A stretch of DNA of 62,682 bases, filler included, from Stramenopiles sp. TOSAG23-2 (lineage: Eukaryota): assembly GCA_900128395.1 (NCBI GenBank). It is 7 parts of 7 records of this genome, joined end to end, with 100 filler letters (N's around TTAATTAATTAA, not from the genome) between each part and the next. Parts side by side here need not be neighbours in the genome. Positions count along the whole stretch, not along the records: positions 47,716 to 59,506 come from LT649898.1; 6 more parts are not named here. The stretch is one strand, 5' to 3'. Position numbers and translations under genes: made by a program. Under the pieces are notes generated by a model. It had not been told where the DNA came from and searched no databases. It saw nothing but the letters and a program-made list of their open reading frames with translations. Every line of letters starts with the position of its first letter. Within the stretch, counting starts at the first letter, position 1. This document shows, piece by piece, positions 1 to 62,682 of this stretch.

Positions 1-434
1 TATTACTTTAACACGAGAAGTGTAAAAATATTATAACTTAGATTTTAACCATCATTATATATGTGTATATAATACGAAGTATGTATTTTTTATTTTGAGA
101 GGTATTTTTTCTAGTGGTTTAACTTTTTTATTTTTAAGTATAATCTCTCATTTATACTCGTAATATAAAAAAATATATTTTCTCAAATAATATTATTTTC
201 ATCTTTTCCCTTCTTCATTTTTCGTTTTTTTATTTCTTTTTTTCTAAAACTTTTTGTATTTATAAAATTCAATTTTAATAAAAGTATTCACCATATTATG
301 GAATTTATTTTTTAAAATGAATGCTTACAAAGCATACATTCAAAATATTGCTTTACTTATATGAAATATAAAATGATATCATGTGTATATATATATATAT
401 ATATATATGCATATATATTGTATATTTTGATATA

Positions 435-1625
435 TTAATGCGTTGCAATTGGAGGCGAATGTTGTACATTAAATAATGTTGTTGTTGCTTGTGGACTATT
501 GCGATGGTTTTTATTTTGTAATTGTTGTTGTTGAGTTGGTACTGGTGAACGTGATTCACCATTTTCATTATCATTGTTATCATTGTTTCCTTGTAAAAAT
601 ACAATTTCATTTTTCGTAGGTGTTTGTCTATCTTCCTCACCACTTAACTTTCGTTTTTTGGTATTTGGTACAGAAAATTTACCAGACCAATCATCTTTTG
701 GACTTTCTTTTTTCTCTTCTTCACCATTATACACTTGAAGGCTACGTTTTACCCCAGCTGCAACATGGGAGATATTGTTTGCTGCTGCAGATTGTACCAA
801 TATTTCTTCTGACATTAAATTATCTTCAAGAATAGATGGTAACATTTTTTGTGATACTGGTCTAACTGGAGATGGTGTATTTAAATCTGTAGATTCTTTT
901 GTAACGGCTTGCATAGTTGTCATGCCACTATCTTCACTGGATGCAACTCGGTCTTGCAATACAGCGACTTCGCTTAAAAATAGCATTGGATCAAATGCAG
1001 CTGCTTTATCAAGCACTTCATTGACCCGTTTGTTGGTTTTCAATGCAGTTGCTAATTCTCCAACATTAATAATTTTGCACATTTGTTGATTACTATCACT
1101 TGCATCACTATCCGAATCGTCGTCTGAATCTTCTTCACTGTCCGAATCTTCCTCTGAATCCTCTTCGGATTCTTCTGATTCTTCTACTACTACCACTTTT
1201 TTCTTTGGTTTTCTTTTCTTTCTTTTCTTCTTCGTCCCTTTTGCCCCTTTAGCTTTTCTTGTTGCATTATTAATAGCACCACCACCACCAGCTTTGCGGC
1301 TTTCACGTCGTTTTTTAGAATTGTATGGCCGTGTGACAGCACCGTGGTGACGTTTCATATGATACCACAAACCACTTGCACCTGCATATGGTGGGTCATT
1401 GGGGCAGTGTGGGCATTTATACAATTTCGATTCACTACCTTTTTTACTTTTTCTTCCTTTCTTTTTAGGCGTGCTTGCTTTTTGTTTTGCTTGTTTTACA
1501 TTTCCCATTATTTCATCAGTTGGTGAGATGCTCTGTTCACTGCCATTATCAGATGATGATGATGACATAGTTGTTTTCACTTTTAACTTATTTTTTTTAC
1601 CTTTTGCACCTAATGTTCTTCCCAT
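435..1625 (-). CDS. Nuclear C2H2-type zinc-finger protein with basic and acidic tracts
   Basis: 396-aa ORF with YKCPHC-x15-HMKRHH finger, Lys-rich NLS-like tracts, a D/E/S acidic tract and a low-complexity C-terminus. Confidence 0.7.
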   Translation of the reverse strand: MGRTLGAKGKKNKLKVKTTMSSSSSDNGSEQSISPTDEIMGNVKQAKQKASTPKKKGRKSKKGSESKLYKCPHCPNDPPYAGASGLWYHMKRHHGAVTRPYNSKKRRESRKAGGGGAINNATRKAKGAKGTKKKRKKRKPKKKVVVVEESEESEEDSEEDSDSEEDSDDDSDSDASDSNQQMCKIINVGELATALKTNKRVNEVLDKAAAFDPMLFLSEVAVLQDRVASSEDSGMTTMQAVTKESTDLNTPSPVRPVSQKMLPSILEDNLMSEEILVQSAAANNISHVAAGVKRSLQVYNGEEEKKESPKDDWSGKFSVPNTKKRKLSGEEDRQTPTKNEIVFLQGNNDNNDNENGESRSPVPTQQQQLQNKNHRNSPQATTTLFNVQHSPPIATH

Positions 1626-2628
1626 TTTTATTTTTTTTTAATGTATATATACTATAGTATATTTTCTTTATATTATATATATATAATATAATATCACTAT
1701 TTTCAAAATAGACAAAATTTAAAATATTTGTTTGCAAACCACCTTGTTCGTTTAGTTTTAGTTCAAACGTCTAGCTATATATATATATATATGTATATAG
1801 AATTACTTTGTTATCGTGTGGAACTCCTTCTCTTTTTATATATACAGTAATAAATAATATATATATAAATAATGTGAGTATCGTAGTGCTATTACATGCT
1901 GAAGTTGAAAGTTGAAAGTTGAAATTTCTACTGACAGTTGAAATTTTATTGCGTCTCGACATGCTGTGTCATCGTATTTCCAAAAATCTGAAAGAAAGCA
2001 AATCGCAACTGAATTGTGAAAAAGTTGCAAAATAAAAACGGTGGCGAAAAAAATGATAAAAATTAGCCGGCTTTTATACTTATACAGTACAATACATGAA
2101 TATTGATAGGAAAAGATGGGTTTGAAGACTTGTATAAAAAAACTCGCTCTATGCTCTGGATAAACCGATAGACTTTGCACTTAAGCGAGTTTCCCATACT
2201 ATTTCTATGCTAAATAACCCATTGTATTCCAATGCTATTTTTTCGAAGCTACTTTTTTAAGGGTTCTGAAACAGATTTGAACAAATTAGTCAAGCAATTA
2301 GCATTAAATAGCACTAGAGTAACTTTGGAAAGTTTCCAACCTAATAATATAAATAACTACTTGCTCATTGCTCATCTCCCCCCAGAGGGATCTCTCTACT
2401 CCGGGTACCTGAGCATATAAACTTAGCATTGCGAGCGAAGCGTATATAGGATCTCTCCTCTGCTCTGGTTCGACGGAGAGGCAATATATCTATATACATC
2501 TATATATAACAACAAATAGATCCTTTTATAAATAATAAAGTATAGTGTACACCTACTCATTAATAAAATTTATTTCCTTCCATCTAATTTAATAATTCAA
2601 TGATATTTAAAATAATAATTATTATAAA

Positions 2629-4182
2629 ATGAGTCGTGTGAATAATAAAACGCATAAAATAAATTATACTATTGGTGGGCAAGTAGCAGAAGGTTTCGAA
2701 GAAGTGCGTAAAGCATTTGAATATAATTTTCAATCTGGTGTAGAAGTCTCTTCACAATTGTGTATATATTATCAAGGTGTATGTGTGGTTGATTTGTATG
2801 GCACGGTAACAGATGATGTAACACCTGGTGGTCTAATCAATGATGGAAATGGTAATCATTTAATGGCTACACAAAAAGGATATGGAGCACATAGCATTCA
2901 GCAAGTATTTAGCTCTACAAAAAACTTAAGTGCAATTGTCGTTGCATTATTAGTGGACAAAGGCTTACTTAAATACAATGAGAAAGTTTCTACATATTGG
3001 CCAGAATTTGGGCAACATGGAAAAGAAAATATAACAGTAGCAGATATTTTGAGACATGATTCTGGTTTGCCACAATTTTCAAGACAAGCAACGCAGGAAG
3101 ACATGGAAGATCAATCCATTGGAGGAAAATTAGATCAATTAATAGCATCATCAACTCCCAATTGGTCAACGCCACATACATCTACAACAGAAAATCCAGA
3201 GTTAAAAACATTACGAAGGGCATATCATGGCCAAGCCAGAGGTTTAATATTGCAAATGATCGTCCAACGTGTTGATCGAAAACATCGAACAATAGGTCAA
3301 ATTTTACGAGATGAAATTGTTATTCCATTGAATTTAACAAATGAATGTTTCCTTGGCATGCCATTAGATATTCAACGATCTGGTAAGATTCATATTGCAG
3401 ATATGTTAAGCATGGAAAGTGGTGCAAGAGAAGCATTTGACGAATTTAGAGATGATGAAAAACAAAAAGAATTACAAAATTTATCTGAAGAACAACGTCT
3501 TTCAGTTGCAAAGGCAATTCAAGATGCCTTAGCAGAGAGGAAAAAAAACAATAACGATCCAGTTTGGTCCCGAGTTGATCCAGATGAAGAGACGCATAGC
3601 GATTTGTGGAGTAAACATGAAAAGAATGGATTTATGGCAATCGTTCGTATGGGCTGTTCTTTTAGTGGAATTAGAAATGGAGAATGGAGTAGATTACATG
3701 AGAAACCTTCGGAAAATGGACATACCAATGCAAGATCTTTAGGAAAAATTGCAGCTGCAATGGCAGGAAGAGGTGCATTTGATGGAGTTCAATTAATGAG
3801 TACGGATGCATTTGCTGAATCGCATAGTAATATTACGCATAAATTTGATGATATTTTATTAGCTGATAGTAGATTTACACAAGGAGGATTTGCAGAATTT
3901 CGATTGGAACAGACTGCTTTCAATACAAAAGAAGGTGAAGGTAATATATTTGGTGGTGCAAATACTTTTGATTTAGAAGGTAGTTTTTTCGGCTGGGGTG
4001 GTGCTGGTGGTTCTGTTTTTATTTGGTCTCCAGAATATGATATAGGTTTTGCATATACGATGACTGGGATGGCTAGATACATTGTTGGTGGACCACGTAC
4101 AAAACGTATTTTTAGTGCATTATGTGAATGTATCAATATGATTGATATATATGAAAGTAGTATGGATAAAGTTGATTTGTGA
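2629..4182 (+). CDS. Beta-lactamase-family (class C / EstB-like) serine hydrolase
   Basis: SxxK motif (FSSTK), YWPEFGQHGKENITVADILRHDSGL, AYHG catalytic Tyr, GWGGAGGS. Confidence 0.9.
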   Translation: MSRVNNKTHKINYTIGGQVAEGFEEVRKAFEYNFQSGVEVSSQLCIYYQGVCVVDLYGTVTDDVTPGGLINDGNGNHLMATQKGYGAHSIQQVFSSTKNLSAIVVALLVDKGLLKYNEKVSTYWPEFGQHGKENITVADILRHDSGLPQFSRQATQEDMEDQSIGGKLDQLIASSTPNWSTPHTSTTENPELKTLRRAYHGQARGLILQMIVQRVDRKHRTIGQILRDEIVIPLNLTNECFLGMPLDIQRSGKIHIADMLSMESGAREAFDEFRDDEKQKELQNLSEEQRLSVAKAIQDALAERKKNNNDPVWSRVDPDEETHSDLWSKHEKNGFMAIVRMGCSFSGIRNGEWSRLHEKPSENGHTNARSLGKIAAAMAGRGAFDGVQLMSTDAFAESHSNITHKFDDILLADSRFTQGGFAEFRLEQTAFNTKEGEGNIFGGANTFDLEGSFFGWGGAGGSVFIWSPEYDIGFAYTMTGMARYIVGGPRTKRIFSALCECINMIDIYESSMDKVDL

Positions 4183-4816
4183 AAAAAATTTAATTTATAA
4201 TACTGTAGTAGTATTCTGGTATTCTAAGTAGAGCTGGACGCTATGATTAATATGGACATAGCACTAAACCAGGTATTTTGCGCAAAGAATATTCCTTATA
4301 ATTAATTAAGGGACATACCATTAAATAAAGCTGGAAAATATAATACTAATCATTGACTTTATATTCATAATAAATGCATCAATTACCTTAATAGTTAAAT
4401 ATCAGATAAGTTGGTGATTATTAAACATTCCAGGTACTGCGCATCCTATGTGTTTTGTAGTCTAATTAAAAAAAAATGTTTTTGAAGAAGGAAGAAAGAA
4501 ATAATTAATAAGTAGTGCAGTACTTACATCGCACATCAATATTAATAATTATACATATTTATATAATTTACAACATCATCCTTCTCTCTCTCTCTCTCTC
4601 TCTCTCATTATTTAGCAATACGATTTCTTACATGTTTTTATTTCCCCTCTTGACATTTTTAATTCATTGATACAACCAACAACAAAAGTTTCTTTCTACT
4701 ACGTATATAATAAATAATAAGTAGGAAAAGAAAATTAATAATAATTAAAAAACAACGCTGTATTATTATTATTACAGTAGTAAGAATATCTATTAATAAA
4801 TATATAATTAAATAAT

Positions 4817-7800
4817 ATGGGAGGAACTGTATCAAAAGAAGTCATTACAATTGAAGAGGCGAGAGAAAGGATATCAGACGATGATTTGAACAGACTGATT
4901 TACGCATATCGGAAATTATACAATAACAATAATAATAGAAGTAGTAGCAATGTACATTCAAATTATAATGTTGGGATATCATTTAGTAACTTTGATAGGT
5001 ATATTTTATGTGAATATTTACCTATGCCAAGAAAACTAAAAATGATTTTTTTTTATTCATTATTGGGTCGATCGAAAGATGTGTTTTTAACGTTTGATGA
5101 TTTACTACGCGCATATGCCGTCACATATTTAGGTACGATGGAAGAAAAGTGTACTTTAATTTTCTACATGTTAACTGTGACAGATGGACATCAAAGTGGG
5201 TATGGTGATAGTGTTATGTGGGAAAAAAAATTACATAAAGAATCAGTAGTTGATTTTGCTAAATTTTTTGCAAGTTTTCCTAAAGATGTTTTGCTACAAC
5301 GCAGTATGTTTATCCAATTGTTTGAATCTGATACAGAAGTTACGGAGGAAGAATTTGTTGATTGGGCTGTGCAGGCTGAAGTATCGAAAACTATTTTTAT
5401 TAGATGGATATCAATCGTTGGAAAAGGAATATTTAATAAAATAGCTAAATATGATTTATCTGAGATCAATAAACAAGAATTTGTCATGATAGAAAATGAT
5501 AATAGTGGCAAGATTTCTAGAAGAAATAGTTTTAATACCAACAGAAAAAAAGATAAATCGGATGCTGCTGCTCAACAAGCGTATATTTTAAATTGGTTGA
5601 AGGATAAGTATTTAGAATTAGAAGCATTGAAAGAAAACGAAGATGTAGATGATACGGGTCTCAATATTAACAATATTAATATAAAAGATACAACTGCTAA
5701 TAATGATAAGACTGCCGTTAGCAAAGATGTGAACAGCGTGGATGAAATACAACTAGGAGATCTTTTTTCTCCGCCAATACCACGAAGATTATTAAACTTA
5801 ATTTTTTACTATGCTGATGAGAAAAATGTTGGTATGGTTGATTCTGGTTTTTTTGTAGGTACGTTGTCTCGTATTTTTACTGGCTCGAGTGAAGAAAAGT
5901 TTCATTTTATATTCGATCTTTTTGATCGTGATGAAGATGGTTTCTTATCTAAATCAGAGTTGGTTAATATATTTAGAAGTTTAAATCAAATCGAGGAAGA
6001 GTTAGAGCAAGATGGAAAAGTTACACGTAGATTACCAATGAAATCTACAGTATCAAAGTTTCGGGTTGCAATGCAAAAAGCGGCAGCAAAAGTATCTACG
6101 AGTTCCAGAAAAAATCGCAGCGATACTACAAATAAACATATAAACACTTTGGTAAATCATTTATTACAAAATGATTCATGCAAAATGACATATAAAGAAT
6201 GGGAAAATTGGGCTTCAACAAATCCAAATATATTTTCATTTATTGAAACTACAATACAAAAAGCAATTGAATCCACGCCAAATACACGATTGTCTCCAAG
6301 TGCTGAGTTAGAAGCAATAATTGAGGTAAAGAATCCAATGTATTCAGATGATAAAATCCGAGAAGGCGAGGAATGGTTTATTTTATCAAGGCCATGGTGG
6401 AGAAAATGGGAGGCATATGCAAGATCCGAACAGAAAAAGTCAAAACAAAATTTAAATTCCTATATTGAAAATAGCAGCAACAATGATATTTCAAATGAAT
6501 TGAATAATTTTGTATCTATTGATCGTCCTGGTAAAATTGATCAGTCCAACATTTTAAGTGGTGTAACTAAAATTAGTCTTTGCTCCACCATTTATTACAA
6601 CCAAGATTATGTAATTGTAAATAAAAAAGTATGGAAACTGTTGGTATCTTGGTATGGTGGTGGCCCGGAAATAAAACGGACGGTTGTGAAAGATGGGGAT
6701 CGTGTAGAGCTTGAATTGCATCCTGTAGTATTGCGGATATCCATGAAATCGGTGGAAGGGGAAAAAGGAGGAGAAATAGATCGCCCGCGTCGAATGAGAA
6801 ACGTAATTGATATTGTAGTTAGTAGATTTCAAACTGCGACGCAAGTAAAACGCATTGCCTGTAGCGCCTTTGGATTGAGATACTTTAACAAAGTACGTAT
6901 GTGGGACTGTCGCCAAGATAGGCACCCAATGTTAATTAGGCCAGTTGGTGGAGTAGAGTCTCGAACAGTTGAAGATTTTGATTTTCTAGATGGGCAAAGT
7001 ATACAATTAGAGGAAATGTCGAGAAATGGAGAATGGCCATTTAAAGTTGATTTAAAAAATCATGCATACCAGCCAGCATTATCTAAATTGCCTGGAATTG
7101 CTGGTTTGTATAATTTAGGAAATACATGTTATATAAACGCATCCGTGCAAGGTTTAATGCATGTGCCACTACTATCAGAATATTTTTGCAAAGAGTATCA
7201 CATTTCAGATCTAAATGCAACTGCGGCATTGGGGAGTAAAAACGCTGAATTAGCATGTGCATACAGTCTATTGACAAATGAAATGATGGGTAAAAAAGCA
7301 TCTTCATATGCTGTCTCACCTCGCATATTTAAAAGATCCTTAGGACATTTCAATCGAATGTTTACCGGTTATAATCAACATGATGCGCAAGAGTTTTTGT
7401 CCTTGTTTATGGATGGTTTACACGAAGATATTAACAGGGTCAGGAAGAAAATGTATGTAGAGATAAAAGATTCGGATGGGCGACCGGACGATGTAGTAGC
7501 AAATGAATGGTGGGATAACCATTTAAGACGCGACAATTCTATAGTACAAACGTTGTTTGCGGGTCAGTTTAAATCAAAAGTGCAATGTGCAGCTTGTGGT
7601 TATATCAGTAATCGTTTCGAACCGTTTACTATGTTACAAGTTCCTTTGCCATTACCAAGTGAAGTAACGATAGAAATACTAATTGTCTTTTGTGGTAGTA
7701 ATAAACAATCGTTGCGCCTTGGTTTACGTTTGAAAAAAGGTAATAGCTCGCCATTTCACATCAAAAAGGCAATTGAAAGCATGGATAGTGACATTCCAAA

Positions 7801-9628
7801 TTATTTAAAACCAAATGGTCAACCGTTGAAAAGTAAAGATATGGTAATTGGCTACTGTCGCTCAGTCAGACAAATCGATAAAATTTTAAGGGATGACGAG
7901 TCAATCAGATTGGGTAGTACAAAAGTTAATTCCAATAGAAATCCATATATCTGTTATCATTCACCTGTAAATGATAAGAAAAGATATTTAAGCACGGTTG
8001 GCTTTAAAACAGGCTTGTACATTGACATTGCTTTCAAAAAGAATATTGTAAAACTTGGAAGGATTGAAAAAATCTACGATGAAGATGATCAAATATTAGA
8101 CGTAGAGTTTGATAATGATGACGAGATAAAACAGATTTATGGTGATGATAAACAAAAGGCTCAACAAGGCGATGAAGTAAACGATAATAATGATAATAGT
8201 GATAGTTATGATGAGGACGAGGTGGAAGATCTTTACATAAACAAGACCATAAATGTCAACATGGTAATACCAGATCCAACTGTATTGTATTTTATAAATC
8301 GTGTTCAATACAATCGCAAATATTATTTTGGTGTTGAAAAGGCCGTTAATATGGTCGATCGACCATTTTTATTAAGGCTGATTACAACAAGTACAACATG
8401 CAAGGAGCTTTATAAAATTATTTATGAACATTCACAGCAAATTATCCCCGCAAATTTACGCGAAGATGAGATTGATTTAGACATTGATTACACAAAATTC
8501 TCTGGAACAGGTGATGACTTGGAAACCAATTATGATGCCGCCGCTACTGTTAAAAACGACACAGGTATAACGAATCAATTACAAGAAAAATATGGATTTT
8601 CATTGCACTTTGTTGACATGGATTACAATACATACAGACGGAATCATTATCCTGGATTATCATGTCCAAATTGCCCATGGACAGATCGATGTCAAGGATG
8701 CTTAATTACAGATGTAGAAAATATATATTTAAATAAGACATTTAGAAAAAAGAGTATTACAATTGCAATACAGTGGAATGAAAATAATTCAAATACCTAT
8801 ATTCGAAAATCGACGTCTAAAATTGAAGGAGCTAAATTTAGACAGCCAATTAAACATGAATCAATCAATCGTTGCGATGCATTAGATAATAAACGCTTAT
8901 CCATTTATGAATGCATCAATAAATATTGCAAAGAGGAGACAATGGATGGGAAAGATCAAGTTTATTGTAGTAAATGCAAAGAACACCAAGATCATACAAA
9001 GCAAGTGACTCTTTACAGGCCTCCTCCGGTTTTGATTATCCATTTGAAACGCTTCAAATTTACACAGCGTCATGGTGAGAAAATATCTACTCAAGTGAAT
9101 TTCCCGATCAATGGGTTGGATTTATCATTTGCTTACTCTGATAAGCCAAAAGACCCAATACCATTAGACTTAACATGGTGGGAATATTTGGGAGGAAAAT
9201 ATGATGCCAATAGAAGTGTAGAACGCACAAATGATGATGATGAAGAAGAGGTTGAGACAAAACAGGAAAATATGAAAGATGAAGAAAAAATGGTAATAGA
9301 AAAAGATAATTTTGTATATGATTGCGTAGGTGTTGTAAATCATTTTGGAGGAACATCAGGTGGCCATTATGTAGCATATGCAAAAAATTCATATGATAAT
9401 AAATGGAGACAATTTGATGATTCTCGTGTTCGTGTAATTTCAAGAAGTGAAGTTGTATCAAGAAATGCATATATTATGTTTTACGTTCGTAGAGATTTAC
9501 CAGAGACTGGAGTAGAGGAAATATATAAATGCCGAAAGCCAACAAAAAAGCAAGCGGAGGAGTTTAATAAATTAGTAGCATCCACAACACGATTTACTAG
9601 TATGTTGGATAAATGTATATTGGCGTGA
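4817..9628 (+). CDS. USP32: USP32-like ubiquitin-specific protease (EF-hand + DUSP + UBL + split C19 peptidase)
   Basis: MGGTVS myristoylation-type start, EF loop DRDEDGFLSKSE, DUSP (WFILSRPWWRKW..YGGGP), Cys box GLYNLGNTCY, QHDAQEFL, His box HFGGTSGGHYVAY, FDDSRV, C-terminal CaaX CILA. Confidence 0.88.
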   Translation: MGGTVSKEVITIEEARERISDDDLNRLIYAYRKLYNNNNNRSSSNVHSNYNVGISFSNFDRYILCEYLPMPRKLKMIFFYSLLGRSKDVFLTFDDLLRAYAVTYLGTMEEKCTLIFYMLTVTDGHQSGYGDSVMWEKKLHKESVVDFAKFFASFPKDVLLQRSMFIQLFESDTEVTEEEFVDWAVQAEVSKTIFIRWISIVGKGIFNKIAKYDLSEINKQEFVMIENDNSGKISRRNSFNTNRKKDKSDAAAQQAYILNWLKDKYLELEALKENEDVDDTGLNINNINIKDTTANNDKTAVSKDVNSVDEIQLGDLFSPPIPRRLLNLIFYYADEKNVGMVDSGFFVGTLSRIFTGSSEEKFHFIFDLFDRDEDGFLSKSELVNIFRSLNQIEEELEQDGKVTRRLPMKSTVSKFRVAMQKAAAKVSTSSRKNRSDTTNKHINTLVNHLLQNDSCKMTYKEWENWASTNPNIFSFIETTIQKAIESTPNTRLSPSAELEAIIEVKNPMYSDDKIREGEEWFILSRPWWRKWEAYARSEQKKSKQNLNSYIENSSNNDISNELNNFVSIDRPGKIDQSNILSGVTKISLCSTIYYNQDYVIVNKKVWKLLVSWYGGGPEIKRTVVKDGDRVELELHPVVLRISMKSVEGEKGGEIDRPRRMRNVIDIVVSRFQTATQVKRIACSAFGLRYFNKVRMWDCRQDRHPMLIRPVGGVESRTVEDFDFLDGQSIQLEEMSRNGEWPFKVDLKNHAYQPALSKLPGIAGLYNLGNTCYINASVQGLMHVPLLSEYFCKEYHISDLNATAALGSKNAELACAYSLLTNEMMGKKASSYAVSPRIFKRSLGHFNRMFTGYNQHDAQEFLSLFMDGLHEDINRVRKKMYVEIKDSDGRPDDVVANEWWDNHLRRDNSIVQTLFAGQFKSKVQCAACGYISNRFEPFTMLQVPLPLPSEVTIEILIVFCGSNKQSLRLGLRLKKGNSSPFHIKKAIESMDSDIPNYLKPNGQPLKSKDMVIGYCRSVRQIDKILRDDESIRLGSTKVNSNRNPYICYHSPVNDKKRYLSTVGFKTGLYIDIAFKKNIVKLGRIEKIYDEDDQILDVEFDNDDEIKQIYGDDKQKAQQGDEVNDNNDNSDSYDEDEVEDLYINKTINVNMVIPDPTVLYFINRVQYNRKYYFGVEKAVNMVDRPFLLRLITTSTTCKELYKIIYEHSQQIIPANLREDEIDLDIDYTKFSGTGDDLETNYDAAATVKNDTGITNQLQEKYGFSLHFVDMDYNTYRRNHYPGLSCPNCPWTDRCQGCLITDVENIYLNKTFRKKSITIAIQWNENNSNTYIRKSTSKIEGAKFRQPIKHESINRCDALDNKRLSIYECINKYCKEETMDGKDQVYCSKCKEHQDHTKQVTLYRPPPVLIIHLKRFKFTQRHGEKISTQVNFPINGLDLSFAYSDKPKDPIPLDLTWWEYLGGKYDANRSVERTNDDDEEEVETKQENMKDEEKMVIEKDNFVYDCVGVVNHFGGTSGGHYVAYAKNSYDNKWRQFDDSRVRVISRSEVVSRNAYIMFYVRRDLPETGVEEIYKCRKPTKKQAEEFNKLVASTTRFTSMLDKCILA

Positions 9629-9965
9629 ATGATTTGTAATATCATATATAAACATATAAGAAGCATGTACATGATATAATAGAGATGTATGATACGTATG
9701 AGATATGATATGATACGAAGCGTATGATAATGATACATTAAAATATTTTTAAATAATACGGAGGCTAAAAAATATGAATGTGTGTATATAATTGTTTTGT
9801 ACAATGTACTTTTGCTGTCCTCCCTCTCTGTATAAATCTCACGATGCAACTCCACAAATTATACAACACTCGTATATTTATATATTATATAATATTAATA
9901 CACGCTTCCTTTTGTAATTTATATATATACATTCCCTATTCGTACACGCGTATAATTTTTTCTCT

Positions 9966-10664
9966 TCATTGTTGTTGCGTCTTTAAAAAATCTTCCAATT
10001 GTTTTATTTGTTTTTCAATAAATTCACGTTCTTTTTTTTGACTTTCTCTTGCTGTTTTGGTTTTTGTCATTTCCCTATTTTGTACAATTTCAACTTTGTC
10101 CATTAAATCTACTTTCATGCTTTGTAAATTTTGACGTTTTTTTATTAAATTTTGATGTTTTTCATCCAATGTTGCTACTGTTTCCTCAGCTTCTACGGCT
10201 TTCCGTGTACCAAACGCTACAGCATTTAAATACAAAGTTTGATATGCTGCTAACGACATCCTAATTTCATCCCTAACTCTTAAAAGCACTAATCCTCTTT
10301 CCGGTGTTTCCAACGTTACTTGCCTTAAAAGTTCATCAAAAGCTTGAGAATACAAATCCTCTCGAACAGGACATATGCCATTGTTTCTAGCTTGCCTTCT
10401 GCTTAAACCTTCATCAAGTTTATCTTGCAAATCAAAAACATCTTCCCTACCAGATGTTTTATTAGTACAATATTGTTTCCAAATATTTCCATCATCGTCT
10501 TCCAAAGCAATCGGTGGTAACAATGTGTTTAAGACATCGTTCGAATGTATACCACCACCAATTGCAGCATTTTTTGCTAAAGTTGATTTAGCACTAACAA
10601 CTGATGTACTATTAGACGTATTCATTAACAAAGGTTCATCCCTTTTTACTAAACTACCTTCCAT
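9966..10664 (-). CDS. DNALI1: Axonemal inner-arm dynein light intermediate chain p28
   Basis: LNTLLPP, RQARNNGICPVREDLYSQAFDELLRQVT, PERGLVLLRVRDEIRM, YQTLY..AFGTRKA followed by coiled coil. Confidence 0.95.
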   Translation of the reverse strand: MEGSLVKRDEPLLMNTSNSTSVVSAKSTLAKNAAIGGGIHSNDVLNTLLPPIALEDDDGNIWKQYCTNKTSGREDVFDLQDKLDEGLSRRQARNNGICPVREDLYSQAFDELLRQVTLETPERGLVLLRVRDEIRMSLAAYQTLYLNAVAFGTRKAVEAEETVATLDEKHQNLIKKRQNLQSMKVDLMDKVEIVQNREMTKTKTARESQKKEREFIEKQIKQLEDFLKTQQQ

Positions 10665-10881
10665 ATTGATATATTATTTTCTATTTCCAAAAGCAAAGAA
10701 TAATATATATATATATTTAATATAAATCAAAATCAATCAATAATAACAAAAATAGAATTATTAATCAAGAGTAGTGTAAAGTAAGAAGGTGAATGGTGTA
10801 ATATAGTATATCTGTATATTGATAAGAAAATGCCTAGATACTTGCTTAATAACTAATCAATACACAAAGTATGAATATATG

Positions 10882-11039
10882 TATATATACATGTACTTTT
10901 ACCTTTTGCTGGATTTACTTTCACAAATATTATTATTAATTGTTTTTGATTTTTATATTATATATACATGTACTTTTACCTTTTGCTGGATTTACTTTCA
11001 CAAATATTATTATTAATTGTTTTTGATTTTTATATTATA
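10882..11039. repeat. Exact 77-bp tandem duplication (probable assembly artefact)
   Basis: ATGTACTTTTACC.. at 10891 recurs at 10968; the two copies are identical. Confidence 0.9.
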
Positions 11040-11595
11040 ACTGTTTTACCAGTTGTTGAGAAGAATTTTTAACTGGTGCTTAAATTGTATTCTAATTTCC
11101 ACTTTCAAGTATAAATTAGTGTCATTTGATAGGTAGAAATCGAAGATCCCCCATTGTAAATAGAAAAAAAATCATCATGGCGACCCTTTTTTCTGAGAGA
11201 GACCTTCCCGTTGTCAAATAAACTTTTAGTATACTAATAAGTACAAATTACACATATTTTACTATCAAACCTCGTGCATTATAATTCCTAGATCTTGCAA
11301 AAATCATGAATTTTTGGAAAAATTTCAGACATTTTTTATATTTTTAATCCAAGAAGTTGCCATAACCGCACTGTATGAATTGAGCATTTTTATAAAGGGC
11401 ACGACGGTGATTTTATACATATAAAGAATATTTTTTTTGATCAACAGAAAGTGAAATGAAGTGTAATCCATCACAAATAATAAATGCACAAATCAAAAAG
11501 AATGAATAAAATATACAAGTTGCATCACAATATAGATAGATATATAGATAGATAGATACAGACGTGTGCGTGCAATTAACAACAAAAGTGAAACA

Positions 11596-11860
11596 ATGGC
11601 ATCGTTACTTACCGATGATACAACAACAATAACGACGACGACAACAACAACGATGACAAGAAGAAGAACAACGCCAACAACTGAAACATCTGAGCAAATG
11701 ACCGATAATGAACTTTCACATTTTGAAGATTTACCTGGTATATTACAAATATGTATTGGTACTGCTACAAAACCAGGTCTCATAGCATATTTTGATGATG
11801 ATATACTTGCAATGATAAATATGTTTGCGAAAACATGTAAAAAATTTCTTGAATATGATT
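11596..11860 (+). CDS. 5' fragment of a hypothetical protein, truncated by the contig end
   Basis: ORF from ATG GCA TCG with a Thr-rich linker, running into the N linker. Confidence 0.45.
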
Positions 11861-11960
11861 NNNNNNNNNNNNNNNNNNNNNNNNNNNNNNNNNNNNNNNN
11901 NNNNTTAATTAATTAANNNNNNNNNNNNNNNNNNNNNNNNNNNNNNNNNNNNNNNNNNNN
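11861..11960. other. Artificial contig linker
   Basis: N44-TTAATTAATTAA-N44, which places stops in all six frames. Confidence 0.99.
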
Positions 11961-11964
11961 CATA

Positions 11965-12978
11965 ATGGCATCAATAAATACTAACAATGGCGTTTTATTT
12001 CCGATTGGTGCCATTCCAACAATGATTACTCCATTCATTGATAATAATAATAATATTGAAATTGATTATAATGCAATTGATGGATTACTAGATTTTTATA
12101 TTGGTAAGGGATGTGTTGGTATATTTTCTCCATGTTTATCTTCTGAAATGTTTGATTTGTCATCTAGTGAACGGTTAGAACTAGCGAAATATATATTTAC
12201 CAAAGTGAATGGTCGTATCGTTGTTGTAAGCACTGGAACATATGATGGTAAAACTATTGAGGAACAAGGTGAATTTATCAATGAAATGTCTAAATATTGT
12301 GACGCGGTTGTCATCAATACATCTACACTTGTTCCTAAAGAATCAAGTGAAATTGAATGGAAAACCGCAATGGAGACCATTTTATCACTTACTGGAAATG
12401 TTAAATTAGGTTTATATGAATGTCCAGTCCCTTATAAAAGATTATTATCCCCTGATCTTATTGAATGGTGTGCTGCAACAAATAGATTTTATTTTCATAA
12501 AGATACGTCATGTTTATCCACTGAAATCAAAGCAAAAGTGAAAGCGGTATCTAAACATACAAATTTTCGATTTTACAATGCAAATGTAGAGACACTTTTG
12601 ACGTCACTTCGTGATGGTGGTCATGGTTTTTCTGGAATTTCTGCAAATTTTTATCCACAATTGCATGTATGGTTGTGTAAACATGCTAATGTACATAGTA
12701 ATAATGGTGGGGATGATAAGGTGATAAAAGAAAAACAACTACAAAAGGTTCAAGATTTCTTATCTCTTGCAGAAGCGACTGTATGTATTAATTATCCAGC
12801 AAGTGCAAAAGCATATTTATGTAGCCATTTATTTATATTAAATAATCATATTTGTAGGACAAAAGGACCAGATGGGAATCCAAAAGGCAAGACTCCATTT
12901 TTAGAACATCAAATTGTTGCATTGAATGCTATGAGAAGAATGGAACAAAGTTTATCAAAGGAGTTGGGGATCGTATGA
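11965..12978 (+). CDS. Dihydrodipicolinate synthase / N-acetylneuraminate lyase family protein
   Basis: PTMITPF, CLSSEMFDLSSSER, LYECP (Tyr), HKDTS (Schiff-base Lys). Confidence 0.88.
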   Translation: MASINTNNGVLFPIGAIPTMITPFIDNNNNIEIDYNAIDGLLDFYIGKGCVGIFSPCLSSEMFDLSSSERLELAKYIFTKVNGRIVVVSTGTYDGKTIEEQGEFINEMSKYCDAVVINTSTLVPKESSEIEWKTAMETILSLTGNVKLGLYECPVPYKRLLSPDLIEWCAATNRFYFHKDTSCLSTEIKAKVKAVSKHTNFRFYNANVETLLTSLRDGGHGFSGISANFYPQLHVWLCKHANVHSNNGGDDKVIKEKQLQKVQDFLSLAEATVCINYPASAKAYLCSHLFILNNHICRTKGPDGNPKGKTPFLEHQIVALNAMRRMEQSLSKELGIV

Positions 12979-13273
12979 TATAAAATATTTTTCGTATTCA
13001 CATATCATATTCATATCATATCATATATATATTATTATATATTACTTTTTTCCATTTAGATACGACATTTTGTTACTAAAATCTCCTCTCTCTCTCTCTG
13101 TCTGTCCTCCCTTTCCTACTAGCACTCTATCTAGTATTAATACTCTAGTATCATTACGTATAATGTAATTAAATACAACAAAAATCATTTATCAGGCGGT
13201 GTGGGGCTCGAGGTAGAGGGGGGTATGAATATATTATACGGATACGGACGTAAAATAAATTTATAAAATATTA

Positions 13274-13865
13274 TTAATCTTCATTACCTTCCTCTCTTTT
13301 AATCGAAGTAAATATAATGCTATTTTCAATTACTGGATCTGAACGGGAGAAGAAAGCAAATACACGTTCTTTTAAAGCTTTTGATCTAGGCAAATTTGAA
13401 TTTAGTAACATTCGAAAATATAATTCTAACTGGCTTCTCCGCTTTTCTAAATAATTTGGTTGTCTATTGCCAAACCATTTTTTTCTTAGGAAAACGTAGG
13501 ACGTCCAAAGCTTCCGGAGCAAATCTAACTAAATCTGTATGAAATTTTAATATAGAAGAATATCTACGAAATACTATCCATTTCTGTTTACCATCCGCAA
13601 TAACAATTTTATATGCAGCGAAATTATCTGCTATCAATGTAACAGATGGTATCCGAATAGTCAATGCTGCTAAATTTACAAGATTATTTTGTTGTGAAGA
13701 CATTGATGGTTGTTGTTTCATATTAATATTATTATCATTATTATTATTATTATTATTAATTATTTGATTTGTACTGTGAAATTTAGTTAAACTACTATAC
13801 CCTGTTTCGTCTGTCGTGACTTCCGGTGCTTGTTTCGTTTCATTATCTGTTACTAAACTTGCCAT
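13274..13865 (-). CDS. PX-domain protein, frameshifted in an A7 run
   Basis: VFRRYS..F..FPKKK in one frame and WFGN..LEKRRSQLELYF in the next; deleting one base of the run at 13478-13484 joins them. Confidence 0.8.
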
Positions 13866-14518
13866 CGTAATTATTTCTGAATCTATATATCAAGTCATTT
13901 GTTTTTCTCTTGGCTAGCATGTATCCGATACACTAACCTATATGTACAACTATATCGAATTATCCATCAAAACAATAGATATCTTTTTTATTGCGCAGAG
14001 GATTGGCGGATTTAGATTGGCAGCATTATTTTTTTGATCATTTTTTCGAAGATTTCACAGTGCTATCCAGGCTATCAAATGACCCTGAATTATACTTGAC
14101 AGGGTAATTAGAATACGAATTTAGATTGTCTGCCTTCGGTTTTTATCGGCCTCTTTTCAGTTAAAAAAATATTCTGTGTGTCCTGTGACGCAAAAAAAGT
14201 TCTGTCCGCCTGTGTGTGGCAACTGTGTGTGTTGTGTCCATGGTAAATATTATTTGATTTTGTGTTCTGTTAGTCGCTACTGCAATTTCTTTGCAATATG
14301 GTAAATCAAAAACCTACAAGGGACATACCATTAAATATCTTTTAACTTCTCCCTGTTTTAACGAACGTACTTATGAAAAACATATATCTATACCCTTCCA
14401 CAGAAAACATACTGTACTGTAGGTATAGATGAAAGAACAATATTTGAAAACAAACAATAGATCGTTGTTTTTGGTATTACATATATATAGATATTTATAA
14501 CAGAAATAGTATATAAAT

Positions 14519-15679
14519 ATGAAGCAACGATATCAAGCATTTTCGTATATAATAATAGCATTTGCTTTGCAACAAATTAAAACAACTTATGCTACTGATA
14601 ATGGCAATGTAAACTATGGCACGGACCCATTGCTACAGCTGGAGGTAGATAATAATGGAAATACGCTGAACAATAATAATAATAATAACAACAATAAAAA
14701 TGGGAACAAGAATAAAATTGACGATAATAGCTCTGCTACGAAATTGTTAAAGAAGAACTATTATGATAATATTGAATTAATTCCGCAAGTAATATCAACA
14801 CAACCACGTGTGACATATTATGAGAACTTTTTAACAGATGACGAATGTGAATATTTTAAAAATAAGGCTCCTGAACTCGAAGATTGGGATGATACTCGTA
14901 GTTACACGTCTGTTTATTTTAAAGATAGTGCATTTTACAACAACGAGATGGTAAACAAAATTGAATGGAGAATTGCAGGAATAACGGGAATCATGCCACA
15001 TTATGATCAAGAAGCATTGTGTATACATAAAATAAAACCAGAGCCTGATATCAATAAAAAAAGATTAGATAATATTCATCATGATAAAGCAAATAAACCT
15101 TGGACGACTGTCACTGTTTTGATGTATTTAGCTGATACGGAATTAGGAGGTGAAACGATATTTCCATGCAATTTGAATCAATCTACTTCGAATTTATGTA
15201 GACGATCATTTAATGGTAGAGCTCGATGGCATAATGGTAAACGTACCGTTGTTGAAGGTGTCATTCATTATACGGGGGAAAATAACAATGGGAAAAAATC
15301 CAAAGTCGAAAAAGAAATGAAAAAATTAAGAGATATAACATCAGATCTATGTGCAGAAACATATACGTCTTTAAAAGATAATAATAATGATGATATGAAT
15401 ACAGAACAATTAGCGGAATCCGTTAGTCAAAATGTAGAATATCTTAGTTCTGTGACAAAGCATGGCCAAGGTGCTTTAAAAGTTAAGCCAAAGAAAGGTA
15501 GTGCCATTATGTTTTGGCACGATAACGTTGGGTTTTCAGGTTTAGGTGTTGGTGATCCATTGGCTTGGCACACTGGTTGTCATCCTTATACAGGTACGAA
15601 ATGGACCATGCAAAAATTTAGTGAAGTACCTATGAGTACAAGGCGTGAGATACGTATGACACGACGAGTAAAAAAATAA
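14519..15679 (+). CDS. Secreted/ER prolyl 4-hydroxylase-like 2OG-Fe(II) oxygenase
   Basis: Signal peptide, PRVTYYENFLTDDEC, HHD (HxD), TVLMYLADTELGGETIFP, VKPKKGSAIMFW, WHTGC..GTKW. Confidence 0.88.
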   Translation: MKQRYQAFSYIIIAFALQQIKTTYATDNGNVNYGTDPLLQLEVDNNGNTLNNNNNNNNNKNGNKNKIDDNSSATKLLKKNYYDNIELIPQVISTQPRVTYYENFLTDDECEYFKNKAPELEDWDDTRSYTSVYFKDSAFYNNEMVNKIEWRIAGITGIMPHYDQEALCIHKIKPEPDINKKRLDNIHHDKANKPWTTVTVLMYLADTELGGETIFPCNLNQSTSNLCRRSFNGRARWHNGKRTVVEGVIHYTGENNNGKKSKVEKEMKKLRDITSDLCAETYTSLKDNNNDDMNTEQLAESVSQNVEYLSSVTKHGQGALKVKPKKGSAIMFWHDNVGFSGLGVGDPLAWHTGCHPYTGTKWTMQKFSEVPMSTRREIRMTRRVKK

Positions 15680-16106
15680 CATGTTTTACCGACACACGTG
15701 TTTTTTTTTTATTATTCACGGCTCACATGTAAGCTTTGATATTTCATGTCAAAAAGAATTCTTTTTTGTTCATATGTGTGCGGTGTGATTTATATACGAG
15801 TGAGCTCGTATAAAAAAATTTTGATAAACTTTTCTCGCTTTAATTTAAACTTTTGATATATATATATAATTTTATTAATAATATATAATATCATACGAGT
15901 ATATATACTTCGTATATGTTTGTAATGAATAAGAGAATTCTCGTATATATAATATGTACTCGTATGTATTATAATAAAAAAATAAGCGAATTATTTTATG
16001 ATATATATTATCATATATATGAGTAAGAGAACATTTTATATATATATATGTACAACAAGAGCATGTTCGTAAGTAAATAAAAAAGCAAAACACAGATTGC
16101 ACCTCC

Positions 16107-16988
16107 CTACAATTTTGCGGTTAGATTAAAATCATGATCCTCTGGATTTTTTATATATGGCAATGGATTTTCTTTTCGTATGATCTTCAATTTTTCTTCA
16201 ATTTCTTTACTTGAAAATTTATACAATTCTGCCATATTCAATCTTCCAAGATTTTTAGCCTTTATATCTTCTTCCTCGTCATCATTATCAACTTTTGGCC
16301 TTTTAATTGAATCCAACATTTTAACAGAATACGTATCGTTATTAAATATTTTGAATTCCATTATTCTCATTTCACAATTTTCAAAACCATGTAACATTTT
16401 TTCTTTATCCATCATTGTAATTTTTTTATTTTTATCTGTAAACAATGATTGACCCATAAAGCCTGCATGGGAAACACATGCAATTATTTTTTCATTTCGA
16501 CTAGATATGAATTTTAAAAATTTATTTGCACGGTCAATACTATTTTGACGCGGTTCTCTGTTCAATCGCCATAACATATCTTTTCCACTAATTTGTGAGA
16601 AATCAAAATATGGGTATTCTTTTGAAACAATTGAACGATTACGTCTTTGTTCACATGGAAAACGTCCATGACGTTCTCGTAATTCTTCTACTACTAAAAA
16701 TGTCTTTTTTTTTAAATGATTTTGAAATACTAACGAAGCTGTTTTCAAAGTACGTGAACATGGAGAAACACATATTAACTCTGGCGTCATTATTTTTGGT
16801 CGTTTTAATATTTCTTCATATAATGACCTTGCTTCTTGTATACCACGATCAGATAAACGAGAATCACGAAATTTTGTAGCATACATTGTCAATACTTCAT
16901 CTCCACTTAATTTTTTTTCTTCTAACGATAAATTATGTGATGACTGGCCATGCCTTACAAAATATAATATTTTCGTATCTTTTAACAT
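16107..16988 (-). CDS. Histidine phosphatase (phosphoglycerate mutase-like), C-terminal PTS1-like AKL
   Basis: VRHGQSSHN, SPCSRTLKTA, LRE, VSHAGF, FENCE. Confidence 0.9.
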   Translation of the reverse strand: MLKDTKILYFVRHGQSSHNLSLEEKKLSGDEVLTMYATKFRDSRLSDRGIQEARSLYEEILKRPKIMTPELICVSPCSRTLKTASLVFQNHLKKKTFLVVEELRERHGRFPCEQRRNRSIVSKEYPYFDFSQISGKDMLWRLNREPRQNSIDRANKFLKFISSRNEKIIACVSHAGFMGQSLFTDKNKKITMMDKEKMLHGFENCEMRIMEFKIFNNDTYSVKMLDSIKRPKVDNDDEEEDIKAKNLGRLNMAELYKFSSKEIEEKLKIIRKENPLPYIKNPEDHDFNLTAKL

Positions 16989-17460
16989 GTTTAAATGATT
17001 ATAAATTTTATTAAATTTTTCAATTGGTATGATTACATTCCAAGCTATATTACTTAATATATATGGTTATACGTATGCGTGTGTATTTTTAATTTCTTCC
17101 GTGTAATATTCTATGTTTTAGATGTTAAATTTTCTTTAAAATAATTGTTCCACATTTTAGACGACTATCTATCTATTGCCTTTAAAGTTTTATATTCCCA
17201 CATGTTAGACGGTCTAATTTTATTAAGAGTCAATGTGATTGCGGTGTGTTGCATTCTGGCATTCTAATTCTGGCATTATTAACCAGGTTGACATTAAATA
17301 TAAGAGAATTTGATGTGACTGTTTTTACGGATATTTTCCAATTATTATGTCCATGTAACTTTTTGTCATTTTAGTACTTTACTTAAAATTTTTATATAAA
17401 TTTATTTAAATTTTGCACCACACACCACACCAAACAAATTTATATATAAAAAAAAAGTTT

Positions 17461-17874
17461 TTACAAAATTTTTTTCATCTCAGTTTCCACATTATTTATC
17501 AATTCTCTATCAAAACAATTTTCTTCGCAAAGTGACGCTTGTTTAAATATTTTTTTACTAGTTTCATAATCTTTCAAATTAAGATACGCTTTTGTTAACA
17601 AATACAAAGCCGTAGAATCCGTAGGATCTAATGTAACAGCTGCACCTAATGCTATTGAAGCATTTTTGTAATCTTTTATATTAATAGAGCTAAATTTGCT
17701 GCACCTTGCACTTCGTGTTTCATTTAATGTACTATTAAGTAATGAATGCATTTCCGATTCAATAAAAGTTAACTCGTTAATATCAACGCATAAATGTCCA
17801 TATTCTTTTGGTACGTTATTTTCAACGGCTGTAGTCATTTTTTCTTCCTCAGCCATCTTCACTGCTTCACAATA
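17461..17874 (-). CDS. Last exon of a TPR-containing protein (5' part lost at the palindrome axis)
   Basis: TPR pattern YKNASIALGAAVTLDPTDSTALYLLTKAY; the frame stays open up to a (TA)nAG acceptor-like site. Confidence 0.65.
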   Translation of the reverse strand, partial: YCEAVKMAEEEKMTTAVENNVPKEYGHLCVDINELTFIESEMHSLLNSTLNETRSARCSKFSSINIKDYKNASIALGAAVTLDPTDSTALYLLTKAYLNLKDYETSKKIFKQASLCEENCFDRELINNVETEMKKIL

Positions 17875-17890
17875 CTATATATATATATAG

Positions 17891-18304
17891 TATTGTGAAG
17901 CAGTGAAGATGGCTGAGGAAGAAAAAATGACTACAGCCGTTGAAAATAACGTACCAAAAGAATATGGACATTTATGCGTTGATATTAACGAGTTAACTTT
18001 TATTGAATCGGAAATGCATTCATTACTTAATAGTACATTAAATGAAACACGAAGTGCAAGGTGCAGCAAATTTAGCTCTATTAATATAAAAGATTACAAA
18101 AATGCTTCAATAGCATTAGGTGCAGCTGTTACATTAGATCCTACGGATTCTACGGCTTTGTATTTGTTAACAAAAGCGTATCTTAATTTGAAAGATTATG
18201 AAACTAGTAAAAAAATATTTAAACAAGCGTCACTTTGCGAAGAAAATTGTTTTGATAGAGAATTGATAAATAATGTGGAAACTGAGATGAAAAAAATTTT
18301 GTAA
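17891..18304 (+). CDS. Mirror copy of the TPR exon
   Basis: Reverse complement of 17461-17874. Confidence 0.6.
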   Translation, partial: YCEAVKMAEEEKMTTAVENNVPKEYGHLCVDINELTFIESEMHSLLNSTLNETRSARCSKFSSINIKDYKNASIALGAAVTLDPTDSTALYLLTKAYLNLKDYETSKKIFKQASLCEENCFDRELINNVETEMKKIL

Positions 18305-18776
18305 AAACTTTTTTTTTATATATAAATTTGTTTGGTGTGGTGTGTGGTGCAAAATTTAAATAAATTTATATAAAAATTTTAAGTAAAGTACTAAAATGAC
18401 AAAAAGTTACATGGACATAATAATTGGAAAATATCCGTAAAAACAGTCACATCAAATTCTCTTATATTTAATGTCAACCTGGTTAATAATGCCAGAATTA
18501 GAATGCCAGAATGCAACACACCGCAATCACATTGACTCTTAATAAAATTAGACCGTCTAACATGTGGGAATATAAAACTTTAAAGGCAATAGATAGATAG
18601 TCGTCTAAAATGTGGAACAATTATTTTAAAGAAAATTTAACATCTAAAACATAGAATATTACACGGAAGAAATTAAAAATACACACGCATACGTATAACC
18701 ATATATATTAAGTAATATAGCTTGGAATGTAATCATACCAATTGAAAAATTTAATAAAATTTATAATCATTTAAAC

Positions 18777-19658
18777 ATGTTAAAAGATACGAAAATATTA
18801 TATTTTGTAAGGCATGGCCAGTCATCACATAATTTATCGTTAGAAGAAAAAAAATTAAGTGGAGATGAAGTATTGACAATGTATGCTACAAAATTTCGTG
18901 ATTCTCGTTTATCTGATCGTGGTATACAAGAAGCAAGGTCATTATATGAAGAAATATTAAAACGACCAAAAATAATGACGCCAGAGTTAATATGTGTTTC
19001 TCCATGTTCACGTACTTTGAAAACAGCTTCGTTAGTATTTCAAAATCATTTAAAAAAAAAGACATTTTTAGTAGTAGAAGAATTACGAGAACGTCATGGA
19101 CGTTTTCCATGTGAACAAAGACGTAATCGTTCAATTGTTTCAAAAGAATACCCATATTTTGATTTCTCACAAATTAGTGGAAAAGATATGTTATGGCGAT
19201 TGAACAGAGAACCGCGTCAAAATAGTATTGACCGTGCAAATAAATTTTTAAAATTCATATCTAGTCGAAATGAAAAAATAATTGCATGTGTTTCCCATGC
19301 AGGCTTTATGGGTCAATCATTGTTTACAGATAAAAATAAAAAAATTACAATGATGGATAAAGAAAAAATGTTACATGGTTTTGAAAATTGTGAAATGAGA
19401 ATAATGGAATTCAAAATATTTAATAACGATACGTATTCTGTTAAAATGTTGGATTCAATTAAAAGGCCAAAAGTTGATAATGATGACGAGGAAGAAGATA
19501 TAAAGGCTAAAAATCTTGGAAGATTGAATATGGCAGAATTGTATAAATTTTCAAGTAAAGAAATTGAAGAAAAATTGAAGATCATACGAAAAGAAAATCC
19601 ATTGCCATATATAAAAAATCCAGAGGATCATGATTTTAATCTAACCGCAAAATTGTAG
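18777..19658 (+). CDS. Mirror copy of the histidine phosphatase
   Basis: Translation identical to 16107-16988. Confidence 0.85.
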   Translation: MLKDTKILYFVRHGQSSHNLSLEEKKLSGDEVLTMYATKFRDSRLSDRGIQEARSLYEEILKRPKIMTPELICVSPCSRTLKTASLVFQNHLKKKTFLVVEELRERHGRFPCEQRRNRSIVSKEYPYFDFSQISGKDMLWRLNREPRQNSIDRANKFLKFISSRNEKIIACVSHAGFMGQSLFTDKNKKITMMDKEKMLHGFENCEMRIMEFKIFNNDTYSVKMLDSIKRPKVDNDDEEEDIKAKNLGRLNMAELYKFSSKEIEEKLKIIRKENPLPYIKNPEDHDFNLTAKL

Positions 19659-20085
19659 GGAGGTGCAATCTGTGTTTTGCTTTTTTATTTACTTACGAAC
19701 ATGCTCTTGTTGTACATATATATATATAAAATGTTCTCTTACTCATATATATGATAATATATATCATAAAATAATTCGCTTATTTTTTTATTATAATACA
19801 TACGAGTACATATTATATATACGAGAATTCTCTTATTCATTACAAACATATACGAAGTATATATACTCGTATGATATTATATATTATTAATAAAATTATA
19901 TATATATATCAAAAGTTTAAATTAAAGCGAGAAAAGTTTATCAAAATTTTTTTATACGAGCTCACTCGTATATAAATCACACCGCACACATATGAACAAA
20001 AAAGAATTCTTTTTGACATGAAATATCAAAGCTTACATGTGAGCCGTGAATAATAAAAAAAAAACACGTGTGTCGGTAAAACATG

Positions 20086-21246
20086 TTATTTTTTTACTCG
20101 TCGTGTCATACGTATCTCACGCCTTGTACTCATAGGTACTTCACTAAATTTTTGCATGGTCCATTTCGTACCTGTATAAGGATGACAACCAGTGTGCCAA
20201 GCCAATGGATCACCAACACCTAAACCTGAAAACCCAACGTTATCGTGCCAAAACATAATGGCACTACCTTTCTTTGGCTTAACTTTTAAAGCACCTTGGC
20301 CATGCTTTGTCACAGAACTAAGATATTCTACATTTTGACTAACGGATTCCGCTAATTGTTCTGTATTCATATCATCATTATTATTATCTTTTAAAGACGT
20401 ATATGTTTCTGCACATAGATCTGATGTTATATCTCTTAATTTTTTCATTTCTTTTTCGACTTTGGATTTTTTCCCATTGTTATTTTCCCCCGTATAATGA
20501 ATGACACCTTCAACAACGGTACGTTTACCATTATGCCATCGAGCTCTACCATTAAATGATCGTCTACATAAATTCGAAGTAGATTGATTCAAATTGCATG
20601 GAAATATCGTTTCACCTCCTAATTCCGTATCAGCTAAATACATCAAAACAGTGACAGTCGTCCAAGGTTTATTTGCTTTATCATGATGAATATTATCTAA
20701 TCTTTTTTTATTGATATCAGGCTCTGGTTTTATTTTATGTATACACAATGCTTCTTGATCATAATGTGGCATGATTCCCGTTATTCCTGCAATTCTCCAT
20801 TCAATTTTGTTTACCATCTCGTTGTTGTAAAATGCACTATCTTTAAAATAAACAGACGTGTAACTACGAGTATCATCCCAATCTTCGAGTTCAGGAGCCT
20901 TATTTTTAAAATATTCACATTCGTCATCTGTTAAAAAGTTCTCATAATATGTCACACGTGGTTGTGTTGATATTACTTGCGGAATTAATTCAATATTATC
21001 ATAATAGTTCTTCTTTAACAATTTCGTAGCAGAGCTATTATCGTCAATTTTATTCTTGTTCCCATTTTTATTGTTGTTATTATTATTATTATTGTTCAGC
21101 GTATTTCCATTATTATCTACCTCCAGCTGTAGCAATGGGTCCGTGCCATAGTTTACATTGCCATTATCAGTAGCATAAGTTGTTTTAATTTGTTGCAAAG
21201 CAAATGCTATTATTATATACGAAAATGCTTGATATCGTTGCTTCAT
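20086..21246 (-). CDS. Mirror copy of the P4H-like oxygenase
   Basis: Translation identical to 14519-15679. Confidence 0.85.
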   Translation of the reverse strand: MKQRYQAFSYIIIAFALQQIKTTYATDNGNVNYGTDPLLQLEVDNNGNTLNNNNNNNNNKNGNKNKIDDNSSATKLLKKNYYDNIELIPQVISTQPRVTYYENFLTDDECEYFKNKAPELEDWDDTRSYTSVYFKDSAFYNNEMVNKIEWRIAGITGIMPHYDQEALCIHKIKPEPDINKKRLDNIHHDKANKPWTTVTVLMYLADTELGGETIFPCNLNQSTSNLCRRSFNGRARWHNGKRTVVEGVIHYTGENNNGKKSKVEKEMKKLRDITSDLCAETYTSLKDNNNDDMNTEQLAESVSQNVEYLSSVTKHGQGALKVKPKKGSAIMFWHDNVGFSGLGVGDPLAWHTGCHPYTGTKWTMQKFSEVPMSTRREIRMTRRVKK

Positions 21247-21899
21247 ATTTATATACTATTTCTGTTATAAATATCTATATATATGTAATACCAAAAACAA
21301 CGATCTATTGTTTGTTTTCAAATATTGTTCTTTCATCTATACCTACAGTACAGTATGTTTTCTGTGGAAGGGTATAGATATATGTTTTTCATAAGTACGT
21401 TCGTTAAAACAGGGAGAAGTTAAAAGATATTTAATGGTATGTCCCTTGTAGGTTTTTGATTTACCATATTGCAAAGAAATTGCAGTAGCGACTAACAGAA
21501 CACAAAATCAAATAATATTTACCATGGACACAACACACACAGTTGCCACACACAGGCGGACAGAACTTTTTTTGCGTCACAGGACACACAGAATATTTTT
21601 TTAACTGAAAAGAGGCCGATAAAAACCGAAGGCAGACAATCTAAATTCGTATTCTAATTACCCTGTCAAGTATAATTCAGGGTCATTTGATAGCCTGGAT
21701 AGCACTGTGAAATCTTCGAAAAAATGATCAAAAAAATAATGCTGCCAATCTAAATCCGCCAATCCTCTGCGCAATAAAAAAGATATCTATTGTTTTGATG
21801 GATAATTCGATATAGTTGTACATATAGGTTAGTGTATCGGATACATGCTAGCCAAGAGAAAAACAAATGACTTGATATATAGATTCAGAAATAATTACG

Positions 21900-22491
21900 A
21901 TGGCAAGTTTAGTAACAGATAATGAAACGAAACAAGCACCGGAAGTCACGACAGACGAAACAGGGTATAGTAGTTTAACTAAATTTCACAGTACAAATCA
22001 AATAATTAATAATAATAATAATAATAATGATAATAATATTAATATGAAACAACAACCATCAATGTCTTCACAACAAAATAATCTTGTAAATTTAGCAGCA
22101 TTGACTATTCGGATACCATCTGTTACATTGATAGCAGATAATTTCGCTGCATATAAAATTGTTATTGCGGATGGTAAACAGAAATGGATAGTATTTCGTA
22201 GATATTCTTCTATATTAAAATTTCATACAGATTTAGTTAGATTTGCTCCGGAAGCTTTGGACGTCCTACGTTTTCCTAAGAAAAAAATGGTTTGGCAATA
22301 GACAACCAAATTATTTAGAAAAGCGGAGAAGCCAGTTAGAATTATATTTTCGAATGTTACTAAATTCAAATTTGCCTAGATCAAAAGCTTTAAAAGAACG
22401 TGTATTTGCTTTCTTCTCCCGTTCAGATCCAGTAATTGAAAATAGCATTATATTTACTTCGATTAAAAGAGAGGAAGGTAATGAAGATTAA
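21900..22491 (+). CDS. Mirror copy of the frameshifted PX-domain gene
   Basis: Same A7 run at 22281-22287. Confidence 0.75.
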
Positions 22492-22786
22492 TAATATTTT
22501 ATAAATTTATTTTACGTCCGTATCCGTATAATATATTCATACCCCCCTCTACCTCGAGCCCCACACCGCCTGATAAATGATTTTTGTTGTATTTAATTAC
22601 ATTATACGTAATGATACTAGAGTATTAATACTAGATAGAGTGCTAGTAGGAAAGGGAGGACAGACAGAGAGAGAGAGAGGAGATTTTAGTAACAAAATGT
22701 CGTATCTAAATGGAAAAAAGTAATATATAATAATATATATATGATATGATATGAATATGATATGTGAATACGAAAAATATTTTATA

Positions 22787-23800
22787 TCATACGATCCCCA
22801 ACTCCTTTGATAAACTTTGTTCCATTCTTCTCATAGCATTCAATGCAACAATTTGATGTTCTAAAAATGGAGTCTTGCCTTTTGGATTCCCATCTGGTCC
22901 TTTTGTCCTACAAATATGATTATTTAATATAAATAAATGGCTACATAAATATGCTTTTGCACTTGCTGGATAATTAATACATACAGTCGCTTCTGCAAGA
23001 GATAAGAAATCTTGAACCTTTTGTAGTTGTTTTTCTTTTATCACCTTATCATCCCCACCATTATTACTATGTACATTAGCATGTTTACACAACCATACAT
23101 GCAATTGTGGATAAAAATTTGCAGAAATTCCAGAAAAACCATGACCACCATCACGAAGTGACGTCAAAAGTGTCTCTACATTTGCATTGTAAAATCGAAA
23201 ATTTGTATGTTTAGATACCGCTTTCACTTTTGCTTTGATTTCAGTGGATAAACATGACGTATCTTTATGAAAATAAAATCTATTTGTTGCAGCACACCAT
23301 TCAATAAGATCAGGGGATAATAATCTTTTATAAGGGACTGGACATTCATATAAACCTAATTTAACATTTCCAGTAAGTGATAAAATGGTCTCCATTGCGG
23401 TTTTCCATTCAATTTCACTTGATTCTTTAGGAACAAGTGTAGATGTATTGATGACAACCGCGTCACAATATTTAGACATTTCATTGATAAATTCACCTTG
23501 TTCCTCAATAGTTTTACCATCATATGTTCCAGTGCTTACAACAACGATACGACCATTCACTTTGGTAAATATATATTTCGCTAGTTCTAACCGTTCACTA
23601 GATGACAAATCAAACATTTCAGAAGATAAACATGGAGAAAATATACCAACACATCCCTTACCAATATAAAAATCTAGTAATCCATCAATTGCATTATAAT
23701 CAATTTCAATATTATTATTATTATCAATGAATGGAGTAATCATTGTTGGAATGGCACCAATCGGAAATAAAACGCCATTGTTAGTATTTATTGATGCCAT
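22787..23800 (-). CDS. Mirror copy of the DHDPS-family gene
   Basis: Translation identical to 11965-12978. Confidence 0.85.
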   Translation of the reverse strand: MASINTNNGVLFPIGAIPTMITPFIDNNNNIEIDYNAIDGLLDFYIGKGCVGIFSPCLSSEMFDLSSSERLELAKYIFTKVNGRIVVVSTGTYDGKTIEEQGEFINEMSKYCDAVVINTSTLVPKESSEIEWKTAMETILSLTGNVKLGLYECPVPYKRLLSPDLIEWCAATNRFYFHKDTSCLSTEIKAKVKAVSKHTNFRFYNANVETLLTSLRDGGHGFSGISANFYPQLHVWLCKHANVHSNNGGDDKVIKEKQLQKVQDFLSLAEATVCINYPASAKAYLCSHLFILNNHICRTKGPDGNPKGKTPFLEHQIVALNAMRRMEQSLSKELGIV

Positions 23801-23804
23801 TATG

Positions 23805-23904
23805 NNNNNNNNNNNNNNNNNNNNNNNNNNNNNNNNNNNNNNNNNNNNTTAATTAATTAANNNNNNNNNNNNNNNNNNNNNNNNNNNNNNNNNNNNNNNN
23901 NNNN
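23805..23904. other. Artificial contig linker
   Basis: N44-TTAATTAATTAA-N44. Confidence 0.99.
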
Positions 23905-24820
23905 TTGCAATTCTTCTCTATAATTGAAATTTCGATGTGATTTATTCAATGAAGTTGTACGAGGTACTAGAGTATATATATGTGTGTGAAAGATATTGAT
24001 GATTTCCAATAGTGTATCGTTTTAAAATACAAAAATTAAAAATATAAAAATAGCCTAAAAAAACTCCCATACGTTTAGCTGTGTTTTAGTTTGGTATAGT
24101 TTTCGTTTTGTTTTGAGTTAGATACATCAAATAGGAAAGAGGACTCAGTAAGTATAGATATTTGTATTGTATAATATTAGTAGTGGGGGATCTTTGTAAC
24201 ATTTTTTATTACATTTATCCTCGTATGCCTGGTATGCATATATCATATTTACTTTTTACGGCATATTAGAGACTGATTCGTAGTTCTATACTCTATACAA
24301 CTCTATAACTCACACAGAGTCGTCCCGAAATGTTGAATTAGTATTCTAATATGAGTATATAAAAATGTACTTAAATATTTTTTTGTCCAACACAATTTGA
24401 CTCAAATGAAGTAGTTATGAAAGATCAAACAATATCACAAAGTCGTGGAGGAGGGATATTTTCATTTGTTAAACATTAGCAAAAAAAGAACGTGCAATTC
24501 ATAAAAGGCGTGAGCACGTGAGTTTCAGTTTTTAAAAAAAATGGTGGTAAATGGTAAATAGTACTGCAAAACACTATCACTCAAGAATAGCTAGTGCAAT
24601 ATAGTATAAATATAGCCTAGGCATTGAAATCGAATTCCATCATCTAGAATCGCAATCAATTATAAAATAATATGAACGAAAAACTTATATCATAACTATT
24701 TTAATTTACATCATATGATATAGAAAATGGTTTAATCTTTTGCGTAAACACGTTCATACGAAATTTCGTAAAATAATTTACCCATTTATTTTTTAATTTA
24801 TTCATGATACTTTTAACTAC

Positions 24821-25864
24821 TTAAAATGATGGCTTTTTTTTCTCCATTCGTTTTTCGAATGAAGTTGACATCTTTTTTTTTGATGCAGTACCAGTTTCAC
24901 GGTATACGTTTCTAGTTAGAAATAACAACAATTCCATTTTTTTATCATAAAACAATGTGTATACCCCACTAATACTGAATAAAGTGATTTGAAGGAAAAT
25001 AGATCTTTGAGTTGCACGTCTCATAAATGTATACTCTTTTCCATAAACTGTGTATTTAAAAAGTACCACACCAACGCCAGAATCACCAAATATACCATTA
25101 TAAATATTAAATGCATTTATAATAATAAAACAACTACCAAACACAAGCACAACAGCTCTGCTTTTTATTTTAAGAGCATCAACACTTATAAATGTGAAAA
25201 CAATAAGCATGTATACAAAACCATAGAACCATGCAATTTCTGACCATGTTGACCTAATTTCGATGATAAAATTTAAAACTGCAAGCAAAATAATACAAAC
25301 AATGTTTGGTTCTCTTAGCAAACGTTTGATCATAAAAAGAGAAACATTTTTGTAAACAAAGAAGCAAACAGAGAGCATAAAAGATACAGCAAAAGTTAAT
25401 ACCATAATATTGCCAAAGACAATATTCTTGATGAAAATAAAATTGATTACGAACGTAAGCACTCCCAAAACCCCAAATAATGCCATACCGCGTTGACTCC
25501 ATTTAACTCTCAAATCAAGAAAACTATCAATGTAAATTTCTTCTCCTAATATTTTTATGCTTTTCCGTCTTACAGTAATGTTATGGTATACCTCAGCCCA
25601 CGAATTCCTATGAATAGCACGAGTATTATTACTAATGCCTTCAGTTTTAGGCAGTGATTCCAATTCCATTGATTGCATAGAGACTTTTGTATCTTCGTTG
25701 GTTGGTTGAGTCATCGCGTCTAAAGACAATGCAAATTGTTGGTCTTTTTCTTCTAGTAATTGTATTTTCTGCAACATTGCTTCAAACTCTTCTTTTGTTG
25801 GTGGGTAACTTATACGATTTCCAGACATGGTAGAAAATGTGATATATAATGTAGATACAGGCAT
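24821..25864 (-). CDS. Multi-pass membrane protein of unknown function
   Basis: 347-aa ORF with about six hydrophobic helices after a soluble N-terminus. Confidence 0.75.
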   Translation of the reverse strand: MPVSTLYITFSTMSGNRISYPPTKEEFEAMLQKIQLLEEKDQQFALSLDAMTQPTNEDTKVSMQSMELESLPKTEGISNNTRAIHRNSWAEVYHNITVRRKSIKILGEEIYIDSFLDLRVKWSQRGMALFGVLGVLTFVINFIFIKNIVFGNIMVLTFAVSFMLSVCFFVYKNVSLFMIKRLLREPNIVCIILLAVLNFIIEIRSTWSEIAWFYGFVYMLIVFTFISVDALKIKSRAVVLVFGSCFIIINAFNIYNGIFGDSGVGVVLFKYTVYGKEYTFMRRATQRSIFLQITLFSISGVYTLFYDKKMELLLFLTRNVYRETGTASKKKMSTSFEKRMEKKKPSF

Positions 25865-26172
25865 AAGGATATGTTCAGGGTACTGACGATGAATATATAC
25901 ATATGTATATATATATATCCATAGTTGTTAATTGTTTATTTATTTATTTTATTTTAGTTTATGTTATACATGTATATATCATTTTGATATTTTTTAGGCA
26001 AATTAAAAAAATCGAATTTCAATAAATAATAATCACATACCCGATATCAAATGAATTAAACGAATTTAAATTAATCAATATTATTTTATTAAGGTAAATG
26101 ATATTCATCAGTTTCTTTCCTCAGTGCTATTCCCCTGTAAAATAATTTTCCAGAAAACTGCCAAGTATATAC

Positions 26173-26345
26173 CGTACCTTCGCTTCGCTCAGTTTTTGTA
26201 CTTGTACATAAACTGAGCGTGGCCGTAGAAGGTACGCCCTATCATGGGTTTAGTCCTGGCCGTATAGGAGCTAGTTATAGCAGGGTTTAGCTGGTAGCCA
26301 GGTTAGAGCTAGCCAGCTAGCTCAGCTAGCCAGGTTAGCCCGCTA
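26173..26345. repeat. GC-rich hairpin-bearing dispersed element (related copy at 51321-51428)
   Basis: Nested IRs CGTACCTTC/GAAGGTACG and CGCTCAGTTT/AAACTGAGCG; TACGCCCTATCATG-GGTTTAGTCCTGGCCGTATA is shared with contig 5. Confidence 0.75.
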
Positions 26346-26582
26346 TCCTCGTAGTCGTCGTCTAACAACCGTTATTATTACTAACCTCCCTTAATAACTT
26401 TTTTATTACCTGTAACTTAAATGCTACATGTAAATCTAGTAAGTAAATATAATATACTAATAATAGTTCTAATAGTTGCTATACACTCATCATATATATT
26501 CATTCACATTGTACATATACATTATTTATTGTTTTGGAGATTGGAGTATCAATTCTGTAGTTTTCATTTTTGTTTATTAAAA

Positions 26583-27770
26583 ATGACATCGCACGCAAGG
26601 CATAGTAGATCTACCCGTTCAAGAACAAGAATACAAACCAATAACAACAGAAACAACAACAATGTTTTCTCAACTACATTAGATGCTGCTGCATTACAAG
26701 CACACTTTACTAGATCATTAAATTTATCACTTGGAACAAAAGATTTTACACGTCAACGTATACGTCGTACGCGAAATGCTAATAATAATAATAGTCAACA
26801 ACAACAACAAAATGTACCTTCGCGTAGTCTACAGCAACAACAAGAGCGTATTGCTCAAAACGCTAGAAATGAAGCTGATAGAAGACGAAGGCGTAATAAT
26901 AATCGACAAAGTGATTTTCCAGAAACTACATTAGCACAAAGTCGTGGTTTAATAAAAGGTCCAAAAATTATATCTGAAGATGAATGGAAAAAAATTGAAT
27001 TAACACATGAACAGCGTGAATATGGTAGAGGGACTGAAGTTATATGTCCAATTTGTTGCGATAGTCTTGGGATGAAGGCACAACATATTTTATGTTGCTC
27101 ACATGTTTTTCATACCGATTGTTTAGAATCATTTGAACGCTTTATTAAATCTAGCGTAGATCGTACTTGCCCAATGTGTAGAAAACCACAATATCAAAAG
27201 AAGAAATATTATCGTGGTGTGAAATTGCATCGACATCACAGTGCATGTAAAATACAATCGTATTTTAGGGGCTATGTTTGTAGAGTCAAATTTAGTAAAG
27301 AATTAGTAAAATTTTATGGCACAGGAGCCGGTAATCGAGAACGAGCACATAATTTTTTCGCAAATCGTGTTGGAAATGCAACCAATAAATTAGTACAACA
27401 TATACAAAGAAAAGAAGATGCCGTAGACGCATTATTTGCAGAACTTGATCAAAGTTTAGCCATAAGTCGCAGTATTTTTGGAGGCACTGAAGAATTGAAA
27501 GATGGTGTTAGATGGGATAATATACGTGAACAAGCATTAATACGATGTGAAGAAAATTGTCCTATATGTATGTGTAACTTTGCGACAACAAAACGGAAAA
27601 GAAAGAAAGTATTACTTAGCTGTACACACGTTTTTCATGAGAAATGTATTGAAGCATTTGAAAACTTCAATTCAAACAAATTATTACAAAATTGTCCTGT
27701 ATGTCGATCTGCATATACACGTATTGAATATAGTATTTCACCAGTTCGTATTAATAAAAAAGTATTTTAA
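26583..27770 (+). CDS. RNF32: RING finger protein 32-like (RING-H2, IQ, RING-H2)
   Basis: TLAQSRGLI..SEDEWKKI, CPICC..CSHVFHTDCLESFERF..CPMCR, IQSYFRGYVCR IQ motif, second RING. Start placed at ATG 26583 because the upstream frame looks UTR-like. Confidence 0.9.
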   Translation: MTSHARHSRSTRSRTRIQTNNNRNNNNVFSTTLDAAALQAHFTRSLNLSLGTKDFTRQRIRRTRNANNNNSQQQQQNVPSRSLQQQQERIAQNARNEADRRRRRNNNRQSDFPETTLAQSRGLIKGPKIISEDEWKKIELTHEQREYGRGTEVICPICCDSLGMKAQHILCCSHVFHTDCLESFERFIKSSVDRTCPMCRKPQYQKKKYYRGVKLHRHHSACKIQSYFRGYVCRVKFSKELVKFYGTGAGNRERAHNFFANRVGNATNKLVQHIQRKEDAVDALFAELDQSLAISRSIFGGTEELKDGVRWDNIREQALIRCEENCPICMCNFATTKRKRKKVLLSCTHVFHEKCIEAFENFNSNKLLQNCPVCRSAYTRIEYSISPVRINKKVF

Positions 27771-27895
27771 ATATAATGTAAAAAAGGAAGAAGTATGATA
27801 TGATGGTTAAAATCTAAGTTATAAGTATTTTTAGCAGGTAAATATGCCCTAGTAGTGTCGAGTATAAAGCAATGTATAACATATAGGACAATCTG

Positions 27896-28104
27896 CATGG
27901 CACACGAAAAAAAACGTGTGCCATATAAATTTAATTGTTATTATTGTTATTTTTTATGTATTTGGGCCGAAATCGATTTCGGCCCAAAAAATAATTTTGT
28001 GTTAGTGTGCCATGACTTTACTCGTTCGCAGTGCTACCCTCTAAACCGTGTCCCATAGTGAATAGTGTTAAGTGCACAGTTTTGACACGGTTTAGAGGGT
28101 AGCA
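27896..28104. mobile_element. Cluster of inverted repeats, MITE-like
   Basis: 10-bp stem at 27897-27924, perfect 28-bp palindrome at 27961-27988, perfect 21-bp IR at 28032-28052/28084-28104. Confidence 0.65.
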
Positions 28105-29185
28105 ATTTCAACTGTCCAATCAAATGGAGGCAAGACCAATCCATTATTTTCACATTTGAATGTCATATTTCCCCTTGAACCAATTTGTCCAAGCACTGTT
28201 AGCCAGACGCGTGGCATACCAGCAACAAAATCTACACGACCTTTCTTTGAGACGGCATCGCTGGGTGTAATAGATGATGATGGTGACAATAACAATAAGA
28301 ATAATAAGAAGAAAAGCTCTGCTGGTATAGAATGTCCCATTTGTATGGAAATATGCCCTGATGTGGAGACGTTGCCCCACGCTGGCAGTAAAACATTGAC
28401 ACGTACAAATAGTGGTAGAAATATTGAATCACATAAAGCATGTGGTACCTGTCGAGCGAAAATGTTGAAGCATAATCAAAAATGCCCATGGTGTCGAGAT
28501 GAAGTTGTATGGAAAGTTGTACTGGATTTTCTTGATGGAATCAAAAAAAATATCGGAATTGCGCATAATCCAGATACACTGGCAGATTTAATGTCACAAT
28601 GGCAAATATACGAAGTAACTCGCAGCAATTCAGATGTTATTTTATTTGCAAGAGACATGGTAGAGGATGTTGCAATGTGTGCTCATTTAGATCGATGTAT
28701 TCGTTCTAACCCTCCGTTTTTACGAGATTCGTTCGGTTTATGGCTTCGTTTTTATGCAATGGCGAAGGAAGGTGAATTAAAATTATCACCAGAACATTTT
28801 CAACGTTTAGAAAAAGCTGTGCAAGTTGGAATGAAATGCTTTGCATCAAATGGTGGTGGAGCTCCGCAGCATGGTGGGGCAATGTATACACAAGCAGTTG
28901 TAGCTTTATTATGTGCATCGCAAAATGGCATGGGGACAAATATAATTAAGTAAGTAAATTCTACCCCCAACCTGATAAAAAGGACACCTTCTCTAACACA
29001 TTCATAATGCGCTATATACGCTCCACAGAACTTATACTAAAGAAATTGGGCAAATTATTGTTAAATCATGGAAGAATAAAAAAAAGGGAATAAAAGAACG
29101 ATTAACAAGAGATTATGCATCAGCCGTTAGTGATCTTGCATGGGGCGGGTCAAATAATGATATTGTTTATAAAACATTTTTTTAA
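28096..29185 (+). CDS. RING-type zinc-finger protein, two visible exons (to 28949; 29029-29185), 5' end unresolved
   Basis: CPICME..HKACGTC..CPWCR; a 79-bp intron GTAAGT..CTAAC..CAG (28950-29028) removes the stop and continues in frame to TAA 29183-29185. Confidence 0.75.
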
Positions 29186-29478
29186 ATTTAAAAAGTAAAA
29201 TTATATAAAAATATTAAAAAAATATATAAAATTAAATATATATATATATAAAAAAAATTTTAATATTTTGCATTAAATAATATATCATGTTGTGCGTAAT
29301 CAAGATATTATATATCATAATATACACTCTTCTTGTACGAATAATTTTGTTATAAAATATCAAATATATCATATATACGAGTATATTATTATATAAAATT
29401 GAATTTGTTATACATACGAGTATATATTATAATATGTGCGTGCATTTATTTTTTTTTTTAAATTGAATTACATTTTAT

Positions 29479-31089
29479 TCAAGCAAAACTTTCCCCCACC
29501 ATTTCTATCTCATGCAATAAAAAATCTAAATCAGTTTTCTCTACTCTTGGTTGATTTATAATTATACGAAAAAAATTTGGTAAATCATGATGACCGTCCC
29601 TTAAAGGGTTGTAGCAACATAATGCATAGCCACGTTTTTGCATTTTATAATAAATCGCTTCATTTACTTCATGTAATGTATTGTAAATAATGCTCTCATT
29701 ATTATTAGCAACATGTTCAATAGGATTAAAACCACCGTTGCAAAATTTTTCCATTTCAGGCTTGATTTCAGATCTGATTTTTGAAGGAACATACCAAAAG
29801 CAAATATTCAAATACATTGGGTCCTCAACTAATAAAAAGGTATTTTTTCTTATCGTGCGTTTTATAATTTCCTCTTTAAAATATTTTGCATTTGCAAATG
29901 CTTTATTAATACGTGTTTCATATCCATATACACCATGATATTTCCAACTCAACCATATCTTTAATGAATCTGCTCGTCTTCCACATTGTAATGTTTTATC
30001 ACCTAAATCATATTCCGAAGCCTCATGTTCATGGAATAAATATTCGGCGCCACTAGAATTAGATTCCTCTAACAATTTCAAATGATTATTAATTAACAAT
30101 ACAGAGCAATAAACTGGGATGCCCATTGTTTTATGAGGATTCCAAACGATTGAATCACATAATTCAGCACCATTTAACAAATATTTATATTTTGTTGACA
30201 TACATACACTTCCTCCCCAACATGCATCAATATGGAACCAACATTTATATTTTTTACATAGCCTAGCAACTTCTATAAAGTTATCGAATCCACCCATGAC
30301 AGTTGTACCGGCAGTTGCTGAAATAAAAAAAGGTATTTTACCATTCACATCAACTGCTTGCTGCAGTTTTGATTCTAAATCACTAATAATCATGCAACCT
30401 TTACGATCTGTTTTCACTTTGATGCAGTTATTCATGCCAAACCCAGCAATCATTGCTGCGCGTTTGATGCTATAATGTGATTGTGAACCAGTCAAACAAA
30501 TTGCATTCATAGGATTACTCCATCCATTCAATTTGACTGTTGAAAATTTATAATGTCGCGCAACTATTAATGCAGTTAAATTTGATTGAGATCCACCAGG
30601 GTTTAAACATCCATCTACCCTTTCCAAATCTTTGAATCCAACCAGTTTCGCCATAGCTTTAATCACTGCACGTTCCATTGTTGAATATACAGGTGCGACT
30701 GCATATGTATGACAATTGGTATTTGTGACAGATATTATTAATTCAGAAATTTGCCCAATTATATCTGATCCTGCATATAATTTATCAAAAAAACGTGGGT
30801 GTGATGTACGAACTGAATATTTCAAAACATTTTCTACTATTTTAGATACTTCTACTAGTGTTACATTACTCTTAGAATTAGATGTTGACAATGGAATATC
30901 TAAAGTTTCTATTAATTTATTTGGATGTAAATATTCAATAACTTTTGTCGTTTCAATTCCATTTTCCAACAAATACTTCTTAATAATTGGCATGATTAAT
31001 TCAAATAATTTTTCCATCTCGTTCACTTCATTTTTATAATCTTTTCGCACATCATATTTTGTCATTGATATTGTTGCCATGCTTGTCAT
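29479..31089 (-). CDS. Group II PLP decarboxylase, GAD/CSAD/GADL1-like
   Basis: YSVRTSHPRFFDKL, PGGSQSN, SHYSIKRAA, ATAGTTVMGGFD, HIDACWGG, WNPHK (PLP Lys), GDKTLQCGRRADSLKIW. Confidence 0.93.
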   Translation of the reverse strand: MTSMATISMTKYDVRKDYKNEVNEMEKLFELIMPIIKKYLLENGIETTKVIEYLHPNKLIETLDIPLSTSNSKSNVTLVEVSKIVENVLKYSVRTSHPRFFDKLYAGSDIIGQISELIISVTNTNCHTYAVAPVYSTMERAVIKAMAKLVGFKDLERVDGCLNPGGSQSNLTALIVARHYKFSTVKLNGWSNPMNAICLTGSQSHYSIKRAAMIAGFGMNNCIKVKTDRKGCMIISDLESKLQQAVDVNGKIPFFISATAGTTVMGGFDNFIEVARLCKKYKCWFHIDACWGGSVCMSTKYKYLLNGAELCDSIVWNPHKTMGIPVYCSVLLINNHLKLLEESNSSGAEYLFHEHEASEYDLGDKTLQCGRRADSLKIWLSWKYHGVYGYETRINKAFANAKYFKEEIIKRTIRKNTFLLVEDPMYLNICFWYVPSKIRSEIKPEMEKFCNGGFNPIEHVANNNESIIYNTLHEVNEAIYYKMQKRGYALCCYNPLRDGHHDLPNFFRIIINQPRVEKTDLDFLLHEIEMVGESFA

Positions 31090-31617
31090 TTTCCATATGG
31101 CAGAAGAAAAAATGTATAATCGAATTGTGGAATAAATTAATGCATTATCTAAATATCTATTATGTGCCATATACAGAGGTTATTATTTGAAATTATTTAT
31201 ATATTAATATCATTTTTTCATCAGGAAGAAGTAAAGTGTTTTGCTTTTGTTGTGCTTTTCGTACCTGTAGTACTCTTTTTACCGACTTACCGACCTGTTG
31301 TTGTTGTGCCAGGTATTATAGTATTAATAGATCAGAGAATGGAAATATATGTATATAAATATGTCATATATGATATAATATAAATTATTTTAAAAACATT
31401 GGCACATTTTGGTATTTATTAAAATATTTAATAATATAAAATATATATATATATTTTAATATATATATATTAAATATATACAAGCGCATTTGTATTAAAA
31501 CAACTTGGTAATTATACCCCATCATCAAAATATACATATCTCTACACATTTAAGTATCTCAATTATTATCACAATCTTCGCACACTATTATATCATACTT
31601 CGTATTTATTTTCTTCT

Positions 31618-34600
31618 TTATTGCATAGAAAAATTCATTAATAATTGTTGCAATTGTGGTATGCCAGTCATTCCTTTGAAGAATTCATTTTTGTCAATAT
31701 CACCTGAACGATCCTCATCAACCATTTGGAAAAGTTGTTGCGCCATTAGCTGCGCATCTTGAAAGCTAGTATTATCGATCATTTTGATCATTTGCGTCAC
31801 TTCCCCAGGATCTAAAGTACCGCTATCATCAAAATCAAACGCATCAAATAATATATCGACTCGATCTCTTGGGGAAAACATTAAAGACCATGCCATCGCC
31901 AATTCTTTGATGTCAACTGAACCACCACCATCTGCATCCATTGCATTGAATAAATTCTCCCCAGTTCTACGATCTGCGCGAGCTTCTCGGCTCAGTATAT
32001 CTACAAATTCGCGGCGTTGAATACCGCGAACTCCATTTTGAACCGCAGCGCGTTTAAAGACCCCCCATAGTCGATGTAAATCTGTGGCATTTATATTCCG
32101 TCTCATGTTTTTCATCAACAGGGGTAAATCCTCAACACCACCACCACCTCTGCCATATCCACCACCACCTCTACTATAACCACCGCCACCTCTTCCACGG
32201 CCACCACTTGAACGAACAGTTGCTAGAAATTCAATCGGTCTTCGTCTTGATAATGCACCATTAACTGCATTTTGCAATGTGTCCTGTGTTGAGCATTCGA
32301 TCCATACAGGAGGGTTTCTGCTAAAGTCGTGGTAAGACACTTCCGTTATTTGGTCTCCACCTGGTGAATTCATCGTTAAATGTTTTTTCAATCTCATGAT
32401 TGGTAAATTTGATGGGATACCTTCGATTTGTTGTGGGCGTTGACGCTGGCCATTCACGCTCCATACTACTTGTACTGGGATCTGTTGTGCCCCTAACATA
32501 ACTTGTCCGCCCATTCCCGTGCCATTCATACCACCCATCATCATTTGCCCATTCATACCCATTGCCATCATACCATCAATTGCCATGCCACCAGGACCAC
32601 TTCGCATTTGGCTTTGTTGGAACAGCATATCTAACGTTCGTACCATTGGCTGAACACGCTGTACAATTTGGCTGGAAAATTGATCACCTTGCGATGCACG
32701 TGGTTGGTGCATTTCTACTAGTACGTTTAAAAAGTTACGAGCTTGGCCTTCTACACTATGTTCTACACCAGTTGCACCTTGGGCAAGTGCCCAACGTTGG
32801 GGTGAATTTGTCTTGACCTCCTGTACAATGGTATTCAATAATTGTTCAATATTGCCAATGTGACCGAGGTTAAATTTACGCAAAAATTCATTTCCATTAG
32901 TTCCTGATGTATTCACGCTACCTTCTTCTCCTCCTTTTGCAACAATAGATAACATTTTTAATGAGTTTCTTACTAAGACAAAATTGAATGTATCCCCAGA
33001 GTAATTCAATGTTTGAGCGGTAACTTCATCTTGCGTTTTAAATTTCGTAACGCAGCTCATTAATCCTTCAATTAAACCCATGTTCACCATATCGCGCAAT
33101 TCTCGCAATGATGCTTTTTTACTTAGCTGAAATAAAACATTTGATGCACGTGACTGCAATTCACTATCGTTGTTCATTATTTGCAAAATTAAACGCACCA
33201 TGCCTTTTTGCCTTAAAATGGGAGTACGCAACGATGAATTTCTACAAACGGCAGTTAAAAGCTCAGCCGCTGCCTTCCTCAATGTCCCATGTGCCCGGGA
33301 TTCCAACATATATTCTATCAATTGTGGCAAATTACTATTATGCAGCAACTCCGCTCCACGATCCTCATCGGAAACCAGGATAGCTTCGACGCACTTCATA
33401 GCAGAAAGCACGCACCGCATCAAATCACTACGTTTTTGCAAACCAGCTACATTGTTCCCGCTGCCACTTCCTCGGTCTTCACTGTCTTCCAATACTTTTG
33501 CAGAAATTTGTATATATTGTAATGCTCGAGTCAAAATTATTTGCAAACGTTGAGGTTGAAGATTTTCATATACACCTGGATAAATAGCCGTGATACCAAT
33601 AAAACAGCAAGTAACTGCTTGTGTAATGCAAGAAGTAATTGCATCTCCAGTCGTTCCTGGTGGCAACGGTTTGCACAATATTGCTGGCAAATGATTATTC
33701 CGCCCAGTTGGATCACACGTTTGGATAACTTGTATCAATCGTGGCCATAAACCGCAATCCAATAATCGTTTAAAAGGTCCTCCCCCCATCTCCCATATAG
33801 GCTGCGCATGTGTATGGCCGCATAAAATACACAGCGTCCACATTAAACCAGCAGCAACTTCTGGGTGCATTCCACCGCGAGATCGTGCTCCTAGATCTTG
33901 CCTTGGATTCAATGAATCGATTATCAACTTTAAAACTCCTAAATCAACCAATGCACTACGAGCTTCTTCATCGTGTGCTGCAAATGCGCCTAAAACTTGG
34001 ATGCACTTTTTGACTACCATTGAAATACCATTGTGACGCCAAAACATTGATGCAGCCATCACGGAAGATGCGGTCAATAAACGCATTAATATTTGAACCG
34101 TGTTGCCAATACCAGGTATTTGTGCCCTTAGGGCATCTTTTTTGGTTGCCATCCTATCTGTATGCCATTCGTTATTCACAGGAGTATGTGCTACTCGCGG
34201 ACCTGGTAAATATAAATATAAAAAATCAAGTGCTATCTCTTGTACTTTCCAAACCGTTTCTGGATCAAACTGGCCACTATTTGCATCTAGCGTTAAAAAA
34301 TTATTCAACACGGCTGTGACTGCATCTCCATCTCGAACTTGTTTAAACAACATAAATATAACTTCTGCCACGTCCCAACGATCTGCTGGGGTTGGAAATA
34401 CATCCAATATCGCCATGATTTGCGCAAGGTAATTTATTGCATGAAACCGAACGTCCATCGTTTGCCCATTTCTTAAATTTTGTACTTGTTGCTGCAAGCG
34501 TCCAGCTGCAATTTCATTTCGAACGCTTTCAATAAATTGAATACGTTGATCTGGTCCTACTACTTTGGGCTCACGACCCATCAACCAAAAACTATCAAAG

Positions 34601-35145
34601 CCTTCCTCTGCACTTAATTTCCCAGAATTCTGTGCTTGTTGAAACTTTTCACGAACACGTTGCAATTTTGTATTCCAATCAACTCGTTCAAATTGATTAA
34701 AAAATGCAGCTATATCTGCAACAATTTCTTCCCGTGTACGGCTATTTGCAAAATCACCAACATCGCCACTACTACCTCGTCGTCTCAAACCTTTGCCATT
34801 TGGGCTAGAACCTCCACTATTTTTCCGTTGTATACCTTTCGAGCTTGCCGTCCAACGCGTCAATGCTTGGATGAATTCATCTAACGTAATTGACTCGTTT
34901 TTATCAGCATCAATTGCTTCTTGAACAAGCGCAACTTCTGCTCTAGTACATGGCTTACCTTTTCTTAAATTTTGCATTAATTGTTGTAACTCAGTCAACG
35001 AAATTGTACCACTACCATCAGTATCAACAATAGCAAATACACGTTTAAATTCTTCAAGTTCCTCCGTAGATACAGTATTTTTCAGCGCTTCTGCTTCTTG
35101 TTGTAATTCTTGAGCTGATCTTTGTACCGGTACATTTCCAATCAT
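31618..35145 (-). CDS. Large Ca2+-binding protein: EF-hand pair + ARM-like helical repeats + PB1-like + RGG + C-terminal EF-hands
   Basis: EF loops DTDGSGTISLTE, DADKNESITLDE, DADGGGSVDIKE, DFDDSGTLDPGE, DEDRSGDIDKNE; helical repeat core; GRGRGGGGYSRGGGGYGRGG. Confidence 0.8.
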   Translation of the reverse strand: MIGNVPVQRSAQELQQEAEALKNTVSTEELEEFKRVFAIVDTDGSGTISLTELQQLMQNLRKGKPCTRAEVALVQEAIDADKNESITLDEFIQALTRWTASSKGIQRKNSGGSSPNGKGLRRRGSSGDVGDFANSRTREEIVADIAAFFNQFERVDWNTKLQRVREKFQQAQNSGKLSAEEGFDSFWLMGREPKVVGPDQRIQFIESVRNEIAAGRLQQQVQNLRNGQTMDVRFHAINYLAQIMAILDVFPTPADRWDVAEVIFMLFKQVRDGDAVTAVLNNFLTLDANSGQFDPETVWKVQEIALDFLYLYLPGPRVAHTPVNNEWHTDRMATKKDALRAQIPGIGNTVQILMRLLTASSVMAASMFWRHNGISMVVKKCIQVLGAFAAHDEEARSALVDLGVLKLIIDSLNPRQDLGARSRGGMHPEVAAGLMWTLCILCGHTHAQPIWEMGGGPFKRLLDCGLWPRLIQVIQTCDPTGRNNHLPAILCKPLPPGTTGDAITSCITQAVTCCFIGITAIYPGVYENLQPQRLQIILTRALQYIQISAKVLEDSEDRGSGSGNNVAGLQKRSDLMRCVLSAMKCVEAILVSDEDRGAELLHNSNLPQLIEYMLESRAHGTLRKAAAELLTAVCRNSSLRTPILRQKGMVRLILQIMNNDSELQSRASNVLFQLSKKASLRELRDMVNMGLIEGLMSCVTKFKTQDEVTAQTLNYSGDTFNFVLVRNSLKMLSIVAKGGEEGSVNTSGTNGNEFLRKFNLGHIGNIEQLLNTIVQEVKTNSPQRWALAQGATGVEHSVEGQARNFLNVLVEMHQPRASQGDQFSSQIVQRVQPMVRTLDMLFQQSQMRSGPGGMAIDGMMAMGMNGQMMMGGMNGTGMGGQVMLGAQQIPVQVVWSVNGQRQRPQQIEGIPSNLPIMRLKKHLTMNSPGGDQITEVSYHDFSRNPPVWIECSTQDTLQNAVNGALSRRRPIEFLATVRSSGGRGRGGGGYSRGGGGYGRGGGGVEDLPLLMKNMRRNINATDLHRLWGVFKRAAVQNGVRGIQRREFVDILSREARADRRTGENLFNAMDADGGGSVDIKELAMAWSLMFSPRDRVDILFDAFDFDDSGTLDPGEVTQMIKMIDNTSFQDAQLMAQQLFQMVDEDRSGDIDKNEFFKGMTGIPQLQQLLMNFSMQ

Positions 35146-35716
35146 TTTCAAAAATATATAAATATCCAACGAACTATTTTAACTATAGGTATATGTGTGT
35201 GTGTGTGTATATATATATAAATATTTACGTTAAAAAAATACAAATTAAATATTCAAAATATATATTTTTCTTATTATGTATGATATTATAAATGAGCAGT
35301 AATGCCAGTTAATATATATATCAACCAAAAATGATATCAATTTCAATTCAGTATTATTATAAATTTTACGCGTTATAAATTATATATTTGCTTGTATTCT
35401 TTTCCATTATTTCAATTATTGATTCAATTTGATTTTTTGTAATTGCACAAAGATACTACATTAGAGTATTATATATATATATATATTATTATAAACATAA
35501 TATTTTACCATCCATGATTTAGAATGATGGATTATAGGCTATTGGCTCTATACTTAAAATTATAATAATCCAAAATCCAAATAGCAATCCTGGCAATAAT
35601 CACGATTGCTCACCCGCAAAATTGGATCGTAGGCCATCCTGTGTCCATTGTAGATATATGCTAGCATAGTACTACGCTTAAAACCAATAGCATAGACACA
35701 GAGGGTGTTATTTTCA

Positions 35717-35816
35717 NNNNNNNNNNNNNNNNNNNNNNNNNNNNNNNNNNNNNNNNNNNNTTAATTAATTAANNNNNNNNNNNNNNNNNNNNNNNNNNNN
35801 NNNNNNNNNNNNNNNN
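35717..35816. other. Artificial contig linker
   Basis: N44-TTAATTAATTAA-N44. Confidence 0.99.
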
Positions 35817-36061
35817 GTATAGAGAGGGGAGAGTAAAAGTAAGGCATATGTTATAGAAATTGAAACAACAAAGAAAAACAAGTTGGATCAAACAATTGTC
35901 AATATTAATACGTCGTATACACGATGACAATGCGTTCAATATTATTAATAAATAGTACGTATATATCATTAAATATTTTTATATATATCCTTATTTCATG
36001 CAAAGGCAACGTTTCACTCTCTCTTTTGTGAAACAAAAAAAAAAGATTTTTACAATCCAAA

Positions 36062-37100
36062 TCATAATTTACTCCCATTGTCACTACTAATACCATCATG
36101 TCCTCGTCGTGGATTTCCTTTTGCATCACACATATTTTCATATTTCAACGTATCTTTCATATATTCTTCACGTGCAGCTTTATCATGCATCGCCATTGTT
36201 TCATATCGAATTGACATGGAGGTAGTTGATGGGCCCGCATAACATGCAATTGAATCACCATTACGCCACTTTGTTGTGCCATTGAACATTGCTATTACAA
36301 CTTCAGAAATTTCATCTGGATATATCAATGCTCGTCCATCAGGTGTTTTCACTGTATTTACTCTTGCAGCTAAACCAATGGCATTTCCAGTTTGCGTACT
36401 TTGAATTAATGGATTTAATATTGGAGTTTCAACAACACCAGGATTGACATTATAAACATGTATATTATTATTTTTGATATGTGCATTTGAACCACATCCA
36501 CGTGTATATCCATCCAACGCTGCTTTGGTTGACGAGTAAATAGCAGATGTTGTTGATGAAGTAACACTACTGGCAGATGATATGCTACTATTATTTACAA
36601 TGACTTTCCTTGGTTTAGTATTCTTCTTGTTGTTACTATCCCATCGTTTTAAACACTCTTCAATAATAAATATTGGAGCTAATACATTCACTTTAAACAT
36701 AAAAGAAGCAGAATCAAATAATTTTTGCATATCACTTTGATTTTGTTGTTCAACACCTGCATTGTTGAATACCATATCAATATCACCATATTCATTAAAT
36801 ATGGAATGTATCATTGTTTTGATATCTTCTTGATTTTGTATATCCACTTTCATGAATTTACTTTTATTATTATTACTATTATTCTGATCATGTTGATGTA
36901 ATAATTCAACTACTTCATTTCCACGTAAATTTATTATTCTGATCATGTTGATGTAATAATTCAACTACTTCATTTCCACGTAAATTATTTCTACCAACAA
37001 TTATAACAATTCCACCTTCTTTGCAACAAGCTATCGCTGCACTTTTTCCAATACCACTTGTTCCACCTGTTATTAAAACAATTTTACCTTGTAACGACAT
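36062..37100 (-). CDS. Short-chain dehydrogenase/reductase with PTS1 (SKL), frame broken by a 55-bp tandem duplication
   Basis: TGGTSGIG, NNAG, YSSTK, VNPG; removing one copy of 36877-36986 gives an intact 984-nt ORF ending SKL. Confidence 0.9.
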
Positions 37101-37402
37101 AATGCGTATTGTATTTCTTTTATACGTATATATATACTTCCCAAGACTTATTTTTTCATTTTTTTTCTCCATCACATTAAGAATAAGAAGGTATTTATAT
37201 TTTTATCTACTATACTATATAATAACGTGTTGTTATTGTATAATTTAAATTGTGTCGGATGGGTTAGAGTTAGAGTGAGCTGGTGGTGAGTATAGTATAG
37301 TATATTTATATATAGTATATATATATATATAGTATTATATATTAAAATTATATTAATGATAAAATACGGCAAAAGCTCGAAATAAGGAGGAAGTAATTGC
37401 AA

Positions 37403-38080
37403 TCATTTTGGGTGGCCGGCGGTTTTTGTTTCTTGTGTTTCATATGTTTCAATAAATCTACGACCATAATCTTCTGTGAAATCATTATGTACGCTTTGAA
37501 TTGGGCCAACAGCAACATTAAAGACTTTGGCTAAAGGGTTCGTCTGCCCAGATTGTCGAAACAGTGAGTTACCACAAAACGTATATGCTGCACCAGTAGC
37601 TTTTTTAACTACTTCTTCAATTTCATTTAAATATTTTGCATTACGTTCCTCTTGATCTTCCCAATTTACAACACTTGAAGGGTGTTTAGCCAAGATAAAA
37701 CCATTTGTATTTAATGACGGATTTGTTAATAAACGTGCATTATTTACATCTTTCTTTTTAGTAACAGTTATTACAGCATTTCGTTTCTCTCTACTAATAA
37801 TAGCATTTTTTAAATCATCAATAGCATTTGGGACTTGAGCAAACATGGACATAAATAATTTAAATCCATTTGGTGAACGGACTGCATTTTCTGTCGAAGC
37901 AGCTGCATCTTGTTCTTTTTTCCTCCGTTGTTGAATGAGCTGTATTACTTTTGGTTGATATTTAGCCAATACTTCTTGTACAACATCTTTTTCCATGTTA
38001 TATTTTTTCTCTGTTTCAGTGGGATTTAATAATAATTCCCGAAAAGCTGGAGAGCGATAATTAAATAAACCAGTCGTCAT
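37403..38080 (-). pseudogene. 3'-truncated CmcJ/NvfI/AsaB-family oxidoreductase-like gene
   Basis: NARLL..SLNTNGFIL.KH, YLNEIEEVVKKATGA, VHNDFT; the ORF ends inside a 55-bp repeat and lacks the C-terminal half typical of the family. Confidence 0.6.
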
Positions 38081-38285
38081 TCTTTTTTTTAAGAAAAATA
38101 AATTTCAAATGATGATATGTTTGTACAAACGAATTTAATATACTTTAAAATATAACCTATAAGATTGTTCTTTTTAAAAATTCGTACATATATTTTGTTT
38201 TACACATGAAATTGTGCAATTATATAAATATAATTTAATTTACGCATGAAATTATAAATATATACTTCGTCCTATAATAATATAA

Positions 38286-38350
38286 CGACACCGGCAAAAG
38301 CTCGAAATAAGGAGGAAGTAATTGCAATCATTTTGGGTGGCCGGCGTCGT
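38286..38350. repeat. 65-bp mini-element with terminal inverted repeats; 55-bp core also at 37367-37421
   Basis: ACGACACCGGC...GCCGGCGTCGT termini (1 mismatch); core identical in both places. Confidence 0.75.
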
Positions 38351-38903
38351 ATATTAATTTTATATTGTTATTCATATAAAATACTTGTTCTAATTTCTTT
38401 TAGCTGTGTTCTACATCGTCTGGTATCCTTAAATATTAAAAATACACTATTCACTATTAAATAATTGTTATACTTAAAATTACAACATCTCCCATCAGTT
38501 TTTGTTTTGTCAATTTTAATTTAAATTTGTTGCTATTGCGGCTTTCAATAATATAAATATTAGATCTTTGTTCTACGTTTTTTGTACATCTCCTTAAATA
38601 AAAAATAACACTATTTATAATTAACATTTTGTTTGTTACGTTTAGTATACGCTTACCACCGGTAGAGCTACCAAATCGTCGTCAGTTTAAGCACTTTAAG
38701 TTCATTTTTTTTTATTGATAAAAAAATTGAATAAACACAACCAAAACAATATTAACTAAAAAAGAAATGATTATTTTAAATATATAAATTGTATGAGACG
38801 AAAGACAATATACAGATACATACAGGAAATTATATACATTGCACATATATATATATTATATATAGTAGATATTGATTGATATACATTTTCTTAGGTATTT
38901 ATC

Positions 38904-39368
38904 ATGGCGGGATTGCCAAGGCGTATTATAAAAGAGACACAACGGTTGCAAAAAGAACCAGTAGCAGGAATTAGTTGTGCACCGTATGAAGATAATTTGA
39001 GATATTTTCGTGTAGTTTTACAAGGTCCCCAAGACACACCATATCAAGGTGGCCTATTTTCACTTGAAATGTTTTTACCAGCGGAATACCCAATGGTACC
39101 ACCAAAAGTTCGTTTTTTAACTAAAATTTACCACCCAAATATTGATAAGTTAGGTAGAATATGTCTTGATATATTAAAAGGTAAATGGTCACCAGCGTTA
39201 CAAATGCGTACTGTACTTTTAAGCATCCAAGCACTTTTGTCAGCACCTAATCCAGATGACCCTCTAGATACAAACGTTGCTGATCATTGGAAAACAAATG
39301 AAAAAAGTGCAATGGAAAATGCAAGGCAATGGACAGCAAAATATGCTACAGGTGGTAGTGGAAAATAA
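38904..39368 (+). CDS. UBC13: Ubiquitin-conjugating enzyme E2 N (Ubc13)
   Basis: [54 protein letters not shown]. Confidence 0.98.
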
Positions 39369-39613
39369 GAAACAAGAAGCCCTGTACATGTAATATACAA
39401 ACATATATTATATATATATTTTTATAAAATATACATATATATATATAAAATTTAAACGAGAGTGAATTAATAATTGAATATAAAAAGTGACAAAATTAAA
39501 AATAAAAAAAAAAAATATTTTTATCTTTGAGATATGATGTGTAACATTTTTAACACGCACACACACACACACACAAATATTTACACACACGAAAACACAT
39601 ATATTCCTTCCCA

Positions 39614-41419
39614 TTACGCACGTTTAATTCCAACACCTTCACGTCTTAATCCCCAAAATCGTTGTGGTCTTAAATCTTTTGATGTTGCATCAAATTTCCA
39701 ACCTAAATGATTTCCACAAATATTACAACTTAAAATAGTCCATGCAAATCCAGGAAACCATGAATCTTTTGTTGTTGGTTCCCCATGATAATTTACAAGA
39801 CTCCTTCTTAATTCACTTGTTTCAGAAAGGCCAAGTAATTGAGCAAGTCGATTGCGCCACATACGAATACGAGTTGTTCGATTATTATTACTGTTTCTAG
39901 TTCTTTCACCTTGTGCTTCTCCTTCATTTGTATTACCATCATTATCATCCTCATTGCCATCATCAAATGATACTTCTTCTTCATTTAAATCTTTGACTGT
40001 AATAATTTGGTGTATATACCCAGCTGGATTTACATATGCTGCGCAAACACCTTCTTCCGACATACTAAATATAGACGAGACATTTGTTAAATAACTTGTT
40101 AATGATTGACATCGATTACAAGCAAGCCTATCAATTTTCATATTGTATAAAAATGATTCGATAATATTTAATCGTTCAATACATGATGGAGATTTTAATA
40201 TATCAATTTTCATTGTAGTTGGTAATGGCAAATTGCCACTTAATCGCCAGATTATATTTTCTGTAGACATTTTTTTCATTATATCATGATCCACCAATGC
40301 CACCGTCGTGGTAGAAGAAGAAGAATCTACTAACTCTACATCCATTTTTTCTTCGTCATCTGCATAGTTATTATTAATAATTTTTCTATTTAACACGTTA
40401 TCAATTAAATGATTCATTCCTCTTTCTTTTAATAATTCATATATGTTCTTTAATTTTAATTTACTATCATATATTTTCCATGCAAACTCAGGTACGCGTG
40501 TTATATATTTTGTTTTCAAAGGTCTGTTAACACATGTTTGGTTTGGTAATATCTTTCCACAGATCAATGCAAATCGATTTGTATCATTACTTGAACCTTG
40601 CAAGATATCATTTAGAAAGACGCTTGCTTTTATTAGAATACGATGATTACTTGCACGAGCTATTATATTGACTTGATTTGTAGTACCGTTATCATTATTT
40701 ACAACTGCATCATTGTCCTCCGCATTACTTCTGCCCGTTTCAACTAAACCACTGCTATATACATTTGCAATTACTCCAACCATATTATTATAATGGATTG
40801 AGCAATGTACAAAACATCTTGAAAGATTACGCACAATATACCCAGCTGGAGGAAAATGTTCATCCCTATATTCTTCACTTTGTAAGACATCCAATATTCG
40901 TCTTGGTTTTAATATTTCTTTTTCCTTCCATTCCAATATTTCTTTCATTATGACATGTTCAGTATTACTAGATGAACAAAATGGCATTTGATCACCAGGA
41001 AATAGAACAACATCTCGTAAAAATAACATAGGTAAAATAACATATTGATTGGGTTGCAATTGTTTTGTAGAAAAAATAGTTTCGGATATATTATTTTGAT
41101 TTTGCTCTTCTAAATGCAAATATGAATGTGCTGATGATAATGAGGTCTCATACGATGTGGGCGTTATTGTATTGCCATTCAATTCTCCATCTTTTTCTTC
41201 ATCTGCCTCATCTGTTTCTTCAGCTTCTGTAGTTTCATCATTTTCTTCTTCATCATCATTAAGTGCTATTTCTATATTTTCAATTGTAGTTGCGTCATTA
41301 TTATTATTGTTGTTGAGATTGTCGTCTTCCTCAGCAGCCACGATTATCGTATTATTATTATTTCTTAAATTATTTACATTGCTATTTGCAATACTTTCCT
41401 CTTCCATATTGTTTTCCAT
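39614..41419 (-). CDS. CRBN: Cereblon (LON N-terminal-like + CULT domain)
   Basis: VVLFPGDQMP, CxxC (CNRC), AYVNPAGYIHQIITV, SWFPGFAWTILSCNICGNHLGWKF, FWGL. Confidence 0.93.
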   Translation of the reverse strand: MENNMEEESIANSNVNNLRNNNNTIIVAAEEDDNLNNNNNNDATTIENIEIALNDDEEENDETTEAEETDEADEEKDGELNGNTITPTSYETSLSSAHSYLHLEEQNQNNISETIFSTKQLQPNQYVILPMLFLRDVVLFPGDQMPFCSSSNTEHVIMKEILEWKEKEILKPRRILDVLQSEEYRDEHFPPAGYIVRNLSRCFVHCSIHYNNMVGVIANVYSSGLVETGRSNAEDNDAVVNNDNGTTNQVNIIARASNHRILIKASVFLNDILQGSSNDTNRFALICGKILPNQTCVNRPLKTKYITRVPEFAWKIYDSKLKLKNIYELLKERGMNHLIDNVLNRKIINNNYADDEEKMDVELVDSSSSTTTVALVDHDIMKKMSTENIIWRLSGNLPLPTTMKIDILKSPSCIERLNIIESFLYNMKIDRLACNRCQSLTSYLTNVSSIFSMSEEGVCAAYVNPAGYIHQIITVKDLNEEEVSFDDGNEDDNDGNTNEGEAQGERTRNSNNNRTTRIRMWRNRLAQLLGLSETSELRRSLVNYHGEPTTKDSWFPGFAWTILSCNICGNHLGWKFDATSKDLRPQRFWGLRREGVGIKRA

Positions 41420-41720
41420 ATTTACAAATACTTTGTTTTTAAAACTTTTTTTTTCTTCTATCTTTTCTAATAATAATATTTGTATTTTTTTAGTTATAAG
41501 AGCTTTTTTTTATATTTTATTTGATTGAATTTGATGGATTAAATTTGTTATTTGTGCGTAATAAAAACAATAATAATAATTATATTAGGTGCTTAGTGAA
41601 AGGAAATATATATATATATATATATACGTTTATGTAAATATAAAACAAATTATCAAATACATTATTGAAATACTTTACTTCCCTTCTATTATTAAATTAA
41701 AATAAATAATACGTGACAAA

Positions 41721-42701
41721 ATGCATCAAACATTCATCATGTTGTGGTTGATGGTTGCATTTTTATTATCATCAACTTCAAATCTCCACCAAGTATTTGC
41801 AGCAACAGTATCATCTTCTTTGCCAAAACCACATCAAGGATTAAAAGCATTATTATTTTATACATGTGTAACACATGAAGTATTAAATCAATGCAACGAA
41901 TCTTTTACCATGGACCAAAGTGAAAGTGCTAATCTAGGATTTACATCGAATTTAACTACAGTTGATGAAGGTTTCAAAGTTGGCATAAAATCTTTATATG
42001 CAGTTCATGATATCTTTTTTGACAATGAGAAACATACACTCCGTACAAATTGGAAAGCTGTTTGGAGTAGCACACAACAAATATTAAAATCATATATAGA
42101 TGATGGAAAAATTATAGGGTTTTTTATAGGTGATGAATTGTTTCCAGGAAAAATACCTTTGCAAGATTTTTTAACTGCTTTAAAAGCAGTTGACGCGTTC
42201 AAGCAAGAATTTGCAGATAAAAAATTAATCACTTGGGAAAATGAAGGAGGAACAAATTGGGTGGAGTTTGTAAATAAAGAATTGCATGGAAAATTACCAG
42301 CTGAACTTGATATTTTTTCAATTGATGATTACAGTATGAATGCTAGTCAACACAAACATTTTCATGAAACCGTAATATACCCAATGTTACATCCACATCA
42401 AAAAATATATTTAGTACCAGGTTCCTATGCTACACGTGCGCCTGTAAACATTTCCAAATCAGAATGGTGTTGTTATGGCAGCAAATTTTCAGATTGTGAC
42501 TCGTGTATGGTTGAAAGAATTGAACGATTTTATAATTGGGCTGCCAAAGATGCACGTGTTATAGGTTTCGCACCATGGCATTGGGATAGTAGAGATATTG
42601 ATGAAGTTACGCCATATAAAGAAGTTGGTACAGTGGATATGCCAGCAACAAGAAAATTATGGATCGAAATTTCAAAGTTAATGCAAGAGGGAGGAAAATA
42701 A
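41721..42701 (+). CDS. Secreted protein, probable glycoside-hydrolase-like TIM barrel
   Basis: Signal peptide; GFFIGDEL, DIFSIDDY, LVPGSY and GFAPWHW strand motifs. Confidence 0.55.
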   Translation: MHQTFIMLWLMVAFLLSSTSNLHQVFAATVSSSLPKPHQGLKALLFYTCVTHEVLNQCNESFTMDQSESANLGFTSNLTTVDEGFKVGIKSLYAVHDIFFDNEKHTLRTNWKAVWSSTQQILKSYIDDGKIIGFFIGDELFPGKIPLQDFLTALKAVDAFKQEFADKKLITWENEGGTNWVEFVNKELHGKLPAELDIFSIDDYSMNASQHKHFHETVIYPMLHPHQKIYLVPGSYATRAPVNISKSEWCCYGSKFSDCDSCMVERIERFYNWAAKDARVIGFAPWHWDSRDIDEVTPYKEVGTVDMPATRKLWIEISKLMQEGGK

Positions 42702-42900
42702 ATAAAATAATATATGATAACCATTTTTATTAATTATTTTTAAATCTAGATATAAAATTGAATGTAAAATATAAAATTACGTGTTCGTGTAATAATATTT
42801 AGTCTATAATACGAATATAAAATGTTCTCTTACTCATATATTATATAATAAATAATGATGTATATGATATATTATATATAATATATCTAGATATTTTATT

Positions 42901-45900
42901 TCACAACAGCGTTCTATCCACTTTTACACAAAATAAATCTGTTTTTTCATTTAAATTCTTGGTTGGGTCCTCTAAACTACCTGTTCGTCCCATTGCATAT
43001 ACATAATCACCACATACAGCTAATGAATTGACATATATTGGAAATGTACCATCTTCAAAATAGATTGGACCATGATCGCAATATTTTTTATCTTTCAAAT
43101 TATATGTAACTAAGTGCAAATTTTCTAAACCTTTTGCTTCGCCTTTTTTGGTATCTTTACCTTTGATTGTTTCACCAGTACCAAGTACAATTGGGCCCCC
43201 AGTTAAATAATAAATTATATTGTCCACACAAGTAAACCCCAAGTAACCGTATGAAAATAAATCAAACATACCGCTACGCTGTGAAGGTAGAGATGTTAAT
43301 CTAGTGATTATATTCAACTCATCATTCATTTTTGTGCCACCAAATGTTGATGCAGGATAAAATGCAAACAAATATCCACTATTTCCATGTACACCTAAAA
43401 CACAATTATTTGTTGCATTCCAACATACTTGGCGCCAATTGTAGCTCATTGAACCAGGCTTTGTATGGTCATATGTACCAAAATAATCCCTTTTCATCCC
43501 ACCTTCAAACGAAACGCTTACTGTTTTATTTGTATAATCATATTTTAAAATATCACCTTTGGCATTTGTAAAATAAACATTGCCATCAATTGGTGATACA
43601 ACCATGGATCTACAAATACAACGATAATTGCCAGTACGTGGATGTTGGCTTTCACCTTCCCCTCTGCCATCGTAATCATATTTTACAGGGGCATCATAGG
43701 TATATGTAATTAATCCATGATCATCCTCTCTTATAGCATTTACCATTACAAAATAACCAGATGGCCATGTCAAACCATATAAATTACCACTGTTTGAGCA
43801 TCTTGCAAAAGTTAATAATCCTTCCCCATCTTGTAATCTCGCTATATTTTCATATGTTTGGGATATTGGATCATATGCTAAAAAACATCCACCATTATAC
43901 TTTTTATAACCATCTGGTAAACCGGATGATATTGGTAATGTTTCCATTCCATCAACAAACGTATAAAAACCCACATGGGTACCAAAATATAATTTTTTCG
44001 TTTCAACATCTTCAAAAAATGGTACATGTGATTTTCCTTGTGCAATCGTCGAACCATCATCATCTCCACATGCATTTGTGAGATCACCGATGTATTGTGG
44101 CTTTGGTAATAACATGTTATTGTTGTTGGTAACATTATGGTTTAACCCAACTGCATCTATAGAATACATTTTTGCACCAATATTATGATATACACTACAT
44201 AATACATAATAAATTTTATTTCTATCTGCATTTGTTCCTATCCCATTATATGAATCATGAGCTTGAGTAAAATTAGAATCAAATTTAATTGCTTTTAAAC
44301 GAGAATTGCATGCGTCTAATGATTGTTTTGTTGCATTTAAAATATAATCTTCTGCCTCCTGTGATATACGTTGAAATTTACCATATACTCGAAATGCATT
44401 ACAAACTTCATATCCACCATAAGGATATTCTGCTTTTGTTGGAAAATATCCATGGCATCCATTTGCATATCCAACACAAATAGTATTTTGAAATGGTGAA
44501 AATGTTTTGATTTTCAATTCATATTCAGAAAACATTTCACCGGGTAAAAACACCAATGCTAGGTTTTTACCTAATGTTATTGTGTTTACATTAAATTGCA
44601 TAGTTGATTGTTTCATATTATCATTTACCCGTTCTTGCACACGTTTTACTAACTCTAATGAATATTCACAACAACTTACTGGTGCACGTAGAACATCTTC
44701 TATAGTAGGTAGTGATTCCTCGTATTCTCGTTTTCTTTCTTTTTCTTTTTTATCATCGTCATTATTATGCTCGCTTGTGCTTGATGTGCCAGCGTTTGCA
44801 ATTGTTGTCGTACTTGTTGTTGTCGTCGTAGTCGTAGTAGTTGATATTGCTGTTGGTTTAGGCGTATGCAAATATTTGTTTTGTTGATGAAATGTTTTCT
44901 CTGCTTCTTGAACCCATTCATTTTGTTGATTTGCAAACTTTAAAGCTTCTTCTTTAGTTGGAAGCGGTTCTAATGGAAGGTTTAATGTCATTGACATGCA
45001 TTTAATATATGGTTGAATTTCGTCGTAATTGCTATTATGATACCCTTGCTGCCTGGTCTTATTAATTGCTTCTACCAACCTTTTTCCAAGCGCTTCCCCA
45101 ATTTTTCGTGCGCCATGATAACCACTTCGATGATCAATTGGATTAATATCTCCGCAACAACCGTTTAAATACATAGTAACTGGTTCATTTTTGTATTGAC
45201 TTGATATATATTGGCATAAATGACCACAATAATCGGCACTTTCCAGAGTCTTTTTCCCAACACATGTTGGATGCATCGAATATGTAACAATTATACCATG
45301 TAATGTTTTCGGTAATTCTACCCAACTGCTGCCATGCAATGCAGCATATGTACTATACGTTTCGAAAACCAATGCTTCTGCATATGGTATAATCGGGCCC
45401 TCAAGTCGCTGTCCAAGTATCGTTTTGCCGCTTATTTCAAACCATTTTAAATTTGGATTTATATTATTATTATTATTATCGTTATTACATCGTTGTCGCC
45501 TGTTAATGGCAATATCTTCAAAATCACGCGTTTTTATATAATATATGCGACAATATTCACGATTCTTTATCGCATCATTCACCGTTAGTACAATGGTTTC
45601 AATTAGTTCTAACATATATTTATCAGTTGCATGCCCCATACCAATGAAATATTGATTTGTCTGAGGGCCTGTATGCGTATGTGTACAAGAAACTACTATT
45701 CGGTCTTCGTAAGCAAATGATGAAGGCCAATTTAATGCAATAGCAATTTCTTTTTGGCATTTCTTTGCAAACTTAGCTGATGTACCAATTAAATCCAATG
45801 AAATCAATATGATTGGCATGTCATTATACGAGGGAGGCAAATTTTCTTTTGTTATTTTCTCTACTGCTCCTGGAACTTTAGTTTCGTAAATATATGTTGC

Positions 45901-46038
45901 CGTACAATATAAATTATCATGTATGCCTGTGCATTTTCCTCGTCCCCAATAACCACCTAAAAACCCTTTCCCTTGATTAATTTTTGTTTTTGCAAAACCA
46001 GTAATATAACATGGTTTCCCAGTATTATCGCGCAACAT
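42901..46038 (-). CDS. Neutral/alkaline ceramidase-like metallohydrolase fused to a beta-propeller-like domain
   Basis: SCTHTHTGP, NRR, MHPT, SADY, GCCGDINP, PGEMF, GYANG..GYFPT; C-terminal half rich in beta repeats (LYFGT, FLAYDP, LYGLTWPSG, VYFTN). Confidence 0.75.
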   Translation of the reverse strand: MLRDNTGKPCYITGFAKTKINQGKGFLGGYWGRGKCTGIHDNLYCTATYIYETKVPGAVEKITKENLPPSYNDMPIILISLDLIGTSAKFAKKCQKEIAIALNWPSSFAYEDRIVVSCTHTHTGPQTNQYFIGMGHATDKYMLELIETIVLTVNDAIKNREYCRIYYIKTRDFEDIAINRRQRCNNDNNNNNINPNLKWFEISGKTILGQRLEGPIIPYAEALVFETYSTYAALHGSSWVELPKTLHGIIVTYSMHPTCVGKKTLESADYCGHLCQYISSQYKNEPVTMYLNGCCGDINPIDHRSGYHGARKIGEALGKRLVEAINKTRQQGYHNSNYDEIQPYIKCMSMTLNLPLEPLPTKEEALKFANQQNEWVQEAEKTFHQQNKYLHTPKPTAISTTTTTTTTTSTTTIANAGTSSTSEHNNDDDKKEKERKREYEESLPTIEDVLRAPVSCCEYSLELVKRVQERVNDNMKQSTMQFNVNTITLGKNLALVFLPGEMFSEYELKIKTFSPFQNTICVGYANGCHGYFPTKAEYPYGGYEVCNAFRVYGKFQRISQEAEDYILNATKQSLDACNSRLKAIKFDSNFTQAHDSYNGIGTNADRNKIYYVLCSVYHNIGAKMYSIDAVGLNHNVTNNNNMLLPKPQYIGDLTNACGDDDGSTIAQGKSHVPFFEDVETKKLYFGTHVGFYTFVDGMETLPISSGLPDGYKKYNGGCFLAYDPISQTYENIARLQDGEGLLTFARCSNSGNLYGLTWPSGYFVMVNAIREDDHGLITYTYDAPVKYDYDGRGEGESQHPRTGNYRCICRSMVVSPIDGNVYFTNAKGDILKYDYTNKTVSVSFEGGMKRDYFGTYDHTKPGSMSYNWRQVCWNATNNCVLGVHGNSGYLFAFYPASTFGGTKMNDELNIITRLTSLPSQRSGMFDLFSYGYLGFTCVDNIIYYLTGGPIVLGTGETIKGKDTKKGEAKGLENLHLVTYNLKDKKYCDHGPIYFEDGTFPIYVNSLAVCGDYVYAMGRTGSLEDPTKNLNEKTDLFCVKVDRTLL

Positions 46039-46044
46039 CTTGCC

Positions 46045-46076
<32 letters not shown>

Positions 46077-46341
46077 TTTTACATTACACAATTGTTATTA
46101 TTATGTTGTTGTTTGTATTACCCTATAAAAAAAAATATCTTTTTTGTGTTTTCGATGTATGATTGAACTTTTGGCACCACTCTTATTTATTTTTTTTTTT
46201 GAAGTTGTTGTTTTGTTGCAGAGGAGATGAAGATGATTTTTTTGTTGTTGTTGTTGATTTTTTGGTACAGCTACCTCCATATACCGTATTTATATTTCTC
46301 ATATATACGTCTCGTGTCGTCTCGTATTTAGAGGGGCTAAC

Positions 46342-46515
46342 GGGCTAACTATAAGAAGTCTATGTACTACAAATAAGCTATATTTCCAATGATAAGCCGA
46401 TGCTAAAAAAATGAACTTTCATCATCATTCTCATATAGGGGCTAACTATAAGAAGTCTATGTACTACAAGTATAAGCTATATTTCCAATGATAAGCCGAT
46501 GCTAAAAATGAACTT
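46342..46515. repeat. Diverged direct repeat (about 77-bp unit, period about 97 bp)
   Basis: GGGCTAACTATAAGAAGTCTATGTACTACAA..GATAAGCCGATGCTAAAA occurs twice with small indels. Confidence 0.85.
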
Positions 46516-46628
46516 TTTTTTTTTGTTAATTAAAACCAGCAGCTAACTTGAAGAAGAAATATTATTCTACTAAAACACATCATTGCCAGAAGATTGCATC
46601 ATTATTAACTTTACTCGTTGCCCACTCC

Positions 46629-46989
46629 AAATTTGATCACAGAATCTGTGATTGTGCTATGCTGTGTCCATGGGGAAATGTATCTTAAAAACACCAAAAT
46701 GCAACGACACTTCATACATGGGAATATCACAACGCCATCACAGATTCTGTGATGAAAGCAACATCTCGTCACAGATTCTGTGAAATTTCACAGAATCTGT
46801 GATGGCATTGTGCTATTCCCATGTATGAAATTTAATAAAATTCTACTATGAACATACCATTACAATATCACAGAATCTGTGAAATATCACAGATTCTGTG
46901 ATTGCTTAGACCTATTTTCTTTGTATGATTTATCGTTAATTCCACCATGGACACAGCATTGTGCAATCACAGATTCTGTGATCAAATTT
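46629..46989. mobile_element. Foldback/MITE-like element, 45-bp TIRs and seven TCACAGAWTCTGTGA units
   Basis: TIRs 46629-46673/46945-46989 (3 mismatches); inner 42-bp IR 46711-46752/46788-46829 (2 mismatches). Confidence 0.8.
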
Positions 46990-47028
46990 TTGAATATTTG
47001 AATTTTAATAAGATATTATATCAATTAC

Positions 47029-47040
47029 GATAGATAGATT

Positions 47041-47095
<55 letters not shown>

Positions 47096-47162
47096 TGTTA
47101 GGGTTAGATGCACACAATTACTTACATACAAACAGATATATATAAACACACACACATATACA

Positions 47163-47198
<36 letters not shown>

Positions 47199-47205
47199 TA
47201 TATAT
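47029..47205. repeat. (GATA)n, (CA)n, (CATA)n, (TA)n microsatellite cluster
   Basis: Visible simple repeats. Confidence 0.95.
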
Positions 47206-47615
47206 ATTTATTTATATTTTTCATTAAATCATTAAATAATTATATATATAAAATGGCAACTAACTGGTACACCAAAAGTCTGGAAGGATATTGACTGTTC
47301 ATATAACGTTTTCCACCTTTCATGTGGAGGTGTTGTTGCTGCCGAGGTAGATACTGAACCGAATAAATTGTCCATTTTACTAAATATTGCAACAAATAAA
47401 TTAAATGATTTAATTTAATAAAAGATCGGAAGTAAAACTTCTATGCTATGACTTCGATATTATTGTCACTTTTGTTAACAGTATTAAAGACCTTTCAAGA
47501 TATGCTCTTGCTATCAACTTTGTTCTGCTTTCTTTCTGTAACTTTGCTTGATATTGTATGTCCCCAATATATTTGTACTTCCCCGTTCTAAAAATAGATA
47601 TTCTAAAAATAGATA

Positions 47616-47715
47616 NNNNNNNNNNNNNNNNNNNNNNNNNNNNNNNNNNNNNNNNNNNNTTAATTAATTAANNNNNNNNNNNNNNNNNNNNNNNNNNNNN
47701 NNNNNNNNNNNNNNN
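47616..47715. other. Artificial contig linker
   Basis: N44-TTAATTAATTAA-N44. Confidence 0.99.
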
Positions 47716-47787
47716 ATTCCTTATATTGATTTCCGTCTTTAAAAAATCCCGTTATGCCCCGGTCATCATCGTGGGAGTTCTCAATTC

Positions 47788-47819
<32 letters not shown>

Positions 47820-47852
47820 GAAGTAATATTTTTTTTTTACAAAAAACCTTTT

Positions 47853-48311
47853 TTATGTTTCAGTTGAAATGACTTCAATATCACCTTCCAGATCCTCATC
47901 CTCATCAATGCTACCGCTATTATCATTACTATAATAGTCCTCACTACCGTTACCTTGGGATGGTGGTGGTGATGGAGTTTCATTACTACCATTATCATTT
48001 CCATCAATTATTTCATCACCATCTTCATATTCTTCTATTCCATCTTCATCATATTCTGATTCTTCATCTTCGTCCGTTTCCTCTGGAGGATTTGGGATTC
48101 TCGTATCATCTCCAAATTTTTTAATCGAAATAAATTTGATAGACAGTTTACCTTTTCCTTTATTACCATTTTTCTCCATCAAATTGTATTCCTTTACAGT
48201 ATTTCGATCTTGCTCTATAAAATCATGTATAAACTCATGATGATTAAATTCATGCATTGTAATTAATATTGCCACTATTACATTATACCATCTCATGTTT
48301 TGTATGTAATT
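47853..48311 (-). CDS. Probable terminal exon of an intron-containing gene with an acidic C-terminus
   Basis: Open frame preceded by a TTAATAG acceptor-like site; D/E-rich tail; upstream exons not resolved. Confidence 0.45.
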   Translation of the reverse strand, partial: NYIQNMRWYNVIVAILITMHEFNHHEFIHDFIEQDRNTVKEYNLMEKNGNKGKGKLSIKFISIKKFGDDTRIPNPPEETDEDEESEYDEDGIEEYEDGDEIIDGNDNGSNETPSPPPSQGNGSEDYYSNDNSGSIDEDEDLEGDIEVISTET

Positions 48312-48825
48312 CTATTAACTGATAATAATATATATGTATTCTAAAGCTACCAATGTATATTATTTTCTGTCTTCAATGTTTCTTTGCCATCTGTCTTATT
48401 ACTTTTTGTAAATGAATCTGCATGTATTACAAAAATACATATTATTAAATGTGTGTTTTATTATTATTAATATAAGTTTTGTATAGGACGACTAAAATAA
48501 TTTAACGGCACAAAATTTCCGAAATATTATTTACGTACTTGCTAGACTACGTTACATTGGATATTGTACATTAGGTCTTGTGGATTGTGGAATAATTTTT
48601 GGAAGTACTCGTAGTTGTAAAAAAGAAAATGCAAGGGGAGAGAGTGATAGATAGTTTTTGGTTTTCATCTGGGGGAGTGTTATGGATATATATTTTATAG
48701 AAATGTATGATACACGGTACATAAGATTCTTCCTTATTAGGGGGAGCTTTTTCATACATTATTTTTTTTTTAATATATATATTATTTTTTTTAATATTTT
48801 ATTTTAAAAACATTTTTTACTTTTC

Positions 48826-48872
48826 TTCTATTCCACTTTTTCCTATTCACAGGTTTCAAAAGCGTATATCAT
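48826..48872 (-). promoter_or_regulatory. Candidate form-II SECIS element
   Basis: ATGA-TATACGCTTTTG-AAA-CCTG(TGAA)TAGG-AAAAAGTGGAATA-GA, about 130 nt downstream of the stop of the multi-TGA ORF; helix I is weak. Confidence 0.5.
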
Positions 48873-49000
48873 CTCTTCATTTTTTTCTATCTCTCACAAA
48901 CATTTGAAAATGCAAAAGCACAAAATGTTTATTACGTACAAAATAGTAAATGATATATAAAAAATATTTCCAAAAACAATCGTTCATATAATAATTACAT

Positions 49001-51046
49001 TTAATGATGTCCACGTTGCAATCTTTTAATATCTGCTCCACAATATCCTTCAATGACATTTTTTAAACTACCAGATAACATGAAAATAATAACAAAAATT
49101 GCAACTGGCATACCATAAGCAAATAATTCACATGCATTGCCATCTCTATCAATTGGGCAATCACAAAAACAATCAGAAGTGCATGTATTTGTTCCATTGA
49201 TAATTGAAAAACTAGTACCTGAACAACTAGTATACCCCCCGCATATTAAATGATTATTAGGATCAGTTGGGCATGATGCGTATAATGGTTTTGGATGTAT
49301 TACTGGTTGGATAAAATAAGCCAACACCAACACACCAACACTCATGATCAATGTCAAAAATACAGTCAATAAATTCAAATCTCTTGCTTTTTTAATTATC
49401 ATCATTCTCCTATATTCATCTAAGATGAGAGTTGAGACATTATCCAATGATTTTTCATCGCCATTCATTCCTTTCATCAATGATAAATTACCATTTGTAG
49501 TCCCCCAAGCTTCAGTAGGGCTACGACCTTGCACACCTAAATTGATTCACATCTTTGCTTTAGCTTGTAGACCCATCATTAATGCCATTAAAGCTGGGAA
49601 AACACCAAAAATTTTCCACCAAAATTGTGCATTAGTGAAAAGCAAAACCAAATTAATTACAACAGCTATAGCACCCGCTCGGTTTCTATAGCGCATCATT
49701 CTCGCTTCAGTTGCATCAGATGCAGTTGTCATGGAACAATCTGATGGAATTTCCACTTGATCTAAAAGAGTGGAGCGTTTAATAGGCTTTTGCTCGGTTT
49801 CATTTTTACTTTGCATTACGTAGCTACCTTTCAATTTCTTTTCATCTTTGCTATTTCTTTTTTTAGTTTCATTGCTATTGGTAGTATCATCAGATTGTCA
49901 AGATCCATCGCAATTAGGGTTTTCTCATCCACTTTTCCTTTTTTTTCCCCTTTTCTCATCAACATTACGAGATGATAAAATGGAAGGCATTGGTTTTAAT
50001 TTTTTCTGTTTTTTTGGTCTATTTCACGATCCTTTTTTGGCCATCGTTTTTGCAGATGGCATACTAAATGCTGACATCAAACCACCAAAGGTTGAACTGC
50101 GCGATGAATCTGTTCTACCTCATGCAGATGAAGCAGAGCTTCTAGCACTATCAGATGTTACACCACCATTATTATTATTTCCATATTGATCGGTTATTTT
50201 ATTGAAGTTTAAATCTGGTACATTGTTTCTGGATAATGGAATTTCCCCTTGTTGCAATTGTAAATGTTGTTGTCGCATTTGTTCTTGTTGTTGGTGCACA
50301 TACAATTTTCGTTGATTCTCTCTATTTTCTTTTTCTTTCAAATATTGTAGATATTGTGCACTTTTTCTATTGTTAACATTATCATCGTTGTCGATTTTGT
50401 TATAATTAATATTTGTAATATTATTACTACGTTTCAGTGCTTCTATTCCATTTAAAATCAAAATTCGATCTCCAATAGCACGTATATTCATATCTCCTAA
50501 ATCAGCCTTTGTTAACGATCCTAAAACTTCGCCATTAATATTATTTTCAAACATGATTTCTTGATAGTTTGGAAAACCTATATAACCAATCCAATCTGCC
50601 ACATCTTCTATTGACCAATAATTTAAATTTTTTGGTAAATTTAACTCTTGTATTACATAACGTCTACGGTGTTGTAGAACTTTATATTTTTGACGCTTTT
50701 TTTCATATTTTTGGGATATTATAGGTTGTTGTTGTTGTATTTGATGCATATTATTTGGATATCCATAGTTGTAGTTGTTCTTCTTCTTCTTATTATCATT
50801 GTGATAATCACTTAATTGTCGTTGATGTTTATTAATATTATGTTCCACCAAAGAATCAGCAGGTAATAATTTTCTTTTCTTATTCAAATTATTATTATTA
50901 TTATTATTCGTTGGCAATTTCTGTTCCTCTTCCTCTACAACATTAATAATTGTTTCATTCTTTACCGAGTTAGTATCCGTCGTTATTGATTCATTCTTAA
51001 TGATGGGTGGATCCACATCCTCATTTTCTCTTTCTTCCTCCTCCAT
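49001..51046 (-). CDS. SAM-domain / multi-TM / EGF-like protein, 681 aa with five in-frame TGA (candidate selenoprotein)
   Basis: ORFs 50120-51046, 49547-49834 and 49001-49534 share one frame. The only internal stops are TGA at 50120-22, 50024-26, 49925-27, 49898-900 and 49547-49. SAM: WSIEDVADWIGYIGF..NINGEVL..IGDRILIL. Confidence 0.75.
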
Positions 51047-51320
51047 ATCACTACTAGCTAGCTAGCTCTAGCTACTTCACGCAACAAAATAAGTAGTTGT
51101 TGTAGGAAGTTACTATGGTGGAATAGATGATAACTGTCGTCACAAGTAGATACAAATATTATGTACATATGATTTACTTTTACTCTCTCCACTAACTAAG
51201 TAGATACAAATATATATATTTTTGTAAATATAATTGTAGCACTGTAGTATGTAGTATATTGATAAAAAAAAGTTCGTTGGGGCATAAGTATTTTTAAAAT
51301 TAACACCACACAGCATCGGT

Positions 51321-51428
51321 GGGCACGCGAAACTGAGCGTGACCGGGCACGCGAACCGTAGGCTGGTAGGTACAGTAGCTCTAGCTAGGAGCTACGCCCT
51401 ATCATGTGGGTTTAGTCCTGGCCGTATA
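51321..51428. repeat. Second copy of the GC-rich dispersed element seen at 26173-26345
   Basis: AAACTGAGCGTG and TACGCCCTATCATG(TG)GGTTTAGTCCTGGCCGTATA. Confidence 0.8.
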
Positions 51429-52056
51429 CTGTACTACTGTTGGACAAAGGAGCCGCCTGTCGTCTTTTAAAAAAGTATACTCATAAGACTAGATCATACC
51501 GTACTCAAGCAGACGAATGTGAGCGAGGCACGATTCGTACGTAGATATGATGAGGAGACGAAAGAGGTAGTATAGATGCATTGGAGAAGAGATGAAAGAG
51601 AGAGAGAGAGAGAAAACGGTGTGTGTATAGTTAATACGGAGAACGGACTTTTGAAAAACGTACAAAGTGTGTGCGTGTGGTGTGGTGTCAATATGTGTGT
51701 ATAAGGCAATACATTTGCAAAAGAGTTTTGATTTTCAGTGTCTGTGTGTAAATAGTGGGTGTGTGGTCTTTCGCGTTTATATATCATATATTGGTGTGCG
51801 GTGTGTTGTTTAGTTCACGTATATAAATATAGCTCAGGATTTGCATATTATCGTTCATGTATTTTCCGAAAGACTAATCAAAAAACATCATTGCTATATA
51901 AAATATGTGAAATATGTATATATATATATCTAGAATCTTGCCATGTTTATTCCCACAGATTGTGTGTAAGAATCGTTTCGTTCAGAGGCATTCAAATGTA
52001 CAATAAACAATCAAAAGCGATTTTTTGTTTTTTTTGAAAGAATTTCGGTTTTATCT

Positions 52057-52415
52057 GTCCTCAGAGAATTCGCCAAGTAAGTGTGTATGTCTCTACAATA
52101 TTCTTTTTATTTCAAAAGCATATTTCAGTAGCAGAATTGAATATAAATATCGTCACAGGAAGATTTACTTTCTTTCTTTCTTTCTTTCTTTCGCTTTTGA
52201 TGTATATCGTACATAATCTACGCATGAACATCTACATGTAGGTGAACTAATAGATGAGTAGCCATATATATATATATACATAAGATATAATTTTGTCATG
52301 TATGTGATTGCAATTCAAATTATATTAAAAAGTCCTCAGAAGAATTCGCCAAGTAGTTGTATTATCTCTACATGTTTCTTTCAGTAGCAGAATTGAATAT
52401 AGTTTCGTCACAGGA
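52057..52415. repeat. Diverged direct repeat (52057-52160 vs 52332-52415)
   Basis: Shared blocks GTCCTCAGA-GAATTCGCCAAGTA, TTTCAGTAGCAGAATTGAATATA, TCGTCACAGGA. Confidence 0.8.
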
Positions 52416-52578
52416 TCTTTCTATTTTAATATTTAATTATCGTTTTGCAAAAACATTTCAACATTTCAAAATTATATCACACGTATATATATAATATATA
52501 TATACCATATGCAATACACAATTAATATGCATATATATAAAGAACATGTATACAATATAATATATATACATCATATTA

Positions 52579-54249
52579 TTATTTTTCTTCTTCCTTGCAT
52601 TGGAAAAAATCACCATGAATACCAAAACTCATTAAATGTTTCCAATCATCTTGACAATATAACGTCGATATTGTTTTCATCGATTTTGCATCGATAATAG
52701 CAAGATAAGTAGCACTTTTTATTCCGTCATAAACAGATGCTAAAATAACACCATCATCTTCAGCTAATCCATTACCAGGTTTTTGAACGAATATTGGTTC
52801 GCCTGGGAAATGACCTTGAACAAACCACGGAATTACATTACTAATACTATCATCAGCATTAGTATCATCATTAATATTATTACATACATCTACTTTGATC
52901 AATGCAGTGTCAGCAAAGTGATTTGATCCAGCTGCATGTGGAGCCCATCCATACCAATAACAACTTGTTTCTGTACTTTTTAAACCATTTATACGAGGTA
53001 GTTCGACGGTTGTGTATAATTTACCACTTGCATCTATCAATGGTGTCATGGTATAATTGACAACAAGCGACGACGACTTGATTCTCTTATTATTTATACT
53101 TTCATCAGGTATAGGTATTTCATATCTTCTATATTCAGCAGTTCCAACTAATTTATCACGTATGGATGTATTTAACATGTTATGTATTGTTAAGCCAGAC
53201 GATGGTACCAGACCGCTGGTCATATTATTTGCTAAAACATCCATGTATATCTTATTATTTGCTTCAAATCCATTTATATGATGGAAGGCAAAAAAAGCAT
53301 CAGCTTTATATTCAGTTACTTTCTTTGTTTGTAAGTTAATTACATATAATGCAGTACCATCTTCTGGACTCCATTTTAAAGAATTCATCACAGGTTTTGC
53401 TGCCATAATATTTCCAAGTTCCCATGTAAATGGTGCAGCAGCTAAGATGGCATAATTTTTAGTAACGGTGAAACTATGTATATATGGTAATTTTTTCACT
53501 TTAATAGTTGCCAACTGTTCACGTGTATTTGTATGTTGATTTACACGATAGACAATTATTGAATGTTTACCAATGCCAACAATAGCAACTGGATTTATAC
53601 GCATGACGAAATTAATTGTATCACCACTTGGTAATTGTTGCGGATGCGCTGCAGTAATTTTATCAAAATAATTTGTCCACGTATCGTTCCATTTATGTTC
53701 AATCGTCGTCATATCTTCTAAATTTAATATTTTCCCCGCACCTTTATTTGATGTATAATCACTTGTTAAAACAATATTCCCAGCAATATCAACTACATTG
53801 ACATTAAAATTGTCAGTGCAATTATCTGTCATTGCTTTTGCGTTTGATTCATGTGGCACCGTAGTACCAAGTAATCTAGACGGACATATATCCCCACTAT
53901 TAACAGATACATTGTAAAAATTTGAACGTAAAAAGTTTGCACGTAAAGAGACAGTACCCCCCTTTGTAAACTTATATCGTAAAAGTTTTCCAAAACCATC
54001 AAATGTATGAGTTAAATGTCTGGTATGTTCTTCAAATTTACTAGCACTTTGCCTTACATACGAACCACATAACCACGTTGGCACGGTGCCATCATTTGGT
54101 TTCAAAACAGTTTCTTCTAAAACTTCAGCAGACGAGGTTGTAAATACACCAGCAAGTGGATCTGTTGTTGTTGTTGCTGCTGCTGACGCAAATGTTATTA
54201 TTAATACTACTATCAACAATATATGTTGTTGTAACAGTAAACTATACAT
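52579..54249 (-). CDS. Carotenoid cleavage dioxygenase (BCO/RPE65 family) with N-terminal signal peptide
   Basis: HTFDGFG, four Fe-ligand His motifs (TAAHP, YIHSF, FHHIN, FGIHG), ELPRIN, GEPIFV, EDDGVIL. Confidence 0.93.
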   Translation of the reverse strand: MYSLLLQQHILLIVVLIITFASAAATTTTDPLAGVFTTSSAEVLEETVLKPNDGTVPTWLCGSYVRQSASKFEEHTRHLTHTFDGFGKLLRYKFTKGGTVSLRANFLRSNFYNVSVNSGDICPSRLLGTTVPHESNAKAMTDNCTDNFNVNVVDIAGNIVLTSDYTSNKGAGKILNLEDMTTIEHKWNDTWTNYFDKITAAHPQQLPSGDTINFVMRINPVAIVGIGKHSIIVYRVNQHTNTREQLATIKVKKLPYIHSFTVTKNYAILAAAPFTWELGNIMAAKPVMNSLKWSPEDGTALYVINLQTKKVTEYKADAFFAFHHINGFEANNKIYMDVLANNMTSGLVPSSGLTIHNMLNTSIRDKLVGTAEYRRYEIPIPDESINNKRIKSSSLVVNYTMTPLIDASGKLYTTVELPRINGLKSTETSCYWYGWAPHAAGSNHFADTALIKVDVCNNINDDTNADDSISNVIPWFVQGHFPGEPIFVQKPGNGLAEDDGVILASVYDGIKSATYLAIIDAKSMKTISTLYCQDDWKHLMSFGIHGDFFQCKEEEK

Positions 54250-54865
54250 GATTATGGTATATATTTATTTATATATATATATATACAGAGAGAGAGGAAT
54301 TTTTTTAAAATTACGTTCGTCCCTAACATTCACATATAATAAGTATCTTGATTGAACTGATCTAGTTGATACAAACGAATGAAAAGTGAAATGAATATTA
54401 ATGTTCTTACTTTCTCTGTCAATATCTGTAGTTCTGATGTAATTTGTTTAAATATACAATGCCATTCATTTTTTTATCCCTTCTTTCTCTTCTTCTTCTT
54501 TTTTTTTGTTGGCATTTTTTGGCTTGTTGTTTTTACAATGCTGTGTGTATGATGTTCTAAATGTAGTGCTATTGATATGCTATTAATAATTGCATTTAAA
54601 AATTTAAGAAGATCAATGAAAATGTATACGGCCCTTCCTCCAGTTGTGCAGTTAATACCTGGAATACAAGTCTTGTAGTAAAAATAATAATAATTTTAGT
54701 AAAAGGAGATACTTCTTCATTAATAATCGAAATGGTGTTTCAACATAATTTACAAGAAGACACATTGGATGGATAGAAATTATTAACATCATTAAATATA
54801 ACATACAGTAATAATACAAATTGATTTTACGCGTGTGTGTATATATATATACATATATAAGAAGA

Positions 54866-55366
54866 ATGGCACAAGTATTTTTATTAGATATTGAAAATAG
54901 AAAAGGTATTACAATTTATAATGAAAATAATAATAATCCTAGTGATTTAAATATATTTCCAAATGTAAAGAGACGGCCGAATGGATCTTTATTAATTTAT
55001 GTCATCCCATCCAATACTGGAAGGCGTTTAGAATGGTTATATGCAAAAGATAATAGCGGTAAAATCATAGATTATCGACAATTTAAAATAAATAGTACAG
55101 AAAATAATAATAATAATAATAATGAAACAACAATAAATGAAACATATGAATTGGAAATTAGTGTAAGGCATATACCACAACACGCAGTAAAACAAAACGG
55201 CAATAAGTTAAATATTGAGCCACTAGTTACAGAAATTGTACCATTTGCAGTATGGTCAGGGGAAAATGTTTACCAAGGAAAAATATGTGAAAATTTAACA
55301 ACTGAAGAAGCTGAATTAAAGGAAATGGTTGAGTGGGCAAAGAAGGAATTATCATCTGAAACTTGA
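54866..55366 (+). CDS. Hypothetical protein, possibly degenerate desulfoferrodoxin/SOR-like fold
   Basis: 166-aa ORF; LEWLYAKDNSGKII..F and EIVPFAVW..VYQG resemble SOR strands, but the His/Cys ligands are absent. Confidence 0.45.
   Translation: MAQVFLLDIENRKGITIYNENNNNPSDLNIFPNVKRRPNGSLLIYVIPSNTGRRLEWLYAKDNSGKIIDYRQFKINSTENNNNNNNETTINETYELEISVRHIPQHAVKQNGNKLNIEPLVTEIVPFAVWSGENVYQGKICENLTTEEAELKEMVEWAKKELSSET

Positions 55367-62682: not shown

Follow-up and report, generated by a model that had tools for sequence, protein, structure and literature searches.

The stretch of DNA analysed (the window; 62,682 nt including filler, seven parts of the Stramenopiles sp. TOSAG23-2 assembly GCA_900128395.1 joined end to end) carries on its minus strand a single frame running from an ATG at 51046 to 49001, with 681 codons followed by a TAA stop. 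Translation revealed five internal stops, all of them TGA (codons 309, 341, 374, 383 and 500, with first bases at 50122, 50026, 49927, 49900 and 49549, respectively), and neither TAA nor TAG inside the frame, reproducing the first-pass annotation of this DNA, which had read one frame from this ATG to this TAA with five TGA codons and no frameshift. Translation with table 11 breaks the frame into ORFs at 50120–51046, 49547–49834 and 49001–49534, which had been listed separately and noted to share one frame, and which do fuse into one 681-aa ORF once TGA is read as a residue. The residue contexts quoted earlier (SASSA-U-GR, KKGS-U-NRP, KSG-U-ENPN-C-DGS-U-QSD and KAKM-U-INLG) match the window sequence, and the single TGA said to be followed by C is that at codon 383. 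At local base composition, the probability of 681 codons without TAA or TAG is 1.6e-18. Codon-usage log-odds were computed against 24 ORFs of the window (range 0.14–0.50 bits per codon), and each stretch between TGAs scored 0.33–0.47 bits per codon in frame, within the reference range and above both off-frames. The coordinates of all features are collected in Table 1.

Table 1. Features of the 681-codon locus and its 3' flank, in window coordinates.
Feature	Coordinates	Strand	Basis
Complete coding sequence, 681 codons + TAA, five in-frame UGA	49001..51046	(-)	Translation; coding signal between all TGAs; same in L001–L003
SAM domain, residues 142–205	50432..50623	(-)	Pfam SAM_2 47.1 bits, E 2.8e-12; SAM_1 41.4 bits
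UGA codon 309, in conserved motif DSARSxASS(A/G)-U-G	50120..50122	(-)	TGA in window, L005 and L006, one column
UGA codon 341, basic linker, KKGS-U-NRPKK	50024..50026	(-)	TGA in window, L005 and L006, one column
Putative Sec/Cys cluster, U374-x4-C379-x3-U383	49898..49927	(-)	Translation; MAFFT alignment unreliable in cluster
Hydrophobic helical hairpin, residues about 444–505, conserved FWWK(I/V)FGVFPA	49532..49717	(-)	AlphaFold2 model and hydropathy
UGA codon 500, directly after helical hairpin, GLQAKAKM-U-INLGVQGR	49547..49549	(-)	TGA in window, L004, L005 and L006, one column
Juxtamembrane helix and predicted transmembrane helix 3, residues 544–583, including LILDEYRRM	49298..49417	(-)	Model helix 125–164; hydropathy peak 559–577
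Cys-rich EGF-like module, residues 592–639	49130..49273	(-)	Invariant Cys and model beta-hairpins
Predicted transmembrane helix 4, residues 645–669	49040..49114	(-)	AlphaFold2 model and hydropathy
Candidate SECIS, found by hand, not validated	48827..48872	(-)	By eye and energy scan; starts 128 nt after TAA

TGA is a normal stop elsewhere in the window, as the first-pass annotation had held: of 24 further ORFs with a length of 150 aa or more, 11 have TGA as their stop, 12 have TAA and 1 has TAG, and none of the 24 contains an in-frame TGA (11,227 codons, including proteins of 1603, 1183 and 1045 aa). Other TGA read-through frames of the window (37148–38128, 60109–60954, 11262–11783, 13396–13917, 47754–48266 and 51759–52241) were without Pfam match and look non-coding past the TGA. 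No tRNA was found in the window. The best named matches of a neighbouring decarboxylase are choanoflagellates (41–42% identity), the sole taxonomic hint, and the assembly has amplification-type artefacts, including a perfect 6-kb palindrome. The stretch occurs in 6 RNA runs (poly-A, oligo-dT or cDNA metatranscriptome libraries), the reads of which were not mapped, leaving transcript structure undemonstrated, and also in many marine DNA runs, giving 15 studies altogether for RNA and DNA.

Compared with Pfam at E<=0.01, the complete read-through protein matched only SAM_2, SAM_1 and SAM_PNT, with no selenoprotein family and no EGF domain; the SAM_2 and SAM_1 matches exceed the Pfam cut-offs (20.5 bits for SAM_2 of the PF07647 / PF00536 SAM pair, and 23 bits for SAM_1), and among solved structures the closest SAM domains belong to diacylglycerol kinase delta (DGK-delta) and Shank2/3 (E 9e-7 to 1e-6). 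In an AlphaFold2 model of residues 420–681 (mean pLDDT 66), the hairpin corresponds to model helices 25–51 and 56–86, contains a hydropathy peak at 457–475, and is conserved in the alignment with the relatives L005 and L006. The Cys-rich module, placed by the model between helices 544–583 and 645–669, forms beta-hairpins there, and six of its cysteines (C592, C602, C608, C628, C630 and C639) are invariant in 9/9 sequences compared. A Foldseek search of the PDB gave nothing at E<=0.001; an EGF chain was matched only weakly (E 2.4, probability 0.41), and connexin rows were set aside as not meaningful (E about 1, TM-score about 0.25). The earlier domain order largely stands, for the SAM domain by Pfam and for the helices and Cys-rich module, by model and hydropathy, but "EGF-like" describes a cysteine pattern only, without a Pfam EGF match.

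Homologues of the protein are found in pieces. Among the 150 matches listed from a phmmer search of 1.84 billion representatives, no protein spans position 309 or 500, and fragments of relatives at 35–92% identity begin or end at these codons: P0127 (70% identity) and P0135 (46%) stop exactly at codon 309, P0130, P0136, P0154 and P0262 stop at query residues 497–499, just upstream of codon 500, and P0123 and P0129 begin at query residue 501 or 502. Gene callers split the locus into three or more "hypothetical proteins" in all of the metagenome sources that were searched. Searches for full-length homologues at similar lengths found none, and no relatives were found in GTDB genomes or IMG/VR. 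The homologue searches also yielded no Cys-form homologue, with no sense codon at 309 or 500 in any protein found; some accepted selenoprotein families are likewise Sec-only (PMC7539508). Alignment A1, from the first metagenome query, proved too divergent to read patterns from, and A2 took its place.

The same five TGAs are present in three further independent assemblies of the same species (L001–L003). In-frame stops are likewise exclusively TGA, without TAA or TAG, in L005 (39% protein identity, GC 0.43, five stops) and L006 (42% protein identity, GC 0.49, six stops), whose TGAs align exactly with window codons 309, 341 and 500 in three columns, and the TGA at codon 500 is kept in L004. All five L005 TGAs pair with an L006 TGA, though synonymous sites are saturated between these two. 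In alignment A5, five columns are TGA-only and six TGG-only, with mixing of TGG and TGA in 0/11, while TGA occurs in 0/12 Cys columns, 7/12 of which mix TGT and TGC; because its columns never mix TGA with these codons, TGA is not synonymous with Trp or Cys codons in this gene. The first-pass annotation had left it to homologues to decide whether these sites align with TGA or Cys, and in relatives at 39–42% identity they are TGA, never a codon for Trp, Arg, Gly, Ser or Cys. The sole exceptions hinting at Cys are one TGA/TGT pair in a gap-rich pairwise alignment, and a changed Sec/Cys order in the cluster, which at the same linker place reads U-x4-U-x2-C in L005 and U-x6-U-x3-U in L006. The proposal that U-x4-C-x3-U reads like a Cys-type motif receives only weak support: every species has three Sec/Cys residues there, though differently ordered, and alignment is poor in this region. 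Between L005 and L006, dN/dS beyond the first TGA is 0.18–0.25 with dS > 1 (0.22 for codons 168–312 and 0.25 for codons 314–489, with dS 1.3–1.5), so that the sequence past the TGAs is under purifying selection, and the neutral evolution that would have spoken against the earlier reading was not seen.

Rfam SECIS_1 matches were obtained on the sense strand of L004 (617–679, 31.9 bits, E 0.0086) and L005 (2495–2558, 24.9 bits, E 0.71), the E-values referring to 24 kb, both strands, and 4227 families. Both scores lie below the SECIS_1 gathering score of 35 bits. The matches lie 40 nt (L004) and 44 nt (L005) after the true stop, in both relatives with a readable 3' UTR, and there is only one per relative. 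The two hairpins are homologous (85% alike), with 28/28 pair cells paired and three pairs altered on both sides, i.e., compensatory change; the L005 hairpin has AGGA in place of the expected AUGA. No SECIS was found by Rfam in L001–L003 at E<=10, in the window at gathering threshold, or, at E<=10, over 47800–51400 (3.6 kb) or 48780–48900 (121 nt). The candidate in the window consists of AUGA (48872–48869), 12 nt, AAA, a 4-bp apical mini-stem, a 7-bp helix II containing an internal loop, and GA (48828–48827). It ranks 3/35 among ATGA..AA..GA sites on both strands of the window, or 17/124 under looser rules, its 71-nt fold has an energy of -6.7 kcal/mol (z -2.1), and it was missed when the energy scan strictly demanded a minimum of 9 helix-II pairs together with a closing pair. 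Covariance model R1, derived from the elements of L004 and L005, gave nothing useful at 48827–48872. The best R1 match in the window, at 12413–12489 with its palindrome twin (15.1 bits, E 0.17), was rejected, its UGA core being missing, as was an alternative SECIS from an ATGA 14 nt after the stop, which is non-canonical and would need an apical region of about 68 nt.

Three other explanations were weighed. Programmed read-through of the UGAs by a standard amino acid (Trp, Cys or Arg, through a near-cognate or suppressor tRNA), with the hairpins of the relatives being coincidental or serving another role, is considered improbable, but gains from the lack of a model-supported SECIS in the window species and from the scores of the relatives falling under gathering. 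Four of the five proposed Sec sites moreover lie in a linker that is weakly conserved and probably disordered, an unusual setting for Sec, and not in a redox motif like that of thioredoxin, and the contexts GS-x-N and SG-x-E would fit Trp too. Such read-through predicts, however, that TGA is exchanged with TGG or TGT/TGC over dS > 1, and no column mixes them; its inefficiency would multiply over five or six serial events, TGA terminates 11/24 neighbouring ORFs, and chance is very unlikely to have put two homologous SECIS_1 matches where they are expected.

That translation simply ends at codon 309, giving a 308-aa SAM protein, with the downstream segments being separate small proteins or products of other transcripts, is less probable again. 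The locus is indeed split at the TGAs by gene callers in all sources, and a Met directly follows the codon-500 stop in some relatives (L005 and P0167-type sequences), but codon 501, which reads ATC in the window and TTA in both L004 and L006, is not a start there. Every species keeps all pieces in one frame, the linker (codons 310–430) keeps conserved motifs and TGA positions without a possible start, and internal cistrons are not expected in eukaryotic mRNA. Least credible of all is a pseudogene, an assembly error or a lineage-wide reassignment of TGA, even with a window of concatenated contigs from an assembly with the artefacts described above. The identical TGAs in four assemblies, and TGA also in divergent species, speak against error; the gene is not a pseudogene, because its TGAs are shared by assemblies and relatives and dN/dS is well under 1 downstream, and it has no TAA, TAG or frameshift. 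Reassignment is countered by the TGA-ended ORFs and by 24 ORFs without in-frame TGA. RNA editing and short in-frame introns were rejected on sequence evidence alone, from the conservation of TGA across assemblies and relatives, dN/dS, column patterns and the TGA-ended ORFs.

The preferred reading of the sequence is that the locus specifies a membrane protein, not described before, with five selenocysteines (Sec); this is judged most likely because distant relatives keep the UGAs in place next to SECIS signals. With high confidence, the frame is interpreted as a single gene without introns, whose product would be a membrane protein of 681 residues with four helices and whose five UGAs would all be decoded as Sec by SECIS-dependent recoding, the identity of the inserted residue in this species, the topology and the function being inferred. 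The earlier proposal of gene-specific, SECIS-dependent Sec at five UGAs in an undescribed architecture is thereby supported by the conserved TGAs, the selection and the SECIS matches of the relatives, but lacks a model-supported SECIS in the window species. That the architecture is not a described selenoprotein family also held, Pfam giving SAM only and a literature search finding no description of the family, although the "Hypo" family lists of PMC7539508, which lay outside that search, might include a member.

In the predicted arrangement, a cytosolic N-terminus would bear a polymerising-type SAM domain, followed by a disordered basic linker with Sec309, Sec341 and the Sec374/Cys379/Sec383 cluster, then the helical hairpin and at once Sec500, and finally TM3 with its juxtamembrane helix, the Cys-rich EGF-like module on the extracytosolic side, and TM4. 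The positive-inside rule would put every Sec residue on the cytosolic side. The function inferred as most likely, by analogy, is that of a membrane-anchored, SAM-oligomerised redox- or metal-sensing scaffold with flexible Sec-bearing cytosolic segments. When selenium is scarce, UGA309 might go undecoded, which would leave a soluble 308-aa SAM-only product. A wider proposal remains tentative and is as a whole doubtful: that this is an undescribed Sec-obligate family of uncultured marine flagellates, in which a single stop-proximal SECIS would drive five or six UGAs, lying far apart, to be decoded processively, Sec would sit in flexible cytosolic linkers of a SAM-oligomerised four-helix protein rather than in a thioredoxin-type site, and decoding at UGA309 would depend on selenium and so switch the product between a soluble form with the SAM domain only and a membrane-anchored full-length form.

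To our knowledge, many-Sec proteins are rare outside SELENOP, and in nearly all known eukaryotic selenoproteins Sec belongs to a thioredoxin-like redox motif and Cys-form relatives exist. The present family would have five or six Sec in a linker and beside the membrane, with no Cys form found and apparently one SECIS; if true, it would widen the range of known uses of Sec and provide a natural setting in which to study the processive decoding of several UGAs. The family also shows how gene callers cut such genes into several hypothetical proteins in the metagenome sources searched, and, because the organism is present in the marine DNA and RNA data of 15 studies, it may matter for selenium use by marine grazers.

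Among known systems, DGK-delta and Shank, with polymerising SAM domains, are the best solved-structure matches to the SAM domain of the window protein, a one-domain similarity only, since neither is known to be a selenoprotein or to have a matching membrane part. In SELENOP, as described in PMC5727441 and PMC5133445, many in-frame UGAs of one mRNA are decoded via a 3' UTR SECIS, and termination at an early UGA can yield truncated isoforms. The likeness lies in the many in-frame UGAs per mRNA and, for the relatives L004 and L005, in the 3' UTR SECIS matches; SELENOP, however, is secreted, with a thioredoxin-like N-domain, a Sec-rich tail and two SECIS elements, whereas in the window protein a SAM domain is combined with four hydrophobic helices, with one SECIS match per relative, and the SelP N-terminal (UxxC, thioredoxin-like) and C-terminal Sec-rich domains were absent from the Pfam scan at E<=0.01. 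MSP ("membrane selenoprotein") of Dictyostelium, Chlamydomonas, Volvox and Ostreococcus is a predicted membrane selenoprotein with two Sec, occurring almost only in the Sec form (PMC2375036, PMC7539508). It resembles the protein proposed here in belonging to unicellular eukaryotes, in its predicted membrane location, in being almost confined to the Sec form and in carrying more than one Sec. It has two Sec against five or six here, but the window protein may still be a divergent MSP; none of the matches to the window protein came from a named organism. PMC7539508 describes multi-Sec protist selenoproteins (PDI_e with GUGUU, a 2-Sec SELENOW, SELENOJ and SELENOL) and algal and protist Sec machinery that decodes several UGAs, even adjacent ones, per mRNA. 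In these proteins Sec lies in thioredoxin-fold redox motifs and Cys-form homologues exist, whereas here Sec would be scattered along about 190 residues, partly in the linker and partly close to the membrane, without a Cys form found. SELENOK and SELENOS are membrane-anchored, with Sec in an intrinsically disordered cytosolic segment and not in a thioredoxin fold; they are single-pass, with one Sec near the C-terminus and without a SAM or EGF-like module. The window protein, with four helices, a SAM domain and an EGF-like module, differs from both and has no Pfam match to either, but they provide the closest analogy for its possible working mode.

Translation of the minus strand from ATG 51046 to TAA 49001 produced a single frame of 681 codons, with five internal stops, all TGA (codons 309, 341, 374, 383 and 500), and no internal TAA or TAG. 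ORF calling in this frame returned three ORFs with table 11 and one ORF when TGA was read as a residue, confirming the first-pass annotation, which had joined three ORFs into one frame with five TGAs; its coordinates and TGA contexts, and its remark that only one TGA has C next, were found correct by codon check. The chance of 681 codons without TAA or TAG at this base composition is 1.6e-18. Codon-usage log-odds in frame were 0.33–0.47 bits per codon in all six inter-TGA stretches, within the range of 24 reference ORFs of the window (0.14–0.50) and exceeding both off-frames.

The 24 other ORFs in the window of at least 150 aa (11,227 codons, 138 of them TGG) include complete proteins of 1603, 1183 and 1045 aa with normal domain coverage, and terminate in TGA (11), TAA (12) or TAG (1), so that TGA is an ordinary stop in the rest of the window, as had been claimed from the sequence; the absence of in-frame TGA from these ORFs follows by construction from the ORF definition. 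Six other frames that are long only through TGA read-through had no Pfam match and looked non-coding after the TGA. The five TGAs are not due to a genome-wide code change.

Six related loci were obtained from one metagenome scan. Three of these (L001–L003) are the same species (98–100% identity) with the identical five TGAs. All in-frame stops in the remaining three are TGA: five in L005 (whole gene, GC 0.43, 39% identity), six in L006 (3′ end cut off, GC 0.49, 42% identity) and one in L004 (C-terminal part only, 40% identity). In a codon-level alignment including these three loci, codons 309, 341 and 500 read TGA in each species represented in the column, and two more columns hold TGA in both L005 and L006. 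Five columns are TGA-only and six TGG-only, with none of the 11 mixed, and TGA occurs in 0 of 12 Cys columns, 7 of which mix TGT and TGC; the TGA positions thus align with TGA and not with Cys. In the pairwise alignment of L005 and L006, all five L005 TGAs pair with TGA, at saturated synonymous sites (dS 1.3–1.5), and dN/dS is 0.22 (L005 codons 168–312) and 0.25 (codons 314–489). Within the species, omega was 0.19 for the window and L003 (15 synonymous, 12 non-synonymous differences), and 0.40 overall and 0.49 in codons 310–499 for the window and L002; these counts are small and point the same way as the L005–L006 values. Since the TGA columns are kept, do not mix with TGG or Cys codons and accompany low dN/dS, TGA is maintained by selection and does not swap with codons for Trp or Cys; its conservation together with dN/dS downstream means that translation must run on through TGA.

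Proteins from relatives are interrupted at codons 309 and 500 as well. When 1.84 billion representatives were searched with phmmer, 296 matched at E ≤ 0.001, and no protein spanning codon 309 or 500 was found among the 150 matches listed. Two fragments (P0127, 70% identity; P0135, 46%) have the C-terminal end ...DSARS(S/I)ASSA, four (P0130, P0136, P0154 and P0262; 92, 61, 43 and 35%) terminate immediately before codon 500, at query residues 497–499, and two (P0123, 69%; P0129, 37%) begin at residue 501 or 502. Searching 5.8 billion proteins with a profile yielded 19 members of the C-terminal part, all ≤177 aa. Relatives from both searches come only from metagenomes; searches of GTDB prokaryote genomes and of IMG/VR recovered none. 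Nine fragments (P0167, P0200, P0305–P0311) form a second, more GC-rich subfamily with a shorter EGF-like module (CSGRGACPGVNGTVCxCPIEWEG); in five (P0167, P0305, P0308–P0310) the N-terminus is M(A/Q)AG..., level with residue 501 and directly following the codon-500 equivalent, and the remaining four begin a few residues further on, so the break at codon 500 seems to be family-wide, at the protein level only.

Scanning the six loci (24 kb) with Rfam at E ≤ 10 gave nine matches, two of them to SECIS_1, the family of the 3′ UTR hairpin that directs UGA decoding as selenocysteine (Sec). Both scored under the gathering score of 35; as their E-values account for the full set of 4227 families and the whole 48 kb, chance is very unlikely at the single expected SECIS site. 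Each hairpin folds alone into the canonical form (helix I, internal loop, 10-bp helix II, AAA, apical mini-stem). The two are 85% identical; in the shared structure 28 of 28 cells pair and three pairs differ at both positions, which with two sequences is illustrative and no statistical test. The L005 element has AGGA where the AUGA core is expected, a non-canonical core if functional; GGGA-type SECIS cores are functional in Toxoplasma.

For the window species, Rfam SECIS models gave no match around the gene at the gathering threshold, nor at E ≤ 10 over 3.6 kb or over 121 nt, and none in L001–L003 (E ≤ 10); a covariance model built from the L004 and L005 elements had no match at the right place in the window. 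A candidate picked by eye has the layout AUGA, 12 nt (a spacing shared with L004 and L005), AAA, 4-bp mini-stem, 7-bp helix II and GA, with helix II gaining 3 bp across an internal loop. Its 71-nt fold has −6.7 kcal/mol (z −2.1; 11 of 200 shuffles as stable), and it ranked 3rd of 35 ATGA..AA..GA sites on both window strands, but no better than 17th of 124 when the rules were relaxed. It remains a candidate only, not shown to be the SECIS of this species. The Sec recoding proposed in the first-pass annotation is supported by TGA conservation, dN/dS and the SECIS_1 matches in L004 and L005, with no model-supported element in the window species, and we consider it highly probable that all five UGAs would be decoded as Sec in a SECIS-dependent way, yielding a 681-aa membrane protein.

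Pfam recognised only SAM in this protein (SAM_2, residues 142–205, E 2.8e-12), and the closest solved SAM domains, of diacylglycerol kinase delta and Shank, are of the polymerising type. The linker motifs DSARSxASS-U-G, LPxIxSSR and VEIPSDCS are kept across species. The segment from LPxIxSSR to VEIPSDCS contains, in each species, three Sec/Cys residues lying within about 10 positions, in an order that varies (window, U-x4-C-x3-U; L005, U-x4-U-x2-C), which suggests, from sequence in a poorly aligned region, possible Sec/Cys exchange; a TGA/TGT pair is aligned only once, in a pairwise alignment rich in gaps, and is absent from the codon-level alignment. L006 (1478–2767) has its sixth TGA in STA-U-GK, making its cluster U-x6-U-x3-U. 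An AlphaFold2 model of residues 420–681 (mean pLDDT 66, pTM 0.52) has a helical hairpin with its second helix passing through Sec500, a long helix comprising LILDEYRRM and TM3, a Cys-rich module with beta-hairpins, and TM4; hydropathy peaks match the model, and Foldseek gave no PDB match at E ≤ 0.001. All five Sec, like the linker and the SAM domain, are inferred to be cytosolic from the positive-inside rule. The function, by inference only, would most likely be that of a SAM-oligomerised membrane scaffold in which, by analogy with SELENOK and SELENOS, flexible cytosolic Sec-bearing segments may bind a soft metal or act in sensing or transferring redox equivalents. Under selenium shortage, termination at UGA309 would leave a soluble SAM-only protein.

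A 2.4-kb stretch was present wholly or partly in 20 of 24 sequencing runs listed, with at least half of the sampled words in 17; the runs that contain it come from 15 studies, and one may be the source. Six are RNA (poly-A, oligo-dT or cDNA metatranscriptome; shares 0.29–0.55, reads not aligned). The organism is a marine eukaryote of unresolved lineage, and flagellated, since an axonemal dynein light chain gene lies in the window. An identical copy and a relative at 81% of the neighbouring GAD-like decarboxylase were seen in metagenomes only, and its best named matches are choanoflagellates (41–42% identity). The spacer at 47616–47715 reads 44 N, TTAATTAATTAA, 44 N, and like blocks start near 11861, 23805, 35717, 59507 and 61095, at ~11.9 kb intervals; the window thus appears to consist of concatenated contigs, and adjacency of genes on opposite sides of a spacer does not reflect the genome. 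For the multi-TGA gene, the contig would be 47716–59506. Window 11861–23904 is a perfect palindrome (arms 11861–17882 and 17883–23904, 6,022 nt each, 100% complementary, 0 nt gap) mirroring three ORFs, and has the look of a chimera made during amplification or assembly, not of biology. Upstream of the gene, 51300–51400 (minus strand) carries short GC-rich repeated words (gcgtgccc...cgcgtgccc) and gctagctag runs in otherwise AT-rich intergenic DNA. The three snoRNA-like matches in L001 (snR61/Z1, 33.7 and 27.3 bits; snoZ223, 22.8 bits; all under gathering) lie in a row in a 1.5-kb intergenic region and could be a snoRNA cluster.

Table. Features in the window and in related loci
Feature	Position	Strand	Remarks
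Candidate SECIS	48872-48827	minus	by eye; 128 nt after stop
SECIS_1	L004 617-679	sense	31.9 bits, E 0.0086; 40 nt after stop
SECIS_1	L005 2495-2558	sense	24.9 bits, E 0.71; 44 nt after stop
RPE65-type carotenoid oxygenase	52579-54249	minus	intronless ORF
GAD-like PLP decarboxylase	29479-31170	minus	intronless ORF
1603-aa EF-hand/DUSP/UCH deubiquitinase	4817-9628	plus	intronless ORF
Axonemal dynein light chain	9966-10664	minus	intronless ORF
C/D-box snoRNA-like Rfam matches	L001 2949-3032, 3208-3311, 3472-3544		upstream of gene, toward RPE65-like ORF

Identity with SELENOP was rejected, as SelP domains were absent from the Pfam scan. A literature search, within the portions of the sources available, found no description of a multi-Sec membrane selenoprotein with a SAM or EGF-like domain, and no family name in the accessible part of PMC7539508 (supplements not covered) is SAM-containing. 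The only named family not excluded is MSP, a "membrane selenoprotein" with two Sec known from Dictyostelium and green algae, whose architecture is not given in the accessible parts of PMC2375036 and PMC7539508. The recoding mechanism itself is already known; what appears new is the protein family, how many Sec residues it has and where they lie, and the absence of Cys forms.
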